DNA of 64,000 nucleotides from a virus (taxonomy: Duplodnaviria; Caudoviricetes): IMG/VR virus record IMGVR_UViG_3300021431_004524, positions 96,001 through 160,000 of that record, one strand, 5' to 3'. The notes under the pieces were generated by a model, which saw only the letters and a list, made by a program, of their open reading frames with translations, was not told where the DNA came from and searched no databases. This document shows positions 1 through 64,000 of the stretch, one piece after another. Each line of letters opens with the position of its first letter. Positions within the stretch are counted from its first letter, which is position 1. Made by a program: the position numbers and the translations under genes.

Positions 1-234
1 CTAAATATGGTGATGAGGGAATTGTAGAACCCGGAAAACCGATAACCGGTACAGAAGCAACTATATGGTACGCAATATGGGGTGAATCATCTGAACCCGG
101 AACTAAATAACATTTAATTATATAAATAAAATAAATGCCAATGTTCAACAAAATATAAGTGGTCAATGTTATTTAGATGGTTCCAGTGCAGAACAAACAA
201 TTTTTATGAGATATGAATTTAAACAAAATCCATA

Positions 235-3159
235 ATGAACAATATTCAAATTAGATTAGGACATACAGATTCCGTAAATTCAGTTGATAGACAGAATTTC
301 TTAGACGTAGAACTTAAAAATACGTCTAAGTTATCTCATTTTACTGATATTAAAGCGACGATAGACCAATACGAACAGTTTAATACGGAAAGAGAAAACT
401 GCAATAAATATCGTTTAATTTTAACCATTAATCCATATTGTACAAATGTCTTATTTAATCCGTTTACTGAAATCGTATATGCAGAGGGTGCGGGTGCAAT
501 TGAAAATAAATTTGTTGGATGTGAAGCAATTGTTGATGGAGATACTTTCTGGGATAATGATAAGGATAAGGATGAGGAACCGGATATAGAAAAAGATTAT
601 GCTAAACAATTAAACATAGACAAAGTTTACGGTAATGCAAAGCCAAATCGTGTTCAAATGATAATGAACACTGAATATTCAAGACCTGGCTGTGCTAATG
701 ATAGTAAGGATAAGAATGGAAGAGAAATAACTGATGAAAATTATGTATATCATCCTGGCTATGATATATTCAATAATCATATATTAAGAAACAAATCCTT
801 CAAAATTGTAAATAAACCAAAAGGAAACAACCACGAGCAATTTTTTAATACTATTGCGGATAAAATGCGTTATGCTGATGGTGAACAGGTGAAATATCGA
901 AGAAGGGAAAGTTTACAAGATGATACTATGCCGGAAAGAGATAAACATTTATATGATTATGCTGATATATTACAATTTTCAAATGGTGATGCAATTAATG
1001 CCAATCTCACTGAAGAGAATGGCTGGTATGGTTTTATAAATACTTCAACAATACAATCACGTGACCCGGATGCTGGAGAAAATGGAGATAAATTTAATGA
1101 ATTGAATATTGGCCGTGTGTTGAATGACCATAAATCGTGTGAGTTTATTGATATGTATCCTGATAGGACATTATACTCATTTAATCCTAAGTATAACAAA
1201 TACCGACATCGTGAGGAATATAATTGGGAAGTAATTCTTACATATCCGTATAAAAACGTTGTTGCTGATAAGAAAAACAATGATTACAATGTTGTAAAAG
1301 ATGGTGATTGTAATGGATTGTTAATTCTTTCTGCCGTTAAGACTATGAGTCCAAGCAATGAAACAATAATTTTGTTTAGATGCATGACTAAACATGGGCT
1401 TAAACGTGGGGACACAGTGAGATTTTATTATATAGATAAAGAAGATGAAAATAAAAAATGGCAACAGTATGAAAAGAATTTCATTGTAAGAAACATAGGA
1501 GATTTGGAAAATAATGAAAAAGAATATTATTTCTATATAAATGATATGGATTTCATTAGACTAATTGACCCGGATAAATATGATGATATGGATGAAAATA
1601 ATAATGATTTTCAAGTACCCGATAAAAAATACCGTTTTGCAAGAATAGTCGGAAATGTTCCTTCAAGATACTATATAAGGATTTTCAAGAAATTACCAAA
1701 TTTCAAATATGCTGAAAAGAAGTTCCCAACCGACGGAAGTATGACAATTGATGATTATATCAATAATAATGCGAAGTATCCTGAATATTTTCCGGATGAT
1801 AAAAAGGGAAAAATGGTAACTTATGATAAGGAACAATATAAATTGGCATTTGAGTCAACAATTTACAATGATGATAGTACGCAGATAGTATTTACTGATA
1901 CTATTGATATTGATAATCTTGTCGATAGTCGTGGTTGTCCATTAACCGAGATTTATACCACAATTGTTAAAACAAATTACGGACATGACATGTGGTATGG
2001 TACTAATGGAAAAGATATTAATCGTAGTAATGAAGGTGTTGAATTTTCGCATTGTTTCGGACCGGTATCTGAAGGTTTGCAATTTTCACAGATAGAAACC
2101 GAATCCAAATATGCAGAGACAAATAGGAGAAATTGTGGTGATGTATGTATGTTATGTGTAGAAAAAGATAAAAATACTAATAAATATTTTGTATCTACAC
2201 CTTACAATGAGAATGTTACAATAGGTTCAAATGATGAATTTTTGGGTGATATAGTTGAATTTAACCCCAACGAATGTATTGAAAAATCATTACAATTCTT
2301 TATGCACCGTTTTAATACTGCTCAGAGGGAGTTGAGTGATGGAAGAATTTTCACATGGAATGAAATATGGTCAGACGATTGGGATGCTAAACCAAGTAAT
2401 GAAGACCATGTTATAACTGATAAAACTGATAAAGGTGATTTTCCTTTTTCCGTTACTGAAGAGACTCTTGATGATGACACGGTAACACAACGCCATGAGG
2501 GATATTTCTATCAACCGCATTATCGTATTCCTTTAAGGGAATTCGGGGCTATTATACAAGACCAACACTATGATGTTAATATAAACAAGATAGAACCTGT
2601 GCAGGCAGATGCCATTTATTTGAAAATAGTCACAAAAACAAGGAGTGGTGTCAATAAGGGCGATATTATTTATCTTTTTGATGATAAGAATAACAAAGTA
2701 TATGACTTTATTGTTACATATGTCGAAAATAAAGTTTCATTCTACGTAATGCCGTATGTAAAAGAGGGTAATCCTTGGCAGATTTTCAATTCAAAGAGTC
2801 AATTAAACTGGCTGGATATATGTAATTTGGCTGTTCCTGATGATAACGGTGAAATAAAACTTTATTTCAGAATAAAGAATGAAGAAATTCCACCTTATGC
2901 TGAAAAAGTCGGTAAAAACAAGTATTTGTGGCGTGAAGTTTTAAAGCCCGGCAATATGGATATACAGAATTTACCTGAATACGCATATTCAAACAATGCA
3001 TTTTACATATCTAATGAAATCAATTTCTTTTTGAAGAGGCAAGACCCACAAGGTTGGAATAATCTTTATTATGAGGATGGTTTCCCTAACGATATTCGGG
3101 GAAATATCAAGAAAGAATCTAATTATATCTATAAGGAAGAGAAAGAAGTCATATGTTAA
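235..3159 (+). CDS. large hypothetical protein, probable virion structural protein
   Basis: 974 aa ORF in a tightly coupled run of large D/N/Y-rich ORFs; no enzyme motif recognised. Confidence 0.55.
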   Translation: MNNIQIRLGHTDSVNSVDRQNFLDVELKNTSKLSHFTDIKATIDQYEQFNTERENCNKYRLILTINPYCTNVLFNPFTEIVYAEGAGAIENKFVGCEAIVDGDTFWDNDKDKDEEPDIEKDYAKQLNIDKVYGNAKPNRVQMIMNTEYSRPGCANDSKDKNGREITDENYVYHPGYDIFNNHILRNKSFKIVNKPKGNNHEQFFNTIADKMRYADGEQVKYRRRESLQDDTMPERDKHLYDYADILQFSNGDAINANLTEENGWYGFINTSTIQSRDPDAGENGDKFNELNIGRVLNDHKSCEFIDMYPDRTLYSFNPKYNKYRHREEYNWEVILTYPYKNVVADKKNNDYNVVKDGDCNGLLILSAVKTMSPSNETIILFRCMTKHGLKRGDTVRFYYIDKEDENKKWQQYEKNFIVRNIGDLENNEKEYYFYINDMDFIRLIDPDKYDDMDENNNDFQVPDKKYRFARIVGNVPSRYYIRIFKKLPNFKYAEKKFPTDGSMTIDDYINNNAKYPEYFPDDKKGKMVTYDKEQYKLAFESTIYNDDSTQIVFTDTIDIDNLVDSRGCPLTEIYTTIVKTNYGHDMWYGTNGKDINRSNEGVEFSHCFGPVSEGLQFSQIETESKYAETNRRNCGDVCMLCVEKDKNTNKYFVSTPYNENVTIGSNDEFLGDIVEFNPNECIEKSLQFFMHRFNTAQRELSDGRIFTWNEIWSDDWDAKPSNEDHVITDKTDKGDFPFSVTEETLDDDTVTQRHEGYFYQPHYRIPLREFGAIIQDQHYDVNINKIEPVQADAIYLKIVTKTRSGVNKGDIIYLFDDKNNKVYDFIVTYVENKVSFYVMPYVKEGNPWQIFNSKSQLNWLDICNLAVPDDNGEIKLYFRIKNEEIPPYAEKVGKNKYLWREVLKPGNMDIQNLPEYAYSNNAFYISNEINFFLKRQDPQGWNNLYYEDGFPNDIRGNIKKESNYIYKEEKEVIC

Positions 3160-4946
3160 AATATCAGTTAAATACACGGTTCATCAGAAATGACCTGGTT
3201 CCGATTGAATTATACGATTATTCAAGTGACGAACTGCTTGGTGATGAATTTAAGGATAAAATGTTGCTTACTTGCTATTCAAATGGAGAATTAACTTTTG
3301 GTAAGGATGCAAGTATAATGGCCATGTATGAACAATATATGGTCAATGACGATTTTATATCTTCCACAGCATATAATTTTAGCACTATTTATCATCCTTA
3401 TGGTTTAAATAAAGAAAATCGCTCATTTTCAATTATTTATAACAAATATTTCAACCTTGAAGTTGAAAGAACAAGTGTTACTACTGAGTTAGTAGATGGT
3501 CAACCACAAAAAACATGGTGGTATATATGGTTTAAGGGCAGTCATTTATTTGATATAAGTGGTGGTAATACATATACATTGTATCTTACGTTTGACGGTC
3601 CTAATGGATATAATGAAGACGAGCCTTTTGAATTGGAAGTTAATGGTTCAACATTTGTAACGAGTTCTATACTTAGGTTTTCTTATAAAGATGTTTTGGA
3701 TAAGATTGAACTTAACGGTGTTAAACTTGAGGATGTTATTTTCTATGAAGAAGATGGACAAACAGTCAGTGATGTATCGAGGGTGAGATTTTTCCGTGAC
3801 AATTTCGTATTTACCACCGGCATGTTCCAATTGTTTCTTGATAGGGCAATGGCAACGATTTCTTTACCGATTGAGCAGAAATTTGCCAGTGACTTATATC
3901 AGGATGACAATATACGTGAGCATTTTACGAATGCTGAAATCAAAAAGTCCATTAATAAGATAACTGAAATGGAAAAGGATGTGTATCATCCTGTTATATG
4001 GGATTCAGAAGACGATAAAGTAAAAAATGAAGTTTATAAAATAAGATTTAATCTACATTTCAGAGAACATAGAGGTGATGATTGGCTTGCAGATGCGGAT
4101 ACGTATTGGAATGGTGTAAATCCTGCCAAATTAGAGCCTATTGATGGTTATTTTACTTATTCTAATCCAGAACAACAGTCTGATTTGCTTACGTATTTGA
4201 ATTTTACTGACAAAGATGTACGCTATCAGAAAAATAAACTAAAGAAATCGTTTTTAAGAGTCATGTTTTTTGATTCAATGAATCCGGCTAATCAGAATAT
4301 GCTTGCATATTATACGATTTTCATGGATAGTGGAAATTATTTCAGTAAATATGCAAGATATATAGAGGCTGAAGGGTATAGAAAAATCAGTAAAACACCG
4401 GATGACACCGGTAAATATGACATAAAGGATAAATTAACGGGAATAAAAGTAGATAGAGAGCCAACAATAGATAAGGACACCGATATTGATGATATTGAGG
4501 AAGTTAGATTAAGTTCTCAGTTTGTCGTAGAGGATAAATATATGTCTGATGCTTCGAGTGAAGGTTTCTATCTTTATCTGTGGAAAGATAATTTCTTAGG
4601 TACATATCCTCAGAATATATACATGAAAGTGGAGTTTAACCATGCGGGATATGGAAGAACTATTCCGTTTATGTGCCCGTTTAAAGACCCGACTAAGAAT
4701 GAGGGTAACGGTTTCAAGTCATTTAGTGAGATATTAGATGATTGGTCTAGTAATGATAAAAAATACGGTATAGTAAAGTATTCAAAATATTCATACATAC
4801 ATTTTAAGTATAAGTATGACAAGATAAGTGAGAGACACGTATATTATCTTGATGATAAATTTTATGGAACTAAGCCGGATAAAGGTGGTGTCCATTTTGA
4901 AGATAACGCCATAACAATAAATTTATATGAAGCGAAGATAGTTTAA
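3153..4946 (+). CDS. hypothetical protein, probable virion structural protein
   Basis: 597 aa ORF overlapping upstream stop. Confidence 0.55.
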   Translation: MLKYQLNTRFIRNDLVPIELYDYSSDELLGDEFKDKMLLTCYSNGELTFGKDASIMAMYEQYMVNDDFISSTAYNFSTIYHPYGLNKENRSFSIIYNKYFNLEVERTSVTTELVDGQPQKTWWYIWFKGSHLFDISGGNTYTLYLTFDGPNGYNEDEPFELEVNGSTFVTSSILRFSYKDVLDKIELNGVKLEDVIFYEEDGQTVSDVSRVRFFRDNFVFTTGMFQLFLDRAMATISLPIEQKFASDLYQDDNIREHFTNAEIKKSINKITEMEKDVYHPVIWDSEDDKVKNEVYKIRFNLHFREHRGDDWLADADTYWNGVNPAKLEPIDGYFTYSNPEQQSDLLTYLNFTDKDVRYQKNKLKKSFLRVMFFDSMNPANQNMLAYYTIFMDSGNYFSKYARYIEAEGYRKISKTPDDTGKYDIKDKLTGIKVDREPTIDKDTDIDDIEEVRLSSQFVVEDKYMSDASSEGFYLYLWKDNFLGTYPQNIYMKVEFNHAGYGRTIPFMCPFKDPTKNEGNGFKSFSEILDDWSSNDKKYGIVKYSKYSYIHFKYKYDKISERHVYYLDDKFYGTKPDKGGVHFEDNAITINLYEAKIV

Positions 4947-6809
4947 ATGAGTAAGATACAGAAAACAATATGCAGAGAGGAACTGAAGTCACGTATTCCG
5001 GGATTGTTTGCCTATATAGAGGAAAATGATGCCGGTGAATTTAAACTTCATAAAGCAACGGACTCATTAAGTGGTTGTTATGGTAAAATTATCGAAAATA
5101 TGACTGTAAACGCCTCGTTAAAGGTTAATGGTGAGGATATAATAATGAGTGGTAATGTGTATTCGTACAGAACAATTATGAATGCTTATTATCAATATAA
5201 AAATAATAGTATTGATACCGTAGAGGATACTAATTTTTTTAAATTTGTCGATGATGCCATTGGAAAGGTAGAGATAGATTTCAATACACTTGGTTTGGAT
5301 GAGGAAAAGAATGACATGGTTCCACATTATATCTATTTGGCAAATACAAGAAATCTGTTCAGCCAATATTCAAAACTGAAAATTGTATATGATTATTATA
5401 CAGGTGGGTATACTGAAATTGATGGGAAACTTGCACCAAGTACTTTCGATATTAATAATTTAGAAGGGGATATTTGCTGTTTGTGTGCCAAATATGTAAG
5501 AATGGGTGGCACTATAATGTATAATAAATTAAATGGATTAATTTCTGAGGCTGAAACTGTCGCAAATAGATATTACGGCTATGTAGCAAATAATGATAAT
5601 TTGACTTTGAATTTAAACGTGTCATTAAAACAGTCAATTCATGATATTGGCTATCTTTCATGCTACTTACATGAATGGGTTGGAGGTGAAGAACATTTTA
5701 AAGACGAATTGTACACTTATAATGGATGTACATATAGATGTATGGAAAATAACCACGATAAATACAATGAAGAATTGATGAGATTTGAATTTGATGATAC
5801 TAAATTCAAAAAGATAACGGATTTGTATGATGGTGAAGGACAAGAAGAAATATATGATAAGTTAATTTCTTCATATAATCCATTTGGAAATAAATGGGTA
5901 ATTCGTGATGAGGATGGAAACATATTAACTGATGATAAATCTTATAATTTATCTGGTTCTGCCGACAGTAAGTTAAAATCATTAAGAAAATATAAGAATT
6001 ATATTAACGGTGAGGATAAAGAGGAAAAACCGAGTGATGATGAGGATTGGCTTTATTTCTATCGTGTTGGTACTGTTATTAATTATACAACAGTTACAGA
6101 TAATTCTGGAAACATAGCAGATATCGATAAACTTGCTGAAGGTATATTGGAACCGGCAACAGATGTTAATAAACTTGCAGCCTATGGCAATGTAATTAGT
6201 AATATTGAACCAGACCAAGACCAGACAAAACGAACAATAACGTTTGAATATTACATAAATGCACATTTAAAAGCCAAAAAAGTTATTACAAAAAAAGATG
6301 ATGACGGTAATACATTATATATGTTTGATGGATTTTATGCCGATGAAGATGACAAATATCATGGTGTAAAATATACGGAGACATATACATACGATGAAGG
6401 TGGAGAATTGGATAAACTTGTCAATGGTCAAGATACTATAACATTTGACGATTATGTAAATGATATTGACGATAGTATAACAACATATAATAAATATCCA
6501 TTTAGACTAACCGATTCAATTGTTTATTATAACAAGGAATTGCCTACGCAAATTGTTAGTATTCCGTTTATAAAAAGTGATTATGAAACCACTATAAAAA
6601 ACGAAACTGACTATTTATTTGCAGAGACGTTTAAGACGGACTATTTGGGCGATATAACCTATAAACCGAAGGTCGATAATAATGTAAGAATAGACAGAGG
6701 TAATTATTCAGCGTTTGAAAGGCATTTGAAACTTGCCGAGGTTAAAACTTTGAATGACCTTGTTGAGTATAGTAACGGTTCGTTTTTTAACGTGCAGAAA
6801 GTGAATTAA
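4947..6809 (+). CDS. hypothetical protein, probable virion structural protein
   Basis: 620 aa ORF abutting upstream stop. Confidence 0.55.
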   Translation: MSKIQKTICREELKSRIPGLFAYIEENDAGEFKLHKATDSLSGCYGKIIENMTVNASLKVNGEDIIMSGNVYSYRTIMNAYYQYKNNSIDTVEDTNFFKFVDDAIGKVEIDFNTLGLDEEKNDMVPHYIYLANTRNLFSQYSKLKIVYDYYTGGYTEIDGKLAPSTFDINNLEGDICCLCAKYVRMGGTIMYNKLNGLISEAETVANRYYGYVANNDNLTLNLNVSLKQSIHDIGYLSCYLHEWVGGEEHFKDELYTYNGCTYRCMENNHDKYNEELMRFEFDDTKFKKITDLYDGEGQEEIYDKLISSYNPFGNKWVIRDEDGNILTDDKSYNLSGSADSKLKSLRKYKNYINGEDKEEKPSDDEDWLYFYRVGTVINYTTVTDNSGNIADIDKLAEGILEPATDVNKLAAYGNVISNIEPDQDQTKRTITFEYYINAHLKAKKVITKKDDDGNTLYMFDGFYADEDDKYHGVKYTETYTYDEGGELDKLVNGQDTITFDDYVNDIDDSITTYNKYPFRLTDSIVYYNKELPTQIVSIPFIKSDYETTIKNETDYLFAETFKTDYLGDITYKPKVDNNVRIDRGNYSAFERHLKLAEVKTLNDLVEYSNGSFFNVQKVN

Positions 6810-6864
6810 AGTTTGAAAACAGCATAAAAATAATATATATTGATAGATATACATATTAAGGTAA

Positions 6865-7776
6865 ATGAATAGTACATATGGGATTGTAAAAGCTAGTTTG
6901 ATAGACCCTGCGCAAGATGCACAGGTGTTTTATCATTATAGGCCGTCAAGAAGTAGTCAGGATACTTCTTTTGAAAATTTCAAGGAAATCAAAGACGTTT
7001 CATCAATTTTCACAAACTCTAAGTTAGAGACTGATGAAAATGACAAACGTTTACCTGGTATGTATAATCTTAATTTGCCAGTGTCTATATTTGGTAAAAA
7101 GGGTATTTACACGATTTACATAAAACCTAAAGAGTTTTCATGTACAATTAAAGATGTCGGTTCATTGTCAGCATATCCAGATGTAAAAGGTATCGTTATT
7201 GACATAGATAGTGTCGAAAACCGTTCTATGTTTGATACTGATAAATTAGTTGGATATCGTGTTGAATATTTTGAATATAATAACAGTAACGGTTTGGAAA
7301 GACAAGATTATTACAGGTTAATCACAAGTAATAATATGTGCGAACCGGTTTCACAGAACCTTACATCAGCAAATACAAATTCAAATGGCTATCGTTTTAA
7401 TGGAAGTGGTAGTTTATGTTTCATAACGCTTACGCCATCTACAAGTCCGAGTTTTAAGAGTAATTCTAAACCATATATAGGAACACCAAATCAAAAAATA
7501 GTCATCACCAATACTAAGTTCGACCCTGTAATGATTGAACTTGAAATGGTTGACCATGATATTGAGACACTTAGTGTAATGGCCGAGGGTAATATGATAA
7601 GGAATATGGATAAGGGTATCGTATCCTATTATAACTTTAATAATGAGATTTACAAACAGTATGAGTTCTCAACGATTAAGGATAATTACACTAAGAATAG
7701 TGTAGCAGAGACAAAATTTGACAGAAGCGATAATATTGACAACAGTCTTGATATAAATGATTTGATGGAAGTATAA
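6865..7776 (+). CDS. hypothetical protein, probable virion (tail/baseplate) protein
   Basis: 303 aa beta-rich ORF, TAATG-coupled to next gene. Confidence 0.5.
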   Translation: MNSTYGIVKASLIDPAQDAQVFYHYRPSRSSQDTSFENFKEIKDVSSIFTNSKLETDENDKRLPGMYNLNLPVSIFGKKGIYTIYIKPKEFSCTIKDVGSLSAYPDVKGIVIDIDSVENRSMFDTDKLVGYRVEYFEYNNSNGLERQDYYRLITSNNMCEPVSQNLTSANTNSNGYRFNGSGSLCFITLTPSTSPSFKSNSKPYIGTPNQKIVITNTKFDPVMIELEMVDHDIETLSVMAEGNMIRNMDKGIVSYYNFNNEIYKQYEFSTIKDNYTKNSVAETKFDRSDNIDNSLDINDLMEV

Positions 7777-10487
7777 TGGCAAGATATAGCAAGATACATA
7801 GTAATTACGTTTTAAGTAAAACCCATCAAGATACCAAAAAAGGTCGTATATATGTGAGAGATTGGGTTACAATCGGCGGGCAGCATCAGATTGAGAAAGG
7901 TAAAAAACCATACTATTCTGATACTAACTTCCTTTTTACCGATAATTCATACCCATCTTACAAGAAAAAACATAACTACGGTAAGTGGGTAGCCCATTGG
8001 GATTACGAAGACGTAAAAAACAGTAAAGAAGATGTAAATATAGTAAAGGTCAATACGTCAAGTAATGATATACGTGACTTTGCTTATTATGGCTCTGCTG
8101 TAGAACTTGTCAAATCCTCTGTAACCAACATTATTAAATGGTTTCCTGCAAGGATTACATTGTCAACTGAGGCTGTAACTTATTTAGATGACAATCAGTA
8201 CAAAGAATTATCCGGTTATAAGATGCTGAATAACCCTTTTGAGGTTGATTTTGTACATACCCTCAGTGAAAAGGAAAAGGAAGAATACAACGTTGACCGT
8301 TTCTTGTGCGAATCATACGGAAATTTTATTTTTAAAGCACAAGATAGTGAGTCGGTACCGGAAACGGAAATGGAAATTATGTCATACACTGTTACAACAT
8401 CTAATGATTACTTGTTAGGTGGTTGTATACCCGAAAATTGGCTACCGAGAGACAATAGAGAACCTGTATATTCAGTTTCAATCAATGGTAGAAAGGTAAT
8501 CGAGGCATGGGTTATTAATTATGAGATTATTCCATTGAGTCAGTTATATAAATTGGAAATTAAACCTAAAAAAGAACTTCTTGATAACTATTTCAATGAA
8601 ATAGATGGTTTTGAGAAGCAACTTTTGACACTTGATTCGAAACCGTTGTATAAAAACTCTTTTTTAACGGCTATTGAAGGAGAATTAGACTATAAATACG
8701 TCTATCGTGATTATACGTGGCCGTCAACAGCAGTAGAATTTACCGTAGGAAATGAAACATTTACACATGGCATAATTGACATATCATCACAGACGTATAT
8801 GGACTATGTGTCAAGTTTGATTGATATGGCTTCTGTCTTTGATGAATTGTGGTGTGATAACCTTTATAGGAATATGACGCATGAATCCATCAAGAACTTT
8901 GACTGGACATATACAAGGGAATATAATGAAGGTGATGAACAAGACAACATAGACGGAGGCAATCAGATAATGAAATTAATTCGTGTCTATGGCCGTGCAT
9001 TTGATGACCTCAAACACAAAATAGATGGTATAAAATATGTTTCAAACAACACCTATGACGGATTTGTTAATCAACCTGATGCTGAAATTTCAGATAGACT
9101 TGAATTAATGGGATGGGACGTAACGTCTACAATTCCAAATTTCATTGATACTGACCAAGGATATATTGGAAAAGATACCGGATATGTAATCGATAAGAAA
9201 ACGTGGGATAACCTTAGTTCTATTGAGCAAGGTAAATATGAACTTGCTTACTATGATGAAGAAACCGGTGATATTATTGGCCAAACGTCTTATAATAAAC
9301 TTGATACTGAAAGTAAAAAGAAATTTAAGAACTATTATCCTCAAATGGATTTGAGCGATGAAAAAATTACCTCATCATTTATTGAAGAAAATGAATATAA
9401 ATGGTTTGATGCGGTAAACAGTAATAATATCAGTGCTCAGAAATCGGATATTGATTTCATGAAAAGGTTGCTGTTGTCTTCAAGCTGTATTTTCAATACA
9501 AAAGGCACTAAACATTCCATCGACATGGTAATGGGCATGTTTGGTTTCGGTGAAAGTGATTATACAATTACTGAAACATATTATCAAACAATCCCAATGG
9601 ACTATACAGATGAAACATATGATGAAATAGAGAATATCAATTATTACAAGAATTATTCTAAACATTATGATGATGCTTATTCTGGTGTTCCTATAAAGGA
9701 TATTTTCTTAGGTAGTAAACATGTCATTGTGCCATATTATGACCAAAGAAGGATATATGACGGTGATTTCATATTTGAAAGCCGCGGTGGATGGACTGAG
9801 AATGGTGAAAATACAGGAATATATACTGAAACATTATCATACCTTCATGTGGTAAGTGATTTTAGTGAGTTGTTGGATATTGACCCTAATTCATTACATG
9901 ACAAAGACATATATTATGTGGCAAACCTTTCAAGTTACAGTGAATATGTTAATACATTGCCACCTAACTTATCACATTTCTTTGTTCTTGTGCTAAATGA
10001 AGATTATAATGGTAAATACATGCCACACCTACCAGAGTCATGGGATAATATTGACATGAGTGATGTAAATAATGAAGATACAAAAAGAGCAAAATACCTT
10101 GATAGTATTATATCGACAAACATAGGAAATAATCCCCATGTCGGTTACGGTACATATGATAGTGGTGACGAATTTAAGCAATATATGGAGAAACCATTCA
10201 AATATGCCATTGATGAATATCTTCTTGATGAAGATTGGAAAACAAAGGCAGAGGATTTAACATTCAATATCAGTGATGCGGAAGATAATGACAAGGTTAA
10301 GAATCTTGTTAATTCTGGTGACAACACACCATATTATATTAACAGAAAATACATTAAAATCACAAATAATTTAGATAATGATTTGTATAAAGAATATTTT
10401 ATGGATGTTATCGTAAAATATCTTATGCAAGTTATTCCATCTACTGCCATACTTGTATTGGAAGGTTTCGATTATACCGAATCTTGA
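7776..10487 (+). CDS. putative baseplate wedge-like structural protein
   Basis: 903 aa; IFNTKGTKHSIDMVMGMFG resembles the KGT motif of phage baseplate wedge/tail-I proteins. Confidence 0.45.
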   Translation: MARYSKIHSNYVLSKTHQDTKKGRIYVRDWVTIGGQHQIEKGKKPYYSDTNFLFTDNSYPSYKKKHNYGKWVAHWDYEDVKNSKEDVNIVKVNTSSNDIRDFAYYGSAVELVKSSVTNIIKWFPARITLSTEAVTYLDDNQYKELSGYKMLNNPFEVDFVHTLSEKEKEEYNVDRFLCESYGNFIFKAQDSESVPETEMEIMSYTVTTSNDYLLGGCIPENWLPRDNREPVYSVSINGRKVIEAWVINYEIIPLSQLYKLEIKPKKELLDNYFNEIDGFEKQLLTLDSKPLYKNSFLTAIEGELDYKYVYRDYTWPSTAVEFTVGNETFTHGIIDISSQTYMDYVSSLIDMASVFDELWCDNLYRNMTHESIKNFDWTYTREYNEGDEQDNIDGGNQIMKLIRVYGRAFDDLKHKIDGIKYVSNNTYDGFVNQPDAEISDRLELMGWDVTSTIPNFIDTDQGYIGKDTGYVIDKKTWDNLSSIEQGKYELAYYDEETGDIIGQTSYNKLDTESKKKFKNYYPQMDLSDEKITSSFIEENEYKWFDAVNSNNISAQKSDIDFMKRLLLSSSCIFNTKGTKHSIDMVMGMFGFGESDYTITETYYQTIPMDYTDETYDEIENINYYKNYSKHYDDAYSGVPIKDIFLGSKHVIVPYYDQRRIYDGDFIFESRGGWTENGENTGIYTETLSYLHVVSDFSELLDIDPNSLHDKDIYYVANLSSYSEYVNTLPPNLSHFFVLVLNEDYNGKYMPHLPESWDNIDMSDVNNEDTKRAKYLDSIISTNIGNNPHVGYGTYDSGDEFKQYMEKPFKYAIDEYLLDEDWKTKAEDLTFNISDAEDNDKVKNLVNSGDNTPYYINRKYIKITNNLDNDLYKEYFMDVIVKYLMQVIPSTAILVLEGFDYTES

Positions 10488-10541
10488 AATAATCGACATG
10501 TGCAAAGTGTTTTTGAAAGATAAAGAAGAATAATTTATGAT

Positions 10542-11711
10542 ATGAACAGAACAATATTGGTTGATAATATGAATCTTGTGTTTCCGGCTAATTGGGCAGC
10601 CGGAGACACTTCTAATCAAGATGAATTTACTGTTTTAATTGACGGAAAATCCGAGGGTGGAGGATTCAGATATGAAACAAGTAATGATGATTGGTTTGAT
10701 ATTATTCTTACTGATAATACGTTCACTGTAACTGTAAAGGAAAATTTCGACATTATTGAAAGAAACGGATATATCATTATACACCATAACAAAATGATAG
10801 GCGATGATGGTGAGGTGGTTGTTAATATCAAGCAAAATGGTGTTGAATGTGCCATACAAGCCAATCCGTCTGAAATAAGTTTCACCATTTATCCTTGGGA
10901 AAAACCGGACTTAGCAGATATACAAGCAAAACCTGAAAAAGATGAGAGAGAGATTAATATTTCTGTTATTGGTGGCAATGAAAAATACTTTATCAAGTCA
11001 TTTAAGGAATATAAACCAGTTGAAGTGACTAATGACAAAGGCAGAACTACTGTGAATAAGGTAATACAGAATGACAAAGGTATAAAAATCGAAAAAACAG
11101 GCGAAGATAAATTGAAAATTACCAGTTATGGACGTGTTTTTAAGGAAAACGACCAATTCTATGAGATAGTTCTTGCACATGATAATGATATTAGCAAAAC
11201 AGCGACTATTAAGGTTACATATGACGGTGTAGCAATTAATGATGATGTTCCATCATTAAATAGTAATACTAATCAAGTCGAAGAAGTTGTGAATACCGAA
11301 CCTACAAGAACCATGTTAAGAAAATCTGCTAATAGTTTAACCACTAAAAACGAAAATACTGACAATATGGGTAGTTATCTTAAAATTTATGGTTTAAATG
11401 AGCCAATTGTTGAATTAACAAAAAGGGGCAGGAAAAAAAGCATAGAAGAACCCTCAGAAGAAATCATTTTTGAACACGATGGTGGTGTAAAGGAATATGA
11501 TTTTGAAGTATCTCCAAAGCATGCATACGTAACAGTTAAATTGAATTGTGATTTCGTAAAATATAAGATAACCAATAATAAACTTATATTGGAAGCATCG
11601 CCAAGCACGGATATTTATGACCGATATGGCTTTATTAGAATAAGAAATGCAAGTGACCCGTTTGCTGTAGTATATAAGAGAATAGTACAAAAAGGAGAAA
11701 GCCCAAAATAA
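10542..11711 (+). CDS. BACON-domain protein
   Basis: DWFDIILTDNTFTVTVKENFDIIERNGYIII and a similar C-terminal repeat fit the BACON Ig-like pattern. Confidence 0.6.
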   Translation: MNRTILVDNMNLVFPANWAAGDTSNQDEFTVLIDGKSEGGGFRYETSNDDWFDIILTDNTFTVTVKENFDIIERNGYIIIHHNKMIGDDGEVVVNIKQNGVECAIQANPSEISFTIYPWEKPDLADIQAKPEKDEREINISVIGGNEKYFIKSFKEYKPVEVTNDKGRTTVNKVIQNDKGIKIEKTGEDKLKITSYGRVFKENDQFYEIVLAHDNDISKTATIKVTYDGVAINDDVPSLNSNTNQVEEVVNTEPTRTMLRKSANSLTTKNENTDNMGSYLKIYGLNEPIVELTKRGRKKSIEEPSEEIIFEHDGGVKEYDFEVSPKHAYVTVKLNCDFVKYKITNNKLILEASPSTDIYDRYGFIRIRNASDPFAVVYKRIVQKGESPK

Positions 11712-11719
11712 CTTTCTCC

Positions 11720-12550
11720 TTATAAATTAATCAGAATTTCATCATCGTTTTTCACGTCTTCATATGAAGATATTTCAAATTTATATGTCTTGTATGGGTT
11801 TGTTACTTCATGTAGACTATATTTCATTGTTTCTACGTCCCATATTACAAAACCATGACCGGTTGTGTTTTCTCCGCTGTTGCATTGGAATACAGAGCCT
11901 GCATATACAATTGGAACACCGTTTTTCTTGATGGTCTGAAACTTATGTATATGTCCGGCCATAACACAGTCACATTCTTTGAAGTCGTTAGTATCAATAC
12001 CTTTCTCAGACATTCGACCTATATCAGTTACAGCACCGGCCACATCACCATGATATAATCCTATTAGTTTACAATCGGGATTCTTTTCCTTTAACCCATC
12101 AATGTTAGGTTTCATGAATTTATCAAACATTGAATAGAGTACCCATATAATGTTATCATCCTTGATATATCCACTTTTATAATTTAGAACCCTATCAGCA
12201 TACGTTATATTGGGATATACACCCTTAATTGAAAATGTAGGTGAGATTGAATCCATTCTATCTTGATTATTTTCAAGCATATCATGATTACCGGCGACGA
12301 TGATTGTTTTTCCGATAGCATTGATATAATTCATAAATTCATGAAATAAATCTTTTGATTCGTTGTCGGCTTTGATTTTCTTTTCAAATATGTCACCAAC
12401 GATTACAATTCTTATTTCTTCTTTTTTGAAACCTTTTGTTTCAAGCATTAATTCACCTGCAAGTTGTTTTAACATCTCGCCAAACGGTCTGTCTGAAGAC
12501 GTAGAGTTCGGTATATGAATATCGGCAATGTGTATAATTTTACGTATCAT
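11720..12550 (-). CDS. SbcD/Mre11-like metallophosphoesterase nuclease
   Basis: HIADIH, VGDIF, AGNHD, LYHG, AGHIH calcineurin-like motifs. Confidence 0.85.
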   Translation of the reverse strand: MIRKIIHIADIHIPNSTSSDRPFGEMLKQLAGELMLETKGFKKEEIRIVIVGDIFEKKIKADNESKDLFHEFMNYINAIGKTIIVAGNHDMLENNQDRMDSISPTFSIKGVYPNITYADRVLNYKSGYIKDDNIIWVLYSMFDKFMKPNIDGLKEKNPDCKLIGLYHGDVAGAVTDIGRMSEKGIDTNDFKECDCVMAGHIHKFQTIKKNGVPIVYAGSVFQCNSGENTTGHGFVIWDVETMKYSLHEVTNPYKTYKFEISSYEDVKNDDEILINL

Positions 12551-12718
12551 AATTTATATTTTTTGCAAATATACTACATTTTCTTGTTAAAACAAAGTTA
12601 ATTTTAGTTAAAAGTTTCTTATTCGGACCTAGGTCCTTGTATACATAGCATATTTATTGATAAATGAAAATATTTCTTATATTTTCATTTTATAGCTTAT
12701 AATTAATTTTTAGTTAAC

Positions 12719-13483
12719 ATGGACCAGGACCTGAAGAAAAAGAGAATAATATTAGGTTTAGATGTTTCAACACGTTGTATAGGTTCCACGGTGGCAAGCC
12801 TTGACGATAATGGAACAATTAAAATTTTAGAAATAAGTCATTTAAGACTTAAAACCCCATCTAAGATAAAGGGAACGAAGTCGTTATTTCTTAAAAGTGA
12901 TTTATTCAAGCAAAAGTTAAAGGACAAATATATGAAATATTATATTACGGATGTCATCATCGAAGAACCTCTTATAAGCAGTAACAATTCTGAAACTGCT
13001 GCAACTTTAATGAGATTCAACGGAATGATTTCACAGTCCGTTAAGGATATACTTGGTGTAATACCGGATTATATCTCTTCATATGACGCAAGAAAATACG
13101 GTTGTCCTTCACTTATGGCAATTAGGAAATATAATAAGCATGGAGAACCATATCCATATAAGAAGATTCAGAAATCTATTAGGAAGAACGAGTTAGTGCT
13201 GTTTGGTGCTTATCCATTTGATTGTGCCAAGAAATACATACTATGGAATTATATTTCGGAGAAATTCCCGGATATTAAGTGGGAATATAATAAAAAACAA
13301 GAACTAAAAGATGAGAATTTTGATGCAAGCGATAGTCTTATGTGTGTTCTTGGATATGTCAGTAAGTGTAAATATGGAAAGAAAGGACCGGAAATTGTAT
13401 GTTGTACGAGTAAGAAAAACCGCATTGAATATACGGTAAGTTTCTGTGGACAGACTTTTAGTAAAACAATTACTTTTGAATAA
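12719..13483 (+). CDS. RuvC-like Holliday junction resolvase
   Basis: ILGLDVST, VIIEEP, FDASDS acidic RNase H-fold motifs. Confidence 0.7.
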   Translation: MDQDLKKKRIILGLDVSTRCIGSTVASLDDNGTIKILEISHLRLKTPSKIKGTKSLFLKSDLFKQKLKDKYMKYYITDVIIEEPLISSNNSETAATLMRFNGMISQSVKDILGVIPDYISSYDARKYGCPSLMAIRKYNKHGEPYPYKKIQKSIRKNELVLFGAYPFDCAKKYILWNYISEKFPDIKWEYNKKQELKDENFDASDSLMCVLGYVSKCKYGKKGPEIVCCTSKKNRIEYTVSFCGQTFSKTITFE

Positions 13484-13508
13484 AATATAGTTAATTTTTT
13501 ATAAAAAA

Positions 13509-13540
13509 TTTGGATATTCAGTATGTTTTCAGTATATTTG
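13509..13540 (+). promoter_or_regulatory. Bacteroidota primary-sigma promoter (-33 TTTG / -7 TATATTTG)
   Basis: TTTG-N20-TAnnTTTG before primase; same pattern near 14581, 26088, 48576, 59703 and on the minus strand before 12550. Confidence 0.75.
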
Positions 13541-13558
13541 CAGACAAATCGAGTTTAA

Positions 13559-14575
13559 ATGGAAGAAAGCATACTGAATTTGATTTATACGTTTCTCGGC
13601 AGTTATGGAAAACATTCTGGTGAATGGTATTCATTCAATTGTCCTGAGTGTGCTGCTGAAAAGGGTGTAAAAGCAGATAATAAATACAACCTTGAAGTAA
13701 CCATAGACCTTGCAGTTAGAGGCTGTGGAGGGTATCATTGTTGGCGTTGTAAGGACACAAACGGCACAAAGGGCACACTTGTATCATTGTTCAAGAAATA
13801 TGCCTCTAAACCCGTCCTAGATGAGTTCAGGCAGATTGTATATGATTATCGTGAGGCAAGAAAATATGAATTATTCGATGGAAGTGGTAACATACCCGAT
13901 GAATTTTCAGAGGAAAACGAGTTTTTTCTTCCTGATGGCTTCAAACCGATAAGAGAAAATGACATAAATGCCAAAGATGCAATTGAATATCTTTCAAAAC
14001 GTGGTATTACCAATGATATAATCAGACGTTTTAACATAGGATACATCGGTGATGATGAAAATGTACATTTTTCTTTAAGAAATAGGATAATCATACCGTC
14101 TTATGACAGTTTTGACGGACTTAATTATTGGGTCGGCCGTGATTATACGGGTAAAAACAAGGTCAGATACAAGAATCCAAAGGCCGAGAAGACAAAATTC
14201 ATTTTTAATGAAGGAAAAATCAATTGGTATGAACCTATTACACTGGTAGAAGGCCCGTTTGACCATATTGTCGTGCCTAATTCAATACCTTTACTTGGAA
14301 AAACGTTGGATAAGGATTATTTACTCTATGATAGGCTTGTTAAGTATTCACATAGCCTTATTAACGTGTTTTGTGATGATGACGCGTTGTATAATGCCAA
14401 AAAGATATATAAATTATTGGAAAATACTGAATTAAATGGTCGTATAAGGCTTATTGAGTGTCCAAATGGGTATGATGCTTCATTAATTTATGAAAAATAC
14501 GGAAATAAGGGTATTTTATCATTTTTAACAAAGGCTAAAAAAATAAATGACTATGAATTAGCAACTTTATGCTAA
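13559..14575 (+). CDS. DNA primase (Zn finger + TOPRIM)
   Basis: CPEC...HCWRC, YLSKRGI, RIIIP, LVEGPFD, DDDA. Confidence 0.85.
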   Translation: MEESILNLIYTFLGSYGKHSGEWYSFNCPECAAEKGVKADNKYNLEVTIDLAVRGCGGYHCWRCKDTNGTKGTLVSLFKKYASKPVLDEFRQIVYDYREARKYELFDGSGNIPDEFSEENEFFLPDGFKPIRENDINAKDAIEYLSKRGITNDIIRRFNIGYIGDDENVHFSLRNRIIIPSYDSFDGLNYWVGRDYTGKNKVRYKNPKAEKTKFIFNEGKINWYEPITLVEGPFDHIVVPNSIPLLGKTLDKDYLLYDRLVKYSHSLINVFCDDDALYNAKKIYKLLENTELNGRIRLIECPNGYDASLIYEKYGNKGILSFLTKAKKINDYELATLC

Positions 14576-14640
14576 TTCATTTTGTGTTTTTGTAAAAATA
14601 TAGTATATTTGCATAAGATATTGATTTAAAGGGAATAGAA

Positions 14641-15039
14641 ATGACAGTTGAAATTGAAATAATAGACCGTGTTTTCTATGGCTTAGAGGATTTTTGCTCT
14701 GCTAATGGGTTAGATGTTAAGGAATACATGTCTGATGCCATTATGGAGAAATATAACCTCGACAAATATGGTGATTTAAACGAAAAACTTGCTAAAAAAA
14801 CGAATATAGAGTCTACCAAGACAGATGAAACCAAGAAAAAGGTTGGAAGGCCAAAGAAAATAAAGGAAGAGGAAATAAATAATGAACAAGACGTTACATC
14901 ACAGGTTACTGAAGACAGACAAACAGAGCCAAAAGAAGAAGAAACAAGACTTGTGGAGGAACCAGTGGTTGAACCTGTGCCTATTGAAACAAACGGCGAA
15001 CCAGTTAAGAAGATAAGAAGGACATTAAAGACAAAATAA
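14641..15039 (+). CDS. hypothetical protein
   Basis: 132 aa ORF after host-type promoter. Confidence 0.6.
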   Translation: MTVEIEIIDRVFYGLEDFCSANGLDVKEYMSDAIMEKYNLDKYGDLNEKLAKKTNIESTKTDETKKKVGRPKKIKEEEINNEQDVTSQVTEDRQTEPKEEETRLVEEPVVEPVPIETNGEPVKKIRRTLKTK

Positions 15040-15042
15040 AAT

Positions 15043-17463
15043 ATGGTTAATGTAAATCCGACAGATAAATTAGTATTTGATTTGAAAATGCTTCAAATCG
15101 ACTTCAACGAACAAAAGAAAGAGTCTCTTAGAAAGGAAATATCTGAGAAATATGGTGTTCCGTTGAAGAATGTTGAGGTTAATTTTGTACCTATTACCGT
15201 TGATACCGATGGTAATAGGATTTCTCTGACCTCAGATGTCATAGAGAATGTACAAGACCCTAATTTCCAAATTGAATTAATGAAGGAAATGCTTGATATT
15301 AGGGAAACAAAGGACGTTGATATTGAGGATATTAAAACTATTGATGCACAGGTTAACGCCTTCGTTGATTTTGACCAATATTCAAAGTATAAACTATATA
15401 AATTCAAATATGTAAAGTGGAGTAATTACCTTTCATACGGTAAGGATAACTATTTTGACTTTACAAAACTTCATGGACTTGTATTATTGAATGGAGAACC
15501 TGAAAATCAGAGTGGTAAAACAACTTTTGCAATAGATTTGCTCAGATTTGCATTATTTGGAAAGGCCCATAAGTCTCCAAACCTTGATAGTGTATTTAAT
15601 GTATACCATCCGGAGGAAACAGAGGTTGTTGTAGAGGCAGGAATTGAGATTGATGGTGTTGATTATGTAATCAGAAGAACAGTTACACGTCCTGCTTTGG
15701 AAAAGAGGACAAAAAAGAGTAAATCAAAACAGAAAATTGAGTATTTCAAGTTACTTAATGGTGATTATGAATTGATTGAGAACTGTGAGGGAGAAACTGG
15801 TGCTGAAACAAACAATATCATTCGTGAATCAGTCGGAAGCGTTGAGGATTATAATCTTGTAATTTCAGCAACTTCAAAGACACTTGCGGATTTGTTTGAT
15901 ATGGGACAGACTGATAAGGGAAAACTATTTTCTCGTTGGCTTGGCTTGCTTACTATTGAAAAGAAAGAGGAAATAGCAAAGGATTTGTGGAAAAAGAAGA
16001 TTTCACCGACATTACTTTCGAATACATACAATAAGGCAACCATTGAGAGTGAAATGACCGATTATGACACCCTTATTAAGAATAGTAAGGATGAAATAGT
16101 AAAGTCGCAGGAAAAGTTAAATGCTTCCAATGAAAAAATCAATAATCTTAATAACGAGAAGGTAAAAGTACTTACGAATCGTAAGGAAATAAAGGAAGAA
16201 TTAATCAAACTTGATGTTACTACGATAGAAACTAAATTAGCCACTAATAATACGGAACTTGCTAACTACCGTGCTCAAATGACTAAGTTAAAAGAGGATT
16301 ATAAAGTAGTAAAGGATGCTAAGTTTGATGAGAGTGAGTATACTTCAACAAAAGAAACAATTGAGAAGAAGAAAAACGAACAAAAGACATATTCAGACAA
16401 GAATATTGAAATAAAGGTTAAAATAGGTCAATTAAGAAATGATACAAAACGTATTGAGAAGTTAATTGAGGACAAAGTATGCCCGACATGCGGACACCCT
16501 ATTGAACTTGATGAACAGAACGGCTTTATTGATAAGAATAAACAAGAAGAAAATAAACTTATCGATGAAGGAAAGAAGAATAAGGCCGAAATCGATAGAA
16601 TACAGACTGAAATCGATAAATTGAACAAACTTGTCTCAGACATGGATGTTCAAAAGGAAAATCTGAGGAAAAAAGGTGAATTTGAACTTAGAATGACAGC
16701 CATAAAGTCTAATATTGAGAATTTGAAACTTAAAATTGCGGATTTAGAAAGACAAAAGACTGAAATTGAGACAAATAAGGATAATATCAAGTATAATAAT
16801 GAGATTGATATTAAGATAAAAAATCTTGATGAGACAATTAAGGCTGAAACAAATATAAAGGAACAACTTATCAAGGAAATTGAAAGTTATAACAATAATA
16901 TCAAGAATTACGAAAAGGAAATCACGAAACGTAAGGAACTTGTGACAAAGTTGTTAGAAGAAGAGAAAATTATCAGAAATTGGACTATTTATCAACAATT
17001 AGTAGGAAAGAATGGTATCGTAAAGATTGTGCTTAAGAGGGCATTGCCAATCATTAATAATGAGATTGCACGTATTCTTGACGGTCTGTGTGACTTTGAG
17101 GTTAAATTGTCGATTTCAGATGATGGCAAGGTGTGCATGGACTTGATAAGGGATGGAGTTGCGATTGATTTAGGAACCGGGGCTTCTGGATTTGAAATGA
17201 CGGCATCTGCACTTGCTATTAGAAGTGCTTTGGCTACAGCCAGCTCGTTGAGTCATAGTAATTGTTTGGTTTTGGACGAGGTTACAGCCCCAGTAGCAGT
17301 ATCAAATTATGATAATTTACATGAATTATATAAGAGAATAATTAAAAATTACGACTTTATACTTCATATTTGTCATAATGAAATGCTTTCAGATTGGCAC
17401 GACCAAAATATTGTAGTAGTAAAAGATTTAAAGAACAATGTTTCAAAAATTGAACTAAAATAA
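15043..17463 (+). CDS. SbcC/Rad50-like SMC ATPase
   Basis: Walker A NQSGKTT, coiled coil with CPTCG zinc hook, ASGFE signature, LVLDE Walker B. Confidence 0.9.
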   Translation: MVNVNPTDKLVFDLKMLQIDFNEQKKESLRKEISEKYGVPLKNVEVNFVPITVDTDGNRISLTSDVIENVQDPNFQIELMKEMLDIRETKDVDIEDIKTIDAQVNAFVDFDQYSKYKLYKFKYVKWSNYLSYGKDNYFDFTKLHGLVLLNGEPENQSGKTTFAIDLLRFALFGKAHKSPNLDSVFNVYHPEETEVVVEAGIEIDGVDYVIRRTVTRPALEKRTKKSKSKQKIEYFKLLNGDYELIENCEGETGAETNNIIRESVGSVEDYNLVISATSKTLADLFDMGQTDKGKLFSRWLGLLTIEKKEEIAKDLWKKKISPTLLSNTYNKATIESEMTDYDTLIKNSKDEIVKSQEKLNASNEKINNLNNEKVKVLTNRKEIKEELIKLDVTTIETKLATNNTELANYRAQMTKLKEDYKVVKDAKFDESEYTSTKETIEKKKNEQKTYSDKNIEIKVKIGQLRNDTKRIEKLIEDKVCPTCGHPIELDEQNGFIDKNKQEENKLIDEGKKNKAEIDRIQTEIDKLNKLVSDMDVQKENLRKKGEFELRMTAIKSNIENLKLKIADLERQKTEIETNKDNIKYNNEIDIKIKNLDETIKAETNIKEQLIKEIESYNNNIKNYEKEITKRKELVTKLLEEEKIIRNWTIYQQLVGKNGIVKIVLKRALPIINNEIARILDGLCDFEVKLSISDDGKVCMDLIRDGVAIDLGTGASGFEMTASALAIRSALATASSLSHSNCLVLDEVTAPVAVSNYDNLHELYKRIIKNYDFILHICHNEMLSDWHDQNIVVVKDLKNNVSKIELK

Positions 17464-17484
17464 AAGAATATGGATTATGGATAG

Positions 17485-18189
17485 ATGAAGAGAACACAAA
17501 CGTTCGAGAAATTGGATGAAATTGATGCCTATTTTGAAGATATTAAGAAATATCGACCACTTTCTTCAAGGGAAGAAAAAGAATTGGCGGTTAAAATCAG
17601 AAAAGGTGACAAATCCGCTTTAGATAAGTTAGTTAATGCTAATCTAAAATTCGTTGTCAATTACGCAAAACAGTACCGTAAAAGTGGCGTACCGTTTTCA
17701 GACTTGATTTCTGAGGGAAATATAGGGCTTATTAAAGCGGCTGAGAAGTTTGATGAAACCAAGGGCGTTAAATTCATTTCATATGCCGTATGGTGGATTA
17801 GAAACTCAATTCAAGAATGCATAAACAGATATCTTGGAAATGTAGAAGAAGTAAATGCAGAAGCACACGTTTTTGACAATTGTAAAAAGGCCGAATATGA
17901 TTATTCTTCTAAAATAGTAAATGAGGAATTTGAAGAGGAACTTACAAACCTTCAAAGTAGGGAGGCCACGATTTCCGAATTAATGAAAACACTTAAAAAA
18001 CGTGAGATAAGAATACTTTCACTGTATTTCGGACTATATGACGGAAGAGAAATGACGTTAGATGAAATAGGACAAGAAATGGACTTGACAAAGGAGAGAG
18101 TTAGACAGATTAAAGACAAGGCGTTGGTTAAACTTAAAGTTAATGCTCTTTCATCAGACGAGTTCGATACATTTAAAGAACTAAGATAA
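17485..18189 (+). CDS. sigma70-family RNA polymerase sigma factor
   Basis: ANLKFVV, DLISEGNIGLIKAAEKFD, KFISYAVWWIR, TLDEIG...TKERVRQI. Confidence 0.92.
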   Translation: MKRTQTFEKLDEIDAYFEDIKKYRPLSSREEKELAVKIRKGDKSALDKLVNANLKFVVNYAKQYRKSGVPFSDLISEGNIGLIKAAEKFDETKGVKFISYAVWWIRNSIQECINRYLGNVEEVNAEAHVFDNCKKAEYDYSSKIVNEEFEEELTNLQSREATISELMKTLKKREIRILSLYFGLYDGREMTLDEIGQEMDLTKERVRQIKDKALVKLKVNALSSDEFDTFKELR

Positions 18190-18212
18190 TTATATAAATA
18201 AGGTATAATAAT

Positions 18213-18761
18213 ATGGCAAAAAAATCCGAAACTAAAAAGAATAAGAAGCAAGTCAAGAAGAGCGAAACCAAGAAAGTTGTAGATACAAGTTTCAAGGACG
18301 CATTTATGGAAGATGCAAAGAATACAACTTTCACTGAGGAAACAGTTAAAGAATTGGATGAAGTAAAGGTTGAACCAACTGATAATGAACCTGTAGAGGA
18401 AACAAATGAGGTTGAAGTCGTTAATGCGACTGAAGAACAAGAAGATACGACACTTGACGTAACAGATAGTGAACATGAACATTGGGACATTTACGCAACG
18501 GGTAGTGAAAATGAAGAACCTGTAGAAGAAGTTGTTACGGAAGCAGAGCCGACAGAAGAAGTGCCTCAAGTTCCATTTGTACAAACAGTCGTCGAAGAAG
18601 AATCTGAGAGTAATACGGTTGTGGAATCTGTTTCTTATACTCAGACTGAGGTTGAAGAAGAACCACAACCAAAGAAAGAAGAAATTAAACCTAAGAAAAA
18701 ACGTTCGACTTCAAAGGAAGTATACGGATATCATTGGATGGGTCTTATTTACGATGAATAA
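18213..18761 (+). CDS. acidic low-complexity hypothetical protein
   Basis: 182 aa E/T/V-rich ORF. Confidence 0.6.
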   Translation: MAKKSETKKNKKQVKKSETKKVVDTSFKDAFMEDAKNTTFTEETVKELDEVKVEPTDNEPVEETNEVEVVNATEEQEDTTLDVTDSEHEHWDIYATGSENEEPVEEVVTEAEPTEEVPQVPFVQTVVEEESESNTVVESVSYTQTEVEEEPQPKKEEIKPKKKRSTSKEVYGYHWMGLIYDE

Positions 18762-18779
18762 AAATATATGATTTAAACG

Positions 18780-19286
18780 ATGAGTAAGGATAAAGGTTAT
18801 ATAGAGATTAGCGAAAGCATCAGAAGAATACGTGAGATAAATGAAGGTGGTCATCTGAATGAGGATTATTCATTTACTTCGACATCTACCGGTGTGCCGT
18901 CGTATAAATACCAAAATTCAACGGAAGATGATAACAGTGATGCCGTACCTTATACGATGCAGGATGAGTTAATGGCTAATATCACACAAACAGCCAAAAC
19001 ACAATTTGGCGCAGATTTTTCACAATCAAAAACACCTATGTTATACTATCCGAAAGACGGTGATGTGGTGCTTAGTGGAACTATCAGTGATATGAATGAT
19101 GCCAAATTCCAATTTAGATTTAAAGATTCTACCGGTAGCGGGTGTTATGTATGGGTTTCCCCACTTCAACTAACAGATGAAACAATAAATAAACTTTCCG
19201 TTATTAACGGTGTATTCAAAAATTGGAAAAAAGAACTTTCCGGTGTTGAGGATATTAAACCGATGGGTTTTAACAATAAACAATAA
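18780..19286 (+). CDS. hypothetical protein
   Basis: 168 aa ORF followed by terminator. Confidence 0.6.
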   Translation: MSKDKGYIEISESIRRIREINEGGHLNEDYSFTSTSTGVPSYKYQNSTEDDNSDAVPYTMQDELMANITQTAKTQFGADFSQSKTPMLYYPKDGDVVLSGTISDMNDAKFQFRFKDSTGSGCYVWVSPLQLTDETINKLSVINGVFKNWKKELSGVEDIKPMGFNNKQ

Positions 19287-19292
19287 TATATG

Positions 19293-19323
19293 GAGATAGA
19301 TTTCGGTCTATCTCTTATTTTTT
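19293..19323 (+). terminator. intrinsic terminator
   Basis: GAGATAGA-tttcgg-TCTATCTC then T-rich tail. Confidence 0.7.
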
Positions 19324-19381
19324 CTATGGTTTTACAAACATTCTTGGTTTGAAAACTATTTATAGAAAATACTCATTATTA

Positions 19382-19597
19382 ATGACAATTACTGAGAATG
19401 AAATAAGGAAAATGCTTCAAGAAGAATTGACCAAACAAGAGGTAAGGAGCATGATAGACGATAAATTATCTGAGTATCTTAAAGACCGAGAACTTAAGAA
19501 ACAGATAAGAAATATTGCCGTTGATGTTATTGACGATTTTTTCCGTGAAATGTGGAGAAAGAACGGCTTTTGGAAAAATCCGCTTAAAAATAGATAG
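19382..19597 (+). CDS. hypothetical protein
   Basis: ATG at 19382 preferred over TTG 19349; begins MTITENEIRKMLQEEL. Confidence 0.55.
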   Translation: MTITENEIRKMLQEELTKQEVRSMIDDKLSEYLKDRELKKQIRNIAVDVIDDFFREMWRKNGFWKNPLKNR

Positions 19598-19608
19598 GAG
19601 ATGCACCG

Positions 19609-20811
19609 ATGAATGATGTTATAATGTCAAATTTGAAAAAGTATGCCGCAAAGAACAAAAGTAGTGTTTTCGCCTTGAGGGATTGGATTACATTAAAAAT
19701 GAAAAATTTCTCTCTTACGGATGCACTTGAATGTGTGTATTTATTTGCCGGTGGACATGAGGATGAAATGACAAAGATAATCAAACAACTTACTGAAAAA
19801 CGTAAAGTTAATGGGCGCACACAAGTATATAATGCTGATAATATAGATATGATTGACATTGTTCGTGGTGCTAACGGAAAACTTGAATTGAGGGGCTATA
19901 ATCCGGATAAAGAACCAATGGCAAAAGGTCAACATGTATCACGTAACCCTAAAATATTCAGAAAGAGTGATGGTAAAATCAGTAAGACGTTCCAAAATTC
20001 TGAGAAGAAGATGATGGATTTCGGTGAAAAAGTAAGAGCACTTTATCCGGATGGTGATAATATGTATATTACACATGCAATGCAAGCCATTAAGAATTAT
20101 GCCAATGATAAGAAGATAAGTCCTGATAAGGTAATAGCATCGTTAGAAAAAGGAAGACTGAAACTGAAAGATGAGGATTATAACACATTTGAAATAGTTT
20201 CCGCTTTCAATGAATCAAGAACTATTGTAATAACCGAGGCGATGTTAAATGAACTTTACAATGAGTATGAAATGACTGAACATAAGTTCTATAACAATAT
20301 TAAGAAATTTCTTGCAGATTTACTTGCAGACCCGGTTAATGCAAAACCAACGAAACTTCTTTTAATGTATGGCATTACACGTAAATTCCTATTGAATCAG
20401 TTAGAGCGTTGTGGTATAATTGAACGTAAGAATAAAATATCTGATAAAGATGAAAACGGACAACCCAAAGAAGCCACAATGATGGTTGATTTCAATGTAC
20501 CGAGAAAAAATTTTGATAGAAAACTTAATCGTTTGTGGATAAGATTGTTTGAAAAGAATTTACCACCAAGAAAACGACATAATACAGAAATAAATGAAGA
20601 AGGGGAAGGCGCAACAACGGCAGACGCTTCAGGTGAGTTCTCTCAGCCGTTATTCCCTATGCAAAGAAGAAAAATGCCGGTAGAAGTTGAAGAGGCAACG
20701 GCCACAACAACAGCCGGTGACTATGAATACGACGTTCCTTTTGCCGGAGATAAAGAGACTTTGGCAAGAAAGAATGGCGTTGGGGGTTCTGTTTCTGTAA
20801 ATAGAGTATAA
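19609..20811 (+). CDS. hypothetical protein
   Basis: 400 aa ORF. Confidence 0.6.
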   Translation: MNDVIMSNLKKYAAKNKSSVFALRDWITLKMKNFSLTDALECVYLFAGGHEDEMTKIIKQLTEKRKVNGRTQVYNADNIDMIDIVRGANGKLELRGYNPDKEPMAKGQHVSRNPKIFRKSDGKISKTFQNSEKKMMDFGEKVRALYPDGDNMYITHAMQAIKNYANDKKISPDKVIASLEKGRLKLKDEDYNTFEIVSAFNESRTIVITEAMLNELYNEYEMTEHKFYNNIKKFLADLLADPVNAKPTKLLLMYGITRKFLLNQLERCGIIERKNKISDKDENGQPKEATMMVDFNVPRKNFDRKLNRLWIRLFEKNLPPRKRHNTEINEEGEGATTADASGEFSQPLFPMQRRKMPVEVEEATATTTAGDYEYDVPFAGDKETLARKNGVGGSVSVNRV

Positions 20812-20825
20812 ATTTTTCGTAAATA

Positions 20826-21023
20826 ATGAATATTTATAGATGTAATAATGACGAGTATGCTCACGAGGCAGTAATAGAAAGATTGAAAGATATTGCAGGT
20901 GAGTTAGAACTTGAAGAAGAGAAACCGGAAGATGAAAGGGACAGTGAAAAGGAATTTAAACTTATTTACCGCCAATTCATTGAGGGTTTGAAACTGTCAA
21001 CAGGATACAGATATGGATTATAA
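20826..21023 (+). CDS. hypothetical protein
   Basis: 65 aa ORF in operon spacing. Confidence 0.5.
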   Translation: MNIYRCNNDEYAHEAVIERLKDIAGELELEEEKPEDERDSEKEFKLIYRQFIEGLKLSTGYRYGL

Positions 21024-21044
21024 AAAATTTAAATAAAATAAAAA

Positions 21045-21908
21045 ATGTTATCAAAGAGATATACGTTCGGCGAATTAAATAGAATCCTTATGGAAAGCCA
21101 CAACGAGTTCAATCCTAAGATTGGCGATAAGGTGGAGAGTGAGGACAAGAAAAACAACGAAAAGGCAGTGGACGATATCATGAAACAGTCTAAGGAGTTC
21201 GATGGCGGTATTACTGATAAAAAGAAGAATACCAACAAAGAAGACATACAGGACTTCAACAAGACGACCCTTGATGTAGAGTTTGCATCTGAACCGGGTG
21301 AGGCTTACAGAGAGAGAGTTAAAGCACAAGTTCATGGTTTCCCATCTGCTGATAATGAGAAAAACAGCAAGATTAAGGAAGATAACAAATCCTTAGATTT
21401 TGAGGGTAATGAGAAATTCTATGACGCACAGAAGAAAAAGTCAGAAGAAATAAGTGACAAGGAGGCAGAACTTAAACATGCCGGCCTTAAAGCACGTGAG
21501 TTACCAAAAGAAGATTTCAAAAATGATACATTATTTAAAGAGAATAAAACAATGAAACGATTACATTTCAAAAATACCGTGTTTCTGAGTGAAGCACAAA
21601 TGCTTAAGAAAGTGCCGGAAGAATATAGAACATCTGACGGAAGATTTATTATGAAGGATGCAAGCGGCACTGAATACCTTGTAGAATGTTCTTATAACAA
21701 AGAATTTAATCATGGAAAATTAACGGTTGTTAATAAGACAAATAAAGAACAAATCAATGAACAGCTTGACCGTATGAGAGAATTGTTTGATTATAACAGT
21801 TCGTCATATATGGGCGGTACAACAAGTTCTTCAAGAAAAACAGAAACACAAGGCTTATCTGAAATGATTAACCGTGTAAAAGATATAGAAAAAGACGGAA
21901 TTAAATAA
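21045..21908 (+). CDS. hypothetical protein, possible head-internal protein
   Basis: 287 aa K/E-rich ORF. Confidence 0.55.
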   Translation: MLSKRYTFGELNRILMESHNEFNPKIGDKVESEDKKNNEKAVDDIMKQSKEFDGGITDKKKNTNKEDIQDFNKTTLDVEFASEPGEAYRERVKAQVHGFPSADNEKNSKIKEDNKSLDFEGNEKFYDAQKKKSEEISDKEAELKHAGLKARELPKEDFKNDTLFKENKTMKRLHFKNTVFLSEAQMLKKVPEEYRTSDGRFIMKDASGTEYLVECSYNKEFNHGKLTVVNKTNKEQINEQLDRMRELFDYNSSSYMGGTTSSSRKTETQGLSEMINRVKDIEKDGIK

Positions 21909-21916
21909 ATTTTGAA

Positions 21917-22645
21917 TTGAGTTTTAAACAGGAGGAACCGGAGATTGAAATGGAACAGATGGAGCATATTGGCTTTTTGGAGCGTATGATTAAACTTATG
22001 GACAAATATGGGCTTTGGAAAATAATCCAAGCAACTTTAGTATTGTCCTGTTTTTTGTATATAATGTATAATGTACAAAATTTACCGGAGATTGTATCTG
22101 GTGCATTTAACAGACAAACGGAAATAACACAAGAGGAACATGATGCGGCAGTTGAAGTCAGACGTTCTATAAAACCTGATATTGATATGTTATTAAAAGA
22201 TGCATTGTCTAGTATGAATGCCGATAGAGCATTTATTATTGAAATGCATAACGGTACTAACAATGTGGCCGGTCTGCCATTTATATATGGCGAAATGACC
22301 TATGAGGAAGTAAGGTCTAATATTTCACATGTTGATGAAGATTATACTTCTATAAACCTTTCAAGGTTTTCCTTCCCAATGTTTATCGAGAAAAATCATA
22401 TATGGTATGGAACTGTTGATGAACTCAAAAGGATTGACCCAAAAATTTCTGGGCGACTTGCATCTAATGATGTAACATACTTGGCAATAATAAATCTTTA
22501 TGGTGTCGCTAATAGCCTTGGATATTTCGGTTTCACCTATTGTAACGGAAAAGTTGTCCCGAATAGTAAGGAAATTGAAAGCCATCTTATGTCAACAGCC
22601 CAAAAATTATCGATTCTTCTTGATTCAAAAAGAAGAGTACGTTAA
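21917..22645 (+). CDS. putative holin-like membrane protein (one TM + GAF-like domain)
   Basis: hydrophobic segment LWKIIQATLVLSCFLYIMY, then ADRAFIIEMHNG; architecture like T4 holin T. Confidence 0.45.
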   Translation: MSFKQEEPEIEMEQMEHIGFLERMIKLMDKYGLWKIIQATLVLSCFLYIMYNVQNLPEIVSGAFNRQTEITQEEHDAAVEVRRSIKPDIDMLLKDALSSMNADRAFIIEMHNGTNNVAGLPFIYGEMTYEEVRSNISHVDEDYTSINLSRFSFPMFIEKNHIWYGTVDELKRIDPKISGRLASNDVTYLAIINLYGVANSLGYFGFTYCNGKVVPNSKEIESHLMSTAQKLSILLDSKRRVR

Positions 22646-22662
22646 AAAAGGAGGATATAGAT

Positions 22663-22929
22663 ATGGGATTTAAGGAAATTTACAATAGGTTTAATGAGGT
22701 GCTACAGTGGACGTTGATAACTCTTACACTGATTCTGTGCGTTGTTATATTAGTTAGAAATGGCAATGCAATTGACGAAAGTGAGAACTTACGACGTGAG
22801 AACTCTTACATTAAAATATACAGTAGTCAACGAGCGGCAGAATTATCTAAAAAGAATAAAGAATTGAATGATTCAATCTTGATTCTTAACGAAAAATTAG
22901 AAAAATACATAAAGAAAAAAAAGAAATAA
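22663..22929 (+). CDS. membrane-anchored coiled-coil protein (spanin-like)
   Basis: N-terminal TM, C-terminal coiled coil. Confidence 0.4.
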   Translation: MGFKEIYNRFNEVLQWTLITLTLILCVVILVRNGNAIDESENLRRENSYIKIYSSQRAAELSKKNKELNDSILILNEKLEKYIKKKKK

Positions 22930-22932
22930 TAT

Positions 22933-23433
22933 ATGGGAAACAACTGTAACAAAACTTTATTAATATTGCTTGCAATTCTTATTGCTTCTGTGATACTTAA
23001 CGTTGTACAGTATTATGACTTGCATAATATGGAAACTAAGACCACAATCGTTGAGAAACACGATACTATAACAGTATGTGACACACTTTATATAGAAAGT
23101 CCAAAGCCGGCAGAAGTCATAAAGACAAAGGAATATATTAAAGTACCGGTTGAAGTCATTAAAAATGATACCGTGTTCGTTGAATTGGAAAAAACCGAAA
23201 AAACATACAAGGATGATTCAACGTATGAATGTAAAATTTCCGGTGTCGAGCCGAATCTTGATTACATAAAAGTATTCCCTAAGACTACTATAATAACAAA
23301 TGAAAAAGTGATAACCAATACAATAACAAAGAAACCACATTTCAATTGGGGTATTCAAACAGGCCTTGGATACGGCGTGATAAACAAGAAACTTGATGTG
23401 TTTGTTGGACTGGGAGCACAATATAATTTTTAG
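22933..23433 (+). CDS. putative spanin-like protein of Bacteroidota phages
   Basis: N-terminal TM, DT repeats, C-terminal beta-hairpin ending GLGAQYNF. Confidence 0.45.
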   Translation: MGNNCNKTLLILLAILIASVILNVVQYYDLHNMETKTTIVEKHDTITVCDTLYIESPKPAEVIKTKEYIKVPVEVIKNDTVFVELEKTEKTYKDDSTYECKISGVEPNLDYIKVFPKTTIITNEKVITNTITKKPHFNWGIQTGLGYGVINKKLDVFVGLGAQYNF

Positions 23434-23470
23434 TCACAAAGGTTAACATTATTTTTTTATTATTATTTTT

Positions 23471-23499
23471 CGGCCAATCCTTGAGTTTGGCCGTTTTTT
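23471..23499 (+). terminator. intrinsic terminator
   Basis: CGGCCAA-loop-TTGGCCG followed by T6. Confidence 0.75.
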
Positions 23500-23533
23500 A
23501 TTATATATTAATAGTATATACATTAATCGATTT

Positions 23534-23716
23534 ATGTTTTTGACAAAAGTTTTAGTGTTCATATTAATTATGTGTATCCTTAATCTATGCCGAGAGGCTT
23601 TTAGATTTGGTTACTGTTTTGCCGCCAATGAAAAATATGAAAGCAGTATTGTAAGAACATTGTTTTCATGGGCATCCATTTCCTATATATTAACAATAAT
23701 TTTTTGTGGGTTATAA
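23534..23716 (+). CDS. small two-TM membrane protein
   Basis: two hydrophobic stretches in 60 aa. Confidence 0.5.
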   Translation: MFLTKVLVFILIMCILNLCREAFRFGYCFAANEKYESSIVRTLFSWASISYILTIIFCGL

Positions 23717-23719
23717 ACT

Positions 23720-24229
23720 ATGGATTTACAGGAGAAATTAATTGAACTATCGGGATACGGTGTCACTTTCAATGTGGCAAATAATAATTTCGTTATAAAA
23801 ATAAAATATGACGAAAATTGGTCTATTATACAGCCAGAGGGTAATGATATAGCATTTTATCGTGACGAGGCAAATAATTCCGTATATTATTATGTTGCAC
23901 CGATAACGGTTAGCATTGATAAGTTATTCTCTGCAATAGATGAAACCATCGAGTATAATCAGGAACTTGAATTGAAGGTGAAACTGTTCAGAGAAAAAAT
24001 GACAGAATTGCAAGAATTGTTTACAAAAGAAAGTCTTGAAGTTCTTAAAACACTTGAATTTAAAGTAAAAAAGAAAAGAGATAAAATCAAAAAAAGTAAA
24101 CAAACTGAAATAGAGGAAGAAGTATCTGAAGAGAATGAATCAGTAAAAGATATTGAAAAAGAAGATACGGTAGAAGAGGAAAAAGAATCTGAAATAGATA
24201 AGAAAATAAGTGAATTGATAAAGAAATAA
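23720..24229 (+). CDS. hypothetical protein
   Basis: 169 aa ORF. Confidence 0.6.
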   Translation: MDLQEKLIELSGYGVTFNVANNNFVIKIKYDENWSIIQPEGNDIAFYRDEANNSVYYYVAPITVSIDKLFSAIDETIEYNQELELKVKLFREKMTELQELFTKESLEVLKTLEFKVKKKRDKIKKSKQTEIEEEVSEENESVKDIEKEDTVEEEKESEIDKKISELIKK

Positions 24230-24230
24230 G

Positions 24231-24620
24231 ATGTTGCTATTAATTACATTCATAAGTTATATTTTTTTATTATATGGACTTTCCAACCTTGTGGTATTCG
24301 CCAATGGGCCGTTTCATGTATTTGAAAAATGGCGTAATTTCTCACATAACATAGACGAACAGTTTGGTGAATTGTTTACATGTATGATGTGTTTTTCAAC
24401 ATGGGTAGGACTTGCTTTAAGTCTTATTAATAACTTGATATTCCCAACCGTATCATTTACGGCATTTAATATCATTTTAGGCTCAGTAGCACCTTGGTGG
24501 TTTATTGCGATATTGGATATGGGGTTTGCAAGTGCCGTGGTTTGGCTGTTGCATCAACTTGAAGAAATGATGGAAAGAAGTAATCCGATTTATGATGAAA
24601 CGATAGAGGAAACCGAGTAG
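24231..24620 (+). CDS. DUF1360-like membrane protein
   Basis: GELFTCMMCFSTWVG (G-x-L-x2-C-x2-C-x-S-x-W) with three TM segments. Confidence 0.6.
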   Translation: MLLLITFISYIFLLYGLSNLVVFANGPFHVFEKWRNFSHNIDEQFGELFTCMMCFSTWVGLALSLINNLIFPTVSFTAFNIILGSVAPWWFIAILDMGFASAVVWLLHQLEEMMERSNPIYDETIEETE

Positions 24621-24622
24621 AT

Positions 24623-24877
24623 ATGGATAGTGAGATTTTAAGAGAATTGGAAATTAACCGTAATGACAAGGTTGCCGTTGAGACACAAGTTGAGAACTAT
24701 AAGAAATCATTTGCCAATGAATTGGTTAATGGTGGACTTGGAACGGAAATGTGTATGGGGTTGAAATTAAATCAGGCTTCAGTTAAATTGAGGAAACCCT
24801 TAAAACTTAGATTTAAGGAAAAAATGGATAATTTAAAGAATAAATTCAAAATTGTTTTCGGTGTATATGGTGATTGA
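24623..24877 (+). CDS. hypothetical protein
   Basis: 84 aa ORF. Confidence 0.5.
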   Translation: MDSEILRELEINRNDKVAVETQVENYKKSFANELVNGGLGTEMCMGLKLNQASVKLRKPLKLRFKEKMDNLKNKFKIVFGVYGD

Positions 24878-25136
24878 TGACTTATTTGAAATTGCCAATG
24901 GGTTTGACAATACGTTATTGATGCTTCAAGAAAAGTATCAAAGTGATTTGAAGAGAAAATTTACAATAGGCATACAACTGCCTATAAAGGAACTGAGGGT
25001 TCTTGACCATGACCTTTATGTCACGCAGAATGGAAGTTCAGATGGTTTTACGCCAAGTGATGAAATCAGAGCCAAGATATTAGGACTTGATTTCGTTATT
25101 GTCTCAGAAGAAGAAAAGGAAACTGAACAATCATAA
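24867..25136 (+). CDS. hypothetical protein
   Basis: ORF, ATG 24867 preferred. Confidence 0.5.
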   Translation: MVIDDLFEIANGFDNTLLMLQEKYQSDLKRKFTIGIQLPIKELRVLDHDLYVTQNGSSDGFTPSDEIRAKILGLDFVIVSEEEKETEQS

Positions 25137-26042
25137 GGCATGTATGCGTTTGCAAGCCTCTCTTGTCCAACCGGTTTTCTTTTCCAATTCATTTAAAAAC
25201 CATGTTGACATATGCTTATTAAGTTTGTCCGTAAAAAGGATGAACTTATTTTTCTTTAGTTTAATGACTTGTTTTTCCAATATATCATATAGCCTTTCCG
25301 CTTCTTTGTCTGTCTTACATGTCACAAAGTCGAAGTCCGTATCATATTGGATTACAACCTTATTATTATATATGAAGACACGTTTGGTGTTTTCCCGACA
25401 TACATCTTTTAATACCATTTCATTAAGTATGAAATGTGCATCCTTTCTCTGTTTTTTAGGATGATAACCGTATACACTGAAGTTTTCCTCTACCTTCCAA
25501 TCATGCTTTGCAATTATTTTGTAGTCACTGTCAGTTATTACGTTTTCTATGAATTTTCCATCTTCATTTCTGAATTTACTGATTTTATCCTCATCTTCAA
25601 TATCGCCGACTTTTTCAACAATCATTATTTCATATTTCATGTCGATGGTTGAACTACCGTTCTTTGGTCTGCCATTAGTTGTTTCATATATTTCAACCGG
25701 ACATAATACACTATTTTGATTTTCTTCTATAGCATCGTTATACATGTCATAAGCATCGTTTTTCCACCAAGTAGTTCCAATCCTTTTGACACGTTTATGA
25801 TTCTTCATTATCACAACCATGTAATATGCATATTTATCATGTTGTTTCTTCTTCTCTTCAAGGATAACAGCACGTCTTTTTTTATATGCACGCTTATTTT
25901 GCTTACTTCTCAGTTTTTTCTTATGTTCAATTTTCTTTAATCTTTCCTTCTCAGCCTTCTTTTCGGCTTTAATACGTTCTTTTTCTAATTTTTTCTGTTT
26001 TTCTTCTTCACGTTTTTTAAGTAACTTTTCTAATTGTGTCAT
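25131..26042 (-). CDS. hypothetical protein with basic N-terminal helix
   Basis: 303 aa ORF. Confidence 0.6.
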   Translation of the reverse strand: MTQLEKLLKKREEEKQKKLEKERIKAEKKAEKERLKKIEHKKKLRSKQNKRAYKKRRAVILEEKKKQHDKYAYYMVVIMKNHKRVKRIGTTWWKNDAYDMYNDAIEENQNSVLCPVEIYETTNGRPKNGSSTIDMKYEIMIVEKVGDIEDEDKISKFRNEDGKFIENVITDSDYKIIAKHDWKVEENFSVYGYHPKKQRKDAHFILNEMVLKDVCRENTKRVFIYNNKVVIQYDTDFDFVTCKTDKEAERLYDILEKQVIKLKKNKFILFTDKLNKHMSTWFLNELEKKTGWTREACKRIHAL

Positions 26043-26157
26043 AATGAGTTAAAATCAAATAATAACATAAATATATGCTGAAAATGTTTTGCAGTAAAGT
26101 AAAAAAGTAGTATATTTGCAACTGACATATAAAAATATTAATTAAAAAGGTATAAAA

Positions 26158-26649
26158 ATGAAAACATTTGATTTAACAGAAGAGAATCAGGAGTTGTTTA
26201 ATGACTTGTTTGAGGAAACCGGTTATCACAATTACATGCAGTTGAGACTTATTGGAGTCGCTAAATCAAAAGATGTGATTACAGTGAACAGACCAAATGC
26301 GGTTGCAAAACATGTCGGACATCTACCAGATGATGTAGTAACTATTCTTGTGTATGAGGATGCATTTGACCGTCTTGATGATAAAAATAAGAGACTGCTT
26401 ATCAAAGATGCATTTAACCTTATATCTTATGATAGTGAAAAGGATAAGATTACAATTGGCACACCAATGATTACTGTGACTGTAAATGGCAGACAGATGT
26501 GGGGTGATGAACTTATTAATGCAGCAGAGATTGGTGTTATGGCTATCCAACAGATAGAGGAAGAAAAACGTGAGGCACGTGAAGAGGAAAAGGCACGTAA
26601 GGCGGCTGAAAAGGCTGCTAAGAAACGGTATAAAAACAAGAATGCATAG
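26158..26649 (+). CDS. hypothetical protein
   Basis: 163 aa ORF after host-type promoter. Confidence 0.6.
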   Translation: MKTFDLTEENQELFNDLFEETGYHNYMQLRLIGVAKSKDVITVNRPNAVAKHVGHLPDDVVTILVYEDAFDRLDDKNKRLLIKDAFNLISYDSEKDKITIGTPMITVTVNGRQMWGDELINAAEIGVMAIQQIEEEKREAREEEKARKAAEKAAKKRYKNKNA

Positions 26650-27400
26650 TAATTATTCATTGTATTGTGGTGATTGTATAGAGGTAATGCGTCAGCTTAT
26701 TGCAATGCATGTAAAGGCTGATGCAATTATCTGTGATATTCCCTATGGTATTCATAATAATAAGTTTGATACGGTTATACCATTTGATGATATGTGGGAT
26801 TGTATCGACAAACTTGTTAAACCAAAGGGCAATATCATCTTATTTGGTAGTGGTTTGTTTGCTTGCAAATTGGCTTTAAGCAATGAGAAGAAATTCAGAT
26901 ATGAATTAATTTGGAAAAAGTCAAAATGCGGCTCACCACTCACTGCCAAGTATATGCCATTAAAAAAACATGAGAATATTCTTGTATTCGGTGAAAGCGC
27001 AGCGTATTATGAGCCACAAATGACAACCGGGACACCATATAAAAGGAAATATACGCCAAATAAGGTAAATAACCTTGGTTATGGTATTGCAGGTGTACAG
27101 ACTGACAATAAAGGCACAAGACACCCATCAACAGTGCTTGATTTTCCACAAAAATGGAGAAGACAAGACCAACTTCATCCAACACAGAAACCTGTTGAAT
27201 TAATGGAATTCCTTGTTAAGTCCTATTGTCCTAAAAGCGGACTTGTAATAGATTTTTGTGCCGGTAGTGGAAGTACCGGTGTCGCATGTATAAACACTGA
27301 TAGAGATTTCATCGGGATAGAAATTGATAAGAATTATTATAAGACAATGAGTGAAAGAATAAGTAAGGCTGTAATTAATAAAGAACAAAGTAATGGATAA
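26642..27400 (+). CDS. beta-class N6A/N4C DNA methyltransferase
   Basis: CDIPYG motif IV, HPTQKP, DFCAGSGSTG; ATG 26642 overlaps upstream stop. Confidence 0.88.
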   Translation: MHSNYSLYCGDCIEVMRQLIAMHVKADAIICDIPYGIHNNKFDTVIPFDDMWDCIDKLVKPKGNIILFGSGLFACKLALSNEKKFRYELIWKKSKCGSPLTAKYMPLKKHENILVFGESAAYYEPQMTTGTPYKRKYTPNKVNNLGYGIAGVQTDNKGTRHPSTVLDFPQKWRRQDQLHPTQKPVELMEFLVKSYCPKSGLVIDFCAGSGSTGVACINTDRDFIGIEIDKNYYKTMSERISKAVINKEQSNG

Positions 27401-28070
27401 TGTAAAAGATTTAAGGCTTTTTGCCACAGATAAAGGTGTAAATGGTAATACATTTGACGAGTATCAGAAGTATAATTTTGGAAATACATATATAAATCCA
27501 AGTGTTGTTGAAGAACGCCAACTTAATGTTACAAGTATCGATGTTTTCAGCCGACTGCTTATGGATAGGATTATATTCCTTGGTACTGAGATTAACGAAG
27601 ATGTTGCAAATATCATTTCTGCTCAACTTCTTTGGCTTGAACAACAAGGAAACGGTGATATTACACTACAGATTTCAAGTCCCGGTGGAGGCATTTATGC
27701 CGGATATCAGATACTTGATACGATGTCATTCATTAAACCAGACATTTCAACTATATCTATGGGTATGGTTGCTTCAATGGCAACAGTAATTGCAAGCAGT
27801 GGTACAAAAGGAAAGAGATTTATCCTACCTCATGCAAGATTCCTTGTACATCAGCCTTTACAGCACGGCGGTGGAACAAAACAATGTAGTGATGTCCAGA
27901 TACAGGCAAAAGAGATACAGATATTAAAGGAAGAATTACAGCATATATTGGCTGAAAATAGCGGTCAACAATATGATGTGATTGAAAAAATGTGTGACCG
28001 TGATACAATCCTTACAGCAAAGGAGACAATTGATTATGGCTTTGTTGATTCAATAGTAAATAGGAAGTGA
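27393..28070 (+). CDS. clpP: ATP-dependent Clp protease proteolytic subunit
   Basis: DVFSRLLMDRIIFLG, SSPGG, ASMA (Ser), HQP (His), DRD (Asp). Confidence 0.95.
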   Translation: MDNVKDLRLFATDKGVNGNTFDEYQKYNFGNTYINPSVVEERQLNVTSIDVFSRLLMDRIIFLGTEINEDVANIISAQLLWLEQQGNGDITLQISSPGGGIYAGYQILDTMSFIKPDISTISMGMVASMATVIASSGTKGKRFILPHARFLVHQPLQHGGGTKQCSDVQIQAKEIQILKEELQHILAENSGQQYDVIEKMCDRDTILTAKETIDYGFVDSIVNRK

Positions 28071-28876
28071 TGTTAGACATAAACAAGGTATATAATGGTG
28101 ATTCAGATTTGATATTGAAAAATATTGACTCTGAATCAATTGATTTAGTAGTTACATCACCACCTTATGATAATCTAAGGAAATATAATGGTGTTGGTGA
28201 CACGTGGAATCATGATAAATTCAAAGAAATTGCCAATGAATTGTGCCGAACACTGAAGAAAGGCGGTGTAATTGTATGGAATGTCAACGATAAGACAGAA
28301 AATGGCTCTAAAACGGGTACATCTTTCAGACAAGCATTGTATTTCATGGATTTAGGTCTTAATTTGAACGACACAATGTTGTGGAAAAAAAGCAATTGTA
28401 TGCCGCAAGTCAAACAGCCGAGATATACACAGTGTTTTGAATATATGTTCATATTTTCTAAAGGTAAACCAAAGACTTTTAACCCAATTATGAGACCGTG
28501 TAAATCAGCCGGGTTGCATTATCAATCAACAGCAAAAATAATGGGTGGGGAAAGTGGAAGAAAAAGTCTTGATTATCATGTAAATTCAGAAATGGTAGAT
28601 TATAACGTATGGGAAATGGCAGTTGCACAGAATCGGGAAACATATCCTGTAAATGGCAAGGAAATAAAACATCCTGCTGTCTTTCCTTATGAATTGCCAT
28701 ACAGACATATACAAAGTTGGTCAAATGAAGGTGACATTGTGTTAGACCCTTTTGCTGGTAGCGGAACTACATTACTTGCAGCAAGAGATTTGAACAGGAA
28801 TTACATTGGTGTTGAAATGAATAGTGATTATTGTGAGATAATAAAACAAAGACTAAATAAGGATGGATGCAGATAA
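28067..28876 (+). CDS. beta-class N4C DNA methyltransferase
   Basis: TSPPY, HPAVFP, DPFAGSGTT. Confidence 0.9.
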   Translation: MMLDINKVYNGDSDLILKNIDSESIDLVVTSPPYDNLRKYNGVGDTWNHDKFKEIANELCRTLKKGGVIVWNVNDKTENGSKTGTSFRQALYFMDLGLNLNDTMLWKKSNCMPQVKQPRYTQCFEYMFIFSKGKPKTFNPIMRPCKSAGLHYQSTAKIMGGESGRKSLDYHVNSEMVDYNVWEMAVAQNRETYPVNGKEIKHPAVFPYELPYRHIQSWSNEGDIVLDPFAGSGTTLLAARDLNRNYIGVEMNSDYCEIIKQRLNKDGCR

Positions 28877-29073
28877 GATTATAAATGATTTATACCAAGG
28901 TGCTTTGGATAACAGACCGACATTTACGGATGAAATGATTGAACATATGAAACAAGAAGTTGCCAAGATGAAAGATGAAGCAAGAAAATGGCACGAAATT
29001 CATAAAAAAAATTAAAATGATTGTCGTTTTTTACTTAAGCACACTAATTATTAGTGTACTTATTTAATTAAAA

Positions 29074-29742
29074 ATGATGAATACTTCGACAAACGATAAA
29101 ATATTAAATAAATATTACTTTGTACAAGATGAAGTAATTTATAATATAAGTAATTCACAAGATTCAGATTACTGTGGGATATCACCTGGTTATGATGATA
29201 ATGGAGTAAAAAGTGATGATGTTCTTAAGGGTATTTTTCCATACATCAAGCTTACTTATACAACATTTAAAACAGAGACAGATTCAGACGGTAATATAAC
29301 ACGAACAGACGAAACTACTGGTAATCAGAAATATTTATGGTTGCAAAATTTTATTTATGAAGGCGATAAATATGACGGAAGTAAATTTATCTGTACGGAA
29401 AAATTACATAAAGATGGGTGTAAGACTTTCATACAAAGATATGTTAAAAGTTTAGAGAATCAAATCAGAGATAGAATAAAAGCGGGGTATACGGTTTCAA
29501 GTCTGCGTAATTTATATCCCATCTATCTTTATGAGAAAGAATATGAAACAAGAATAGATGGAAAATATGTTAAAGTTACAGATGTATCTGATTTTGCTAC
29601 CCTTAGTATTCTTTCTGATGATAATATAGGTAGTTTGTATGAAAGATTAGCGAAAGAAGAAGCCGAAATTGCTGCAAATAAGATACTTAATAAAAATAAT
29701 CAGCAAGTTGATACTTTAGATTTAACTGTTAAACCTATTTAA
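29074..29742 (+). CDS. hypothetical protein
   Basis: 222 aa ORF. Confidence 0.55.
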   Translation: MMNTSTNDKILNKYYFVQDEVIYNISNSQDSDYCGISPGYDDNGVKSDDVLKGIFPYIKLTYTTFKTETDSDGNITRTDETTGNQKYLWLQNFIYEGDKYDGSKFICTEKLHKDGCKTFIQRYVKSLENQIRDRIKAGYTVSSLRNLYPIYLYEKEYETRIDGKYVKVTDVSDFATLSILSDDNIGSLYERLAKEEAEIAANKILNKNNQQVDTLDLTVKPI

Positions 29743-29748
29743 AATTAA

Positions 29749-29776
29749 AAGAGTCTCAATTTACCTTGAGACTCTT
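29749..29776. terminator. hairpin between convergent genes, probable bidirectional terminator
   Basis: AAGAGTCTCAA-tttacc-TTGAGACTCTT. Confidence 0.6.
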
Positions 29777-29895
29777 CTTATAAATCTTCGAGTGGTATTC
29801 GGTGTTCCATTTGTCACAACAGTATGTGAAGGTGTCTTTATAATCTTTTTAGCCGGCTGTGTAGCCAAGTTCTTTTTTCCGCAATTACATCTCAT
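29761..29895 (-). CDS. 44 aa basic protein starting MRCNCGKK (below ORF-track cutoff)
   Basis: manual translation; starts 20 nt after the stop of 29916-30329 on the same strand. Confidence 0.5.
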   Translation of the reverse strand: MRCNCGKKNLATQPAKKIIKTPSHTVVTNGTPNTTRRFIRRVSR

Positions 29896-29915
29896 TTTTG
29901 TATTTATTGTTTAAG

Positions 29916-30329
29916 TTAATTATTTTGCTTATAGTTTGATACTTTATCAAAAGAACAAAGGAATATGTTCTTCTGCATTGCGCCTTTGTAATCATCAATT
30001 GTTGATACAAGTCCTGATAATTTGTCAATTTTACTAAATTCAGTCTTTAGAATATCAACTATTTCTGTTGCTCTCTCACAAAGTTCACCGAGGTCATCGG
30101 TTTCATTAATTTCAAGTTCGTTCAACTTAGTAAGTTGTGAATATGACGGCTTTCCGTAATATCCAAATGACTGTTCAGCCAATTCATCAGCGAAATCGAC
30201 AATAGTATTTCTGACTTTATCGCATAATTCATGGGCATGATTGCTGTCAGTCGAATAGTGTATCATTTTCGTTGCATCAGCATATAGATACAGTTTAAAA
30301 ATTATGTCACTTATCTGTGAAATCTCCAT
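29916..30329 (-). CDS. ferritin/Dps-like four-helix protein
   Basis: KMIHY...HAHELCD...DELAEQ metal-ligand spacing. Confidence 0.55.
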   Translation of the reverse strand: MEISQISDIIFKLYLYADATKMIHYSTDSNHAHELCDKVRNTIVDFADELAEQSFGYYGKPSYSQLTKLNELEINETDDLGELCERATEIVDILKTEFSKIDKLSGLVSTIDDYKGAMQKNIFLCSFDKVSNYKQNN

Positions 30330-30442
30330 TTTGCTATTAATTTTCCTATAAATATACTTTAAAAATTAAACTTTAACAATATTTAAGATACTTTTATACA
30401 ATTTTTGGCAATAAATTAGTATATTTGCCAAAAATTTAGATT

Positions 30443-30646
30443 ATGAGTATAGTTTATCTGATAATTGCCATTATTATAATATTAAATGGCACACGTGTTA
30501 GAAACAAATATGTGAATTACTATTTTAATTTTGATACAAGCAGCCCATGTAAAGCGTTTGCACATTTTTTGGGGACATTTTTATATGCCTTAACTGAGGG
30601 TGTTTGTTGGTGGTATATAATAAAAACAATAATTGAAAAAATATAA
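30443..30646 (+). CDS. small membrane protein
   Basis: 67 aa, two hydrophobic segments. Confidence 0.45.
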   Translation: MSIVYLIIAIIIILNGTRVRNKYVNYYFNFDTSSPCKAFAHFLGTFLYALTEGVCWWYIIKTIIEKI

Positions 30647-31476
30647 TGTTTCAACCTGTAATTAAGTGGAGTGGCAGTAAAAGAAGCCAAGCAAGTGAGA
30701 TTATTAAATATTTTCCAAAGGAAATTGATACCTATTATGAACCTTTTTGCGGAGGCGCATCTGTGTTAAGAGCGTTATTAGAAAGTGAAATAAAGGTTAA
30801 TAAATATGTGTGTTCAGATTTAAATAATGGCTTAATAGAACTATGGAATAAAATAAAATATAACCCTAATGAAGTTGCCGACCACTATGAGAAGTTGTGG
30901 TATGAAATGAATGGTGATGTCAGCAAGGATAAAGCATATAAAAGGTCTTATTTTGAAAAAATAAGGGAAAGATACAATATAGAGCATAATCCATTGGATT
31001 TTATGTTTATAATGAGGACTACGACAAATGGAATGCCAAGATATAATTCCAATGGTGATTTTAATAATTCGTTTCATATTACAAGAGACGGAATTATTCC
31101 AGATAAATTAAGACAGATAATTAAAGAATGGAGTGATTTATTGTTCACTAATGATGTGTCATTTATAAACTGTTCTTATGAATATATAACCCCGTCAGAT
31201 AATGATTTTATGTATATCGACCCACCATATGCCGGCACAAAGGGTATGTATTTTGGTGGATTTGATAATAACAAATTATTTGAATGGTTGAAGATTGTAA
31301 AATGTAAATGGGCGATGTCATATGATGGTATAAGCGGTAAAATAGACAATACATATAACGTACCGGAAGATTTATATGATGAACATATATACATTAAGAG
31401 TGGAAACAGTTCATTTAAAAGAGTGATAGGTAAATCGAGAGATTCAATAGTTTTTGAAAGTTTATATATAAAATGA
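30646..31476 (+). CDS. Dam-family DNA adenine methyltransferase
   Basis: KWSGSK, EPFCGGAS, IDPPY. Confidence 0.9.
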   Translation: MFQPVIKWSGSKRSQASEIIKYFPKEIDTYYEPFCGGASVLRALLESEIKVNKYVCSDLNNGLIELWNKIKYNPNEVADHYEKLWYEMNGDVSKDKAYKRSYFEKIRERYNIEHNPLDFMFIMRTTTNGMPRYNSNGDFNNSFHITRDGIIPDKLRQIIKEWSDLLFTNDVSFINCSYEYITPSDNDFMYIDPPYAGTKGMYFGGFDNNKLFEWLKIVKCKWAMSYDGISGKIDNTYNVPEDLYDEHIYIKSGNSSFKRVIGKSRDSIVFESLYIK

Positions 31477-31790
31477 CAAAAGAAGTTGAAGAATTTATAC
31501 TTCTGAATGATAAAGAAGATAAATTATTTTTAAATAATACAGAAAAGGTAATGTTTATTATCCTATCCGACCAAATCTGTATGTTATTTGAAGAGTATAA
31601 TAAAGAAAGGTATTTTGATAAGTTAAAACTAATTAAAGACTTCTATGATAAAATATTTGTCTTTACTGTAAGACCGTTGATGGAAAACAATGAAAAACTG
31701 ATGAAAGAACTTGAGTTACAGATGAAATACGGCACAAGAATCACATTATTGCCGGAAGAAATTGACAAAATAAGGAAAAAGGCTCTATGA
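31473..31790 (+). CDS. hypothetical protein
   Basis: 105 aa ORF overlapping upstream stop. Confidence 0.5.
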   Translation: MTKEVEEFILLNDKEDKLFLNNTEKVMFIILSDQICMLFEEYNKERYFDKLKLIKDFYDKIFVFTVRPLMENNEKLMKELELQMKYGTRITLLPEEIDKIRKKAL

Positions 31791-31870
31791 GTTGTTTCCC
31801 TACTATAAGGAACACTATAATAAGTTAAATAATAAAAATGGTTTAAAGTTAAAAAAAAAGTTTGGTAATT

Positions 31871-32158
31871 ATGTTAAGAGCTTGGGCAGTAAAGGACAAT
31901 AAAGGGCGGGAAGTCATTTGCCAATGTCATTGTAAGCCGTTTGACTATCTTGAAACGGTTTTGGATAATGAAAGACATGGTTTTGTACCTAAAGGACTAT
32001 ATTCATCCAAGGATATGGTCGAATATCAAGGCGGTTGGTGCAATATATACTCATCCGGTCATTATTCAGTACCGAAGTTAGATGGGGTTGTTGTCCCTGA
32101 CGGTACTTTTAAGAAATTAGGGATTGACTATCAAGGTGAACCTGTTGAAATTGTATAA
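31871..32158 (+). CDS. hypothetical protein
   Basis: ORF, ATG 31871. Confidence 0.5.
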   Translation: MLRAWAVKDNKGREVICQCHCKPFDYLETVLDNERHGFVPKGLYSSKDMVEYQGGWCNIYSSGHYSVPKLDGVVVPDGTFKKLGIDYQGEPVEIV

Positions 32159-32161
32159 ACT

Positions 32162-32431
32162 ATGACAAAGGATTATTATAAAGAGGTTGAACGTACAAGA
32201 ATATTCTTTGATAATTATAAAGGATTTGTTAGAAAAATAGAACATTACCCGGTCTACTTCTATATTGGTGATTGTGGTATATGGTTTAGGTTTCAATATA
32301 ATTTAGGTTATTATTATGCGGGTAATTTAGTTTTAAAAGATATTGAAAATAGACTTATAAACGATTTTCCTTATATTAAAAGTGTTCAGTTTTATGATGA
32401 AATTGGCTACAATGCAGGAATAATAGTATAA
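32162..32431 (+). CDS. hypothetical protein
   Basis: 89 aa ORF. Confidence 0.5.
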   Translation: MTKDYYKEVERTRIFFDNYKGFVRKIEHYPVYFYIGDCGIWFRFQYNLGYYYAGNLVLKDIENRLINDFPYIKSVQFYDEIGYNAGIIV

Positions 32432-32562
32432 CAAATACGATGAACAGACTAGAAGAAATATGGCTCCTGCTAATAATAAATCTGCTTTTTATTCAGATGA
32501 AGAAAGAGAAATCGCTTTAAATTCAATTAATAATAAATAATATAAAAATATTTGTAATACAA

Positions 32563-33384
32563 ATGAAAGAGATAAAAACGCCATTACGCTATCCCGGTGG
32601 AAAAAGTAGAGTAGCCGATATGTTAGTAAATATGGCACCTAAATTCGATGAGTATAGAGAACCGTTACTTGGTGGTGGTTCTGTTTTTATTAAAATGAAG
32701 CAGAAATTTCAGAATGCTAATTATTGGATTAATGACCTTTTTTATGATTTATATTGTTTTTGGAATGAAATTAAAAATAACAAAAACGAGGTAATTAACA
32801 TTGTAAAAAAGTGGAAAGAAAACTACAAAGACGGGAGGGCATTATATAAATATCTTTGTGATAATTTGTTTACGTTTTCACCGACAGAAAGAGCGGCTGC
32901 GTTTTTTATTTTGAACAGAATTACGTTTTCTGGCACTAGTTGCAGCGGAGGGTATAGCCAAGAATCTTTTGACAAGAGATTCACTGATACGAGCATAGAA
33001 AGGGCAGAAAATATTTCTGAATTATTACGTGGAGTTAAAATTACTAATCTTGATTATGAAAGCCTACTAAATGAAGATGGGGATAATGTGTTCATATTTA
33101 TGGACCCGCCATATTATACTGCCACAAAATCGGCATTGTATGGAAAAAATGGTGATTTACATAAAGGATTTGACCACGAGAAATTTGCAAACGACGTTAA
33201 GAAATGTAAACATAAATGGCTAATTACATATGATGACTGCCAATATATACGTGATTTATATAAAGATTACACTATAATTCCATTTGAATTAATGTATGGT
33301 ATGAAAAATGTCACCAAAAATGCTGAAATGAAAGGAAAAGAAATCATGATAATAAATTATGAATTTGACACAAGAAGCGAGTAG
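32563..33384 (+). CDS. Dam-family DNA adenine methyltransferase
   Basis: RYPGGKS, EPLLGGGSV, MDPPY. Confidence 0.9.
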   Translation: MKEIKTPLRYPGGKSRVADMLVNMAPKFDEYREPLLGGGSVFIKMKQKFQNANYWINDLFYDLYCFWNEIKNNKNEVINIVKKWKENYKDGRALYKYLCDNLFTFSPTERAAAFFILNRITFSGTSCSGGYSQESFDKRFTDTSIERAENISELLRGVKITNLDYESLLNEDGDNVFIFMDPPYYTATKSALYGKNGDLHKGFDHEKFANDVKKCKHKWLITYDDCQYIRDLYKDYTIIPFELMYGMKNVTKNAEMKGKEIMIINYEFDTRSE

Positions 33385-33494
33385 AAAACCAAATTATTCT
33401 ACGGTATACAGACCACGAAAAGTCTTATATATGTCCTTATTTAGTCTACGATAAAAGAAAAAATTAATCGATTAACAAAAATTAACAGAAAATA

Positions 33495-33526
33495 TTTGGT
33501 ACTTTCAAAAATTTGTAGTACTTTTG
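33495..33526 (+). promoter_or_regulatory. Bacteroidota promoter for Y RNA / Ro60 unit
   Basis: TTTG-N20-TACTTTTG. Confidence 0.8.
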
Positions 33527-33540
33527 CAACTGAAAAACTA

Positions 33541-33692
33541 AAATAGTAGTGATTTGAGAGATACTTCGATTGGAATTGTGGGTCTGTGGTTCGAGTCCAC
33601 ATCTGCCGACAAACAGTAATAACAAACGGCAGATAGCTCAGTTGGTAGAGCAACAGTTAAGAATACACTGTCAATGATTTCCTCTATTTTTT
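33541..33692 (+). ncRNA. YrlA-like Y RNA (permuted tRNA mimic), copy A
   Basis: T arm TGTGG-TTCGAGT-CCACA precedes acceptor TCTGCCG..CGGCAGA and D arm GCTC-AGTTGGTA-GAGC; ends pair (AAATAG/CTATTT); immediately upstream of TROVE gene. Confidence 0.85.
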
Positions 33693-33747
33693 AATATAAT
33701 AAGTAAAAAATTTCTTTTAATAATAACAAATTAAATAGTGATAGAAT

Positions 33748-35412
33748 ATGGCAAAGTTTAATTCAAAGAAAGAGGCTGTAAAGCCAACAGTGATTAACGA
33801 GATGGGTGAGAAGGCTTTTGAACTTACAGCAAAGGAAAATCTCGTACAGAGTGTGTTAACCACATTCCTTCAGGGACAGTACTATGAAAGTGAGTCAGAG
33901 GAAATGAAGAAAATCCTCGATTGTGTTGAGAAGGTTGACCCATTGTTCGTGGCAAAACTTGCATTATATGCACGTAATGAGGGTAATATGAGGTCATCAA
34001 GCCATCTGCTTGGTGCAGCATTGGCAAAGCATATTGCCGGTCAGGAATATGCCGCACGTTTCTATAACAAACTCATTGTACGTCCGGATGATATGTCTGA
34101 GGTGCTTTCATGCTATGGTTCATTGAACGGTATGAATCTTACCGATAAGTCACTTCGTAAGATTCCAAACTCTATCAAGAAGGGATTCAAGGCTGCACTT
34201 GAGCGTCTCGATGCTTATCAGATTGACAAATATAAGATGAATAGCCGTCAGGTGAAACTCATTGACCTTGTTAACCTGTTGCACCCAACACCAACACAGA
34301 AGAATAAGGAGGCATATAAGCGTCTTATCAACGGTGAGTCTCTTGCTGACCTTTATGAGAGCAAGGTGTTGGAGAAGGAAATGTCAAAGGGTGGCCAGAC
34401 AGCCAAGACTGAGGAAGAGAAGACTGCCGCCAAGGAGGAAGCAATCTCTTCTGTTCTTGACAATGTTAAGGGTATGCCAATTTTCAACTTGCTTCGCAAC
34501 TTGCGTAACATTATCCTCTATGCGCCAAACCGTATCGACGATGCTATTACACAGTTGACTACAAGGGAGAAGATTGTCAATTCAAGACTGCTTCCATTCC
34601 GTTTTGCAACTGCATACAATGAAATTGAGAATATGAGTTATGAGGCAAAGAAGCCTTCATCTTCAATCGCTTTGGAAAGCGAAATCAGTAAGATGAAACT
34701 CACTCAGAACGAGTTCGCTACTATTAAGGCAAAGGTTCTTAAGGCTCTTGAAGATGCACTTGAGTATGCTTGTGAGAATATTCCTGAGTTGGAAGGAGGA
34801 ACCTACATCCTTTGCGATGACAGTGGTTCAATGAGAGGTGATATGGGTGGTCATTCACGTGTATCTGCATTCTCAAAGACGACATCATCTACAATTGGTC
34901 ACTTGTTTGCCGCAATGGTCGGTTGGAAACAGAAGGATATTTATATCGGTCTGTTCGGTGATAGGCTCATTCCAGTGGAAGTTGACCGTTCTAAGAGGAT
35001 GCTCGATTTCTGTAACTACATGGACAGTAAGGGTGGCTCATGTGGCGGTGGTACAGAGGCCGGTATTTATGACTTCCTTCGTCAGTGCATTAAGGAGAAG
35101 AAGAAGGTGGATAACGTAATCGTCTTCTCTGACTGTCAGATTGGTTCCGGTGCAGAGACCGCATGGTATGGCGTGGATAGTAGTGACCGTAGTGGACGCT
35201 TCCAGGACTTGTTCAAGGAGTTCAAGAAGATTAACCCAATGTGTAACTTCATTGTGTGCAATCTTCGTTCGGCTAAGGGCAACTCAGTATTCCACAAGTC
35301 ACAGAGAATACTTAACATCGCTGGTTGGAGTGAGAAGATTTTCGACGTGATTAAGTCCAATACCGTTGGTATGGAGGCAATCATCAAGAAGATTGAAGCC
35401 ATCGAGATATAA
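33748..35412 (+). CDS. rsr: Ro60/Rsr TROVE-domain RNA-binding protein
   Basis: KLALYARNEGNMRS, LLRNLRNI, SRLLPFRF, vWA MIDAS DDSGSM, VIVFSDCQ, IAGWSEKIF. Confidence 0.92.
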   Translation: MAKFNSKKEAVKPTVINEMGEKAFELTAKENLVQSVLTTFLQGQYYESESEEMKKILDCVEKVDPLFVAKLALYARNEGNMRSSSHLLGAALAKHIAGQEYAARFYNKLIVRPDDMSEVLSCYGSLNGMNLTDKSLRKIPNSIKKGFKAALERLDAYQIDKYKMNSRQVKLIDLVNLLHPTPTQKNKEAYKRLINGESLADLYESKVLEKEMSKGGQTAKTEEEKTAAKEEAISSVLDNVKGMPIFNLLRNLRNIILYAPNRIDDAITQLTTREKIVNSRLLPFRFATAYNEIENMSYEAKKPSSSIALESEISKMKLTQNEFATIKAKVLKALEDALEYACENIPELEGGTYILCDDSGSMRGDMGGHSRVSAFSKTTSSTIGHLFAAMVGWKQKDIYIGLFGDRLIPVEVDRSKRMLDFCNYMDSKGGSCGGGTEAGIYDFLRQCIKEKKKVDNVIVFSDCQIGSGAETAWYGVDSSDRSGRFQDLFKEFKKINPMCNFIVCNLRSAKGNSVFHKSQRILNIAGWSEKIFDVIKSNTVGMEAIIKKIEAIEI

Positions 35413-35425
35413 TCTGAATATTCAG

Positions 35426-35576
35426 AAGAACGGTTGACTGAGGGTATTTGAAAGAGAATATCTGCCACAGGGCGTTGAAAGCATGAATATAATAAACATG
35501 GATAAAGATTCAAGGCGTACAACTGTTAAGAGGAAATAAAAGTTAGAACTAGCCTGTTCCTAGCAACCGTTCTTTT
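35426..35576 (+). ncRNA. candidate structured ncRNA downstream of Ro60 gene
   Basis: 11-bp terminal helix AAGAACGGTTG/CAACCGTTCTT, inner pairings, 3' T run. Confidence 0.5.
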
Positions 35577-35616
35577 AAAAAGAAAACCTAATTTATTAAT
35601 AAATAAAGTTAAGCAT

Positions 35617-35847
35617 ATGAGTAAGAAGTTATTTAAGCGGCTGATGGCCACTAAGACCGCTGAATTGAGAAAGTGGGCAAGCAGGCATAATCTTACATTC
35701 AAGACAACATCAGAGATTGAGCGTGAAAACACTGAACGCGAGAAGGAACGGAAACGTCTTGAACGTGAGCGTAGTAGGACAGAAGGTAATGGCCGTTATG
35801 GTGGTGCCCGAGGCAAACGTAATTTTAAATCACAACGTGATGCATAA
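35617..35847 (+). CDS. small basic hypothetical protein
   Basis: 76 aa R/K-rich ORF overlapping next start. Confidence 0.5.
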   Translation: MSKKLFKRLMATKTAELRKWASRHNLTFKTTSEIERENTEREKERKRLERERSRTEGNGRYGGARGKRNFKSQRDA

Positions 35848-37303
35848 CGAAAAGGTTTTCACACCAATTTGGATGGTTAAAATTATGCTTAATAAGTTGC
35901 AGTATTTCGGTAACGGGATACTGCAAAAGCATATTATTGATAATAGTTGCGGTAAGGGTGCGTTTCTTGCTGAGATAGTAGATAGGTACTGTAAAGCATT
36001 TCTTGAGACCTACGGAACTAAAGGTAACCTTAGCCTTAAACATGAACTTGAAACATATATACACGGTATAGAAATCGATGAAACTTGTTGGGGATTGACA
36101 ATTGTTAATCTTAACCGTGTCGGGCTTAAATATGACTTGGAAAATGTAGATTGGGATATTAAGCGTGGCGATGCTCTTGAAATAGATGAATACAATGGTA
36201 AAATGGATTATGTCGTTGGCAATCCACCGTATTGTAATGTTCATGACTTCGGTGACAAATATGATGCAATAAAGAAGTTCTCTTTTTCACAAGGCGGCAT
36301 GGCAGATTTGTATCTTGTATTCTTTGAAATTGGTATAAACATGCTCAACGATACAGGAAAGTTAATTTATATTACACCAAGTTCATGGACAACAAGCATC
36401 GCCGGAAAACCATTCAGAAAATATCTTATAGAAAACGATAAACTTAGTGAAGTAATTACATTAGGACATGAGAAAGTGTTTCCGGATGCAACTACATTCA
36501 CAATTGTTACAGTTATCGAGAAAATAAAGGATATCGATGATGAACATGAAATAACATTATATAACTACGATTCAGAAAATAATTGTATCGATTATATTGC
36601 AACAAGACCGTTACATTTATTCACAGTAGGTGATTCATTCTATTTCAATGGTGATGTTGAATCAATCAGGCTTATCAAGGAAATAGAAAAGCATGACTAT
36701 GAGGATTTAGTTAAAGTGAAAAACGGTTTCGCAACACTCAATGACAAATTGTTCGTCATCGATGAAGATATACAAGAAAATGACCCAAGGTTCGGAGTTA
36801 AAGATATAATTCCGGCAATTAAGGCATCAACCGGTGAAGAAAAGTGGATGGTGTTCCCATACGATATGAAAAACGGTAATAAACCGTTTAAGTTTGAAGA
36901 ACTGTCAGATGTAACACAAAAGTATCTTCTGAAACGTGCAAGACAACTCAACATGGAAGAAAAAGGTAAGATGACCGGAGAATGGTGGCTCTATGGAAGA
37001 ACACAGGCAATTAATGACTATGGAAAGGGTAACAGATATGCTATTAATAACCTTATAAGAAATAAAGAGGATATTAAGATAAATGGCTTATTCCATACAA
37101 CCGGTGTTTATAGCGGGTATTATATCATTGCAGAAGGAAAAAAATTAACCATAGTCGATTGTATGAAATACCTATACAATGATACATTCGTAAATTATGT
37201 AAAAACACTAGGAAAATATAAGAATGGCGGCTATTATACCTTTTCTTCAAAGGATTTACAAAATTTTCTTAACTATCAAATAAAAAAATTTGATAAAAAT
37301 TGA
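35840..37303 (+). CDS. gamma-class N6A DNA methyltransferase (Eco57I/TaqI-like)
   Basis: VFTP, DNSCGKGAF, GNPPY, DLYLVFFE; ATG 35840 preferred. Confidence 0.88.
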   Translation: MHNEKVFTPIWMVKIMLNKLQYFGNGILQKHIIDNSCGKGAFLAEIVDRYCKAFLETYGTKGNLSLKHELETYIHGIEIDETCWGLTIVNLNRVGLKYDLENVDWDIKRGDALEIDEYNGKMDYVVGNPPYCNVHDFGDKYDAIKKFSFSQGGMADLYLVFFEIGINMLNDTGKLIYITPSSWTTSIAGKPFRKYLIENDKLSEVITLGHEKVFPDATTFTIVTVIEKIKDIDDEHEITLYNYDSENNCIDYIATRPLHLFTVGDSFYFNGDVESIRLIKEIEKHDYEDLVKVKNGFATLNDKLFVIDEDIQENDPRFGVKDIIPAIKASTGEEKWMVFPYDMKNGNKPFKFEELSDVTQKYLLKRARQLNMEEKGKMTGEWWLYGRTQAINDYGKGNRYAINNLIRNKEDIKINGLFHTTGVYSGYYIIAEGKKLTIVDCMKYLYNDTFVNYVKTLGKYKNGGYYTFSSKDLQNFLNYQIKKFDKN

Positions 37304-37354
37304 TACTTTTCAAAAACTACCCTATATTTATTTTTAAAAATTAACCAAATAAAA

Positions 37355-37543
37355 ATGCAGAAATCTTACATCAGCGCATCAGCAAGCAGACAATGGCTTC
37401 AGGGAACCACAACAAGTTGTTCTCCGATTAATAGTGCGTTGTATGGCAATTTTGTACCAGCATTTGAACATGGTTTAGATTATGATAAAATTGAAAAGGG
37501 TATAAAGCAGCGAAAAAAGAAAATATTAAATGTAGCCGCATAG
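37355..37543 (+). CDS. small hypothetical protein ending LNVAA
   Basis: 62 aa ORF with A-rich leader. Confidence 0.45.
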   Translation: MQKSYISASASRQWLQGTTTSCSPINSALYGNFVPAFEHGLDYDKIEKGIKQRKKKILNVAA

Positions 37544-37682
37544 GAACATTCCGATAAAACTCAATATATTTTCCCCAAAGCTGTGATGAAGACCCTAAAA
37601 AGTGAAAATCACGGCTTTTTTATATTATAATAAGGTGTATTCCTTAAAAAATATTAACAAGGATAAAAAAGTTGAGAAAATA

Positions 37683-37714
37683 TTTGGATATTTCAAAAAA
37701 AGATAGTACCTTTG
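37683..37714 (+). promoter_or_regulatory. Bacteroidota promoter of the tRNA operon
   Basis: TTTG-N20-TACCTTTG. Confidence 0.8.
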
Positions 37715-37794
37715 CATCGCAATTCAGAATTAATACTTCTGATAAAGCAAAAACGGAACAATGAGGTAGAAATACCAAATGTAAGTTTCCAAAC

Positions 37795-37813
37795 AGAGTT
37801 CTTTGACATATTG
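37795..37813 (+). promoter_or_regulatory. rrn-type boxA antitermination element
   Basis: AGAGTTCTTTGACATATTG after promoter and hairpin; near-copy at 47241. Confidence 0.65.
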
Positions 37814-38016
37814 GGACAACAAAATAAAGCAAAAAAAATCAATTCGGAGAGGATTGGTGAAAAACCACATTCATTTTTGCCTATAAGGTGACGAATTGGG
37901 GTCAGGTAGTCAGTAATTACAAGCCCACCTTACGGGATGAGCCTATAAGCAAACAAAATGAATTAGTTCAGTAAATATAAGGTAGAAATACCTAACAGAA
38001 TTCCAAGTTGAGACAT

Positions 38017-38172
38017 TCAGGTGTAGCTCAGAGGCAGAGCAACGGACTGTATACAGAGTAAACTGTAAAATCAAACTCAGCAATTAAAAATGGAAACATT
38101 AATGATTTCCCGGTTCGACTCCGGGTTGTTGGGCTAATCCGTAGGTCGAGATTTCGAAATTCTCCACCTGAG
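38017..38172 (+). tRNA. tRNA-Asn(GTT) with 84-nt insert (38051-38134)
   Basis: TCAGGTG/CACCTGA acceptor, G73, short variable loop; removing insert gives CT-GTT-AA. Confidence 0.75.
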
Positions 38173-38180
38173 CATATATA

Positions 38181-38467
38181 GAACAAGTACAGACCACTGA
38201 GTAGGAACTGGGGGAAGTGATAGGTAAATGCTAGATTCATATTTATCACGCAGACGGACTCAAAGTAGTACCGACAGACCAGTGAAAGGTGTTGGTTAGG
38301 TTAATTCCTAAAACGTGAAGAGCAGCGGATTCTGTGAAGAGCCATATGACACGGAACACAACAAACGTCGTAAAACAGCGCAAGTGCCTAATAGCGGGTT
38401 ACCTGATTAAATCTGAATAAGATGATAAAAGGTTGCAAAAGTCTGTACCTCGTCAATTTACTTGTTC
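38181..38467 (+). ncRNA. unidentified multi-helix ncRNA candidate
   Basis: GAACAAGTA/TACTTGTTC and GTACAGAC/GTCTGTAC closing helices, several internal hairpins, no plus-strand ORF. Confidence 0.5.
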
Positions 38468-38638
38468 TTTTAATTTTAAAAATAGTTAAATTTCTTAACT
38501 ATCATTTTTTGTTTTAAAAACTCCGAGGGAAGGAAATGGTTGGACTTACGGCAAATGCTAGGAACCTGATGAACCGTAAGACAAAGGTATGTTGTAGGAG
38601 TTGCAGGTGAAACGGACAACAGTGTAGGAGTTTTTTCT

Positions 38639-38711
38639 GGGGGAGAAGCTAACTTAGTAGAAGCGCTGGACTGAAAATCCAGAGGAGGTGGAGCGTAACC
38701 ACCCTCCCCCA
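38639..38711 (+). tRNA. tRNA-Phe(GAA)
   Basis: cloverleaf, CTGGA-CTGAAAA-TCCAG; atypical T loop AGCGTAA. Confidence 0.85.
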
Positions 38712-38720
38712 CTTTTTATT

Positions 38721-38888
38721 GGGAGGTTATTCCGTAAGTGGTAGCGGGGCTGACTGTATACAGAGTAAACTGAAAATCAAACTTCGTATTGGTCGAGTGG
38801 CTAAAACTTGCATACGTTGGTTCGAATCCAACATACGAAGCAAATCAGCTGCTTAACGGCTCGGGTGGTTCGACTCCATCACCTCCCA
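38721..38888 (+). tRNA. tRNA-Tyr(GTA) with 84-nt insert (38758-38841)
   Basis: GGGAGGT/ACCTCCC, long variable arm, A73. Confidence 0.8.
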
Positions 38889-39160
38889 CATCTAAATTCA
38901 GAACCTATGTTTTGCTGTGTCAGAGTAAATAAACAGTAGGTGGGATATGGTATGTCACCTTGAGAGAGGAAACAGAGAGAAAACGGCGAAATAGACGGTA
39001 GGCAAGTTCGTTCTTCGTTAATATCAGAATAAACCATTAATACTAGTTAAGGGTAATGAGGTTTTGTAGGTAAGGAAACCGCCACACTAAGTTTGGAAAC
39101 AATAAATAAGAACTAAGTGAAATGGTAAGTTGGTTTATGGATTTCCAACGTAAATTTTAT

Positions 39161-39235
39161 GGGCTGCTCATATAATGGTTATTATGCCGGCTTTGCAAGC
39201 CGGTCATCTGGTTTCGACTACCAGGCGGTCCACCA
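39161..39235 (+). tRNA. tRNA-Ala(TGC)
   Basis: loop TTTGCAA, G3-U70, encoded CCA. Confidence 0.9.
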
Positions 39236-39240
39236 TCAAT

Positions 39241-39314
39241 AGATGCTTAGTTCAGTTGATTAGAATATCGGTCTCCAAAACCGAGGGTCGGAGGTTTGAG
39301 TCCTTCAGCATCTG
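39241..39314 (+). tRNA. tRNA-Trp(CCA)
   Basis: TCGGT-CTCCAAA-ACCGA, G73. Confidence 0.9.
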
Positions 39315-39324
39315 CATTTTATAT

Positions 39325-39396
39325 GGCGCATTCGTCTATCGGCCAGGACACAAGATTTTCATTCTTGGAAGAGCAGTTCGATTCTGCTATGCGCTA
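39325..39396 (+). tRNA. tRNA-Glu(TTC)
   Basis: CAAGA-TTTTCAT-TCTTG. Confidence 0.88.
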
Positions 39397-39412
39397 CTAT
39401 TAGTTTATCAAA

Positions 39413-39485
39413 CGGGATATGGTGTTTAATGGTAGCATCCTTGGTTTGGGACCAAGTGGAGTGGTTTCGAGTACCGCTATCCCGA
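39413..39485 (+). tRNA. tRNA-Pro(TGG)
   Basis: CTTGG-TTTGGGA-CCAAG, CGG start. Confidence 0.9.
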
Positions 39486-39493
39486 CAAATGAT

Positions 39494-39565
39494 GGCCGGT
39501 TCGTCTATCGGTTAGGACACAAGATTTTCATTCTTGGAAGAGGGGTTCGATTCCCCTACCGGCTA
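39494..39565 (+). tRNA. tRNA-Glu(TTC), second copy
   Basis: same anticodon arm as 39325, different acceptor/T stems. Confidence 0.9.
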
Positions 39566-39576
39566 CTTTTATTTTC

Positions 39577-39648
39577 GCCTCCTTGGGTGAGTGGTTGAGC
39601 CACCGGTCTGCAAAACCGGGCACCCCTGTTCGAATCAGGGAGGAGGCT
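39577..39648 (+). tRNA. tRNA-Cys(GCA)
   Basis: CCGGT-CTGCAAA-ACCGG, U73. Confidence 0.9.
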
Positions 39649-39663
39649 CATATATAATTAATT

Positions 39664-39815
39664 GCCCTGTTAGCTCAATTGGTAGAGCAGCGCACTTGTA
39701 TAATGGAGTAAACCATTAATAAAAATCAAGACTATATAGATAGGTATTATAATAAGGTTCGAATCCTTTATATAGTCCAATGCGCAGGTTGTTGGTTCGA
39801 TTCCGACACAGGGCT
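39664..39815 (+). tRNA. tRNA-Thr(TGT) with 79-nt insert (39700-39778)
   Basis: GCCCTGT/ACAGGGC, U73, GCGCA/TGCGC anticodon stem. Confidence 0.8.
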
Positions 39816-39888
39816 CAAAAATAAAAAAGTTCAAATACTTGAAATATTTGAAAAATCCTTTATATTTATAATAAAGTGTAGTTCGAAT

Positions 39889-40482
39889 ATGAAGGTAAAT
39901 TGGATTAACGAAAAAGAAACTATTGAGAAACTTATAAAAGAAGGAGTATCATATGAACGTATTGGTAGGCAGTATGATGTTACAGGTGCCGCAGTTAAAA
40001 AGGCAGCAAAAAAATTAGGTATCGAACTTAAATATAGAAGGGAAATAAATCCCAACGAACATTTCAATAAAGGAGTTAAACAAATACATATTTGTTTAAA
40101 TTGTGGTAAAGAATTTGAACATAGTAGAAACACAAAAAATAAATTTTGTTCACACACTTGTCAACAGACATATCGACGTAAACAATATATAGAACGATGG
40201 AAAAATGGCGAAGAAAATGGATTAAGTGGTGAATATAATTTATCAAAAGTAATTAAACGTTATCTAATGGAAAAACATAATTACGAATGTGAGAAATGTG
40301 GATGGGGTGAAAAAAATATTTACACAAATACAATACCATTGGAAATACATCATATAGACGGTGATTATACTAACAATAAAGAAGAGAATCTACAGGTTTT
40401 ATGCCCTAACTGTCATTCTCTTACTGAAACACATAAATCACACAATAAAAAGGGCAGAAAGGGAAGAAAAAAATATAATTAA
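39889..40482 (+). CDS. free-standing HNH endonuclease (HTH + Zn finger + HNH)
   Basis: CLNC/FCSHTC, CEKC, LEIHHIDGDYTNNKEENLQVLCPNCHS. Confidence 0.9.
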   Translation: MKVNWINEKETIEKLIKEGVSYERIGRQYDVTGAAVKKAAKKLGIELKYRREINPNEHFNKGVKQIHICLNCGKEFEHSRNTKNKFCSHTCQQTYRRKQYIERWKNGEENGLSGEYNLSKVIKRYLMEKHNYECEKCGWGEKNIYTNTIPLEIHHIDGDYTNNKEENLQVLCPNCHSLTETHKSHNKKGRKGRKKYN

Positions 40483-40491
40483 TAGATAGTC

Positions 40492-40576
40492 GGCTTCATG
40501 GTGGAATTGGTAGACACGTCAGGTTTAAGCCCTGATGGGCATTGTGCCTGTTCGGGTTCGAGTCCCGATGAAGCCA
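40492..40576 (+). tRNA. tRNA-Leu(TAA)
   Basis: TCAGG-TTTAAGC-CCTGA, long variable arm. Confidence 0.9.
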
Positions 40577-40608
40577 CTGAATAATGGGTGTTTAACTCAG
40601 TGATAACT

Positions 40609-40682
40609 GTTGGCATAATTCAGTAGGTTAGAATGTCACGCTGATACCGTGAATGTGGGTGGTTCGAGTCCATCTGCCAACA
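40609..40682 (+). tRNA. tRNA-Ile(GAT)
   Basis: TCACG-CTGATAC-CGTGA. Confidence 0.85.
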
Positions 40683-40690
40683 CTTTTTAT

Positions 40691-40765
40691 AGTGCGTTAG
40701 TTCAGTAGGTTTAGAATGCCACACTGTCACTGTGGAGGTCGCCGGTTCGAATCCGGTACGCACTG
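40691..40765 (+). tRNA. tRNA-Asp(GTC)
   Basis: CCACA-CTGTCAC-TGTGG, G73. Confidence 0.9.
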
Positions 40766-40797
40766 CTTAACTATCTGATTATCAGTCAGTTATGTTT

Positions 40798-40951
40798 GAC
40801 TCCGTAGCTCAGTGGTAGAGCACCTGACTTTTTTAACGGAGAGAACCGTCTTAAACACATTTCCATGTTTAAAAGTGGTGAAACAGATGAAAGTCCGACT
40901 CTTTCACATGGAACAATCAGGGAGTCATGGGTTCAAGTCCCATCGGAGTCA
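40798..40951 (+). tRNA. tRNA-Lys(TTT) with 82-nt insert (40833-40914)
   Basis: GACTCCG/CGGAGTC, CCTGA/TCAGG anticodon stem. Confidence 0.8.
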
Positions 40952-40963
40952 CAAAGTTAATAT

Positions 40964-41039
40964 GGGACAGTTGGCCGAGAGGTTAGGCGCAGGATTGTGG
41001 TTCCTGTTTACGTTGGTTCGAACCCAACACTGCCCCCCA
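40964..41039 (+). tRNA. tRNA-His(GTG)
   Basis: CAGGA-TTGTGGT-TCCTG, G-1:C73, encoded CCA. Confidence 0.9.
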
Positions 41040-41044
41040 TAATT

Positions 41045-41117
41045 GCACCATTGGTGTTAGCGATTAGCATATCAGACTTCCAATCTGAAGGGGACAGTTT
41101 GAATCTGTTATGGTGCT
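41045..41117 (+). tRNA. tRNA-Gly(TCC)
   Basis: TCAGA-CTTCCAA-TCTGA, U73. Confidence 0.9.
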
Positions 41118-41124
41118 CTAATTT

Positions 41125-41196
41125 GCAGTATTCGTATAGTGGTTATTACACCTGCTTGCCATGCAGGAGACGAAGTTTCGATTACTTTATACTGCT
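41125..41196 (+). tRNA. tRNA-Gly(GCC)
   Basis: CCTGC-TTGCCAT-GCAGG, U73. Confidence 0.9.
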
Positions 41197-41204
41197 CTAA
41201 TTAA

Positions 41205-41685
41205 TAGAAATTGACGATATAAGTTGAAATTAATTCAGCAATGTTGATGCAATGAAGATTATCATTGAAATCTGAGTTTATGCAGCGGTGGCCAGGTAAT
41301 TGCATCAGTAGTGGGTCAAACGACACTATGGTCAAATTGTTGGATTTACTTGCAGGGATTTCGACTTTTTTATGGAGAGTAAGGTGGCGCACTCCGCCGG
41401 AATAAAACGTCACGCTTATAAGTTGGAATTTTTAAATGCCTATTAGGACACCGAAAGGGTCGGGAGTAGATTTCATCCAAAAATTCGTATGAGGATTTCG
41501 AAAGGGTATTTAATCTTCGAAGGATTTCAACTTTTTTGATATGGTTTTATTCTGACTTCGAGTAATGGCAATTCGGCAGAAAGCATTTGTAGGTTGTTAG
41601 ATGCTATAGAGTGATAATGGTTGGAGTCCATAATGTCGTTTTGTGTTATCTACTGCTTGGAGAACTCTAATTAAAACTATTTTTG
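41205..41685 (+). ncRNA. unidentified large structured ncRNA candidate
   Basis: long-range helix AAGTTGAAAT/ATTTCAACTT, TGATGCAAT/ATTGCATCA; no plus-strand ORF; between tRNAs. Confidence 0.45.
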
Positions 41686-41700
41686 CTTTATTATATAAAT

Positions 41701-42226
41701 GGAGACATAAGCCTAATTGGTAAGGCAGTGGTCTTGAATTTAATTCGAGTGCTATGGCGAGAAATCCCATAGTAGAATCTCCCTAAAACGGTGGAATTCC
41801 TTAAATAATAAGATACACTTATCTTACTACTTGTCAAATATTTAAGTGTATAATACTCGAAATTGAAATTAGAGGTGACTCCGAACCACAACGTTTAGTA
41901 ATTCCATAAAAATTAGACAAGGGAATTAATGTGGATTAACGTACTTATTATTTCAGAGACAGTTTATGCTTTAACTATAGTTCAAATACTGCATGAACAT
42001 TAAGAGAACACTACACTAACCAATAATGTGTAAGGATAATACCGTTCGAAAATAACTTATATCGGGTGGGTAAACTCTCTACAGAAGTGATGGTAATAAG
42101 GGGAGAGGATAAGTTATGAACGTGTAGAGACTGAACGGGAGATACCTAAGTTGAAATTAAAGGCATCACAATAGTGCGTGTCAGGCTTGCAAGCATTTCA
42201 ATATGGTAATAATAAACTGTCTTCCA
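41701..42226 (+). pseudogene. tRNA (Ser-like) pseudogene with truncated group I intron
   Basis: tRNA 5' half to U34, P1 with U-G, P (AAAACGGTGGAA), Q (AATACCG), R (GTAGAGACTGAACGGG); S element and most of tRNA 3' half not found; acceptor 3' strand TGTCTTC remains. Confidence 0.7.
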
Positions 42227-42230
42227 TTAA

Positions 42231-42320
42231 GGAGGGGTAACCGGTGTGGTATACCGGCGCGGTCTTGAAAACCGTTGGTTCGTGTAACAAGCGAATGGGA
42301 ATCGTGCTCTCACCCCTCCG
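42231..42320 (+). tRNA. tRNA-Ser(TGA)
   Basis: GCGGT-CTTGAAA-ACCGT, long variable arm, G73. Confidence 0.85.
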
Positions 42321-42382
42321 CGTTTTTTTTTTTGTAAAACATCAACAAGAAGAGAAAAATTCTTAATAATGGTTGGACTAAA

Positions 42383-42469
42383 GGAGAGTGAACCTGTCGG
42401 GGATAGGGGCTGTCTGCTAAACAGTTCGTCCGGAGTATTTTGGATGTGGGTCGGGACCACCGCTCTCCG
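42383..42469 (+). tRNA. tRNA-Ser(GCT)
   Basis: GCTGT-CTGCTAA-ACAGT, long variable arm, G73. Confidence 0.85.
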
Positions 42470-42480
42470 CAGAGTTATAT

Positions 42481-42602
42481 GGGCATATGGTGTAATGGAC
42501 TAACACGGCGCAAGCAAGGCGACTCTCACGCTCAGTGGCTTGAGCAACCACAAAAAAGAGAGTGTTGAAGTACAGATTTCGGTTTGAATCCGGATGTGTC
42601 CT
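42481..42602 (+). ncRNA. tRNA-like RNA with anticodon arm replaced by a nested structure
   Basis: acceptor GGGCATA/TGTGTCC, D and T arms present; central ACTCTC-[GCTCAGTGGCTTGAGC]-GAGAGT. Confidence 0.6.
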
Positions 42603-42636
42603 CTAAGTTTAACATTAAAGAAGAAAGGATAGAATT

Positions 42637-43308
42637 ATGGATTCAAGTTGGAAATACCCAAGAACGTTTCACGTCCCGTTCTCAGAAGGGTTACAGAATG
42701 ATGACAGACGTGTTGATGACGATTGGTTTTCCTATTTGAAGGGAAAGGAACTTATTCTTAGCGAAAAATGCGACGGTGAGAATAATTCTATATCTCGTTA
42801 TGGTGTTTATGCTCGTTCTCATGCAGCACCTACAAGGAATCCTTGGTCAATAAACCTATGGGGAAATGACGGACTTTATTGGAGAGTTAAGGATTTGATT
42901 GGTGAAGATGAAATGATTTACGGTGAGAACTTATATGGTGTTCATTCAATTGAATATAACAGGTTGAAGGAATATTTCCATATGTTTGCCGTAAGGGATG
43001 AAGAGAAATGGTATTCTTGGGATGATGTTTCAGAAATGGCACAGATTCTTGATTTGCCGACTGTTCCTGTATTGGAAAGACGTTCATTTGACACTGAGGA
43101 TGAATTAAAGGAACGTGTATTATATTGGATGACGCAAGGCAGTAGGTATGGTGATACTATTGAGGGTGTTGTTATCCGTAATGCAGATAGTTATCCGATT
43201 GATGAGTTTTGCCATAATGTTGTGAAGTATGTACGTAAGAATCATGTTCAGACTGACCAATTTTGGGCAAAGAATTGGAGAAAAGCAAAAATAACGGAAT
43301 ATTATTAA
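42637..43308 (+). CDS. ATP-dependent RNA ligase family protein
   Basis: KYPRTFH, motif I EKCDGEN, GENL, EGVV, KYVR. Confidence 0.85.
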   Translation: MDSSWKYPRTFHVPFSEGLQNDDRRVDDDWFSYLKGKELILSEKCDGENNSISRYGVYARSHAAPTRNPWSINLWGNDGLYWRVKDLIGEDEMIYGENLYGVHSIEYNRLKEYFHMFAVRDEEKWYSWDDVSEMAQILDLPTVPVLERRSFDTEDELKERVLYWMTQGSRYGDTIEGVVIRNADSYPIDEFCHNVVKYVRKNHVQTDQFWAKNWRKAKITEYY

Positions 43309-43327
43309 CAACTTTTAATGAAAAATA

Positions 43328-43359
43328 TTTGTGTATTTCAATGATTATTTGTACTTTTG
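43328..43359 (+). promoter_or_regulatory. Bacteroidota promoter for tnpB
   Basis: TTTG-N20-TACTTTTG. Confidence 0.75.
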
Positions 43360-43383
43360 CACTCAGTTAATGAAAAAAAAATT

Positions 43384-44589
43384 ATGAAAAGAGGTTATAA
43401 GTATCGTATTTATCCAACAGAAGAGCAGAAGAATTATTTTAAGGTATGTTTTGCAGCAAACAGATGGTTTTGGAATTATGCTTTAGATAAAATCAATGCA
43501 CAATATGAAAAAGATAAAACACATTTGTCAGCACAATATAAGATTGCACGTGATTTACCATCCTTAAAAAAAGAGGAAAGTACATGTTGGATTGGGCACT
43601 GTGATGCAATGTCTTTTATTTACACGGCGCAAGCACTTGATGCATCTTTTAAGAAGTTTTTCAAGAAAGAAGGTGGGTTTCCAAAATATAAGTCGGCTAA
43701 ATATGATAATTCTTATACAATACAAATACAAGAAAAAGGTAAAACAATCATTGATTGGGATAAATCAATGATAAGAATAGGTAAAGCCGGCGATGTAAGT
43801 ATTGTTTTGCATAGGAAATTTAATGGGGTTATTAAATCGGTAACAGTTTCCAAGAAGAGTTTTGACTATTACGAAGTTTCACTTCTTGTTGATGATAATT
43901 TCGTCAAGCCGTCCGAAAAACGTATAACTACGTATGATGGTACTGTTGGAATCGACCTTGGGGTAAAATCCGATTCAAATGTAATTTTAACTGATGGCAC
44001 TAAATTTCCTGCAATTGAAGTAGGACGTGAAACTAAACGTATTGCAAGACTTAGACGTAGACTTTCCAAGAAGGAATGGAAAAAAACCGGTGAGAAAAGA
44101 TTTTCCAAAAAATATGGTAAGGAAGTTGATGTAAAAGTTCCCTCCAAGAATTACATAAAGTTAAAGAATCGTATTGCGAAACTTGAAGATGAAATTGTCA
44201 GAAAACGTACTTATAATACGCATATGATTACATCTTATGTCGCTAAGAATCCAAACGTCAATACGGTCTGCATTGAAGATTTGAATGTTAAGGGAATGGC
44301 TAAGAACCATCATATTGCAAAGTCCGTAAGTAATGCGAATATGGGTGAGGTTAAAAGGCAACTTGAATATAAATGTGATTGGAATGGAAAGAATCTGGTT
44401 ACTGTTGACAGATTTTATGCAAGTTCACAAATCTGTTCGTGTTGTGGGTTTAAAAACGAAAAGGTGAAGAATTTGTCGGTAAGACAATGGGTCTGTCCGA
44501 ATTGCGGGGTACATCATGATAGGGATGTGAATGCCGCACTTAATATTAAAAATGAAGGATATAGAATTATAACTGAAGGAAAACAGTGA
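43384..44589 (+). CDS. tnpB: TnpB-family RNA-guided nuclease (candidate CRISPR-associated)
   Basis: YKYRIYPTEEQ N-terminus, RuvC GIDLG / IEDL / DRDVNAALNI intact, CSCC-CPNC Zn finger; no transposase adjacent. Confidence 0.92.
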   Translation: MKRGYKYRIYPTEEQKNYFKVCFAANRWFWNYALDKINAQYEKDKTHLSAQYKIARDLPSLKKEESTCWIGHCDAMSFIYTAQALDASFKKFFKKEGGFPKYKSAKYDNSYTIQIQEKGKTIIDWDKSMIRIGKAGDVSIVLHRKFNGVIKSVTVSKKSFDYYEVSLLVDDNFVKPSEKRITTYDGTVGIDLGVKSDSNVILTDGTKFPAIEVGRETKRIARLRRRLSKKEWKKTGEKRFSKKYGKEVDVKVPSKNYIKLKNRIAKLEDEIVRKRTYNTHMITSYVAKNPNVNTVCIEDLNVKGMAKNHHIAKSVSNANMGEVKRQLEYKCDWNGKNLVTVDRFYASSQICSCCGFKNEKVKNLSVRQWVCPNCGVHHDRDVNAALNIKNEGYRIITEGKQ

Positions 44590-44597
44590 ATAAAAAA

Positions 44598-44760
44598 CCC
44601 TACCCAGGTGTATCGGGGATGTTAAGTCTGTGGATTACCCTCTAATGGATGAACGTGATTTATCACCTAAAAAGTTATGGTAAGTTGAATCAGAAAAACG
44701 GTTTACAACAAGTAAACGACCACCTAAGAAGCGATTTTTAGGTAACATTTTTAAAAGTAA
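44598..44760 (+). ncRNA. omegaRNA/reRNA-like scaffold (possible tracrRNA)
   Basis: AAGTCTGTGGA...TTGAATCAGAAA core typical of tnpB 3' regions, hairpins CGGTTTAC/GTAAACG and ACCTAAGAA/TTTTTAGGT. Confidence 0.65.
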
Positions 44761-44791
44761 TGTGGCGTAATCAATGCTTTATTGGAAATAT

Positions 44792-45197
44792 GGTGTATGC
44801 TGTATTAAAATGTTAGGTAAATACAACTGGAGTTGGTTGCATCCATTAGCGACAAAGCGGTGTATGTCATATTAAAATGTTAGGCGAATACAACAGGACT
44901 TCAAACCTACCCTCGAAAAGAACGGGTGTATGCCTCATTAAAATGTTAGGTGAATACAACCAGTAGTTAAGAGCCTCTTAAAGCAATGGGGTGTATACCA
45001 CATAAAATGCTAGGTAAATACAACTCAGACAGTCGAATGTTTCTTTGTCCTTTGGTGTATACTACATTAAAATGCTAGGTAAATACAACTTATTTCCTCT
45101 TGTTTCTTCGCTATTGAGGATGTATGTCACATTAAAATGCTAGGTGAATACAACGACCCGCTATCAAGGTCTTCCAATTGTTTGGTGTATGTTACAT
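44792..45197. CRISPR. CRISPR array, 6 full + 1 partial 36-nt repeats, six 29-31 nt spacers
   Basis: consensus GGTGTATRYNNYATTAAAATGYTAGGYRAATACAAC at 44792, 44859, 44925, 44990 (35 nt), 45054, 45119, 45184 (partial); unique spacers. Confidence 0.92.
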
Positions 45198-45211
45198 GAG
45201 ATTTGTATTAC

Positions 45212-45282
45212 TGGACCATGGTGTAATGGTAGCACCACAGATTTTGGTTCTGTCAGTTTCGGTTCGAATCCGGATGGTCCAA
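45212..45282 (+). tRNA. tRNA-Gln(TTG)
   Basis: ACAGA-TTTTGGT-TCTGT. Confidence 0.9.
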
Positions 45283-45288
45283 CTATTT

Positions 45289-45360
45289 TGGAGATTGGTG
45301 TAATTGGCAACACGTGACACTCTGGATGTCAAATTATCAGTCCGAGTCTGGTATCTCCAA
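45289..45360 (+). tRNA. tRNA-Gln(CTG)
   Basis: TGACA-CTCTGGA-TGTCA. Confidence 0.88.
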
Positions 45361-45367
45361 CTAATTT

Positions 45368-45412
45368 GGCTTCATGCCGATACTCGTCCGGGTTCGAGTC
45401 CCGGTGAAGCCA
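45368..45412 (+). pseudogene. tRNA-Leu-derived minihelix (acceptor + T arm only)
   Basis: GGCTTCA/TGAAGCC-A identical to tRNA-Leu 40492; D and anticodon arms absent. Confidence 0.7.
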
Positions 45413-45484
45413 CTAAACAAATAGTCATTTAGTATTGAAAAACTGTTAAACTATATTTATATTAATATTAAATTTAATTAAAAG

Positions 45485-45784
45485 ATGGATGATATACTTG
45501 ACAGATATTTAGATGAAACACTTCTTACTGAGGAAGAGAGACAGAAAGTACAGCAACTTGCCGGTGATTATAATAGATTAGATATGGATTTATTTATAAG
45601 CAGAATTGGGGGTGCTGAAAAGATTGAAGAAATGAGGCGTATCAATGACAAGGCTGATAGAATGTATGTTGTCGATGGCGTAGTACATCATAAATCTGAC
45701 AAAACAAATGAAGATATTGAGGAATGGAAGAAAGGTTTTATGGAAGGATTTGAAGAAGCATACAAAAGATTAAACATGAAATAA
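45485..45784 (+). CDS. hypothetical protein
   Basis: 99 aa ORF. Confidence 0.55.
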   Translation: MDDILDRYLDETLLTEEERQKVQQLAGDYNRLDMDLFISRIGGAEKIEEMRRINDKADRMYVVDGVVHHKSDKTNEDIEEWKKGFMEGFEEAYKRLNMK

Positions 45785-45806
45785 AAGATATATTTATCTA
45801 TAATAT

Positions 45807-46206
45807 GGGGATAACAGGAATTTGACAGCAAGTATGAAATGGTCTGTAAGCATGCAGTGTGAAGACTATTACACCTAAATCAATTGGTCGAACAATTAAT
45901 TGGCGAAACAACTTACGCTCTCGCTGCCTAATCGAAGTACAGTAGGTTACTGGCTTAATTCCCTTACAAGGTGAGGGAACGAGACATCACTTAATGAGTT
46001 ATTTTCTGAGACTTGTTAGTATAGTGGTGCAGGGAAATCAGAAATAGTCGGTCTATGCCTTGATGGATTGATGAAATTTAAAAGGATAAGAATGCAATTT
46101 GGTAGTCCAAGTCGTGTTGCATTATGAAAATCAAAATTGAACTAAGCATGTAGAAAGCATATTGTTTCCTTGTTTGGACGAGGTTTCGATTACCTCTATC
46201 TCCACA
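45807..46206 (+). ncRNA. ssrA: tmRNA
   Basis: GGGGATA/TATCTCC-A acceptor with G3-U, T arm, tag ORF 45902-45931 GETTYALAA*. Confidence 0.95.
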
Positions 46207-46215
46207 AATTAGGAT

Positions 46216-46301
46216 GCCGTTGTACCCGAACTGGTATAGGGGACAGTCTAAGGAACTGTTGCGACGGAAGTTGCGTGAGGGTTCGACTCCCTCCAACGGC
46301 A
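46216..46301 (+). tRNA. tRNA-Leu(AAG)
   Basis: ACAGT-CTAAGGA-ACTGT, long variable arm, A73. Confidence 0.85.
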
Positions 46302-46311
46302 CAAACATGAT

Positions 46312-46463
46312 GGTTCCGTAGCTCAGTTGGATAGAGCAACTGCCTCTACAGAGTAGTTCACTGTGACGAACTTCATTACATGGTATTTAGAATACTTAAC
46401 GGAGCGAAACCGTGTGTAATGGCTCTAAGCAGTAGGTCATGCGTTCGAGCCGCATCGGAATCA
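46312..46463 (+). tRNA. tRNA-Arg(TCT) with 78-nt insert (46346-46423)
   Basis: GGTTCCG/CGGAATC, D loop AGTTGGATA (A20), ACTGC/GCAGT; anticodon depends on insert boundaries. Confidence 0.7.
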
Positions 46464-46497
46464 CAAAATAATTATATTTATAATAAAATAGAGTGAA

Positions 46498-47154
46498 ATG
46501 ACAAATTTTGGTATTCCTGAACGAGTTGGTGAATATGATATAAAAATAGGTGAGTACTCTGTTCATGTAAGTATTCATCAAATGAATGCCCGTATGTCTA
46601 AAATGGATTTGTTGGGTACAAGAGGAACAATTGGTGGAACTAAGAGTATATTAGGACATGATATAACCGTTACTGATAAAGAAGGAAATATAGTTAAAAG
46701 TATAAAGGATATCGATGAAAGATATTTTACTGAATATATGGAATCTATATATAAAGAATATATGGATATAAATCCAGAAAAATTGAGTAATAAACTATAT
46801 AGTTTTATATGTTATGGAAATGGGCGTAGATTATCGATTCCAACAGGAGGGGTTAAAATATCAAGTATAGGCGATAATTTCGTTAAGGTAATATATGCCA
46901 TTGATAAATGGGGTGTTGATATAGATGGACTTATAACTGACCTTACTAACATAGGATGTACAGTAAAGAGACTTAAAGACAAAAATATAAGGTCATTCAG
47001 TTGTTTTGTATTGTCGGTATTAATACCGAAGCAGTTAAGTATAACTGAAGGAATAGTTGGTAAGAGATTGATAAGATTAACGGAATCTAATTTGCGTATG
47101 ATAATAGAAAATTCAGTGAATAGTGTACTGAAAGAAATGAAAATAGGAAAATAA
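46498..47154 (+). CDS. hypothetical protein with C-terminal LTESNLRMIIENSV motif
   Basis: 218 aa ORF. Confidence 0.6.
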   Translation: MTNFGIPERVGEYDIKIGEYSVHVSIHQMNARMSKMDLLGTRGTIGGTKSILGHDITVTDKEGNIVKSIKDIDERYFTEYMESIYKEYMDINPEKLSNKLYSFICYGNGRRLSIPTGGVKISSIGDNFVKVIYAIDKWGVDIDGLITDLTNIGCTVKRLKDKNIRSFSCFVLSVLIPKQLSITEGIVGKRLIRLTESNLRMIIENSVNSVLKEMKIGK

Positions 47155-47189
47155 TTTTTCTTGAAATTTACAATTTTTAACGAAAAAAG

Positions 47190-47259
47190 TTTGGTAGTTT
47201 CAGAAATATGTAGTATCTTTGCACTGTCAAACGATGACAAAGAGTTCTTTAATATATTT
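47190..47259 (+). promoter_or_regulatory. Bacteroidota promoter plus hairpin and boxA-like element for Y-RNA array
   Basis: TTTG-N20-TATCTTTG, TGTCA-aacga-TGACA, AGAGTTCTTTAATATATT. Confidence 0.7.
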
Positions 47260-47282
47260 ATAATGTAGAAAACAAAAAAATT

Positions 47283-47375
47283 ACGAATAGTGATGTGAGA
47301 GTTACTTCGATAAAATAGTGTGGATATTTTCAATCAAAACTCACTCTCGCTGTTTTTCTTTCGTTTTTTTTTTTT
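47283..47375 (+). ncRNA. Y-like RNA copy B (module only, no tRNA body)
   Basis: ACGAA-TAGTGA-TGTGAGAG-TTACTTCGAT ... CTCTCGC-TGTTTTTCT-TTCGT-polyT. Confidence 0.7.
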
Positions 47376-47383
47376 AAGATATA

Positions 47384-47535
47384 AGTTGGTAGTGAAGTTA
47401 AGGGTTACTTCGATTAATTATTGGTTCGAATCCAATAGATTCCGTTTGGGAATTTTGGCGAAAAGGTTAAACGCGAAACACTTGAAATGTTTTTTAGACA
47501 GAAACTCACCCTTGCTGTGATTCTCCAATTTTTTT
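47384..47535 (+). ncRNA. Y-like RNA copy C carrying permuted tRNA-Ser(TGA)-like body
   Basis: module encloses T arm, loop-closed acceptor, D arm, then AAACA-CTTGAAA-TGTTT. Confidence 0.75.
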
Positions 47536-47539
47536 ATAC

Positions 47540-47677
47540 GGGCGTAAAGTTTAGAAAAAGAAATTTACTGAAGGTATTTTCTTTGATTTTTCAATAGTGA
47601 ACTTTACAGTTACTTCGAATGGTTAAAACGTTATCCTGTCAAGATAAAGATTCTGGGTTCGACTCCCAGTACGCCCG
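47540..47677 (+). ncRNA. tRNA-Asp(GTC) with Y-like module (copy D) inserted in its D loop
   Basis: GGGCGTA/TACGCCC-G, TTATC-CTGTCAA-GATAA; module halves in swapped order, capped by TTGA-tttt-TCAA. Confidence 0.75.
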
Positions 47678-47682
47678 CAAAC

Positions 47683-47823
47683 AACAAGTAGTGACAGAAG
47701 AGTTACTTCGATTTTTTAGCTAAGTTGGTTATAGCACAAAACAGTTAATTTTGGTGACCGGGGTTCGAGTCCCCGAAGAATCTATTTTGTAATACTCTTC
47801 TAATTTTCTCTTGTTTTTCTTTT
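47683..47823 (+). ncRNA. Y-like RNA copy E enclosing tRNA-Asn(GTT)-like body (47710-47783)
   Basis: AACAAG/CTTGTT and AGAAGAG/CTCTTCT helices flank a full cloverleaf with loop CAGTTAA. Confidence 0.75.
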
Positions 47824-47849
47824 GAAAGTAGTATGTATTTATAAGAAAT

Positions 47850-47990
47850 ATGCAGTAGTGACGTGACTGTTACTTCGATAACATTTAGACAAGTGGTTAA
47901 GTCGCAATTTTTGGGTAATTGAGAACGCCGGTCCAATTCCGGCAATGTTGTAAACAATAGCAAACAGTCACAAATTTTCTCTGTATTTTT
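47850..47990 (+). ncRNA. Y-like RNA copy F enclosing tRNA-Pro(TGG)-like body (47879-47951)
   Basis: ATGCAG/CTGTAT and GTGACTG/CAGTCAC helices flank cloverleaf with CAATT-TTTGGGT-AATTG. Confidence 0.75.
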
Positions 47991-47995
47991 ATGAT

Positions 47996-48081
47996 TGGGG
48001 ATTAGTTTAATGGTAAAACGACGGCCTCATAAGCCGGGGACATTTGTGTGCATTGTGTTGGTCCGAATCCAACATCCCCAA
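47996..48081 (+). tRNA. tRNA with CAT anticodon (Met/Ile2) and long variable region
   Basis: TGGGGAT/ATCCCCA, CGGC-CTCATAA-GCCG, about 19-nt variable region. Confidence 0.7.
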
Positions 48082-48188
48082 CATTTTTAGAAAGTTGTCC
48101 CAATATATCGTAGGGAGCATGCAATTGTCTTGAAATACAGACTTTTGCATATTTTATTTTATATATAAAGACTTATTATTAATTGAAA

Positions 48189-48554
48189 ATGAGCGTAAAC
48201 AGATATGATGAATTATTAAGACAGTTATATGAGAAAGACTTTGTTAATTTGAGGTTCACTGTATTCAATTTTATTGACAGTGACGGTTATGTAAATGAAA
48301 TTTCGGCATTGAATAAGGCACATTACGGTATTGATGATTTTGAATTTATGGTATTTGACATTTCTGATGAGGATAAAAAGGCGATTAAGAATGGAAATGC
48401 GTTTATAATTCAGAAATACCGTGCATTTAAGCATTATATTGAAAAAGAGTGTCAGGAAGTTCCGAATTGTGCTATTTTCATCATGAAAGATTTAGGGATT
48501 GTCATTGCGGTTAAGTTAAAATATTATAATCTTGGAAAAATGAAGGAAGTTTAG
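48189..48554 (+). CDS. hypothetical protein
   Basis: ORF, ATG 48189. Confidence 0.5.
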   Translation: MSVNRYDELLRQLYEKDFVNLRFTVFNFIDSDGYVNEISALNKAHYGIDDFEFMVFDISDEDKKAIKNGNAFIIQKYRAFKHYIEKECQEVPNCAIFIMKDLGIVIAVKLKYYNLGKMKEV

Positions 48555-48622
48555 TATTTTTTAACGGTATTTCTTTTGGGATATCGTTTTTTTGTAGTAT
48601 TTTTGCATTAAATTTATAGATT

Positions 48623-48844
48623 ATGGCTTATTATTCAGAGAAAACTTGTAAATGCATTAAGGAATTTGTTGCACTTCCTGATAATGTTTTTTCCAATGAG
48701 GATGAATTATATTTCCATGTTGGAAGGGAGTATCAGGTTGACATATATGCGTTATATTTCAGGGTTTATCAAAATGGTGGTTATAATGACTATGTTAATT
48801 TGGATGATAGTGAATTTTCGGAATATTTTAGATTAATTGATTAA
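48623..48844 (+). CDS. hypothetical protein
   Basis: 73 aa ORF after host-type promoter. Confidence 0.55.
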   Translation: MAYYSEKTCKCIKEFVALPDNVFSNEDELYFHVGREYQVDIYALYFRVYQNGGYNDYVNLDDSEFSEYFRLID

Positions 48845-48858
48845 AAAATGTAAGTTAT

Positions 48859-49785
48859 ATGAAAGATTACAAAGATGTTTTTGAGAAATTGGTGAATGGT
48901 ACTGAGGATTATGTGAAGAATAATGGCTTGAAGAGCCTTGTACTAGGAATCTCTGGCGGTATTGACAGTACTGTAGTCGCAGCCATTGCAAATGAGGTAA
49001 GTAACCGCCTTGGTATTCCTTTTATTGGGCGTAGTTTGCCTTGTAAGACAAATGGAAATGATGAAATCAGTGCCGCCACGATGGTTGGTAGTGCTTTCTG
49101 TACTGATTTTAAGGAAGTTTCAATCCAGAAGTTGTTTGAGGCATTTAAACCGGTTATTACTGAGAGTGAGGGTGATAAGTGTTGGTCTGATATTTCACAA
49201 GGTAATATCAAGGCACGTTTGCGTATGATTTATCTATATCATTTGGCAAGTAACAATTGTGGCATCGTTTTAGACACCGACAACCTCTCAGAGCACTATT
49301 TGGGGTTCTTCACCATTCATGGAGACGTAGCGGATTTCAATCCAATCGGTGATTTATGGAAGACTGAGGTATATGGTCTTGCTAAGTGGCTTGTTGGTTA
49401 TTATGCGAACAAATGTATCGAAGGCCGTGAGAATAACCAGAAATATTGTGACATGTCGACTGCATTGCAAGAATCAATTAAACTAACCCCTACTGACGGT
49501 AATGGTGTCGCTGTTGGTGGTGATATGGCACAGATTGCTCCCGGTTACACATATACTGAAGTCGATGAAATTCTTCGTCTTGTGATTAAGCATGAGATTG
49601 ATGATTGTTATGGATGGCATACATTTGAGAATATAGTTGATTATAAGAATCTGTGCAATAAGTATGGCAAGGAAACCGTTGATAGGGTAATTTCAAGATA
49701 CCGTAAATCAGAGTTCAAACGTAAGCACATGCCCATTGTAATTAGAATTAAGGAAAATCCAAGTGATAAGTTACTTGAATCATAA
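48859..49785 (+). CDS. nadE: NH3-dependent NAD+ synthetase
   Basis: LGISGGIDS PP-loop, GNIKARLRM, GFFTIHGD, PIGDLWKTEVY, SEFKR. Confidence 0.92.
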   Translation: MKDYKDVFEKLVNGTEDYVKNNGLKSLVLGISGGIDSTVVAAIANEVSNRLGIPFIGRSLPCKTNGNDEISAATMVGSAFCTDFKEVSIQKLFEAFKPVITESEGDKCWSDISQGNIKARLRMIYLYHLASNNCGIVLDTDNLSEHYLGFFTIHGDVADFNPIGDLWKTEVYGLAKWLVGYYANKCIEGRENNQKYCDMSTALQESIKLTPTDGNGVAVGGDMAQIAPGYTYTEVDEILRLVIKHEIDDCYGWHTFENIVDYKNLCNKYGKETVDRVISRYRKSEFKRKHMPIVIRIKENPSDKLLES

Positions 49786-49838
49786 TTTCGCAATAGATTG
49801 GTATTTTTGTAGAAAATAGGTTAAAAAATTGGTTTAAA

Positions 49839-50573
49839 ATGGATAAATCGCAATATATTGGGATTGTTGAGAATACTGACCCTTGTTTCCACTTGGAAAT
49901 ATTTGATAATTTGTATGATGGCAACATCATTATAACAAAAAGATTGACAGATAAACTAAATGAGAAACTTATTCAATATAAAGAAAAATGTATATTACAT
50001 CTTACTGTTACTGGTATGGGTGGTTCAAAGGTTGAGCCTTTTGTACCGTCGGTTGAACAGTCTTTTAAGAAATTCAAGAAACTAATTGAAGATGGTTTTC
50101 CGATTGAACATGTTGTGTTAAGAATTGACCCGATTGTACCGACTGATAAGGGAATAAACACGGCTTTACATGTTATTGATGTATTTAAGGACTGTGGAAT
50201 AAAGAGGGTTCGTTTTTCTGTGTTGGATATGTATAAGCACGTAAAAGAACGATTTGAAAAGGCTGGTATTACTATACCTTATCACACATTTCATGCACCA
50301 TTGGAAAAACGTTTGGAAATACGTGACAGATTAGTGGAATTAGGCAATCAATATGGTTTTGAAGTAGAGGCGTGTGGTGAGCCTGGTATTGAGAGCATTT
50401 CATGTTTATCACAGAAAGATATTGACATTTTAGGCTTAACTGACAGGATTAAATTAGAGGGTAATAAATGGCAGAGGAACAGTTGTAGTTGTCCTGCCAA
50501 TAAGACACAGTTATATAAGAATAAAATGGAGCATTGTCAGCATGGTTGCCTTTATTGTTATATCAAAGACTGA
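49839..50573 (+). CDS. DUF1848-like Fe-S protein (radical SAM/spore photoproduct lyase-related)
   Basis: LRIDPI, QRNSCSC, C-terminal CQHGCLYCY. Confidence 0.7.
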   Translation: MDKSQYIGIVENTDPCFHLEIFDNLYDGNIIITKRLTDKLNEKLIQYKEKCILHLTVTGMGGSKVEPFVPSVEQSFKKFKKLIEDGFPIEHVVLRIDPIVPTDKGINTALHVIDVFKDCGIKRVRFSVLDMYKHVKERFEKAGITIPYHTFHAPLEKRLEIRDRLVELGNQYGFEVEACGEPGIESISCLSQKDIDILGLTDRIKLEGNKWQRNSCSCPANKTQLYKNKMEHCQHGCLYCYIKD

Positions 50574-50662
50574 CAAAATGGCAGAAAATTAGAATTGGCA
50601 CAATGTTTGAATATATAAGTAGTGAAATTAGAAAAATAAAATTTTAAAAATATAAAAGAATT

Positions 50663-51256
50663 ATGAAAAAGTATGATTTAAGTACAGTATTCGGTAATGT
50701 TACCGATTTGTTTAATGATTTCATGGATGATTTTGATTTTACTCCAACGACATTTTTCAATGATTATTCATGGATGAAGCCAAGTTATAAAATGGAAGAC
50801 AAGGGCGATAAGTATGCCGTTTCAGTTGAGTATGATGAAAATCATGACGAAGTTAGCGTTGATGTAAATACCGACAAACGTGAAATTACAATTACAGTTT
50901 CATCTAAGCCAAGCCTTTTCCAATCTTGCACATATTATGGAAAGTACACAATGACAGTTCCAAAGGATTGCAATCTTGAAGCCGGTTGGTCTAAGGACAT
51001 TGATAAGGAAAACGAGAAGATGGTAATTTCTTTTGATAAGGTTAAACAGACTGCACCTGAGAAATTGGAGAAGATTTGTAAAAATGAAGGTGCTGAATCG
51101 GATACCGATTATAAGAAACTTTATGACAAACTTTTGGTCCTTACTGAAAAATATGATGAGAAAATCAAGAGTCTTGAGGAAAAGAACGATAGACTTCGTA
51201 AGGATAATGAAGACCTTGCAAAGAAACTGAGTAGTATTAAGAACTTATTCAATTAA
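50663..51256 (+). CDS. small heat-shock (Hsp20-like) protein with C-terminal coiled coil
   Basis: F/D-rich N-terminus, alpha-crystallin-like beta strands, directly upstream of dnaK. Confidence 0.55.
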   Translation: MKKYDLSTVFGNVTDLFNDFMDDFDFTPTTFFNDYSWMKPSYKMEDKGDKYAVSVEYDENHDEVSVDVNTDKREITITVSSKPSLFQSCTYYGKYTMTVPKDCNLEAGWSKDIDKENEKMVISFDKVKQTAPEKLEKICKNEGAESDTDYKKLYDKLLVLTEKYDEKIKSLEEKNDRLRKDNEDLAKKLSSIKNLFN

Positions 51257-51287
51257 TAAAAATACGAATTTTAAATAAAAAAGAATT

Positions 51288-53264
51288 ATGGGAAAAGTTA
51301 TTGGTATCGATTTAGGAACTAGCACAAGTGCAGTTTCTGTTATTGAGAGTGGTAAGCCTGTGATTGTTGCTAACTCTGAGGGTGGTCGTACAACACCTTC
51401 AGTTGTTAGTCTGAAAGATGGTGATATTAAGGTTGGTGCTGCTGCCAATCGTCAGCGTGTTGTTAATCCTGATACAACGATTTCGCTTATTAAGCGTTTC
51501 ATGGGTGTAAATTATGACCAATGTGAGAATATTGTTAAGCATGTATCATATAAAGTCGTTGATGTTGCCGGAAAACCGCGTGTTAGGATTGATGGCCGTG
51601 ATTATTCACCAGAGGAAATTTCTTCATACATTGTCAATAAGATGAAGAAGACTGCTGAGGATTACCTTGGTGAAGAAGTTAAGGATGCCGTTATTACAGT
51701 TCCAGCGTGGTTTGATAATAATGCCCGTGAAGCGACGAAGGTTGCCGGCGAAATGTGTGGCTTAAATGTACTTCGTATTATTAACGAGCCAACAGCGGCT
51801 ATTCTTGCAAGTAATATTGATGTTAAGAGCGGTGATAAGATAGTTCTAGTAGCAGACCTTGGTGGTGGTACTACAGACTTTAGTGTATGTGAACTTTCAG
51901 ACGGAATGGTGGAGGTACTTGCTTCTCATGGTGACGTATTCCTTGGCGGTAGTGATTTCGATAATGCGATTGCCGAGTGGGTCATTGAAACATTTAATAA
52001 GGAGAATAATGTTGATTTGAGAAAGTCACAGGATTCAGCACAGGCATTGCAGCGTATCGTCGAGGCTGCTGAAAAGGCAAAGATTGAGTTGACAACTTCA
52101 CCTTCTACCGAGATTAATCTTCCTTATATTACTGTTAAGGACGGTACTCCGTTGCATTGTGTAATGACACTTACAAAGGCTAAGTTTGCACAACTTACAA
52201 AGCATCTTATTGATAAGGCGATTGATTGTGGTGTTGAAGCAATGAAAAAAGCCAAGGTTGCCTATAATGAACTTGATTGTATTCTTCTTGTAGGTGGTCA
52301 GTCACGTTCAACGGAATTCCAAGATGCACTTACTAATACATTTGGCGTACCTCTTAATAAGAGTGTAAATCCGGATGAGGCTGTAAGTATGGGTGCTGCT
52401 GTTCAGGCCAATATCATTGTTGGTGGCGAAGGTGCAGGAGACTTGCTTTTGCTCGATGTAACACCATTGACACTTGGTATTGAGACTATGGGCGGTGTGA
52501 TGACAACAATTGTTGAGGCTAACACTACCATTCCTTGTAAGAGGTCGCAGACTTTCACAACGGCTTCTGATAATCAGCCTGCTGTTACCATTAATGTACT
52601 TCAAGGTGCGAGACCAATGGCAAAGGATAATAAATCAATTGGTCTATTCAATCTTGATGGTATTGCTCCGGCACGTCGTGGTGTTCCAAAGATTGAGGTC
52701 ACGTTCGACATTTCGGCTGATGGCCTTGTAACTGTAACGGCTGTTGATAAGGCTACCGGTAAAGAACAGCATATTACAATTGAAAATAAGTCTTCACTTT
52801 CACAGGAAGAGATTGAGAGAATCAAGAGAGAGGCTGAGGAACATGCTGCCGAGGATGCCAAGACCAAGGAGAAACTTGAAAAGGCTAACAAATGTGAAAG
52901 TCTGATTTACTCAACAGAGCAGACACTTGATAGCCTTAAAGATAAGGTTACTGATGATGAGAAGGCTTTCTTCAACGGAAAGATTGAAGAGTTGAAGAAG
53001 ATGAAAGAGTCTGATGATTACACCAATTTCGAGACTATTGAAAAGGAAGTGCAAGAGAAGTGGTATGGAATTTCGGCAAAGGCTTATGGTGCTCAGAACG
53101 GTGGTTCTAACCAATTTGGAGGTGCTGGTAATCCGTTCGGTGGATTTGATGCATCACAGTTCGGAGACATTTTCGGTGCGGCTGCCGGTGGCGCAAAGAC
53201 CGAGACTCAGACAGCACAGCCTACATCAGAATCAGATGCTGAAGAGATTCAAGACGCAAAGTAA
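51288..53264 (+). CDS. dnaK: Hsp70 chaperone DnaK
   Basis: [42 protein letters not shown]. Confidence 0.98.
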
Positions 53265-53402
53265 GTTGAAACGATGAATGTATTAGAAATAGTAGGTGGT
53301 TTTTAGTAATTACCTACTATTTTAATTATTTTTAACATAAAAATGTTGGTAAATTAAGAATAAAGTATTACCTTTGCAGAGTTAATAGTATATATTAATG
53401 TT

Positions 53403-54497
53403 ATGGCACAGAAAGACTATTACGAAATATTAGGGGTAGATAGGAATGCATCCCAAGATGAAATCAAAAAGGCATATAAGAAAATCTGTCTTCAAAATCA
53501 TCCGGACCGTAATCCTGGTAATAAAGAGGCTGAGGATAAATTTAAAGCGGCTGTTGAAGCCTATGACGTACTATCAGACCCACAGAAGAAACAGCAGTAT
53601 GACACATTCGGTACTGTAGATGGACAGTTTGGTATGGGCGGTGCTGATTCCACAATGGATGAAATACTGAGACGTTTCATGAAACATGGCGGTTTTAACA
53701 TATTTGGTGATGATGACGAATTTATGGGTGGTTTCAGACAGCAAACGGTGATGCGTGGTACGGATGCAAAGGTTAGGGTTACGTTGACTCTTGAAGAAGC
53801 ATATAAGAGGGGTAGTAAAACTATTAAATACAATAGGCTTAAACCTTGTAAGTCATGCAATGGAAAAGGCTCAAAGGACGGAAGTACCATAGGTATGTGT
53901 CCTCACTGTCATGGAACTGGTTACATAACTCAGGTACAGCAATTTGCATTTGGTTTTTCACGTCAGACTGTTCAATGTCCATATTGTAATGGAAGTGGAA
54001 AGAAAATTACCAATCCGTGTCCTAAATGTAATGGAAGTGGTCTTGAAATGATGGAGGAATCATTCACGTTTGATATACCGGCCGGTGTAACTGACGATGT
54101 TACAATGAGAATACCAAGAAAGGGTAATTATTGTGAACGTATGGAAGGACAGGAGGGTGATTTGGTGATTTATTTCAGAATCGCTGAAAATGCCCGCTTC
54201 AAGATTATACCTAATAGCCCTTATGATTTGGCTTATATCGATGAAACACCGGTTTTGGACTGTATAACGGGTTGCGAGAAAACTATTAAGCATATTGATG
54301 GCAAGACATACAAATACACGTTGAGACAAGGTATTGAAGATGGAAGTATTATCAATTTAACCGGTAAGGGACTTGCGAAGAGTAATGGCTTATATGGAGA
54401 TTTGAAGATTGTTGTTAAATACAGGATGCCAAAGGCTATTACAAGTGAGGAAAGAAAGTTAATCGAAAAATTAAGAAAAACAAATAATTTTAGTTAA
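53403..54497 (+). CDS. dnaJ: Hsp40 co-chaperone DnaJ
   Basis: J domain HPD, G/F region, four CxxCxGxG repeats. Confidence 0.97.
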
Positions 54498-54498
54498 T

Positions 54499-55005
54499 AT
54501 GAGTTTAAATGCAAGAAACGGTAAGCGTAAGGCTACACCAAGGGCATCATTCAGTTATACGGATGCTGATTTTGAGCGTGTGATGGGTATTATGTTGGGT
54601 CTGACTAATAATGCAAGATGTTGTAAGGCGTTGGGTGAGGTCGTAAAGGAGATTGGTGATGAGCAGCTTACCAAATTGTTCATCCATGACATTGGCGAAT
54701 ATTGGACATCATATTGCCGTTATTTTAAGGGTCTGAAGGACGTTGATACTAAGTGGCACTATGCGATATTCGATGGTTTTGCCAATCGTGGCGGTAAGGT
54801 TGATTTCATGAACAAAGAATGTGGCGCAAGCAACTTCAAGTATTTCAAGTGTTGTTCGAAGTATGCCAATGCACATTTAACTCCGTTGACTTCTAATAGG
54901 AAATATGAGGTATTCCTTCGTTTCTTATCCCAGACCGTTACGGCAAGTATTAGGGAGAAACGTAGGGAATTTCAAGTCGATGGCATTAATGCTAAGAAAT
55001 CATGA
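54499..55005 (+). CDS. hypothetical protein
   Basis: 168 aa ORF. Confidence 0.55.
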   Translation: MSLNARNGKRKATPRASFSYTDADFERVMGIMLGLTNNARCCKALGEVVKEIGDEQLTKLFIHDIGEYWTSYCRYFKGLKDVDTKWHYAIFDGFANRGGKVDFMNKECGASNFKYFKCCSKYANAHLTPLTSNRKYEVFLRFLSQTVTASIREKRREFQVDGINAKKS

Positions 55006-55445
55006 AGTATTCAGCAGGCATTATTCCTTTTAGAGTTAATTCAAATAATGAATTAGAGTTCTTCGTCGGTCATCCGGGTGGTATTGGATGGAGAAACAGA
55101 GAATATTGGGCATACCTTAAAGGTGGTGTGGAAGCGGGTGAGAATTATGTAACCGCCGCTATACGTGAGTTTAAGGAGGAATCAGGTCTTTCAATGGAAG
55201 ATTGTGAAAGCCAGATGTTGATACCGCTTGGTACGAGTTTGCAGAACCCAAAAAAGACTGTTATTGCATATGGCTTGCATTATCCAAATATCAATCCGAA
55301 TGACTGCCATTCAAATATGGCCGATAACGGGCTGAATCCTGAGATTGATGCTTATAGGTGGCTCACATATGAGGAATTGAAAAAGTATACCCATCCGGCA
55401 CATCTTATTTTTTATGAAACACTAATTAAGATGAACAAGAGGTGA
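55002..55445 (+). CDS. NUDIX hydrolase
   Basis: GGVEAGENYVTAAIREFKEESG Nudix box. Confidence 0.9.
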   Translation: MKYSAGIIPFRVNSNNELEFFVGHPGGIGWRNREYWAYLKGGVEAGENYVTAAIREFKEESGLSMEDCESQMLIPLGTSLQNPKKTVIAYGLHYPNINPNDCHSNMADNGLNPEIDAYRWLTYEELKKYTHPAHLIFYETLIKMNKR

Positions 55446-55448
55446 ATA

Positions 55449-56024
55449 ATGATTAATATTATCAAAGATAAGGAGCCGATTTGGGAAACCGATAAATATG
55501 ATGTCATATTGGTAGGTACAAGCATATATAATATGTTATCAAACGGTTTCCAGTCTAAATTACGGTTAAAATACCCGTATATCGAGGAAATTAACGATTC
55601 TACGAACTATGGTGACTTGCGTAAATTGGGAAAAAGGATGACAATACAGGGAAAACCGATAATTTCCTTGATGTATATTGCCAAATATCCTAATAGCCGT
55701 AGGGAATTTATTGATTACGATGCACTTGAGCATGCTTTATCTACCGCAAATGCCGAATTTAGGGGTAAAAAGGTCTTAACCACCATGTTGGGATGCTCAA
55801 AGTTTGACGGAAACGGTGACAAAGATAAAGTTTTGGAAATAATCAATAGGACCGCCAATAATTTGGAACTGGATGTATATGACTATCTTCAATTGGAGAA
55901 AAGAAAGGAGATTGCATTGCATTTCAAGAAAATAAGGGAGTTCGAGACAACAGAACCGGAAAAATTCAACCAATTATGGCCTATTAGGAAAGAACTTATA
56001 AAGGATTTATACTTAGAATTTTAA
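55449..56024 (+). CDS. macrodomain-like protein (divergent)
   Basis: DVILVGTSIYNMLSNGFQSKLRLKYP, IDYDALEHAL, MLGCSKFDGNGD follow macrodomain motif order. Confidence 0.5.
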   Translation: MINIIKDKEPIWETDKYDVILVGTSIYNMLSNGFQSKLRLKYPYIEEINDSTNYGDLRKLGKRMTIQGKPIISLMYIAKYPNSRREFIDYDALEHALSTANAEFRGKKVLTTMLGCSKFDGNGDKDKVLEIINRTANNLELDVYDYLQLEKRKEIALHFKKIREFETTEPEKFNQLWPIRKELIKDLYLEF

Positions 56025-56031
56025 ATAATAC

Positions 56032-56565
56032 ATGATTAGAGGAAAAAATTCAATTGATGAACCACGTATTAATGACGAAATCGTCGGTTATGATGAAGTG
56101 AGACTTATTTACAAGGGTGATGATGGTGAAAACCATTCGGAAGTAATGTCTCTTGATGAAGCACGTGAAAAGGCTGCAAGTGAAGAGAAGGATTTAATTG
56201 AAATCAACCAGAATACAACGCCACCGATTGTGAAAATTGAGGATTATTCGAAATATCTGTATGAGTTGAAGAAACAGATGAAGAATAACAAGAAACCTTC
56301 TGTTACTTTAAAGGAAATCCAACTTAGCACGAACATTGCAAGTAATGACTTGTCGGTAAAGGCGAATAAGGCAAGAAAATTCATTTCTGACGGTGATAAA
56401 GTCAAGGTGGTATTAACTATGAGGGGAAGGGAGTTATCACGCCGTGATGACTCTAAAAAGTGTCTCTATGAGTTCATAGACATGCTTTCTGATATATCTG
56501 TGCCCGAAGCATTGCCACGTGACGAGAGAAATAAGTGTTTCGTAATCCTTAAAAAGAAAAAATAA
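56032..56565 (+). CDS. infC: translation initiation factor IF-3
   Basis: RINDEI...EVRLI, DLIEI...PPIVKIEDYSKYLYE, KEIQL, GDKVKV..MRGRE. Confidence 0.93.
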   Translation: MIRGKNSIDEPRINDEIVGYDEVRLIYKGDDGENHSEVMSLDEAREKAASEEKDLIEINQNTTPPIVKIEDYSKYLYELKKQMKNNKKPSVTLKEIQLSTNIASNDLSVKANKARKFISDGDKVKVVLTMRGRELSRRDDSKKCLYEFIDMLSDISVPEALPRDERNKCFVILKKKK

Positions 56566-56967
56566 ATGATTAAAATAAACCGGCATTTTGATGAAAACAG
56601 TCCTTTGATAAGAAAGATTAATTTAGTCGAACGATTATGTGAATTGAAATACAGGGCAACTGGTCGTACAACAAGATTAGTTGATGAATATGTACAGAAT
56701 TTGTATTCAAAACCGAACGAGTGGATTGGGATAACCGACCATTTTTGGAATTATAAAACCGGTAAGACTGATACGGGGGCAAACTATTCAATTTTTAATA
56801 AATTGATGCACCGTCTAAGTGACGAACACCCTGGCGATAAATTCGACTATCGTAAGAATGGTAATCATATGGAAGTAAGACTTGTATCTTCTGTAAGTGG
56901 GGAATACATAAACGAAGAGATTAAGAGATTAGAAAAAGAACTTATGGAATTAAATACAAAAGAATAA
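56566..56967 (+). CDS. hypothetical protein
   Basis: 133 aa ORF. Confidence 0.55.
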   Translation: MIKINRHFDENSPLIRKINLVERLCELKYRATGRTTRLVDEYVQNLYSKPNEWIGITDHFWNYKTGKTDTGANYSIFNKLMHRLSDEHPGDKFDYRKNGNHMEVRLVSSVSGEYINEEIKRLEKELMELNTKE

Positions 56968-56970
56968 AAA

Positions 56971-57852
56971 ATGGGTTTTTTGATAGATTGTAAATCACAA
57001 GATTGTGGATATTGGAACAGAACTGATTTAACTACCGCTTATTTTGATGATATAAAGGATTATCCTTTACTTTCGAGTAATGAGGAACGTAAGTTGCTTG
57101 AAAGGGCAAGGTCTAAAAATCCGTTTATTGCATCGGAAGCACGTAAGAAACTTGTTGAGAGCAATCAACGTTTCGTCGTATCGGTTGCAAGACGATGGCA
57201 AAAGGGTGATAACCTCATGGATATTGTGAATGAGGCAAATATAGGGCTGATGCATGCAATTGACAACTATGACCTTAATAAGAAGCAGCGTTTTATAACA
57301 TATGCCGTATGGTGGATTAGGAAATACATCAATGACTATATCATTTTCAAGGAAAGACCGATTGTACCTGCAAATGCCGTTAAACTGTACACTTATGTGC
57401 CAAAGGTAAGGAATGCGTTCTTTACGGAGAATCACCGTTATCCCACTTTCGATGAGTTAAAGGAGATACTCAAGAAAAAGCATAATGTAAGTGTTAAGCA
57501 TGACGAGGATTTGGAAATATTCTCAATGACTTCAATCGATGATACGTATTTCGAGCCTAACGAACATGTTATGAGTGAGGACACCATCGAATATGAGAAT
57601 GTCACCTCATCCAATAATATTGAGGATGATAACGATAAATCTGATGTTAAGACGATTGTAAGCACATTACTTCAATATCTTAATGAAAAGGAACAGAAAG
57701 TCGTTAAATTGTACTATGGCATTGACTGCCATGAGAAAGGACTTGATACGATTAGTGATGAAATGGACGTTTCAAAGGAAAGAGTCAGACAAATTCTTAT
57801 TTCTTCCTTGAAAAAACTGAAGAAAAAGACTAACTTGATTAATAAGATATAA
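56971..57852 (+). CDS. sigma70-family sigma factor (second)
   Basis: SNQRFVVSVA, EANIGLMHAIDNYD, RFITYAVWWIR, SKERVRQI. Confidence 0.92.
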   Translation: MGFLIDCKSQDCGYWNRTDLTTAYFDDIKDYPLLSSNEERKLLERARSKNPFIASEARKKLVESNQRFVVSVARRWQKGDNLMDIVNEANIGLMHAIDNYDLNKKQRFITYAVWWIRKYINDYIIFKERPIVPANAVKLYTYVPKVRNAFFTENHRYPTFDELKEILKKKHNVSVKHDEDLEIFSMTSIDDTYFEPNEHVMSEDTIEYENVTSSNNIEDDNDKSDVKTIVSTLLQYLNEKEQKVVKLYYGIDCHEKGLDTISDEMDVSKERVRQILISSLKKLKKKTNLINKI

Positions 57853-57861
57853 AGATAAATT

Positions 57862-58428
57862 ATGGCAAAGGTTACTATTACATTTACAGAGGAACATATC
57901 AAGTTGATAAGGTGTCTTAGGTTTAAACAGATTGAAATAAGACATGAGAAGTCAGAACTTGGGAAGTATACCAATTACATACGCAAGAAACTTGATGCGA
58001 TTAACGGAACAATTGAAATAGGTGAGGAAATCCATGACATCTCAACTAAGTTGGATGCAATAGACAGGATTTCGGCAATTTCAAAGGCTTATGCGGCAGA
58101 GGATGTTGACAAGTATTATGGAATTGATACGTATGACCTGTTCAATTGCGACTATTGGTATGACCAAATGGCACATATTGTCGGATTGTCAGACAAGGTG
58201 ATACCGGGGACTGAAGAGGATACAAACGGTCCGAAATACCCCGAAGAGGTTATTAAACATCTTATGGAATTGGATGATTTCCTTGTAACTAACATCGTGA
58301 GTATCGAGGATATTATCCACCAATTCTGTAACAGGGGCGGTATAGAAGCCGGTGTTACATATGTATCATATGACTATGAAGGCATATGGTATAAGGAAGA
58401 GGATTGGAAGAAAATAGGTAGAAGATAG
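57862..58428 (+). CDS. hypothetical protein
   Basis: 188 aa ORF. Confidence 0.55.
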   Translation: MAKVTITFTEEHIKLIRCLRFKQIEIRHEKSELGKYTNYIRKKLDAINGTIEIGEEIHDISTKLDAIDRISAISKAYAAEDVDKYYGIDTYDLFNCDYWYDQMAHIVGLSDKVIPGTEEDTNGPKYPEEVIKHLMELDDFLVTNIVSIEDIIHQFCNRGGIEAGVTYVSYDYEGIWYKEEDWKKIGRR

Positions 58429-58458
58429 TTTATTTTTAATTTTTATATTTATAATAAT

Positions 58459-58497
58459 AAGGAGTGACGCTATTCACATAGAATCACTCCTTTTTTT
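58459..58497 (+). terminator. intrinsic terminator
   Basis: AAGGAGTGA...TCACTCCTT followed by T run. Confidence 0.7.
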
Positions 58498-58587
58498 GAC
58501 TATATATACTAAACTTTAATTAAAATTACGAGTACTCGTTAAATAATTTTGCCTAAGTTTATAAAATTGAAGAATCAAGTAAATTCT

Positions 58588-59634
58588 TTACGTATGCACA
58601 CCACGCACAAGAAGACCAAGGCGGCGGAGTGGGTCGTACATAAATGCCCCCTCCTCATAGGTGACAGTCAAGCCGTAGGCTTTGGTACTATTGTAAGGCG
58701 TAGAACTCCAATAGTTGCATTCAATACCTTTTTTGGAACCACCGCTGTAGTTGCCACCAGCAGGTAAAAACAACATATTTCCGCTCGAATTGAAAACGCT
58801 TCCGTTCACTCCATTGTAAGACACCAAATAATCGTAGCTTAGAGCGGAAAGTTCACTTTTTGTTGGCATTCTCCATCCTTCGCCCATTACTTGTGTTGCA
58901 GTATCATAACTTGATGGTAGTGGGTTTTCAGTACCTGTATAGTATTGGTCTTCATTCTTATAGGTTGTAGAACCAGCTCCCCATTGATAATAGTTTCCAT
59001 AGTCTTGAACTGAGTTTGCTCCAACGTTCTTGATTGCCCAATTAACTCCTTCTATAGATACATAGCTTCTGCTATGATAGTCACTTGGGAGTTGGATAAT
59101 CACTAATGTAGTACTTTGACTTCCACCATTAACAGTTATATTGGCAGTTCTAGCCGTGCTACCACTATTATTACTTGATGCAGTTACGTTTATCTTACCG
59201 CTTGAATAAGTAACAGTAGCCCAAGATGGTACATTACTGAAGGTTACATTACCGCAATCAATACTACCACGACTTCCGCTAGTTCCGTCAAGCAAAATAC
59301 CTCCATAACCTAGTTGTAATGGTTTTGCATATTGTCTAATATTGAGAGTTATTGTTTTATTGCTATCATTTTGTTTTAGTACTACGTTTCCACTTCTTTC
59401 GTAGTATGTTGAATTGGCACTGTATCTAATAGTAACTCTAGTTGCCGCAGTTGTTACACCTGTTACCACTGTTCCATCATAAGAAACTACTGAATATCCT
59501 ATGTTAGTGCCGTTTGCAGTTGATGTTATATATACGTTAGTGGAACTGCTACTATAACTTACACTGACAGATGTTGATTGTGCGCTGAACACATACTCAA
59601 TACTGTCTCCACCTAATAAATTTCTTCTTCTCAT
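58588..59634 (-). CDS. BACON repeats + C-terminal lectin-fold domain, probable DGR target adhesin
   Basis: two BACON-like repeats; WAIKNVGA, GNYYQWG, WRMPTKSEL, LFLPAGG, YWSST...VRGV. Confidence 0.7.
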   Translation of the reverse strand: MRRRNLLGGDSIEYVFSAQSTSVSVSYSSSSTNVYITSTANGTNIGYSVVSYDGTVVTGVTTAATRVTIRYSANSTYYERSGNVVLKQNDSNKTITLNIRQYAKPLQLGYGGILLDGTSGSRGSIDCGNVTFSNVPSWATVTYSSGKINVTASSNNSGSTARTANITVNGGSQSTTLVIIQLPSDYHSRSYVSIEGVNWAIKNVGANSVQDYGNYYQWGAGSTTYKNEDQYYTGTENPLPSSYDTATQVMGEGWRMPTKSELSALSYDYLVSYNGVNGSVFNSSGNMLFLPAGGNYSGGSKKGIECNYWSSTPYNSTKAYGLTVTYEEGAFMYDPLRRLGLLVRGVHT

Positions 59635-59764
59635 TTTGTTTAGTTATTTGCTAATTATTAGCAAATAACTCTTAAAAAGAAGAGAAAATTTCATAAAAAT
59701 ATTTTGTTAATCTGGTTAAAAGTAGTATATTTGCATCGAATTTTATAGTAATTAACAGAATTTG

Positions 59765-60541
59765 ATGAAATATTTGTTTAGTAAGGAAGAATGTATTAAT
59801 GCGAAATCTATATTAGGTAAGAGTGGTGCAATAAGTACGATTTGGCGTGATTATTTTGCGCCGAGTAATAGAATAGGGAACTGTACTAATTTATATAGGC
59901 TATTAAAACCTGACAGTTGTGAGGATTTTTTTGATAAGTACATAAAATATGCAAGTTCGCATAAGGATTTGCCTATTTCCAAGCGAGGATTAGATGAAAC
60001 TGAACTACTTCTTTTGGCCGAAAAGTACAGAAATTTGGTTCAAAAGAAAACGGGAATAACAAATGATTTATTAACATATTATTATGATGCATTATGTCAT
60101 ATCATCGTAGAAACATGGGATGGACAACAGAATGAGAGGGATTTCATTAAGTTTTTGACTAATTTAGGGTACAGTTGTTCAAAGTTTGATGGTAAGATAG
60201 ATGCTGAATATGGTGTTGACATTAAGGTGACACGTGATGATGGCAGGGTATCTGCAATTCAGATTAAACCCATTTCATTTTTCAAGTCAAACAGGAGTGA
60301 TGTACAGTCTGATAGGATAAACCTTTGTAAGAAATACGAAGAGGCTTATAAGAATTTAGGCTTTAAGACATATTATGCGATATATGTAAGGGATAAGGCT
60401 ACTGGTGAAATAACTTGGGTCAAGAACGGTAATGGCTATAGGTTTAGGATAAACGAGTTATTCAATTATGACCCAAGTGACATAAGAGGTACGTTTACGA
60501 GGCTTGCATTACCTGAAGTATATGAAAAATTACCTATTTAA
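59765..60541 (+). CDS. PD-(D/E)xK restriction endonuclease-like protein (MjaI-like)
   Basis: DAEYGVDIKV...SAIQIKP. Confidence 0.55.
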   Translation: MKYLFSKEECINAKSILGKSGAISTIWRDYFAPSNRIGNCTNLYRLLKPDSCEDFFDKYIKYASSHKDLPISKRGLDETELLLLAEKYRNLVQKKTGITNDLLTYYYDALCHIIVETWDGQQNERDFIKFLTNLGYSCSKFDGKIDAEYGVDIKVTRDDGRVSAIQIKPISFFKSNRSDVQSDRINLCKKYEEAYKNLGFKTYYAIYVRDKATGEITWVKNGNGYRFRINELFNYDPSDIRGTFTRLALPEVYEKLPI

Positions 60542-60610
60542 CTTTTTTTAACTGATAATATTTTGTATTATCAATTTTTTGTTATATCTTTGCAAAGAAA
60601 ATTAAAATAT

Positions 60611-60820
60611 ATGATTTATACCTTAAATGAATATAAAGAAGCTGCAATAGTGGCTGAACGATGGGAATTTGCTAAGAGATATGCGATAGCTGATGAGGAT
60701 ACGGCCAAAAGAATTCTTGAAATACATCGGAAATTTGAAGAGAATATTGAGAATAATGATTTTCTTGAACTATTATATGAGGATTATTTAAGAATGGAAG
60801 GTTTAAGATATGACCGTTAA
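60611..60820 (+). CDS. hypothetical protein
   Basis: ATG 60611 after host-type promoter. Confidence 0.5.
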   Translation: MIYTLNEYKEAAIVAERWEFAKRYAIADEDTAKRILEIHRKFEENIENNDFLELLYEDYLRMEGLRYDR

Positions 60821-61388
60821 GATTGATGTAGATGGCGTGATAAGGGATATTATCACAGCAATGTGTCAGATTTATAATGATAAGTTTGGCGGTAAACTAT
60901 GCCCTGATGATATAGATGACTATGACATTAATACGAATTTCGTAGAGATACCTAAGAGAACCGGTATGACTCCCGTTGATTATTTTTTTAGGGAACATGC
61001 AGATTTGATATTCGAATATGTCAGTCAGCCGTTTGAAGGTGTCAAGGAGAGTATTGATGAATTAAGGAACAACGGGCATAAGGTCGTTATTGTTACATGG
61101 CAGTTCAATTTGGATAATATTATGCACACGCTTAGGTTTCTTGATATGCATTGTATAAAATACGATGATATTTGTTTCACAAAGGATAAGTGGATGATAA
61201 AGGGTGATTATCTAATTGATGACAATCCTGAGTTCATTATGGATAAGAGGGATAAATCAAAGAAAATAATCGTTGATACCCCGTATAATCGGAATGTCTC
61301 AAAGAAGTATAAGAGGGTTAATTCCTTGAAAGATGCTATAGTATACATTATTAATAATAATAGGGAAGAAAATAAGGAAGCCGCATGA
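60810..61388 (+). CDS. HAD-family 5'(3')-deoxyribonucleotidase
   Basis: IDVDGVIRD, IVT, K, LIDDNP, PYNR. Confidence 0.85.
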   Translation: MTVKIDVDGVIRDIITAMCQIYNDKFGGKLCPDDIDDYDINTNFVEIPKRTGMTPVDYFFREHADLIFEYVSQPFEGVKESIDELRNNGHKVVIVTWQFNLDNIMHTLRFLDMHCIKYDDICFTKDKWMIKGDYLIDDNPEFIMDKRDKSKKIIVDTPYNRNVSKKYKRVNSLKDAIVYIINNNREENKEAA

Positions 61389-61627
61389 AGAAGTTTATTT
61401 TATTTATTTTCAGTTTATTTTTGCTGTTATCTTGTGGTAATGAGATAGGGACGGTAAAAATATCGCCGGGTGATAAAAGAGCGACTTATACCAAAGATTA
61501 TATTGTAATTGAGGAATGTACCGGTTTAAACGGTTTTAATATGCCGTTTTGGGAACAGAGGGAAATTTTGAATAGAAATCAGAATGATACAATCATAGTA
61601 ATTTTGAATAACAATGGAAAAAAGTAA
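61385..61627 (+). CDS. putative lipoprotein
   Basis: MKK + hydrophobic stretch + LLSC lipobox. Confidence 0.65.
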   Translation: MKKFILFIFSLFLLLSCGNEIGTVKISPGDKRATYTKDYIVIEECTGLNGFNMPFWEQREILNRNQNDTIIVILNNNGKK

Positions 61628-62111
61628 GATTTACATTGTAATGGAGTCCACCGGACAGTATGAGGACAGTTTTGAGAGTCCGTATAAGGCTTTTACAAGC
61701 AAAGAGAAGGCTGATGCTTGTGTTGATAAACTGAAAGCATATTATGACGATTTGATGGACAGATACAGTCAGATTGATTTTGATGTTCAAGAGAAACTGA
61801 ATGATTTGTTTGACCGGTATTTACAGGACACCAATAATGAACTGTTTGTGGCATATAAGAAGGCTATGACAGAAACAGTGGACAGTATTCCTGAGGTTGA
61901 GTTCGATTGGGATTTGTATCATGACATCGAGGATGACTTCAAGGAGAATGAGGAATTAGTAAACAAGTATGCTGATATATGTGGATTGTCTGATAAGGAA
62001 CGTAAGGCAATAAGTGCATATCAGGAATATTCGGAACAGATGGATTGTGACGGTTCTTTACCGTATTTCTATGTAAGTAATCACGTATTGGATTTAGATG
62101 ATGAAGATTAA
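61614..62111 (+). CDS. hypothetical protein
   Basis: 165 aa acidic ORF. Confidence 0.55.
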   Translation: MEKSKIYIVMESTGQYEDSFESPYKAFTSKEKADACVDKLKAYYDDLMDRYSQIDFDVQEKLNDLFDRYLQDTNNELFVAYKKAMTETVDSIPEVEFDWDLYHDIEDDFKENEELVNKYADICGLSDKERKAISAYQEYSEQMDCDGSLPYFYVSNHVLDLDDED

Positions 62112-62301
62112 GTTTGATATATTAGGTAAGATTGCTGAAAAAACTATTGGATTTGATTTAGGTGAAGGTGTTAAAGCAATGACACCGGAAGAATCTGAAG
62201 AATGGCACAAGAAACATTCTTATAGAAAAAAGAATGGTGATTTGGTAATTACTCCTTATGAAATTTCTGAAGAACAAAAGAAAATATTAGAAAACACGTA
62301 A
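62098..62301 (+). CDS. hypothetical protein
   Basis: 67 aa coupled ORF. Confidence 0.5.
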   Translation: MMKIKFDILGKIAEKTIGFDLGEGVKAMTPEESEEWHKKHSYRKKNGDLVITPYEISEEQKKILENT

Positions 62302-62302
62302 T

Positions 62303-62659
62303 ATGCCAAGGTATAAGTTGTCAAATGCCCTCAGAAGCAGCCGAATAAAGGAGTTTAAGACAGATAAGTCCGCATGGAACACTTTGCGTAAGGACATGCT
62401 GTTTAAAGAAGAAGATGGAACTGTTTCCGGATGTTATATTTGGCTGTGGAAAGAGATTGAGGTGGAATACCCAATTAATAATGAGGAAGTTTATGTAGAA
62501 ATGCATAACAAGAAATACGGTCCTCGCCCTTATGGATATGGTCCTGATAATGCTAAATTATTAAAGGTGGGTGAACTTAGTAAATCAACTGTTTGGATTC
62601 CTGTTCTTGAAGGAATTACGACACATCCTTATAAAGTAAATAAAAAGGTAAGAAAATGA
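62303..62659 (+). CDS. hypothetical protein
   Basis: 118 aa coupled ORF. Confidence 0.5.
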   Translation: MPRYKLSNALRSSRIKEFKTDKSAWNTLRKDMLFKEEDGTVSGCYIWLWKEIEVEYPINNEEVYVEMHNKKYGPRPYGYGPDNAKLLKVGELSKSTVWIPVLEGITTHPYKVNKKVRK

Positions 62660-62850
62660 CAGGATATAAGATACATTATGGTGAATATGGCCATGATTGT
62701 TGGGGAGCCAGTGAATGGTTTGGGTGGTATGATTATGATAATGTAGTATACCTTAAGCATGAAAAGGCTGAAAAGGTAATGGAAGATGCAAAAAGGCAAT
62801 TTCCTGATAGAAGTTTTGAAATTTATGAAATCAAAATTGATGAAGAGTAA
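62656..62850 (+). CDS. hypothetical protein
   Basis: 64 aa coupled ORF. Confidence 0.5.
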   Translation: MTGYKIHYGEYGHDCWGASEWFGWYDYDNVVYLKHEKAEKVMEDAKRQFPDRSFEIYEIKIDEE

Positions 62851-62905
62851 AAAATGAGGATTGCCTGTGTTCGTTTTATGCAAATGTAAATTATTAATGT
62901 AAAAT

Positions 62906-63667
62906 ATGAGATATTGCGGAAGTAAAAGGCGTTTCATGAAAGAGTTGAAACCAATTCTTGAAGAACATTTAAAGAACAAGAAACAGTTGTTTATAGATGC
63001 TTTTGGTGGTGGAATGAACGTTGTTTGTGAGATTGATTGGTCACATAAATGGGCAATTGAATTAAACAAGTATGTTTGTGCTTTATGGAGGTATCTTCAA
63101 ATATACGGTGCTAATGGTATTCTTGAGAAGTATGCTTCAATGACAGAAGATGAATATTATAGTATTAAACAGGACTATATCAATAAAGGCGGTGTATATC
63201 CTGATTGGTTGATTGGCTTTGCCGGTACATGTGCGTCTTATGGTGGTGCTTGGTTTGGCGGCTATGCACATTTTAATCCGAAGAAGAATGAAGACCATAT
63301 AAAGGAGGCTTTCAATGGACTTAGAAAACAAGTTAATTCATTTAAACATTTTGAAGAGACACAGTTTTTCAATTGGTCATATGAACTGATTTCCACTGTT
63401 GTAATTCCTTCCAAATCGGTTATCTACTGTGACCCGCCATATGAGTCTACAAAGAAATATGAGAGCGATTTCGACCATGCGAAGTTTTGGGATTGGGTAA
63501 GAAAGATGTCCAAAGCGGGATATTATGTATATGTATCTGAATACACAGCACCGGATGATTTCAAGTGTATTTGGGAGAAAAAGAAGAAAGATGGTATGGC
63601 AACTACCAAGAAAGGTAAGAAGCAGAATACCAAGACTGAGAAATTATTCGTATATAACGGAAAATAA
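62906..63667 (+). CDS. Dam-family DNA adenine methyltransferase
   Basis: RYCGSK, DAFGGGMN, YCDPPY. Confidence 0.88.
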   Translation: MRYCGSKRRFMKELKPILEEHLKNKKQLFIDAFGGGMNVVCEIDWSHKWAIELNKYVCALWRYLQIYGANGILEKYASMTEDEYYSIKQDYINKGGVYPDWLIGFAGTCASYGGAWFGGYAHFNPKKNEDHIKEAFNGLRKQVNSFKHFEETQFFNWSYELISTVVIPSKSVIYCDPPYESTKKYESDFDHAKFWDWVRKMSKAGYYVYVSEYTAPDDFKCIWEKKKKDGMATTKKGKKQNTKTEKLFVYNGK

Positions 63668-63668
63668 T

Positions 63669-63881
63669 ATGTATAAGAGATTTAGATTTGTAAAGCCTTA
63701 CCGTAGTTTTGACGGTACTATTGGAACGGGTAATGAATTGACAGTTATGAACGGAACCATTTATTATAATGGTGGTATGTTACAGCCGGGTTTCTATGAT
63801 GAGTTCAAGGAATTGATTCAGAAGGAAATGAAGAAGCCACATTATTTGAAACAAGTTCCAATTCCATATAATAAAGTATAA
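63669..63881 (+). CDS. hypothetical protein
   Basis: ATG 63669 just after upstream stop. Confidence 0.5.
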   Translation: MYKRFRFVKPYRSFDGTIGTGNELTVMNGTIYYNGGMLQPGFYDEFKELIQKEMKKPHYLKQVPIPYNKV

Positions 63882-64000
63882 TTGCTATGTATGAGTGGTT
63901 TAACGATTGGGTAACTAATCGGAATAATAGTGAAAAGAAAAGTATTATTGTAGTTAATAGGCGTGCATTTCCTATTATAGTGGATTTGACAAAGGATTGC

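Follow-up and report, generated by a model that had tools for sequence, protein, structure and literature searches.

Elements shaped like tRNA within longer RNAs, such as MALAT1 mascRNA and mitochondrial tRNA punctuation, recruit RNase P and RNase Z and so define RNA ends. In archaea, tRNA introns are mobile between tRNA genes and positions. In phage T4, a cut made in the anticodon loop by PrrC is healed by Pnkp and sealed by Rnl1. Closest to the locus described here are the 'enigmatic' introns of Lak megaphage tRNAs, published in 2019 (Devoto et al., Nat Microbiol, PMC6784885). One of these was noted there as one that 'may encode a tRNA', presence or absence varied between genomes, and no Rfam match was found. 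The paper put most boundaries at 37/38, the canonical position, and gave neither an architecture nor covariation, a C74 rule, a mechanism or transcript data on splicing (PMC6784885).

We analysed a 64-kb window (the whole stretch of DNA studied, in whose coordinates all positions are given) of a 235,653-bp contig (G000) from a huge uncultured phage. A sequence-only reading had described anticodon-loop inserts of 78-84 nt in tRNA-Asn, Tyr, Thr, Lys and Arg. All five were present at the coordinates given, and a strict descriptor, requiring a T-loop, a T stem of 4-6 bp and an acceptor of 7-9 bp that abuts it directly, applied to both strands of the whole contig, found exactly these five, together with one free-standing minihelix and three chance matches that are not tRNA-like. 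The minihelix also gave weak matches to Rfam mascRNA. Scores marked R2 are from a covariance model built from 8 sequences.

38017..38173, + strand: tRNA-Asn(GUU) gene; exons 38017-38050 and 38135-38173, ending G73-C74
38051..38134, + strand: Asn insert (putative intron), 84 nt, at 35/36; R2 score 89.3 bits
38721..38889, + strand: tRNA-Tyr(GUA) gene with long variable arm; exons 38721-38757 and 38842-38889
38758..38841, + strand: Tyr insert, 84 nt, at 35/36, or 36/37 through a one-base ambiguity
39664..39816, + strand: tRNA-Thr(UGU) gene; exons 39664-39699 and 39779-39816; Rfam tRNA 53.8 bits, spanning the insert
39700..39778, + strand: Thr insert, 79 nt, at 36/37, 9+4 bp; R2 score 61.3 bits
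40798..40952, + strand: tRNA-Lys(UUU) gene; exons 40798-40832 and 40915-40952; Rfam tRNA 59.7 bits
40833..40914, + strand: Lys insert, 82 nt, at 36/37; R2 score 68.2 bits
45367-45412: free-standing minihelix found by the strict descriptor
46312..46464, + strand: tRNA-Arg(UCU) gene with A20-type D loop; exons 46312-46345 and 46424-46464
46346..46423, + strand: Arg insert, 78 nt, at 33/34; divergent member, undetected by models R1 or R2

The inserts follow one order. N-Y-A comes first, then a short hairpin, whose loop is mostly AGUAAA; an A-rich linker leads to an acceptor/T-arm minihelix of 13 bp, and a single C closes the insert. In tRNA-Asn these are AUA, the hairpin CAG/AGUAAA/CUG, AAAAUCAAA, the minihelix and C. 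The Lys insert has the hairpin loop AGAGAA, the T-loop UCCGACU and 8+5 bp, and the Arg insert consists of CUA, a hairpin with a 9-nt loop, a minihelix of 9+4 bp with the T-loop AGCGAAA, and C. The tRNA part of the Tyr insert (38783-38840) reaches the Rfam gathering score for RF00005 (34.5 bits). The intron has two parts. In the 5' module, which is conserved, N-Y-A is followed by a hairpin of 4-6 bp (loop A-R-U-A-A-A) and the A-rich linker; the remainder is a decayed pre-tRNA. The latter retains only the features read by tRNA end-processing enzymes, namely a canonical T arm, the elbow GG and the acceptor/T stack from -1 to N73, then C74. For the Thr, Lys and Asn precursors, minimum free energy folding gave the host cloverleaf plus hairpin and minihelix, and precise removal of the insert gave canonical cloverleafs. 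As had been proposed, removal restores a 7-nt loop that agrees with body identity; the loop also agrees with synteny (expected exon junction, for example, ACGGACUGU^UAAUCCGU). Without its insert, tRNA-Asn has the identity features U1:A72, G73 and the CGGACUGUUAAUCCG arm; near-identical copies of this gene were found on metagenome contigs L080 and L115.

Some details of the sequence-only reading held for the window only. The inserts start with NTA and follow a U here, but the family rule is N-Y-A (ACA in L122/L126), and the preceding nucleotide is A in Phe hosts and C in Lak Gly. All five inserts have 13 bp and then C, as stated; the contrast with a normal 12 is less exotic, because the 13th pair corresponds to -1:73 in a pre-tRNA, and about 70% of ordinary tRNA genes in these phages are able to form it too.

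A covariance model made from the Asn insert alone recovered the Tyr, Lys and Thr inserts end to end (E 1.6e-6 to 0.015), and these four scored 61-89 bits with R2. The claim that the inserts are one family of nested tRNA mimics is borne out. The Arg insert, which has a non-canonical T-loop and is missed by the covariance models, is a structural analogue only. By eye (uncomputed), its nearest look-alike is the Thr intron (about L071:16456-16536, T-loop AGCGAUA) of G002, which with G001 is one of two other huge phage contigs. The search of other genomes that had been suggested found at least 21 distinct members with R2 (E 2e-14 to 4e-5), in the window, G001, G002, Lak-A1, Lak-B1, Lak-C1/A2 and several metagenome contigs, and none among 185,579 cellular species genomes. 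At least three family introns lie in G002, in Phe, Arg(CCU) and Thr(UGU). The covariation reported for the stems was upheld: 97.9% of cells in the alignment were paired, with double (compensatory) changes in 16 of 18 pairs, while slid controls gave pairing of only 28-46%. All 19 parsed members have 13 bp, the terminal C and GG in the D remnant. The window inserts genuinely belong to a family of mobile, ORF-less tRNA introns in huge phages of gut or rumen type.

This family was not undescribed, as the earlier reading had it. With R2 the Lak introns in Phe, Asn (published as Tyr) and Gly scored 65-72 bits, and they too begin with N-Y-A and have the hairpin, the A-rich linker, a stack of 13 bp and the closing C. 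Judged by score and layout, the window family is the 'enigmatic' Lak family (PMC6784885). Under the N-Y-A...C rule, the Lak 'Tyr(GTA)' genes read as Asn(GUU); they have G73 and a short variable loop. The proposed link to targets of anticodon nucleases is weak, as Thr, Phe, Gly and Leu tRNAs are hosts of the family too. Nor do the insertion points, at 33/34, 35/36 and 36/37, coincide with the established cut sites of PrrC, colicin E5 and colicin D.

Alleles with and without the insert define its ends. The tRNA-Thr alleles of Lak-A1 and Lak-C1 are identical save for an exact 114-nt unit that starts with UUA and ends with C. At the syntenic array positions in G001, the Thr(tgt), Lys(ttt) and Arg(tct) genes lack the intron; the Arg gene there follows tmRNA and Leu(aag). 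At the level of sequence, these intron-less alleles, together with the synteny, establish where the boundaries lie and which tRNAs are interrupted. The Tyr exons are 100% identical between G000 and its G001 orthologue while the intron cargo has diverged, and the Tyr intron of G000 shares 90% identity with that of G001 tRNA-Phe. The intron moves between tRNA genes, and its tRNA part is swapped or decays. Since the position in the loop varies (33/34 to 36/37), it is the intron and not the host tRNA that sets the splice sites. Several protein genes lie in the array:

39889..40482, + strand: free-standing HNH endonuclease (PF01844; PHROG HNH), directly 3' of intron-bearing tRNA-Thr
42637..43308, + strand: ATP-dependent RNA ligase, 223 aa, motif KCDGEN (PF09414, E 6.8e-27; PHROG RNA ligase)
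43384-44589: TnpB gene within the array
46498..47154, + strand: 218-aa ORF directly 3' of intron-bearing tRNA-Arg, a neighbour present with the intron

The HNH endonuclease is a possible mobility helper; at the Thr place in G001, it and the Thr intron are both absent. The 218-aa ORF had no match in Pfam, NCBIfam or PHROG and no homologue in G001, G002 or Lak. Mobility also raises the question of whether the inserts are miniature DNA transposons of the IS200/IS605 kind, related to TnpB and excised precisely as DNA instead of being spliced as RNA. The TnpB gene in the array, subterminal hairpins, lack of target duplication, presence/absence polymorphism and movement between tRNA genes would all fit. 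However, we found no Y1 transposase in any of the five genomes searched, inspection by eye showed no relation between the hairpins at the two ends, and the inserts are fixed in assembled genomes. The long-range acceptor covariation and the tRNA-specific features indicate selection on RNA, and we consider this explanation very improbable.

The inserts might instead never be removed to yield a working tRNA, the genes being either disabled copies or precursors that carry a mini-tRNA. In the carrier version, RNase P and a 3' enzyme would free the mini-tRNA, the host tRNA halves would be discarded, and the product would act as decoy or cofactor, e.g. in a phage Ro60/Y-RNA system. The cargo does retain exactly the RNase P and 3'-end signals, a Ro60 (TROVE) protein gene lies just upstream of the tRNA array, and the free-standing minihelix at 45367-45412 would also fit. 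Against this, the exons have stayed intact, with the folds of canonical tRNAs; the insert is always in the anticodon loop, where its exact removal gives the matching 7-nt loop; and the Tyr exons stayed identical while the cargo diverged. For four of the five tRNAs (Tyr, Thr, Lys and Arg), no second gene for the amino acid was seen among the tRNAs identified in the contig. The cargo decays freely except for its top half, so that its sequence is not itself the product. We regard this alternative as improbable; that the inserts are true spliced introns of the Lak family is quite probable.

Known intron classes do not account for them. In agreement with the earlier reading, sequence and Rfam searches matched the inserts to no group I or II intron or other Rfam family, and none of the five sites allowed a bulge-helix-bulge (BHB) to be drawn. 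Introns of archaeal or eukaryal type, cut at a BHB by a splicing endonuclease, would share the anticodon-loop placement and small size. In addition to the missing BHB, the tRNA_int_endo domain (EndA) was absent from the five genomes while 4/4 archaeal controls matched, and RtcB was not found in the phages (a Bacteroides control genome has it), so that this reading is effectively refuted.

The terminal C points to how the 3' end may be defined. C74 is encoded in 14/18 ordinary tRNA genes of G000, 17/20 of G001, 27/27 of G002 and 27/27 of Lak-A1, while C75 is almost never encoded, and a C74 lacking the full CCA is nearly universal among these genes. The invariant final C of the introns matches this C74, and the 3' splice site therefore equals the normal 3' boundary of a phage tRNA. 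The suggestion that the mimic specifies the 3' cut gains strength from this match, and a tRNA 3'-end enzyme is somewhat favoured as the agent. In Bacillus, C74 belongs to the CCA anti-determinant of RNase Z, so the enzyme may be something other than a classical RNase Z. The 5' splice site lies 25-30 nt upstream of the mimic, so a scheme of RNase P plus tRNase Z cannot explain the 5' cut: were RNase P to act on the nested tRNA, the module of 25-30 nt would stay attached to the 5' exon. An RNase E/G type of 5' cut is doubtful. The 5' site, N|N-U-A at the hairpin foot, resembles RNase E/G sites, weakly, with A instead of U at +3 and C at +2 in three members.

The best reading, to which we give slightly less than even chances, is that proteins make cuts defined by the intron and an Rnl-type ligase then seals the exons. 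The precursor would fold into the cloverleaf of the host tRNA, whose anticodon loop would hold a three-way junction. An RNase Z/BN-type endonuclease that makes the N73-C74 ends of the other phage tRNAs would cut after the terminal C, and a second endonuclease would cut one nucleotide 5' of the hairpin module. Both cuts would leave 3'-OH and 5'-phosphate ends, the halves would remain paired, and the ATP-dependent Rnl-type ligase (PF09414, 42637-43308) would close the loop. This ligase, with a 97% identical orthologue in G001, is a candidate exon sealer, and its role in sealing is about as probable as its absence, or a little less so. Co-occurrence of ligase and introns, which the earlier reading had proposed to test, held in part: PF09414 was found in four of the five genomes tested (G000 with two copies, G001, Lak-A1, Lak-B1), but the 302-kb G002 contig (about 82% complete) had no PF09414, Rnl1 or RtcB match. 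No kinase/phosphatase family was seen among the ORFs scanned around the array.

The lack of an RNA endonuclease among the proteins common to G000, G002 and Lak-A1 bears on another alternative, a small new ribozyme that cleaves itself at one or both ends or splices itself. Its core would be the three-way junction of N-Y-A, A-rich linker, conserved hairpin loop and terminal C, and either a reversal of the cleavage or the host's RtcB would join the exons. The unpaired nucleotides (AGUAAA, the closing G-C, AAAUCAA, the +3 A and the terminal C) are strongly conserved across lineages in which all stems have changed, and by our own reading a cut after an unpaired C following a helix has the topology of a hammerhead site. 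RtcB in the Bacteroides control and the missing Rnl-type ligase of G002 would also fit. But no Rfam ribozyme was matched even at E<=10 with the intron alone, and hammerhead core motifs were absent by eye. The exon nucleotides in the junction strands vary from 2 to 5 per side, which argues against a fixed catalytic core, and the cargo differs between members, with a bare minihelix at one extreme and a full cloverleaf at the other. The conserved T loop, GG and C74 are, moreover, features read by proteins and RNase P. A ribozyme is unlikely in our view, and we prefer protein-made cuts followed by ligation.

Compared with the Lak introns, those of the window occur in a different and much smaller phage lineage (235-kb contig, 34.6% GC), number five and occupy other host tRNAs (Lys, Arg, true Tyr). 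New beyond the Lak paper are the covariation, the boundaries and identities, the mobility with cargo swap or decay, and the C74 match. Group I introns of bacterial, plastid and phage tRNAs (e.g. tRNA-Leu UAA) likewise lie in the anticodon loop, belong to the bacterial world, are mobile and would be phenotypically silent if spliced, but they exceed 200 nt, against about 80 nt here, where P1-P9 core, terminal G and Rfam group I match are lacking. The BHB introns of archaea and eukaryotes (EndA/Sen with RtcB or Trl1) are similarly short and in the anticodon loop, and their dependence on proteins is what we propose here; this locus differs in having neither BHB nor EndA, and an ATP-dependent ligase family in place of RtcB. 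The bacterial YrlA tRNA mimics are tRNA-shaped too, and a Ro60 gene lies near the array, but mascRNA, punctuation and YrlA elements define RNA ends whose flanks are not known to be rejoined, and none is known to lie inside a tRNA. As in T4, a phage RNA ligase would seal a break in a tRNA anticodon loop; T4, however, repairs damage inflicted by the host, with 2',3'-cyclic phosphate ends that require Pnkp, and the ligase here is of the PF09414 family and not of the Rnl1 family used by T4.

The window's parent, of which it covers bases 96001-160000, is a single IMG/VR virus contig (G000; 235,653 bp, 34.6% GC), and a dense RNA array of ~25 tRNA genes and a tmRNA lies at 38.0-48.1 kb of the window. 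In five of the tRNA genes an insert splits the anticodon loop. All five inserts were re-found at exactly the positions claimed by the sequence-only reading:

38051-38134, tRNA-Asn anticodon-loop insert
38758-38841, tRNA-Tyr anticodon-loop insert
39700-39778, tRNA-Thr anticodon-loop insert
40833-40914, tRNA-Lys anticodon-loop insert
46346-46423, tRNA-Arg anticodon-loop insert

The Rfam tRNA model aligned across the insert in the Thr and Lys genes. ARAGORN in intron mode found four of the five split genes, with shifted boundaries, and called them Ser, Gly, Val and Lys; the identity of a split tRNA thus depends on the boundary rule. When both strands of the full-length contig were scanned with a strict acceptor/T-arm descriptor, it picked out the five inserts, three chance matches whose loops are not tRNA-like, and one free minihelix (45367-45412). 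The free minihelix follows directly after tRNA-Gln(CUG) and is probably an internally deleted tRNA gene, because a full tRNA-Leu(CAA) stands there in G001, a 150-kb IMG/VR phage contig with a syntenic array. Two further genes were missed by ARAGORN: a class II tRNA-Ser(GCU)-like gene at ~42375-42470 (within 42360-42480), read by eye, and tRNA-Gly(UCC) at 41045-41117, for which Rfam was the sole finder. Inserts of other kinds were also seen. The tRNA-like gene at window 42482-42605 carries one of roughly 50 nt, and L070:98-263 (G001:136097-136262) holds a nested full tRNA ending A73-C74, then a second hairpin. In G002, a phage contig of about 302-303 kb, two ~51-nt tRNA inserts without a T arm (L071:15402-15524 and L072:44-169) have ACAGCAA in common.

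Each intron consists of a 5' module (N-Y-A, a hairpin and an A-rich linker) and a cargo, which is a nested decayed tRNA, an acceptor/T-arm minihelix, with a final C. A covariance model built from the Asn insert alone recovered the Tyr, Lys and Thr inserts end to end and then matched Phe and Gly introns in Lak megaphage genomes. These Phe and Gly introns scored 36-39 bits with R1, a model of the window inserts alone, while R2, built from 8 sequences, gave 65-72 bits on Lak introns. Searching phage genomes with these models yielded members in Lak, G001 and G002, and R2 gathered 21 distinct members from six sources (the window, the two IMG/VR contigs, Lak-A1, Lak-B1, Lak-C1/A2 and metagenome contigs). 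The covariation proposed for the nested structure was borne out in the R2 alignment: 97.9% of cells fell in standard pairs against only 28-46% in slid controls, a gap that stays clear even though an alignment fitted to the model biases pairing figures towards structure, and 16 of the 18 pairs showed two-sided changes. The Arg insert has the design common to the family, as had been claimed for all five inserts, yet it was detected by neither R1 nor R2.

Introns start with N-Y-A, mostly AUA, so that the NTA start first described holds for the window inserts but not as a family rule. In most members the module hairpin has an AGUAAA or AAUAAA loop closed by G-C, and the linker reads AAAUCAA or AAAUUAA. 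In every parsed member the acceptor and T stems add up to 13 bp (8+5 or 9+4), the last base is C and the D-region remnant contains GG; the Lak Thr intron was outside the set parsed by the script and by eye has stems of 7+6. Within the cargo, G53:C61 occurs in 21/21 members and UUCRA in nearly all, and the GG is kept; otherwise cargoes vary between a bare minihelix and a full cloverleaf or class II-like tRNA. The Tyr cargo is the only one in the window to reach the RF00005 gathering score (34.5 bits, threshold 29). Other cargoes keep G53:C61, UUCRA and the acceptor and have lost the D and anticodon arms; that of Lak Thr is a full cloverleaf. Selection appears to act on the top half of the cargo only, the part read by RNase P, RNase Z and the CCA-adding enzyme.

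The 3' boundary of the intron matches that of the phages' own tRNA genes. In ordinary tRNA genes N74 is C in 14/18 cases in G000, 17/20 in G001, 27/27 in G002 and 27/27 in Lak-A1 (85 of 92 pooled), the order being N73, then C, then A or U, with CCA in no gene. In these four genomes N75 is almost never C. The invariant last C of the intron therefore equals C74 of the nested tRNA. The sequence-only reading had contrasted 13 bp with a normal 12. The 13 bp are real, but the thirteenth pair is -1:73, which ~70% of ordinary tRNA genes can also form. It follows from C74 and the -1:73 pair that the cargo is a decayed pre-tRNA running from -1 to C74, and from the C74 match that the natural 3' boundary of phage tRNAs and the 3' splice site fall at the same point.

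Natural alleles prove the N-Y-A...C boundaries, since the Lak-A1 and Lak-C1 tRNA-Thr genes differ solely by the presence of an exact 114-nt unit, UUACAAUC...CAUAGAGC, without which the gene reads CUUGUAA, a restored 7-nt loop. For the window's own genes the comparison was with syntenic intron-less paralogues in G001, the exact allele pair being that of Lak Thr. The intron-less genes of G001 are Thr(tgt), Lys(ttt) and Arg(tct); their places and gene order are those of the split genes, which fixes the identities of the window Thr, Lys and Arg tRNAs. Exact removal of the introns gave canonical cloverleafs, in agreement with the claim that a 7-nt loop matching the identity of the tRNA body is restored. 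The predicted spliced junctions are ACGGACUGU^UAAUCCGU for Asn, CUUGU^AAUGCGC for Thr, CUUUU^AAUCAGG for Lys and CUGCCU^UCUAAGC for Arg. Introns lie at 33/34 in Arg, at 35/36 in Asn and Tyr, and at 36/37 in Thr, Lys, Phe, Gly, Leu and Arg(CCU). Variable positions had been noted before; the insert had also been said always to follow U, but across the family the preceding exon base is U, A or C. With both loop position and preceding base variable, the splice sites must be set by the intron and not by the host tRNA. By the N-Y-A...C rule, Lak genes published as Tyr(GTA) would be read as Asn(GUU), their variable loop being short and their base 73 a G. Split genes of this family are overlooked or wrongly assigned by tRNA finders in bacterial mode, and this affects phage tRNA inventories and inferences of codon reassignment.

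Comparison of G000 with G001 revealed tRNA-Tyr genes with identical exons and an identical 5' module, whose cargoes are set apart by a 31-nt indel and by compensatory changes in the acceptor. Between the G000 Tyr intron and the intron of the G001 tRNA-Phe, identity is 90%. These comparisons demonstrate movement of the intron between tRNA genes, and the cargo appears to decay. Free-standing HNH genes are scattered in the arrays and one adjoins the Thr intron in G000, with neither HNH nor intron at the Thr position of G001. Co-occurrence of HNH and intron was rejected as inconsistent, a G001 HNH_2 ORF abutting the intron-less Lys gene.

Family members are known only from phage or metagenome contigs, and a search for the strict family pattern across 185,579 prokaryote species, each represented by one genome, gave no true member. 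A module-only pattern matched 84 stretches of IMG/VR, none with the minihelix beyond the known G001 and G002 loci; the remainder are unrelated. A permissive hairpin and linker expression was uninformative in AT-rich genomes, and within G000-G002 the strict module motif occurs in introns only. On an unrelated metagenome contig (L090; Ga0114960_10012229, 4893-4973), a GGG/AGUAAA/CCC hairpin followed by AAAUCAAA makes up the whole spacer between two ordinary tRNA genes. It ends at the 5' end of an ordinary tRNA-Lys, i.e. it is its 5' leader, and is a single case. The intron 5' module may derive from an inter-tRNA spacer of this type.

Several other elements lie in or near the array. A structured RNA of ~300 nt at window 38181-38470, with closing helix AACAAGUA...UACUUGUU, is also present at G001:125274-125780 and at about 495,900-496,200 of Lak-A1 (MK250015.1), near tRNA-Phe in all three genomes. 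Its core is ~81% identical between the window phage and Lak megaphages; it had no Rfam match, was not found in G002 and had no conserved complementarity to the intron module by eye. A Ro60/TROVE protein (PF05731, PF25045) is encoded at 33748-35412, shortly before the tRNA array. This protein, the RNA ligase and Y-RNA-like modules (47285-47986) look like a phage RNA-repair or quality-control set. A TnpB gene (Cas12f1-like TNB, OrfB_IS605) at 43384-44589, inside the tRNA cluster, is followed at 44760-45200 by regular ~36-bp repeats, GGTGTATG...TTAGGTAAATACAAC, with ~30-bp spacers; TnpB homologues occur in G001, G002 and Lak-A1. G000 is rich in selfish elements; G000:80637-83174 has an ORF carrying a LAGLIDADG/Hint insertion (intein-type homing endonuclease), and three DUF4379/Mom-like paralogues.

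We then consider which enzymes the phages could contribute to splicing. A PF09414 ATP-dependent RNA ligase is encoded inside the array, and its co-occurrence with the introns holds for G000 (two copies), G001, Lak-A1 and Lak-B1 but fails in the about 302-kb G002 contig, where none was found. With the ligase as query, a locus search matched G001 only and a PDB sequence search had no match. The closest Lak homologue of the window ligase (MK250015.1 290564-294061 in Lak-A1; the same in Lak-C1) is split: its N- and C-terminal matches share a strand but are separated by ~3.2 kb that holds PF09414 fragments and stop codons, and the gene is either interrupted or broken. In five phage genomes we found no RtcB, no significant match to Rnl1, no Y1 (HUH) transposase (PF01797) and no splicing endonuclease EndA (PF01974), the last matching all 4 archaeal controls. 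CCA-adding enzymes are present in G002 and Lak. Proteins common to G000, G002 and Lak-A1 comprise sigma factors, ClpP, NrdD, Hsp70, Dam methylase, TnpB and DUF4379/Mom-like proteins, with no RNA endonuclease among them.

For this family, whose fold, boundaries, mobility and terminal C74 match are demonstrated by sequence comparison, we propose the following route of excision. Minimum free energy folds of the Thr, Lys and Asn precursors gave the host cloverleaf with a three-way junction of anticodon stem, module hairpin and minihelix in the loop, and the precursor would keep this arrangement. Other tRNAs of the phage end in N73-C74, and the endonuclease responsible, probably of RNase Z/BN type, would also make the 3' cut, which gives the specific prediction that this is the phage tRNAs' own 3'-end cut. 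Both cuts would leave 3'-OH and 5'-phosphate ends, and an Rnl-type ligase would seal the nick in the anticodon loop. Counted from the 5' splice site, the module hairpin begins 1-2 nt downstream and the nested tRNA's RNase P site follows at 25-30 nt, so that RNase P plus the 3' enzyme would leave the module on the 5' exon. As 5' cutter, RNase P was rejected on established substrate rules (hairpin too short, no RCCA, T loop ~18 bp away in a coaxial stack). Exonucleolytic trimming back to the end of the 5' exon was rejected too, since this exon reaches anywhere from 2 to 5 nt past the anticodon stem. RNase E/G sites follow a U+2 rule, and the 5' site N|N-U-A at the hairpin foot bears a resemblance to them, but only a resemblance. 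The original interpretation is partly supported: a nested mimic does sit at a tRNA-type 3' boundary, but the undescribed status fails.

We keep alive the alternative that the intron is a small ribozyme, in keeping with the strong conservation of the module's unpaired bases; the Rfam 15 models of known small self-cleaving ribozymes (hammerhead, twister, pistol, hatchet, HDV-like and others) matched nothing, neither in 10 kb of sequence (E<=5) nor in the intron by itself (E<=10). A hammerhead was rejected by eye: J1 of Asn reads CUGUAUA, but CUG is C32-U33-G34 and is missing in other hosts, and there is no GAAA. Our own proposal, a real possibility that we put somewhat short of probable, is a third tRNA splicing route specific to bacterial viruses, built on the intron's own decayed pre-tRNA (-1 to C74) and a conserved leader hairpin. 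Ordinary tRNA end-processing machinery and a hairpin-directed endonuclease would then excise the intron at any loop position, the loop would be closed again by an Rnl-type ligase, and by virtue of this design the element could move from one tRNA gene to another. If tRNA-processing enzymes and a ligase do splice it, both the splicing pathway and the kind of mobile element would be new.

To our knowledge, self-splicing group I introns are the only introns known in tRNA genes of bacteria and their viruses. Group I introns have a P1-P9 core, a terminal G and at least ~200 nt, whereas the window inserts have 78-84 nt, end in C and have no Rfam match, either to group I or, as a family, to any existing entry. 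Archaeal and eukaryal introns have a bulge-helix-bulge at the splice sites, and a script could draw none at any of the five sites; on both classes the first reading was right. Miniature IS200/IS605 elements have similar hairpins near both ends, whereas here the left hairpin and T arm are unrelated by eye. The system that fits is that of the Lak phages, whose enigmatic tRNA introns were reported by Devoto et al. 2019 (PMC6784885), so that the inserts are not undescribed; the Lak introns belong to the same family by their R1 and R2 scores. That paper pointed to a possible tRNA encoded within the Thr intron and to presence that varies between genomes, listed 'no hit in rfam' (Table S6), gave no general architecture or mechanism, and contains neither the word 'transcript' nor 'spliced' nor data on intron removal from RNA (PMC6784885). 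In later literature on Lak phages we found only the repeated statement that Lak tRNAs contain introns, and nothing mechanistic. Our analysis adds the architecture rule, a covariance model with covariation statistics, exact splice sites, the C74 link, transposition with cargo decay, and re-read identities. The family extends beyond Lak: the window's genome alone has five host tRNAs, and relatives occur in several lineages of huge phages. The Lak introns are non-group-I, ~80-140 nt long, placed in the anticodon loop of phage tRNAs and without an Rfam family (Devoto 2019), all of which is true of the window inserts, and the five, Arg as a divergent one, are new members of this published intron family.

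Follow-up and report, generated by a model that had tools for sequence, protein, structure and literature searches.

The locus lies in a 64,000-nt window (the whole stretch of DNA that was analysed) of a 235-kb IMG/VR record (IMGVR_UViG_3300021431_004524; about 60% complete), which comes from a giant phage that infects Bacteroidota of the gut or rumen. It comprises a tnpB gene preceded by promoter-like boxes, a structured intergenic stretch and a CRISPR array (Table 1).

Table 1. Features of the tnpB-CRISPR locus, in window coordinates
Feature	Position	Strand	Description
Promoter-like motif	TTTG 43328-43331; TAnnTTTG 43352-43359	+	upstream of tnpB
tnpB, 401 aa (P0001)	43384-44589	+	RuvC triad D191/E298/D381 and CxxC...CxxC zinc finger
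omegaRNA-derived scaffold (putative tracrRNA body)	44590-44742	+	conserved core, long-range stem, two variable hairpins, terminal hairpin 44723-44742
Anti-repeat	44737-44754	+	partial copy, inverted, of about positions 12-28 of the repeat
Degenerate repeat-like tail	44755 to about 44775	+	similar to the repeat's 3' half
Leader or 'spacer 0', 16 nt	44776-44791	+	semi-conserved across lineages
CRISPR array	44792-45197	+	six 35-36-nt repeats, six 29-31-nt spacers, truncated seventh repeat
Repeats 1-3	44792-44827, 44859-44894, 44925-44960	+	
Repeats 4-6	44990-45024 (35 nt), 45054-45089, 45119-45154	+	
Partial seventh (terminal) repeat	45184-45197	+	

The original prediction of an intact 401-aa TnpB with a full RuvC D-E-D triad was borne out by the ORF, by profile matches and by alignment with ISDra2 TnpB. 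P0001 matches HTH_OrfB_IS605, OrfB_IS605 and Cas12f1-like_TNB in Pfam, scores 283 bits with the NCBIfam model guided_TnpB (cut-off 100) and aligns end to end with ISDra2 TnpB (8bf8/8h1j; E 1e-47), its D191, E298 and D381 falling on the catalytic D191, E278 and D361 of ISDra2. The triad and the four zinc-finger cysteines are unchanged across 16 relatives. The AlphaFold model has a mean pLDDT of 84.6, and its top PDB match is ISDra2 TnpB as well (8h1j, E 7e-28). None of the Cas12 subtype models reached its cut-off with P0001 (best c2c8, 69 bits, cut-off 350), and Cas12f is only weakly similar (E 7e-6 by sequence, TM about 0.45). LaTranC, the one TranC protein that the sequence comparison covered, aligns over the C-terminal half alone (E 9e-32). 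P0001 is placed among phage TnpBs in the tree, and its family (385-433 aa) has a chain that stops just after RuvC-III. The main group of array-bearing TnpBs carries a 20-aa beta-hairpin insertion at about 230-253, which is missing from a 385-aa array-bearing group and from array-less cousins; since the 385-aa group bears arrays without it, the insertion was rejected as a marker of array use.

Upstream of tnpB, the TTTG and TAnnTTTG boxes, which we take to be a Bacteroidota promoter, align in six of eight relatives from different genome contexts. A scan for sigma-70 promoters and terminators gave nothing above chance. The absence of a transposase and of cas1, first noted for the window, extends to the whole 235-kb record: neither a Y1 transposase (tnpA) nor a second tnpB was found there (one TNB-domain hit, that of the single tnpB), and neither was Cas1. 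With its single copy and no tnpA, the module appears to be domesticated.

Scaffold RNA, anti-repeat and array

About 200 nt of omegaRNA-like structure had been proposed 3' of tnpB, and this held up, as the stretch separating gene and array is conserved in relatives and its fold carries compensatory changes in 12 of 28 pairs (ten-lineage alignment, RNAalifold). No Rfam family covers the scaffold; its core motifs were also found 3' of an ordinary array-less TnpB (L132). The repeat search located the anti-repeat as 15 nt with 87% complementarity to 44807-44821. It can form a 9-bp perfect duplex with each of repeats 1-3, and a T-to-C change in repeats 4-6 weakens the pairing. When nine lineages were compared, the mean duplex energy of the anti-repeat was -12.4 kcal/mol with its own repeat vs. 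-5.8 kcal/mol in cross pairs, and the own repeat was the best partner in eight of them. The observed fit was reached in 0 of 20,000 permutations (p about 5e-5, not a strict probability because the nine lineages are kin). The inverted match of anti-repeat to repeat is better than the direct one in 7/9 lineages, and the duplexes are short (6-13 Watson-Crick pairs). Judged in silico, the guide RNA thus appears to be split, with the anti-repeat of the scaffold pairing with the crRNA repeat.

The complementarities of 7-8 nt named in the original prediction do exist, but they are not the functional pairing: the last hairpin of the scaffold has CACCTAA (44721-44727) as one arm and TTAGGT (44738-44743) as the other. 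A key contact between the repeat's TTAGGT and CACCTAA was rejected for this reason and because other lineages do not preserve the match. The segment truly pairing with the repeat would be the neighbouring inverted copy that the table lists as the anti-repeat. The subsequent tail is similar to the 3' half of the repeat not only here but also in L013, L018 and L007. The 16 nt ahead of repeat 1 are semi-conserved across lineages and may therefore mark the junction of leader and repeat instead of serving as a guide.

The array agrees with the earlier description of six 36-nt repeats and 29-31-nt spacers, except that one repeat has 35 nt and a partial seventh follows. Its spacers measure, in order, 31, 30, 29, 29, 29 and 29 nt. 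Most of the variation among the repeats falls at positions 8-13; the part that pairs with the anti-repeat is conserved, as is the 3' tail, and the trailer end of the array is homologous to that of L013. Given the degeneracy of the repeats and the weakened pairing of repeats 4-6, the array of the window may be ageing.

Conservation of the module and proposed mechanism

All 11 relatives examined (96-44% identity) present the same order, namely tnpB, about 200 nt of scaffold and an array of 36-38-nt repeats, on one strand and in at least 6 unrelated phage neighbourhoods. Close homologues thus flank arrays as well, and arrays without tnpB in related phages, which would have spoken against the original prediction, were not seen among close relatives. 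A three-copy k-mer scan of the array-less clade (32-39% identity) detected an array just downstream of tnpB in 0 of 80 loci. A stricter pair scan, which misses degenerate two-repeat arrays, left 61 of 64 array-less cousins without a downstream repeat pair; two of the other three gave matches that are not array-like and the third, L053, is a two-repeat mini-array. A single repeat-like unit 3' of tnpB was not clearly enriched in the array-less cousins over controls. In the unrooted tree, the array-bearing proteins fall into two supported groups, the larger of which has the array-less clade as its sister (97/84), a topology that would suit either one or several origins of the array association.

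The arrays themselves change. L013/L014 and L015 encode an identical TnpB (P0003) and differ in their leader-side spacers, while the sole spacer common to L012 and L013 is a diverged one at the trailer end. Perfect repeats were seen in some relatives (for example L007, L020 and L021), an indication that arrays turn over. Short spacers of 15-21 nt occur in relatives' arrays, and the repeated unit of L021 is 38 nt. The lineage, with more than 100 protein clusters, is old and widespread, and the term 'nascent' Cas12 used in the original prediction does not fit it.

We consider it likely that the locus is a phage-borne, domesticated TnpB-CRISPR module similar to TranC / type V-U, in which the omegaRNA has been split into tracrRNA and crRNA. 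The central idea of the original prediction, that TnpB, omegaRNA-derived scaffold and array form one phage-borne intermediate of the TnpB-to-Cas12 type, is supported by the conservation of the module, by the scans of array-less cousins and by the anti-repeat fit. According to the proposed mechanism, tnpB, scaffold and array would be transcribed in one direction, TnpB would bind the omegaRNA-derived scaffold and its 3' anti-repeat would pair with the middle of each repeat. This pairing would set the conserved 3' tail of the repeat and the next spacer at the position usually held by the omegaRNA 3' end and guide, and the complex would find spacer-matching DNA beside a TAM and cut it with the RuvC site, the likely targets being competing phages or other mobile elements. 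Such crRNA-guided DNA cleavage is predicted, the catalytic residues being intact. New spacers would join at the scaffold-proximal end; as the phage is without cas1/cas2, they would probably be inserted by host adaptation enzymes, aided by a repeat of the class (36 nt, GUUG...CAAC) that type VI-B arrays of Bacteroidales have. Within this scheme we infer RNA processing, DNA cleavage, targets and the route of spacer uptake.

Spacers, repeat class and rival explanations

No protospacer, and hence no TAM, came to light for any spacer in the searches made. Blastn of the window array and of the L007 array against 50,697 GenBank phages gave noise alone, and a comparison of all spacers with the 235 kb of the phage itself and with each of the loci retrieved revealed no self-target. 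Three spacer cores, scanned for exact matches in IMG/VR, produced no protospacer, one of them matching its own array (L115) only. Three JGI metagenome matches from one scan were rejected as chance because their flanks do not match. A marginal 24-nt match between the window array and 401 Prevotellaceae genomes spans a spacer-repeat junction and is therefore not a protospacer. In two members that are only distantly related, a spacer of one (L018 4647-4676) overlaps a spacer of the other (L024 2211-2240) by 20 nt, the two lying on opposite strands, which suggests that they share a target and that neither strand is preferred.

When 185,579 species genomes were searched for the repeat termini, Bacteroidales arrays alone emerged, at eight loci, four of which adjoin Cas13b (NF038190, E 1e-127 to 1e-246). 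The 23-nt interior of the phage repeats matches Cas13b repeats at 10-16 positions (shuffled mean 8.3, 99th percentile 13), and the predicted hairpins of both have the same architecture. Repeats in relatives have exactly the 36 nt, GUUG/CAAC ends and ~30-nt spacers of type VI-B, while those of the window run GGTG...CAAC with one of 35 nt. By these features the repeats belong to the 36-nt GUUG...CAAC class that adjoins cas13b (type VI-B) in Bacteroidales, and this membership suggests that the arrays were captured or that host machinery inserts their spacers. The same class stands beside at least three more TnpB-like lineages (the 385-aa group, the distant 'family 2' with loci L106/L110/L111/L114/L116/L123, and L053), so capture may have happened repeatedly. 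It is a tentative proposal, possible but on balance doubtful, that the arrays, instead of having arisen in place by duplication of the omegaRNA end, are of the type VI-B class and were captured from, or are kept interoperable with, a Bacteroidales host. If true, it would explain the gain of 30-nt spacers without cas1/cas2, by way of the host adaptation machinery that serves type VI-B arrays. One phage transcript could then possibly feed both the phage TnpB (repeat-spacer, DNA) and a host Cas13b (spacer-repeat, RNA), or, alternatively, the two would compete for it.

The same likeness in termini, interior and hairpin, together with the published description of type VI-B (36-nt repeats, ~30-nt spacers, no cas1/cas2), would also suit an orphan type VI-B-style array that loads host Cas13b against transcripts of rival phages, next to an unlinked and ordinary omegaRNA-guided TnpB. 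Viral contigs L107 and L112, which hold arrays of this class with no TnpB-like gene detected alongside, favour it too. We nevertheless regard this reading as unlikely, since it leaves unexplained the fixed order, strand and distance in 11/11 relatives from different contexts, and the inverted copy at the scaffold 3' end that tracks its own repeat, a part for which Cas13b, needing no tracrRNA, has no use. The repeat loop, moreover, is A-rich (window, L007 and L020) and not the poly-U of type VI-B, the window repeats begin with GGTG and not GTTG, and the spacers overlapping on opposite strands suit DNA targeting better. The record is also without cas13b: NF038190 had no match in its 235 kb, a search in which the control genomes were blank as well, the validity of the model resting on the bacterial neighbours, which scored E 1e-127 or better.

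Improbable to a slightly greater degree is a TnpB that uses only its cis omegaRNA with the 16-nt flank (44776-44791) as guide, the repeats being a duplication relic or an RNA anti-CRISPR, i.e., a decoy soaking up Cas13b. The repeat-like tail and the 16 nt before repeat 1 do look like an intact omegaRNA with its guide, and the degenerate repeats of the window, the poor pairing of repeats 4-6 and the 15-21-nt spacers in relatives would be compatible with a relic. However, spacer length in the window is tight, phages with identical TnpB differ in spacers, and variable spacers would be needless for a decoy. The perfect repeats and array turnover in L007, L020 and L021 also argue against it, and semi-conservation of the 16 nt across contexts is a better fit to a leader motif than to a flank-derived guide. 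Finally, chance placement of an IS-type tnpB beside an unrelated repeat array, which the original prediction had allowed for and for which the window alone offers nothing but short complementarities as the link, is refuted for practical purposes by the presence of the module in every relative examined and by the array-less cousins, most of which show nothing comparable.

Comparison with known systems

The phage-borne TnpB-CRISPR module is of an already published kind (TranC / type V-U, including a phage-borne member), to which the present system adds a further member. TranC denotes a transposon-CRISPR intermediate (Jin et al., Cell 2025, doi 10.1016/j.cell.2025.09.004, via PMC13565253, PMC13639567 and bioRxiv 10.64898/2026.03.27.714800), with LaTranC (PDB 9jfo/9jfq) and the phage-borne CauTranC9 (2026 preprint, bioRxiv 10.64898/2026.03.27.714800) among its members. 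As these sources describe it, TranC is like the present module in having a TnpB-derived, TnpB-sized RuvC nuclease beside an array and no adaptation genes, and an omegaRNA/reRNA split into a tracrRNA with anti-repeat and a crRNA (here in silico). Clade 9 is described there as being of about 414 aa, with no ISDra2 C-terminal domain, no expanded REC/WED, a Caudoviricetes genome and 38-bp repeats; the family studied here (385-433 aa, ending after RuvC-III, 38-nt unit in L021) fits it by description only. TranC arrays are mostly of 'unknown subtype' according to the preprint, whereas the present repeats fall in the type VI-B class. The spacers, about 30 nt long but accompanied by some of 15-21 nt in relatives, set the family apart as well.

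ISDra2 TnpB-omegaRNA (IS200/IS605; PDB 8bf8, 8exa, 8h1j) is the closest natural solved relative by sequence and the best by fold, and it shares with P0001 the catalytic triad, the zinc finger and a structured RNA 3' of the gene. Unlike ISDra2, the present module has no tnpA, a single copy, no C-terminal domain and guides that are proposed to be supplied by the array; of the marks of IS200/IS605, the triad and the 3' structured RNA were thus found, and mobility (tnpA or several copies) was not. The module does not correspond to a named type V Cas12 subtype either, as no subtype cut-off was reached and the record has no Cas1. Type V-U and Cas12f resemble it in their small RuvC effector, tracrRNA and short repeat:anti-repeat duplexes. 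Associations of TnpB with arrays are estimated to have arisen some 50 times, and TnpBs of 401 and 433 aa located close to arrays have been described in phages before.

Intermediates between TnpB and Cas12 matter for understanding how a selfish transposon nuclease turns into an adaptive immune effector. The value of this family is that it is large (>100 protein clusters), purely phage-borne and TnpB-sized, that its arrays turn over without adaptation genes and that its split-guide architecture can be read straight from the lineage-specific sequence fit. At 401 aa, this TnpB is also another compact candidate nuclease for genome editing, and its predicted tracrRNA-crRNA junction is well delimited.

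The unusual point is that the repeats fall in a class that the hosts use with Cas13b. Type VI-B loci have 36-nt repeats with complementary GUUG/CAAC ends and a poly-U loop, ~30-nt spacers and no cas1/cas2 of their own, and a type II-C module is known to supply their arrays with new spacers in trans (Smargon et al., bioRxiv 10.1101/092577; Hoikkala et al., PMC8092290), a possible route for the phage arrays too. The interior and predicted fold of the present repeats are near those of Cas13b-adjacent repeats of Parabacteroides, Dysgonomonas and Odoribacteraceae. In contrast to type VI-B, the effector is TnpB and not Cas13b, an anti-repeat scaffold is present, the loop is A-rich and the guide order would be the TnpB-type repeat-then-spacer instead of the spacer-then-repeat of Cas13b. 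This link to the type VI-B repeat class provides a testable answer to the question of spacer origin in TranC / type V-U systems.

Properties and genomic setting of the TnpB protein

The product of tnpB (P0001) matches three Pfam TnpB domains and the NCBIfam guided_TnpB in profile searches. Alignment with ISDra2 TnpB covers it end to end (E-value = 1e-47) and places its D191/E298/D381 onto the catalytic D191/E278/D361. In 16 relatives neither these residues nor any of the four zinc-finger cysteines vary, and the original prediction of an intact TnpB with a RuvC triad is thus borne out. The AlphaFold model (mean pLDDT 84.6) has ISDra2 TnpB as its top predicted fold match, followed by ISFba1 TnpB, LaTranC and Cas12f. 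Compared with ISDra2 TnpB, P0001 lacks the C-terminal tail, because the protein ends just after RuvC-III. Between two RuvC helices, a 20-aa insertion (residues ~230-253, window ~44071-44142) has the predicted fold of a beta-hairpin. Only the larger array-bearing group has this insertion; it is missing from the array-less cousins and from the array-bearing proteins of the 385-aa group.

The IMG/VR virus record (235.6 kb, completeness estimate 60%), of which the window covers bases 96001-160000, contains one tnpB copy, and a search of its 235.6 kb gave no Cas1, Y1 transposase or Cas13b. The absence of a transposase and of cas1 from the window, as noted originally, therefore holds for Y1 transposase and Cas1 across the whole record. 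The window is AT-rich. It encodes one tmRNA (Table) and 19 tRNAs, and the tRNA island (19 tRNA genes, 38.6-48.1 kb of the window) encloses the TnpB module. An RNA ligase gene (42637-43308) immediately precedes the module, with the same synteny in the relatives L012-L014. Two tRNA-Gln genes lie downstream of the array, followed by a tRNA-like fragment of ~45 nt (45368-45412; Rfam tRNA 26.5 bits against a gathering score of 29). In L021, a tRNA-like sequence (4725-4800) directly follows the last array repeat, and tRNA-Gln is nearly as close in the window. On this basis, tRNA-processing enzymes might determine where the array transcript ends.

Table. Features of the TnpB module in the window and in fetched loci of relatives (L-numbers, each with its own numbering); identities are to P0001.
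Feature	Location	Strand	Description
tnpB (P0001, 401 aa)	window 43384-44589	+	ORF, Pfam, NCBIfam
Anti-repeat	window 44737-44754		15-nt inverted repeat, 87% complementary to 44807-44821
tmRNA, phage-encoded	window 45807-46205		tag GETTYALAA; inside tRNA island
Short spacers, 15-21 nt	L016:4022-4037, L016:4337-4352, L018:4464-4478, L020:4596-4616, L021:4406-4426		often next to scaffold or at trailer end
TnpB	L012		96% identity
TnpB	L013, L014, L015		82% identity
TnpB	L016		72% identity
TnpB	L017		69% identity
TnpB	L018, L019		67% identity
TnpB	L020		65% identity
TnpB	L007		58% identity
TnpB	L113		54% identity, over 115 C-terminal residues present in locus
TnpB	L021, L022, L023		50% identity
TnpB	L024, L025		44% identity

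Recurrence of the module, its scaffold and its anti-repeat

The DNA around eleven relatives was fetched and their TnpB identity to P0001 was measured (Table). All eleven also flank arrays: tnpB, a scaffold of ~200 nt and an array of 36-38-nt repeats lie on the same strand in each. Their neighbourhoods vary (RNA ligase/tRNA island in the window, Thy1, a T4 gp13-like gene, methyltransferases, SprT), so tnpB, scaffold and array move together. The chance adjacency that had been raised as a caveat is countered by this recurrence in differing neighbourhoods, and the adjacency of tnpB and array is meaningful. In the sister phage TnpB clade (32-39% identity), a three-copy k-mer scan of 80 loci found no array just downstream of tnpB, and a finer pair scan of 64 of them gave one true exception, L053; controls for the pair scan showed that it overlooks two-repeat arrays when they are degenerate, and 'no array' in this clade is therefore not absolute. 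The L053 mini-array (3905-3996), on a 140-kb viral contig, lies ~300 nt downstream of a tnpB from this otherwise array-less clade (36% identity) and has two 36-nt repeats of the GTTG...CAAC class with a 20-nt spacer.

Ten lineages align well across the first ~150 nt of the scaffold. The RNAalifold consensus consists of one long-range stem and several local hairpins, closed by a terminal one (44723-44742 in the window), with compensatory changes in 12 of 28 pairs of the ten-lineage alignment; judged by this covariation, the scaffold is a structured RNA, for which Rfam has no family. An RNA with its core motifs follows the 3' end of a classical high-GC TnpB that has no array (L132:140-330), which fits a descent of the scaffold from omegaRNA. 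The omegaRNA-like structure first noticed after tnpB is upheld.

In every lineage, the terminal hairpin is immediately followed by a short stretch that can pair with the central part of that lineage's repeat; for the window, a perfect 9-bp duplex is predicted with repeats 1-3. RNA duplex energies were computed for the anti-repeats of nine lineages against all nine repeats. Own pairs averaged -12.4 kcal/mol against -5.8 for cross pairs, the own repeat ranked first in eight of the nine, and the own-pair mean was not attained in any of 20,000 permutations. The segment is an anti-repeat and not a decayed direct copy, because the reverse complement of the repeat matched better than the direct repeat in 7/9 lineages. 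That of L012 differs from the window's by one base and pairs with both repeat variants found in the window. The complementary stretches named in the original prediction as the link to the repeat are actually both arms of the scaffold's own hairpin and not the anti-repeat contact.

Turnover and spacers of the arrays

About 200 nt of non-coding sequence separate tnpB from the window array. Its six repeats, first described as 36 nt long, measure 35-36 nt; the spacers between them are 29-31 nt, as first described, and a truncated seventh repeat is also present. An identical TnpB (P0003) occurs in three contigs; the arrays of L013 and L014 are the same, while the leader-side spacers of L015 differ. 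The sole spacer common to L012 and L013 is a diverged one at the trailer end, and the window and L013 have homologous truncated repeats at the array terminus. Given these shared trailer-end features and differing leader-side spacers, change is concentrated at the scaffold-proximal end, in the manner of polarised CRISPR adaptation. As their sequences indicate, the arrays are alive across the family. Repeats are perfect in L007, L020 and L021; those of the window are degenerate, chiefly at positions 8-13, with weaker anti-repeat pairing for repeats 4-6, and the window's own array may be old.

Arrays of relatives mix spacers of 29-31 nt with shorter ones of 15-21 nt, several of which adjoin the scaffold (Table), a length compatible with a TnpB-type guide. 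One spacer of L021 is duplicated in tandem. Spacers of two distant members (L018:4647-4676 and L024:2211-2240) jointly span 42 nt and, because their 20-nt overlap is on opposite strands, were taken independently from one common target. A 19-nt spacer (L024:2156-2174) matches the conserved scaffold core of the family (15/15 with its own scaffold, 16/17 with that of L007), and may be aimed at rival copies of the system or be self-derived. No protospacer, and hence no TAM, emerged from comparisons with GenBank phages (arrays of the window and of L007), IMG/VR (exact matches to three spacer cores), JGI metagenomes (one scan), 401 Prevotellaceae genomes (window array) or the phage's own 235 kb and the fetched loci (all spacers).

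Repeat class and place among known systems

A search pattern made of a repeat pair that carries the termini typical of the family, set apart by a CRISPR-like distance, yielded 12 stretches of viral contigs in IMG/VR and eight loci, every one Bacteroidales, in 185,579 species genomes; Cas13b (NF038190, E-value 1e-127 to 1e-246) neighbours four of these eight. Phage and Cas13b repeats are identical at 10-16 of 23 positions, pattern-fixed positions excluded, whereas a composition-preserving shuffle averages 8.3, with its 99th percentile at 13; six of nine TnpB lineages lie above that percentile (window, 15). The predicted hairpins share one architecture, in which internal loops separate an outer from an inner stem. 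The family agrees with published type VI-B arrays (bioRxiv 10.1101/092577; PMC8092290) in 36-nt repeats, GUUG/CAAC ends, 30-nt spacers and the lack of cas1/cas2, but the loop is A-rich in the repeats of the window, L007 and L020 and U-rich in the published ones. For type VI-B arrays, a type II-C module is known to supply new spacers in trans (bioRxiv 10.1101/092577; PMC8092290). The link between the phage repeat class and host type VI-B arrays is the aspect of the module that may be new, as a lead and not a result. Arrays of the phage repeat class also adjoin a second, distant TnpB-like family (L116/L117, L111, L110/L106, L114, L123), with 27-40% identity among members and ~28% to P0001 in the RuvC half only. 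At two of its loci, L106/L109 (IMGVR_UViG_3300028833_000109) and L110/L108 (IMGVR_UViG_3300028888_000323), TnpB-like genes of 353-454 aa apparently have two different arrays of this class, one upstream and one downstream, with fragmented ORFs beyond the latter.

Maximum-likelihood analysis of 48 proteins splits the array-bearing ones into two groups with support, one of 20 members and the other the 385-aa group; the sister of the larger group is the array-less clade from IMG/VR (support 97/84). The tree, being unrooted, fits one array origin as well as two. The initial observation of an intact TnpB, omegaRNA-like tail and array is confirmed as a whole, and its reading as a TnpB-CRISPR intermediate is supported by the module in eleven relatives, the compensatory changes and the lineage-specific anti-repeat. 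The lineage is old, and 'nascent' Cas12 does not describe it. TnpB-array associations have ~50 inferred origins and were classed as type V-U candidates; the literature already includes two phage TnpBs, 401 and 433 aa long, that lie close to arrays. Jin et al. (Cell 2025), as cited in PMC13565253 and PMC13639567, introduced the name TranC for the intermediates and demonstrated that the omegaRNA is split. Since the kind is already known, the window module is a further member rather than a new kind. CauTranC9 (bioRxiv 10.64898/2026.03.27.714800, 2026) is a phage-borne, TnpB-sized member of clade 9, at ~414 aa, with 38-bp repeats and lacking a C-terminal domain. ISDra2 TnpB is closer to P0001 than is LaTranC, the sole TranC represented in the PDB. 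The present family fits TranC clade 9 as far as the clade description goes, and the window module possibly belongs within this already named clade.

What the first reader, a model, noticed from the sequence alone, without database searches (positions are those of the whole stretch)
47283..47990. Array of Y-like RNAs: one conserved module grafted onto tRNA bodies in several topologies
Seen: the module [outer stem]-TAGTGA-[7-9 nt inner stem]-(T/A)TACTTCGA ... [inner stem complement]-pyrimidine tract ending CT-[outer stem complement]-polyT occurs six times (33541, 47283, 47384, 47540, 47683, 47850). Both stems change sequence yet keep pairing (GTGAGAG/CTCTCGC, AGAAGAG/CTCTTCT, GTGACTG/CAGTCAC; ACGAA/TTCGT, AGTTGG/CCAATT, AACAAG/CTTGTT, ATGCAG/CTGTAT). 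The cargo differs: tRNA opened at the anticodon loop (A), none (B), opened at the variable loop (C), module inside a D loop (D), whole Asn- and Pro-like cloverleaves attached by the acceptor end (E, F). Established: YrlA Y RNAs join a Ro60-binding stem to a tRNA mimic lacking the anticodon loop and lie near rsr. Inference: a modular Ro60 tethering toolkit presenting different faces of tRNA, including intact anticodon loops, as baits or adaptors for tRNA-targeting defence nucleases, synthetases or modification enzymes. I know of no description of this multi-topology array.
Basis: partly seen in the sequence, partly recalled or inferred. Interest (0 to 1): 0.9.

Follow-up and report, generated by a model that had tools for sequence, protein, structure and literature searches.

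The report
Phage Y-RNA handle carrying tRNA bodies
A giant phage that encodes the RNA-binding protein Ro60 also carries six small RNA genes sharing one conserved two-helix "handle", attached to nothing, to rearranged tRNA bodies or to whole tRNAs; this is probably a new branch of the known Ro60 partner RNAs (Y RNAs), and here the anticodon loop seems to matter.

Summary
The motif TAGTGA-N8-9-(T/A)TACTTCGA occurs six times in the window and in the whole 235-kb phage record, against none expected by chance. It is the 5' half of a two-helix handle. Both helices covary across 15 relatives (12 of 12 pairs, 0 of 500 shuffles).

A model built mostly from other phages recovers five of the six units end to end, across cargo of 33-98 nt.

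The handle tracks Ro60:
- It sits just upstream of TROVE genes only about 32% identical to this one.
- 15 of 22 TROVE-centred loci have hits, all on the gene's strand.
- Chance motif matches elsewhere almost never fold as a handle.

New here:
- Handles are nearly invariant between two sister phages, while cargo diverges with compensatory stem changes.
- Anticodons switch between close relatives.
- Free tRNAs in the same phage duplicate the handle-borne anticodons.

Rfam YrlA scores below threshold, and its GNCGAA motif is not met.

The bait/adaptor idea remains inference.

This scan noted similar Ro60 plus handle RNA families with different handles in other phages. I found no published description.

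The parts
33495..33526 (+). Bacteroidota-type promoter-like site (TTTG, 20 nt, TAnnTTTG) upstream of unit A and Ro60
   Evidence: Read from the sequence. The consensus is from my own knowledge of Bacteroides promoters. It is conserved in relatives (alignment A1).
33541..33694 (+). Unit A: handle plus a YrlA-type cargo (T arm, closed 7-bp acceptor with an 18-nt loop, D arm), 55 nt upstream of Ro60. The inner stem has one G.G mismatch.
   Evidence: Motif; Rfam YrlA 34.5 bits, below the 69-bit threshold; R1 45.1 bits, E 1e-6; parse.
33748..35412 (+). Ro60-like gene, 554 aa (TROVE plus Ro60-type vWA)
   Evidence: Pfam TROVE E 4.6e-16; vWA_Ro60 21.4 bits, below its cut-off. PDB hits are to Thermus phage phiLo Ro60, 9KOP/9L5Y, E 8e-11.
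47190..47221 (+). Bacteroidota-type promoter-like site upstream of the array
   Evidence: Read from the sequence. The same layout occurs in L060 and L034.
47282..47376 (+). Unit B: handle closed by a 33-nt loop with no tRNA features, followed by a T12 run
   Evidence: R1 69.1 bits, but this unit is one of the 15 seed sequences.
47384..47535 (+). Unit C: handle plus a circularly permuted tRNA (T arm, 7-bp acceptor closed by GTTTG, D arm, anticodon arm with loop CTTGAAA). The handle takes the place of the variable arm.
   Evidence: ARAGORN finds a tRNA only in the rotated cargo. R1 45.4 bits, E 9e-7. The same design occurs in L031, L144 and L146.
47540..47677 (+). Unit D: tRNA body with an Asp GTC anticodon, whose D loop holds a permuted handle. 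Inner-stem partner 47567-47574, Y-tract 47575-47582, capped outer stem 47583-47594, TAGTGA 47595-47600, inner stem 47601-47609, TTACTTCGA 47610-47618.
   Evidence: Sequence; partial tRNA hit 47619-47670, 31.5 bits; MFE of the insert gives the capped outer stem and the inner stem; compensatory T-stem change against L060; R1 hits the 5' part only, 22.4 bits. Seen only in the window and L060.
47683..47820 (+). Unit E: handle enclosing a whole tRNA-Asn (GTT) cloverleaf, 47710-47783. G1-A2 of the tRNA are the GA of TTACTTCGA. Position 33 is A here.
   Evidence: ARAGORN; Rfam tRNA 56.1 bits; R1 49.6 bits, E 1e-7; three compensatory stem changes against L060.
47850..47990 (+). Unit F: handle enclosing a whole tRNA-Pro (TGG) cloverleaf, 47878-47952. 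The T loop reads TCCAATT (C at position 55). The L060 orthologue has anticodon TTG.
   Evidence: ARAGORN; Rfam tRNA 48.5 bits; R1 43.2 bits, E 3e-6; alignment A4.

Best explanation
The six units are genes for a phage lineage of Y RNAs, the small RNAs that partner Ro60.

Each has the same handle: an outer helix (4-6 bp), a conserved asymmetric internal loop (UAGUGA opposite a U-rich strand ending CU), an inner helix (7-9 bp) and a conserved junction strand UUACUUCGA. By analogy with Ro60-Y RNA complexes, the phage's own Ro60 (33748-35412) most likely binds this handle (inferred, about 0.8).

The cargo sits where Y RNAs carry their effector-binding module. It is absent in B, or a tRNA body joined to the handle at a different point:
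- YrlA-like without a clear anticodon arm (A);
- at the variable-arm position with a closed acceptor (C);
- through the D loop (D);
- through the acceptor end (E, F).

C, D, E and F all display an intact 7-nt anticodon loop, which classical YrlA lacks. The anticodon is also the part that changes fastest between sister phages.

I therefore think the RNAs tether Ro60 to proteins that read tRNA anticodon loops, or present Ro60-protected tRNA look-alikes to them. They would form part of the phage's translation-protection region (about 27 tRNAs, tmRNA, RNA ligase). I think this is more likely than simply adding decoding capacity (inferred, about 0.55).

Shown: the handle structure, its linkage to TROVE genes, the cargo folds, and the pattern of constraint. 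Not shown: binding, RNA ends, processing, and partners.
For: Motif:
- Six copies against none expected, and the only copies in the record.

Handle structure:
- Both helices covary: 12 of 12 pairs have double changes, 92% of cells are paired, and 0 of 500 shuffles reach this; slid controls give 28-50%.
- Model R1 was built mostly from other phages. It recovers A, C, E and F full length at E 1e-6 to 1e-7, with nothing else in 64 kb below E about 1.

Linkage to Ro60:
- Unit A lies 55 nt upstream of the gene.
- Handles lie 60-350 nt upstream of Ro60 genes that are about 32% identical, in L011, L033, L039, L046, L056, L083 and L092.
- 15 of 22 TROVE-centred loci have hits, and all 28 hits are on the gene's strand.
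- TROVE is on the same contig for about 25 handle-bearing records.
- Of 100 bacterial loci with a chance 5' motif, only L227, L200, L261 (all from TROVE genomes) and L171 fold as a handle.

Relation to YrlA:
- The T-acceptor-D cores hit Rfam YrlA at 33-45 bits.

Pattern of constraint:
- Between the window and L060, the handle has 2 differences in 255 columns and the cargo 33 in 383 (Fisher 4e-6).
- Compensatory changes occur in E and D.

Anticodon switching:
- F is TGG in the window and TTG in L060.
- L026 and L086 differ by only 2 nt in 130, both in the anticodon; L067 has a third anticodon.
- L144b and L031b differ at 5 of 7 anticodon-loop positions, with identical stems.

Redundancy for decoding:
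- Free tRNAs with the same anticodons exist in the same phage.
- Window E has A33 and window F has C55, both at universally conserved tRNA positions.
- Units A and C have closed acceptor stems, so they cannot be charged as transcribed.
Against:
- Rfam YrlA is below its gathering score everywhere, and no Y-RNA family hits B-F at E up to 10.
- The strict GNCGAAN0-1G motif is absent, and the CGA is not invariant in distant relatives, which read UACUUCU or UACUUCA. Homology of the handle to known Ro60-binding sites is therefore unproven.
- One 32.8-kb contig with terminal repeats carries a handle but no TROVE gene (L047).
- E and F score as good tRNAs, have 7-bp acceptor stems with single-stranded flanks, and carry anticodons for A/T-ending codons typical of phage tRNA sets. 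RNase P/Z could release working tRNAs from them.
- The closest relatives (L118-L121) have no handle next to Ro60 itself.
Confidence: 0.6

Rival explanations
1. The units are tRNA precursors and permuted or interrupted tRNA genes. The handle is a processing and stability scaffold, with or without Ro60 as chaperone. RNase P/Z removes it (E, F), or it is cut out or tolerated (C, D), and the products are decoding tRNAs for the phage's A/T-rich codons.
For: - E and F are near-normal tRNAs (56 and 48 bits). The acceptor stem starts at the GA of the motif and has unpaired flanks, like a pre-tRNA.
- Cargo anticodons (Asn GTT, Pro TGG, Gln TTG, Lys TTT, Arg TCT, Ile GAT, Ser TGA) are the kind phages usually carry.
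- Permuted cargo has 7-bp acceptor stems, the feature that made M. smegmatis YrlA an RNase P substrate with CCA addition (PMC4201824).
- An RNA ligase gene (42637-43308) and intron-bearing tRNAs lie in the same region.
Against: - Many handles carry no tRNA at all, and these sit directly upstream of Ro60 genes.
- The handle is kept intact, even permuted, inside D.
- Handle-borne anticodons are already supplied by free tRNAs in the same phage.
- Window E has A33 and window F has C55.
- The L026 family has two mismatches in its acceptor stem (read from the sequence).
- The handle does not form a bulge-helix-bulge motif.
Confidence: 0.25
2. The handle binds a partner other than Ro60, either a host protein or another phage protein. 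It co-occurs with TROVE only because both travel with large tRNA-rich phage genomes.
For: - Array B-F lies 12 kb from the Ro60 gene, inside the tRNA region.
- L047 has a handle without TROVE.
- The handle lacks the published Ro60-binding consensus.
Against: - Handles are immediately adjacent to, and on the same strand as, highly diverged TROVE genes in many unrelated contigs.
- The handle is the single best hit in a 3.4-Mb genome, next to its TROVE gene.
- Large phage contigs with only chance motif matches lacked both a handle and TROVE (L004, L049, L024).
Confidence: 0.1
3. The repeats are transcription terminators or attenuators, or a small mobile insertion element scattered through tRNA genes, with no RNP function.
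For: - Stem plus T-run after A, B, C, E and F.
- The element occurs at varied positions relative to tRNA bodies.
Against: - The T-run is absent in distant relatives and in D.
- The loops are conserved at the sequence level.
- Handles are near-identical between sister phages while stems covary across distant ones.
- There are no target duplications or transposase linkage.
Confidence: 0.04

Closest known systems
YrlA, the tRNA-like Y RNA of bacteria and phages (Rfam RF02553; Chen et al. 2014, PMC4201824; Wang et al. 2018, 10.1101/312249)
   Same: It is encoded with, and on the same strand as, a Ro60 orthologue. It is modular: a protein-binding stem formed by the two ends plus a tRNA-like effector module. 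Units A and C and several relatives have the YrlA order T arm, closed acceptor, D arm, and hit the YrlA model weakly (33-45 bits). Several Y RNAs per genome is also usual.
   Different: The handle is a different sequence and shape: two helices with UAGUGA and UUACUUC(GA), not GNCGAAN0-1G in a terminal stem. All hits are below the Rfam threshold. Most cargo keeps a complete anticodon arm, which YrlA lacks. Some cargo is a whole tRNA or a tRNA with the handle in its D loop. The main array lies 12 kb from Ro60, in the tRNA region.
Deinococcus radiodurans Yrn1 (Chen et al. 2014, PMC4201824)
   Same: The tRNA-like part is in normal order (D arm, anticodon-like arm, T arm), with the Ro60-binding stem in place of the acceptor end, as in units E and F and L079.
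   Different: Yrn1 has a 6-nt 'anticodon' loop and an incomplete D arm, and it keeps both strands of the metazoan-type Ro60 site. E and F are full cloverleaves with 7-bp acceptor stems and 7-nt anticodon loops.
Thermus phage phiLo Ro60 with Yrl1 and Yrl2 (PMC12135203; PDB 9KOP, 9L5Y)
   Same: A phage-encoded Ro60, the closest solved relative of the window protein (E 8e-11), binds phage-encoded Y-like RNAs found next to its gene.
   Different: The phiLo RNAs are stem-bulge-stem RNAs with a CGAA motif. No tRNA cargo, array or alternative topologies are reported.
Mycobacterium smegmatis YrlA processing (PMC4201824)
   Same: A 7-bp acceptor stem in a Y RNA is cut by RNase P and receives CCA while still bound to Rsr. 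The permuted cargo here also has 7-bp acceptor stems.
   Different: No anticodon arm was reported there. Processing is untested here.
Circularly permuted and intron-bearing tRNA genes (red alga Cyanidioschyzon, archaea; from my own knowledge)
   Same: tRNA bodies are split, rotated or interrupted at non-canonical positions, including the D loop.
   Different: Those use bulge-helix-bulge junctions and a splicing endonuclease to make decoding tRNAs. The handle here is not such a junction, also occurs without any tRNA, and tracks Ro60 genes.

Membership tests
Y RNA (Ro60 partner RNA), broad sense | Encoded near a Ro60/TROVE gene and on the same strand | tested here: met
   Unit A is 55 nt upstream of the gene. 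Array B-F is 12 kb downstream on the same strand. In relatives, handles lie 60-350 nt upstream of Ro60. All 28 model hits in TROVE-centred loci are on the gene's strand.
Y RNA (Ro60 partner RNA), broad sense | A stem formed by the 5' and 3' ends, plus a separate loop or effector module | tested here: met
   Covariation of both handle helices. Cargo is variable at the distal end. Unit D is the exception: its ends lie in the tRNA.
Y RNA (Ro60 partner RNA), broad sense | Bound by Ro60 | not testable with these tools
   No binding assay is available, and the complex tool takes proteins only.
YrlA (Rfam RF02553) | Scores at or above the Rfam gathering threshold (69 bits) | tested here: not met
   Unit A scores 34.5 bits. 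Units B-F have no hit at E up to 10. Relatives score 33-45 bits.
YrlA (Rfam RF02553) | GNCGAAN0-1G motif near the 5' end (Chen et al. 2014) | tested here: not met
   The window reads ACUUCGAU or ACUUCGAA: no G two positions before the CGA, and CGAA only in unit D. Distant relatives read UACUUCU or UACUUCA.
YrlA (Rfam RF02553) | tRNA-like domain in the order T arm, closed acceptor stem, D arm, with no anticodon loop | tested here: inconclusive
   The order is met in A and C. C and its relatives also have a complete anticodon arm. B, D, E and F do not have this layout.
tRNA (units E and F) | Cloverleaf with a 7-bp acceptor stem, 7-nt anticodon loop, and T and D loops | tested here: met
   ARAGORN; Rfam tRNA 56.1 and 48.5 bits against a 29-bit threshold; compensatory stem changes against L060.
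tRNA (units E and F) | Universally conserved U33 and U55, and maturation and charging | tested here: inconclusive
   Window E has A33 and window F has C55, whereas the L060 copies have U at both positions. No CCA is encoded. Processing and charging cannot be tested here.

The most novel reading that the evidence does not exclude
Handle-tagged tRNA bodies are Ro60-bound stand-ins for specific tRNAs. Their anticodons are retuned, over short evolutionary times, to whichever host anticodon nuclease or other anticodon-reading enzyme the phage meets. The RNP would decoy such enzymes, or couple the cut RNAs to repair or decay. This would give the long-unexplained tRNA-like domain of bacterial Y RNAs a concrete, anticodon-specific function.
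Probability: 0.2. Interest if true: 0.9.

Novelty: new variant of a known kind. Interest (0 to 1): 0.68.

Why it matters
Ro60 and Y RNAs are conserved from bacteria to humans. What the tRNA-like half of bacterial Y RNAs is for remains open.

This phage lineage offers a natural series: one fixed handle with tRNA bodies attached at five different points. Most of them keep a complete anticodon loop, and the anticodon changes between near-identical phages.

This points to the anticodon end as the working part. It also gives defined constructs for binding, pull-down and infection experiments.

It also shows that annotation pipelines will call units E and F ordinary tRNA genes and miss the rest, because Rfam's YrlA model does not reach them.

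Tried and rejected
- Rfam at permissive thresholds gave no Y_RNA or YrlA hit for B-F, only tRNA hits and noise.
- Single-sequence folding is not better than shuffles, so I did not use it as evidence.
- I tested whether the cargo tRNAs are recent copies of the phage's free tRNAs with the same anticodon. They are not: only the T loops match.
- The strict motif search in the more distant Ro60 megaphages gave no more hits than the reversed-pattern control. The covariance model then found diverged handles there.
- Aligning YrlA to L144 placed the Ro-binding part of the model differently than in the window. The apparent match of ACUUCGA to the YrlA 5' motif is therefore not reliable.
- UAGUGA could pair with UUACU, but both abut the covarying inner helix, so I set that pairing aside as sterically incompatible.
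- An AGTGA just before the Ro60 start codon looked like an autoregulatory site, but it is confined to the closest clade.
- The handle is unrelated to the anticodon-loop inserts of five other tRNAs: R1 gives no hits there.
- Two reviews (PMC10870794, PMC6047535) and Burroughs and Aravind 2016 (PMC5062991) are not held, so I could not check them.

Full report
**What is there**

The window is bases 96001-160000 of a 235,653-bp IMG/VR virus record. The region 38-48 kb holds about 27 tRNA genes, a tmRNA, an RNA ligase, a TnpB and an HNH gene. ORF 33748-35412 is a Ro60-like protein: TROVE at E 4.6e-16 plus a Ro60-type vWA domain. Its closest solved relative is Thermus phage phiLo Ro60.

The pattern TAGTGA-N(5-12)-TACTTCGA occurs six times, all on the + strand, against none in 100 shuffles. 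It occurs nowhere else in the record.

Promoter-like sites of the Bacteroidota type (TTTG, 20 nt, TAnnTTTG) precede unit A and the array. The consensus is from my own knowledge.

**The handle is a real structure**

Each motif is the 5' half of a bipartite element. In order it has an outer stem, UAGUGA, an inner stem and UUACUUCGA, then the cargo. After the cargo come the inner-stem complement, an 8-12-nt pyrimidine-rich strand ending in CU, and the outer-stem complement.

I aligned fifteen short-cargo examples, fourteen of them from other phage contigs. All 12 tested pairs have changes on both sides, and 92% of cells are paired. None of 500 shuffles reach this, and slid controls give 28-50%.

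A covariance model (R1) built from that alignment recovers A, C, E and F in the window from end to end, across cargo of 83-98 nt, at E 1e-6 to 1e-7. It finds only the 5' part of D. Nothing else in 64 kb scores below E about 1.

Single-sequence folding is not significant in this AT-rich DNA.

**Unit D**

In D the handle is circularly permuted. The pyrimidine strand and outer stem are closed by a UUUU loop just before UAGUGA, and the inner-stem partner lies upstream. The whole element sits in the D loop of an Asp-GTC tRNA body. The minimum-energy fold of the insert reproduces this layout.

This form is seen only here and in the sister phage L060.

**Link to Ro60**

- Unit A lies 55 nt upstream of the Ro60 gene.
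- In phages whose Ro60 is only about 32% identical, the same handle lies 60-350 nt upstream of the gene on the same strand: L011, L033, L039, L046, L056, L083 and L092.
- Among 22 loci fetched only because they encode a TROVE protein, 15 have R1 hits. All 28 hits are on the gene's strand. This includes 414-434-kb megaphages, where diverged handles flank the gene on both sides.
- About 25 handle-bearing records carry TROVE on the same contig.
- As a stringent control I used 100 bacterial loci that contain the 15-nt motif by chance. Only L227 (three hits), L200 and L261 (all from genomes with TROVE) and L171 gave model hits.
- In one 3.4-Mb Saprospiraceae MAG, the single significant hit lies next to the TROVE gene.

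Records with a handle but no TROVE are fragments, with one possible exception: L047, a 32.8-kb contig with terminal repeats.

**Cargo**

ARAGORN on the cargo, and on the cargo rotated, sorts the family into five classes:
- plain hairpins;
- permuted tRNAs in the order T arm, closed 7-bp acceptor, D arm, anticodon arm (window C; L031, L144, L146);
- whole tRNAs joined by the acceptor end (window E and F; L031, the L026 family, L124);
- YrlA-like cores without an anticodon arm (window A; L011, L092, L044);
- one with D arm, anticodon arm and T arm but no acceptor stem (L079).

Rfam's YrlA model hits only the T-acceptor-D cores, and only at 33-45 bits against a threshold of 69.

**Pattern of constraint**

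Against the sister phage L060 (Ro60 95% identical), the five array handles differ at 2 of 255 columns and the cargo at 33 of 383 (Fisher 4e-6).

Cargo changes include three compensatory stem changes in E and one in D, so the cloverleaves are under selection.

Anticodons switch between close relatives:
- F is TGG here and TTG in L060.
- L026 and L086 differ by two bases in 130, both in the anticodon (GAT versus TCT). L067 has TTT.
- L144b and L031b differ at five of seven anticodon-loop positions, with identical stems.

The handle-borne anticodons are also carried by free tRNAs in the same phage:
- in the window, Ser-TGA at 42231, Asp-GTC at 40691, Pro-TGG at 39413 and an intron-bearing Asn at about 38017;
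- in L031, Pro-TGG and Lys-TTT.

These cargo tRNAs are not recent copies of the free ones. Window E has A33 and window F has C55, where the L060 copies keep U.

**Reading**

The most economical reading is a new branch of Y RNAs: one Ro60-linked handle with interchangeable tRNA-type effector modules. The anticodon loop looks like the functionally important, fast-evolving part.

This extends what is published:
- YrlA has no anticodon loop (10.1101/312249).
- D. radiodurans Yrn1 has the other strand order, with a 6-nt loop (PMC4201824).
- M. smegmatis YrlA is cut by RNase P and receives CCA (PMC4201824).
- Phage phiLo Ro60 binds two simple Y-like RNAs (PMC12135203).

I found no paper describing handle-tagged whole tRNAs, a handle inside a D loop, or such an array.

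The handle does not meet the published GNCGAA motif, and its CGA is not invariant in distant relatives. Homology of the handle to known Ro60 sites is therefore unproven. The case for Ro60 binding rests on genomic linkage.

**Open points**

The decoy/adaptor idea is consistent with the redundancy, the anticodon switching and the neighbouring repair genes. It remains inference.

**Earlier notes of this scan**

Earlier notes describe Ro60 genes with families of handle-bearing tRNA-mimic RNAs in other phages, with different handles. None of them is a look-alike of this stretch.

Noticed in passing
window 38017-46463 (for example 39664-39815 and 40798-40951): Several tRNA genes carry inserts of about 80-85 nt in the anticodon loop. 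The inserts share a hairpin with an AG-starting loop, and some contain a T-arm-like hairpin. They are too short for group I introns. Model R1 finds no handle in them.
   Followed up: partly
window 33697-33747; L118-L121 and L132, just upstream of position 3001: The 5' leader of the Ro60 gene is conserved in the closest clade (TTCTTTTAATAAYAACAAATTAAA, then YAGTGA 5-8 nt before the ATG). It repeats the AGTGA of the handle. It is absent from more distant Ro60 genes, so its meaning is unclear.
   Followed up: partly
L118:2700-3000: In the sister phage (Ro60 95% identical), the slot between the promoter and Ro60 holds a different, unrelated RNA-like sequence of about 120 nt instead of unit A.
   Followed up: no
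L060:865-1075: The sister phage has an extra, more GC-rich insert of about 190 nt between units E and F. The window lacks it.
   Followed up: no
L039:10076-10330 (- strand); also L056 and L083: Between the short handle RNA and Ro60 lies a second conserved element of about 250 nt. It starts AGTTTGAGATACTTCG, like the 5' part of window unit A, and has a long structured-looking cargo.
   Followed up: no
window 42637-44589 and 45807-46207: An RNA ligase (PF09414), a TnpB-type gene and a phage tmRNA (tag GETTYALAA) sit among the tRNA genes, a few kb upstream of the array.
   Followed up: no
window 47258-47270 and 47833-47845: A shared A/T motif (TATTTATAA) lies shortly upstream of units B and F, and also in L034 and L060. 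It may be a phage-type promoter in addition to the host-type one.
   Followed up: no
L088:1440-1950 (- strand): A complete 236-kb phage with its own TROVE gene has two handle units in tandem inside its tRNA cluster. One of them has a T-arm-bearing cargo.
   Followed up: partly
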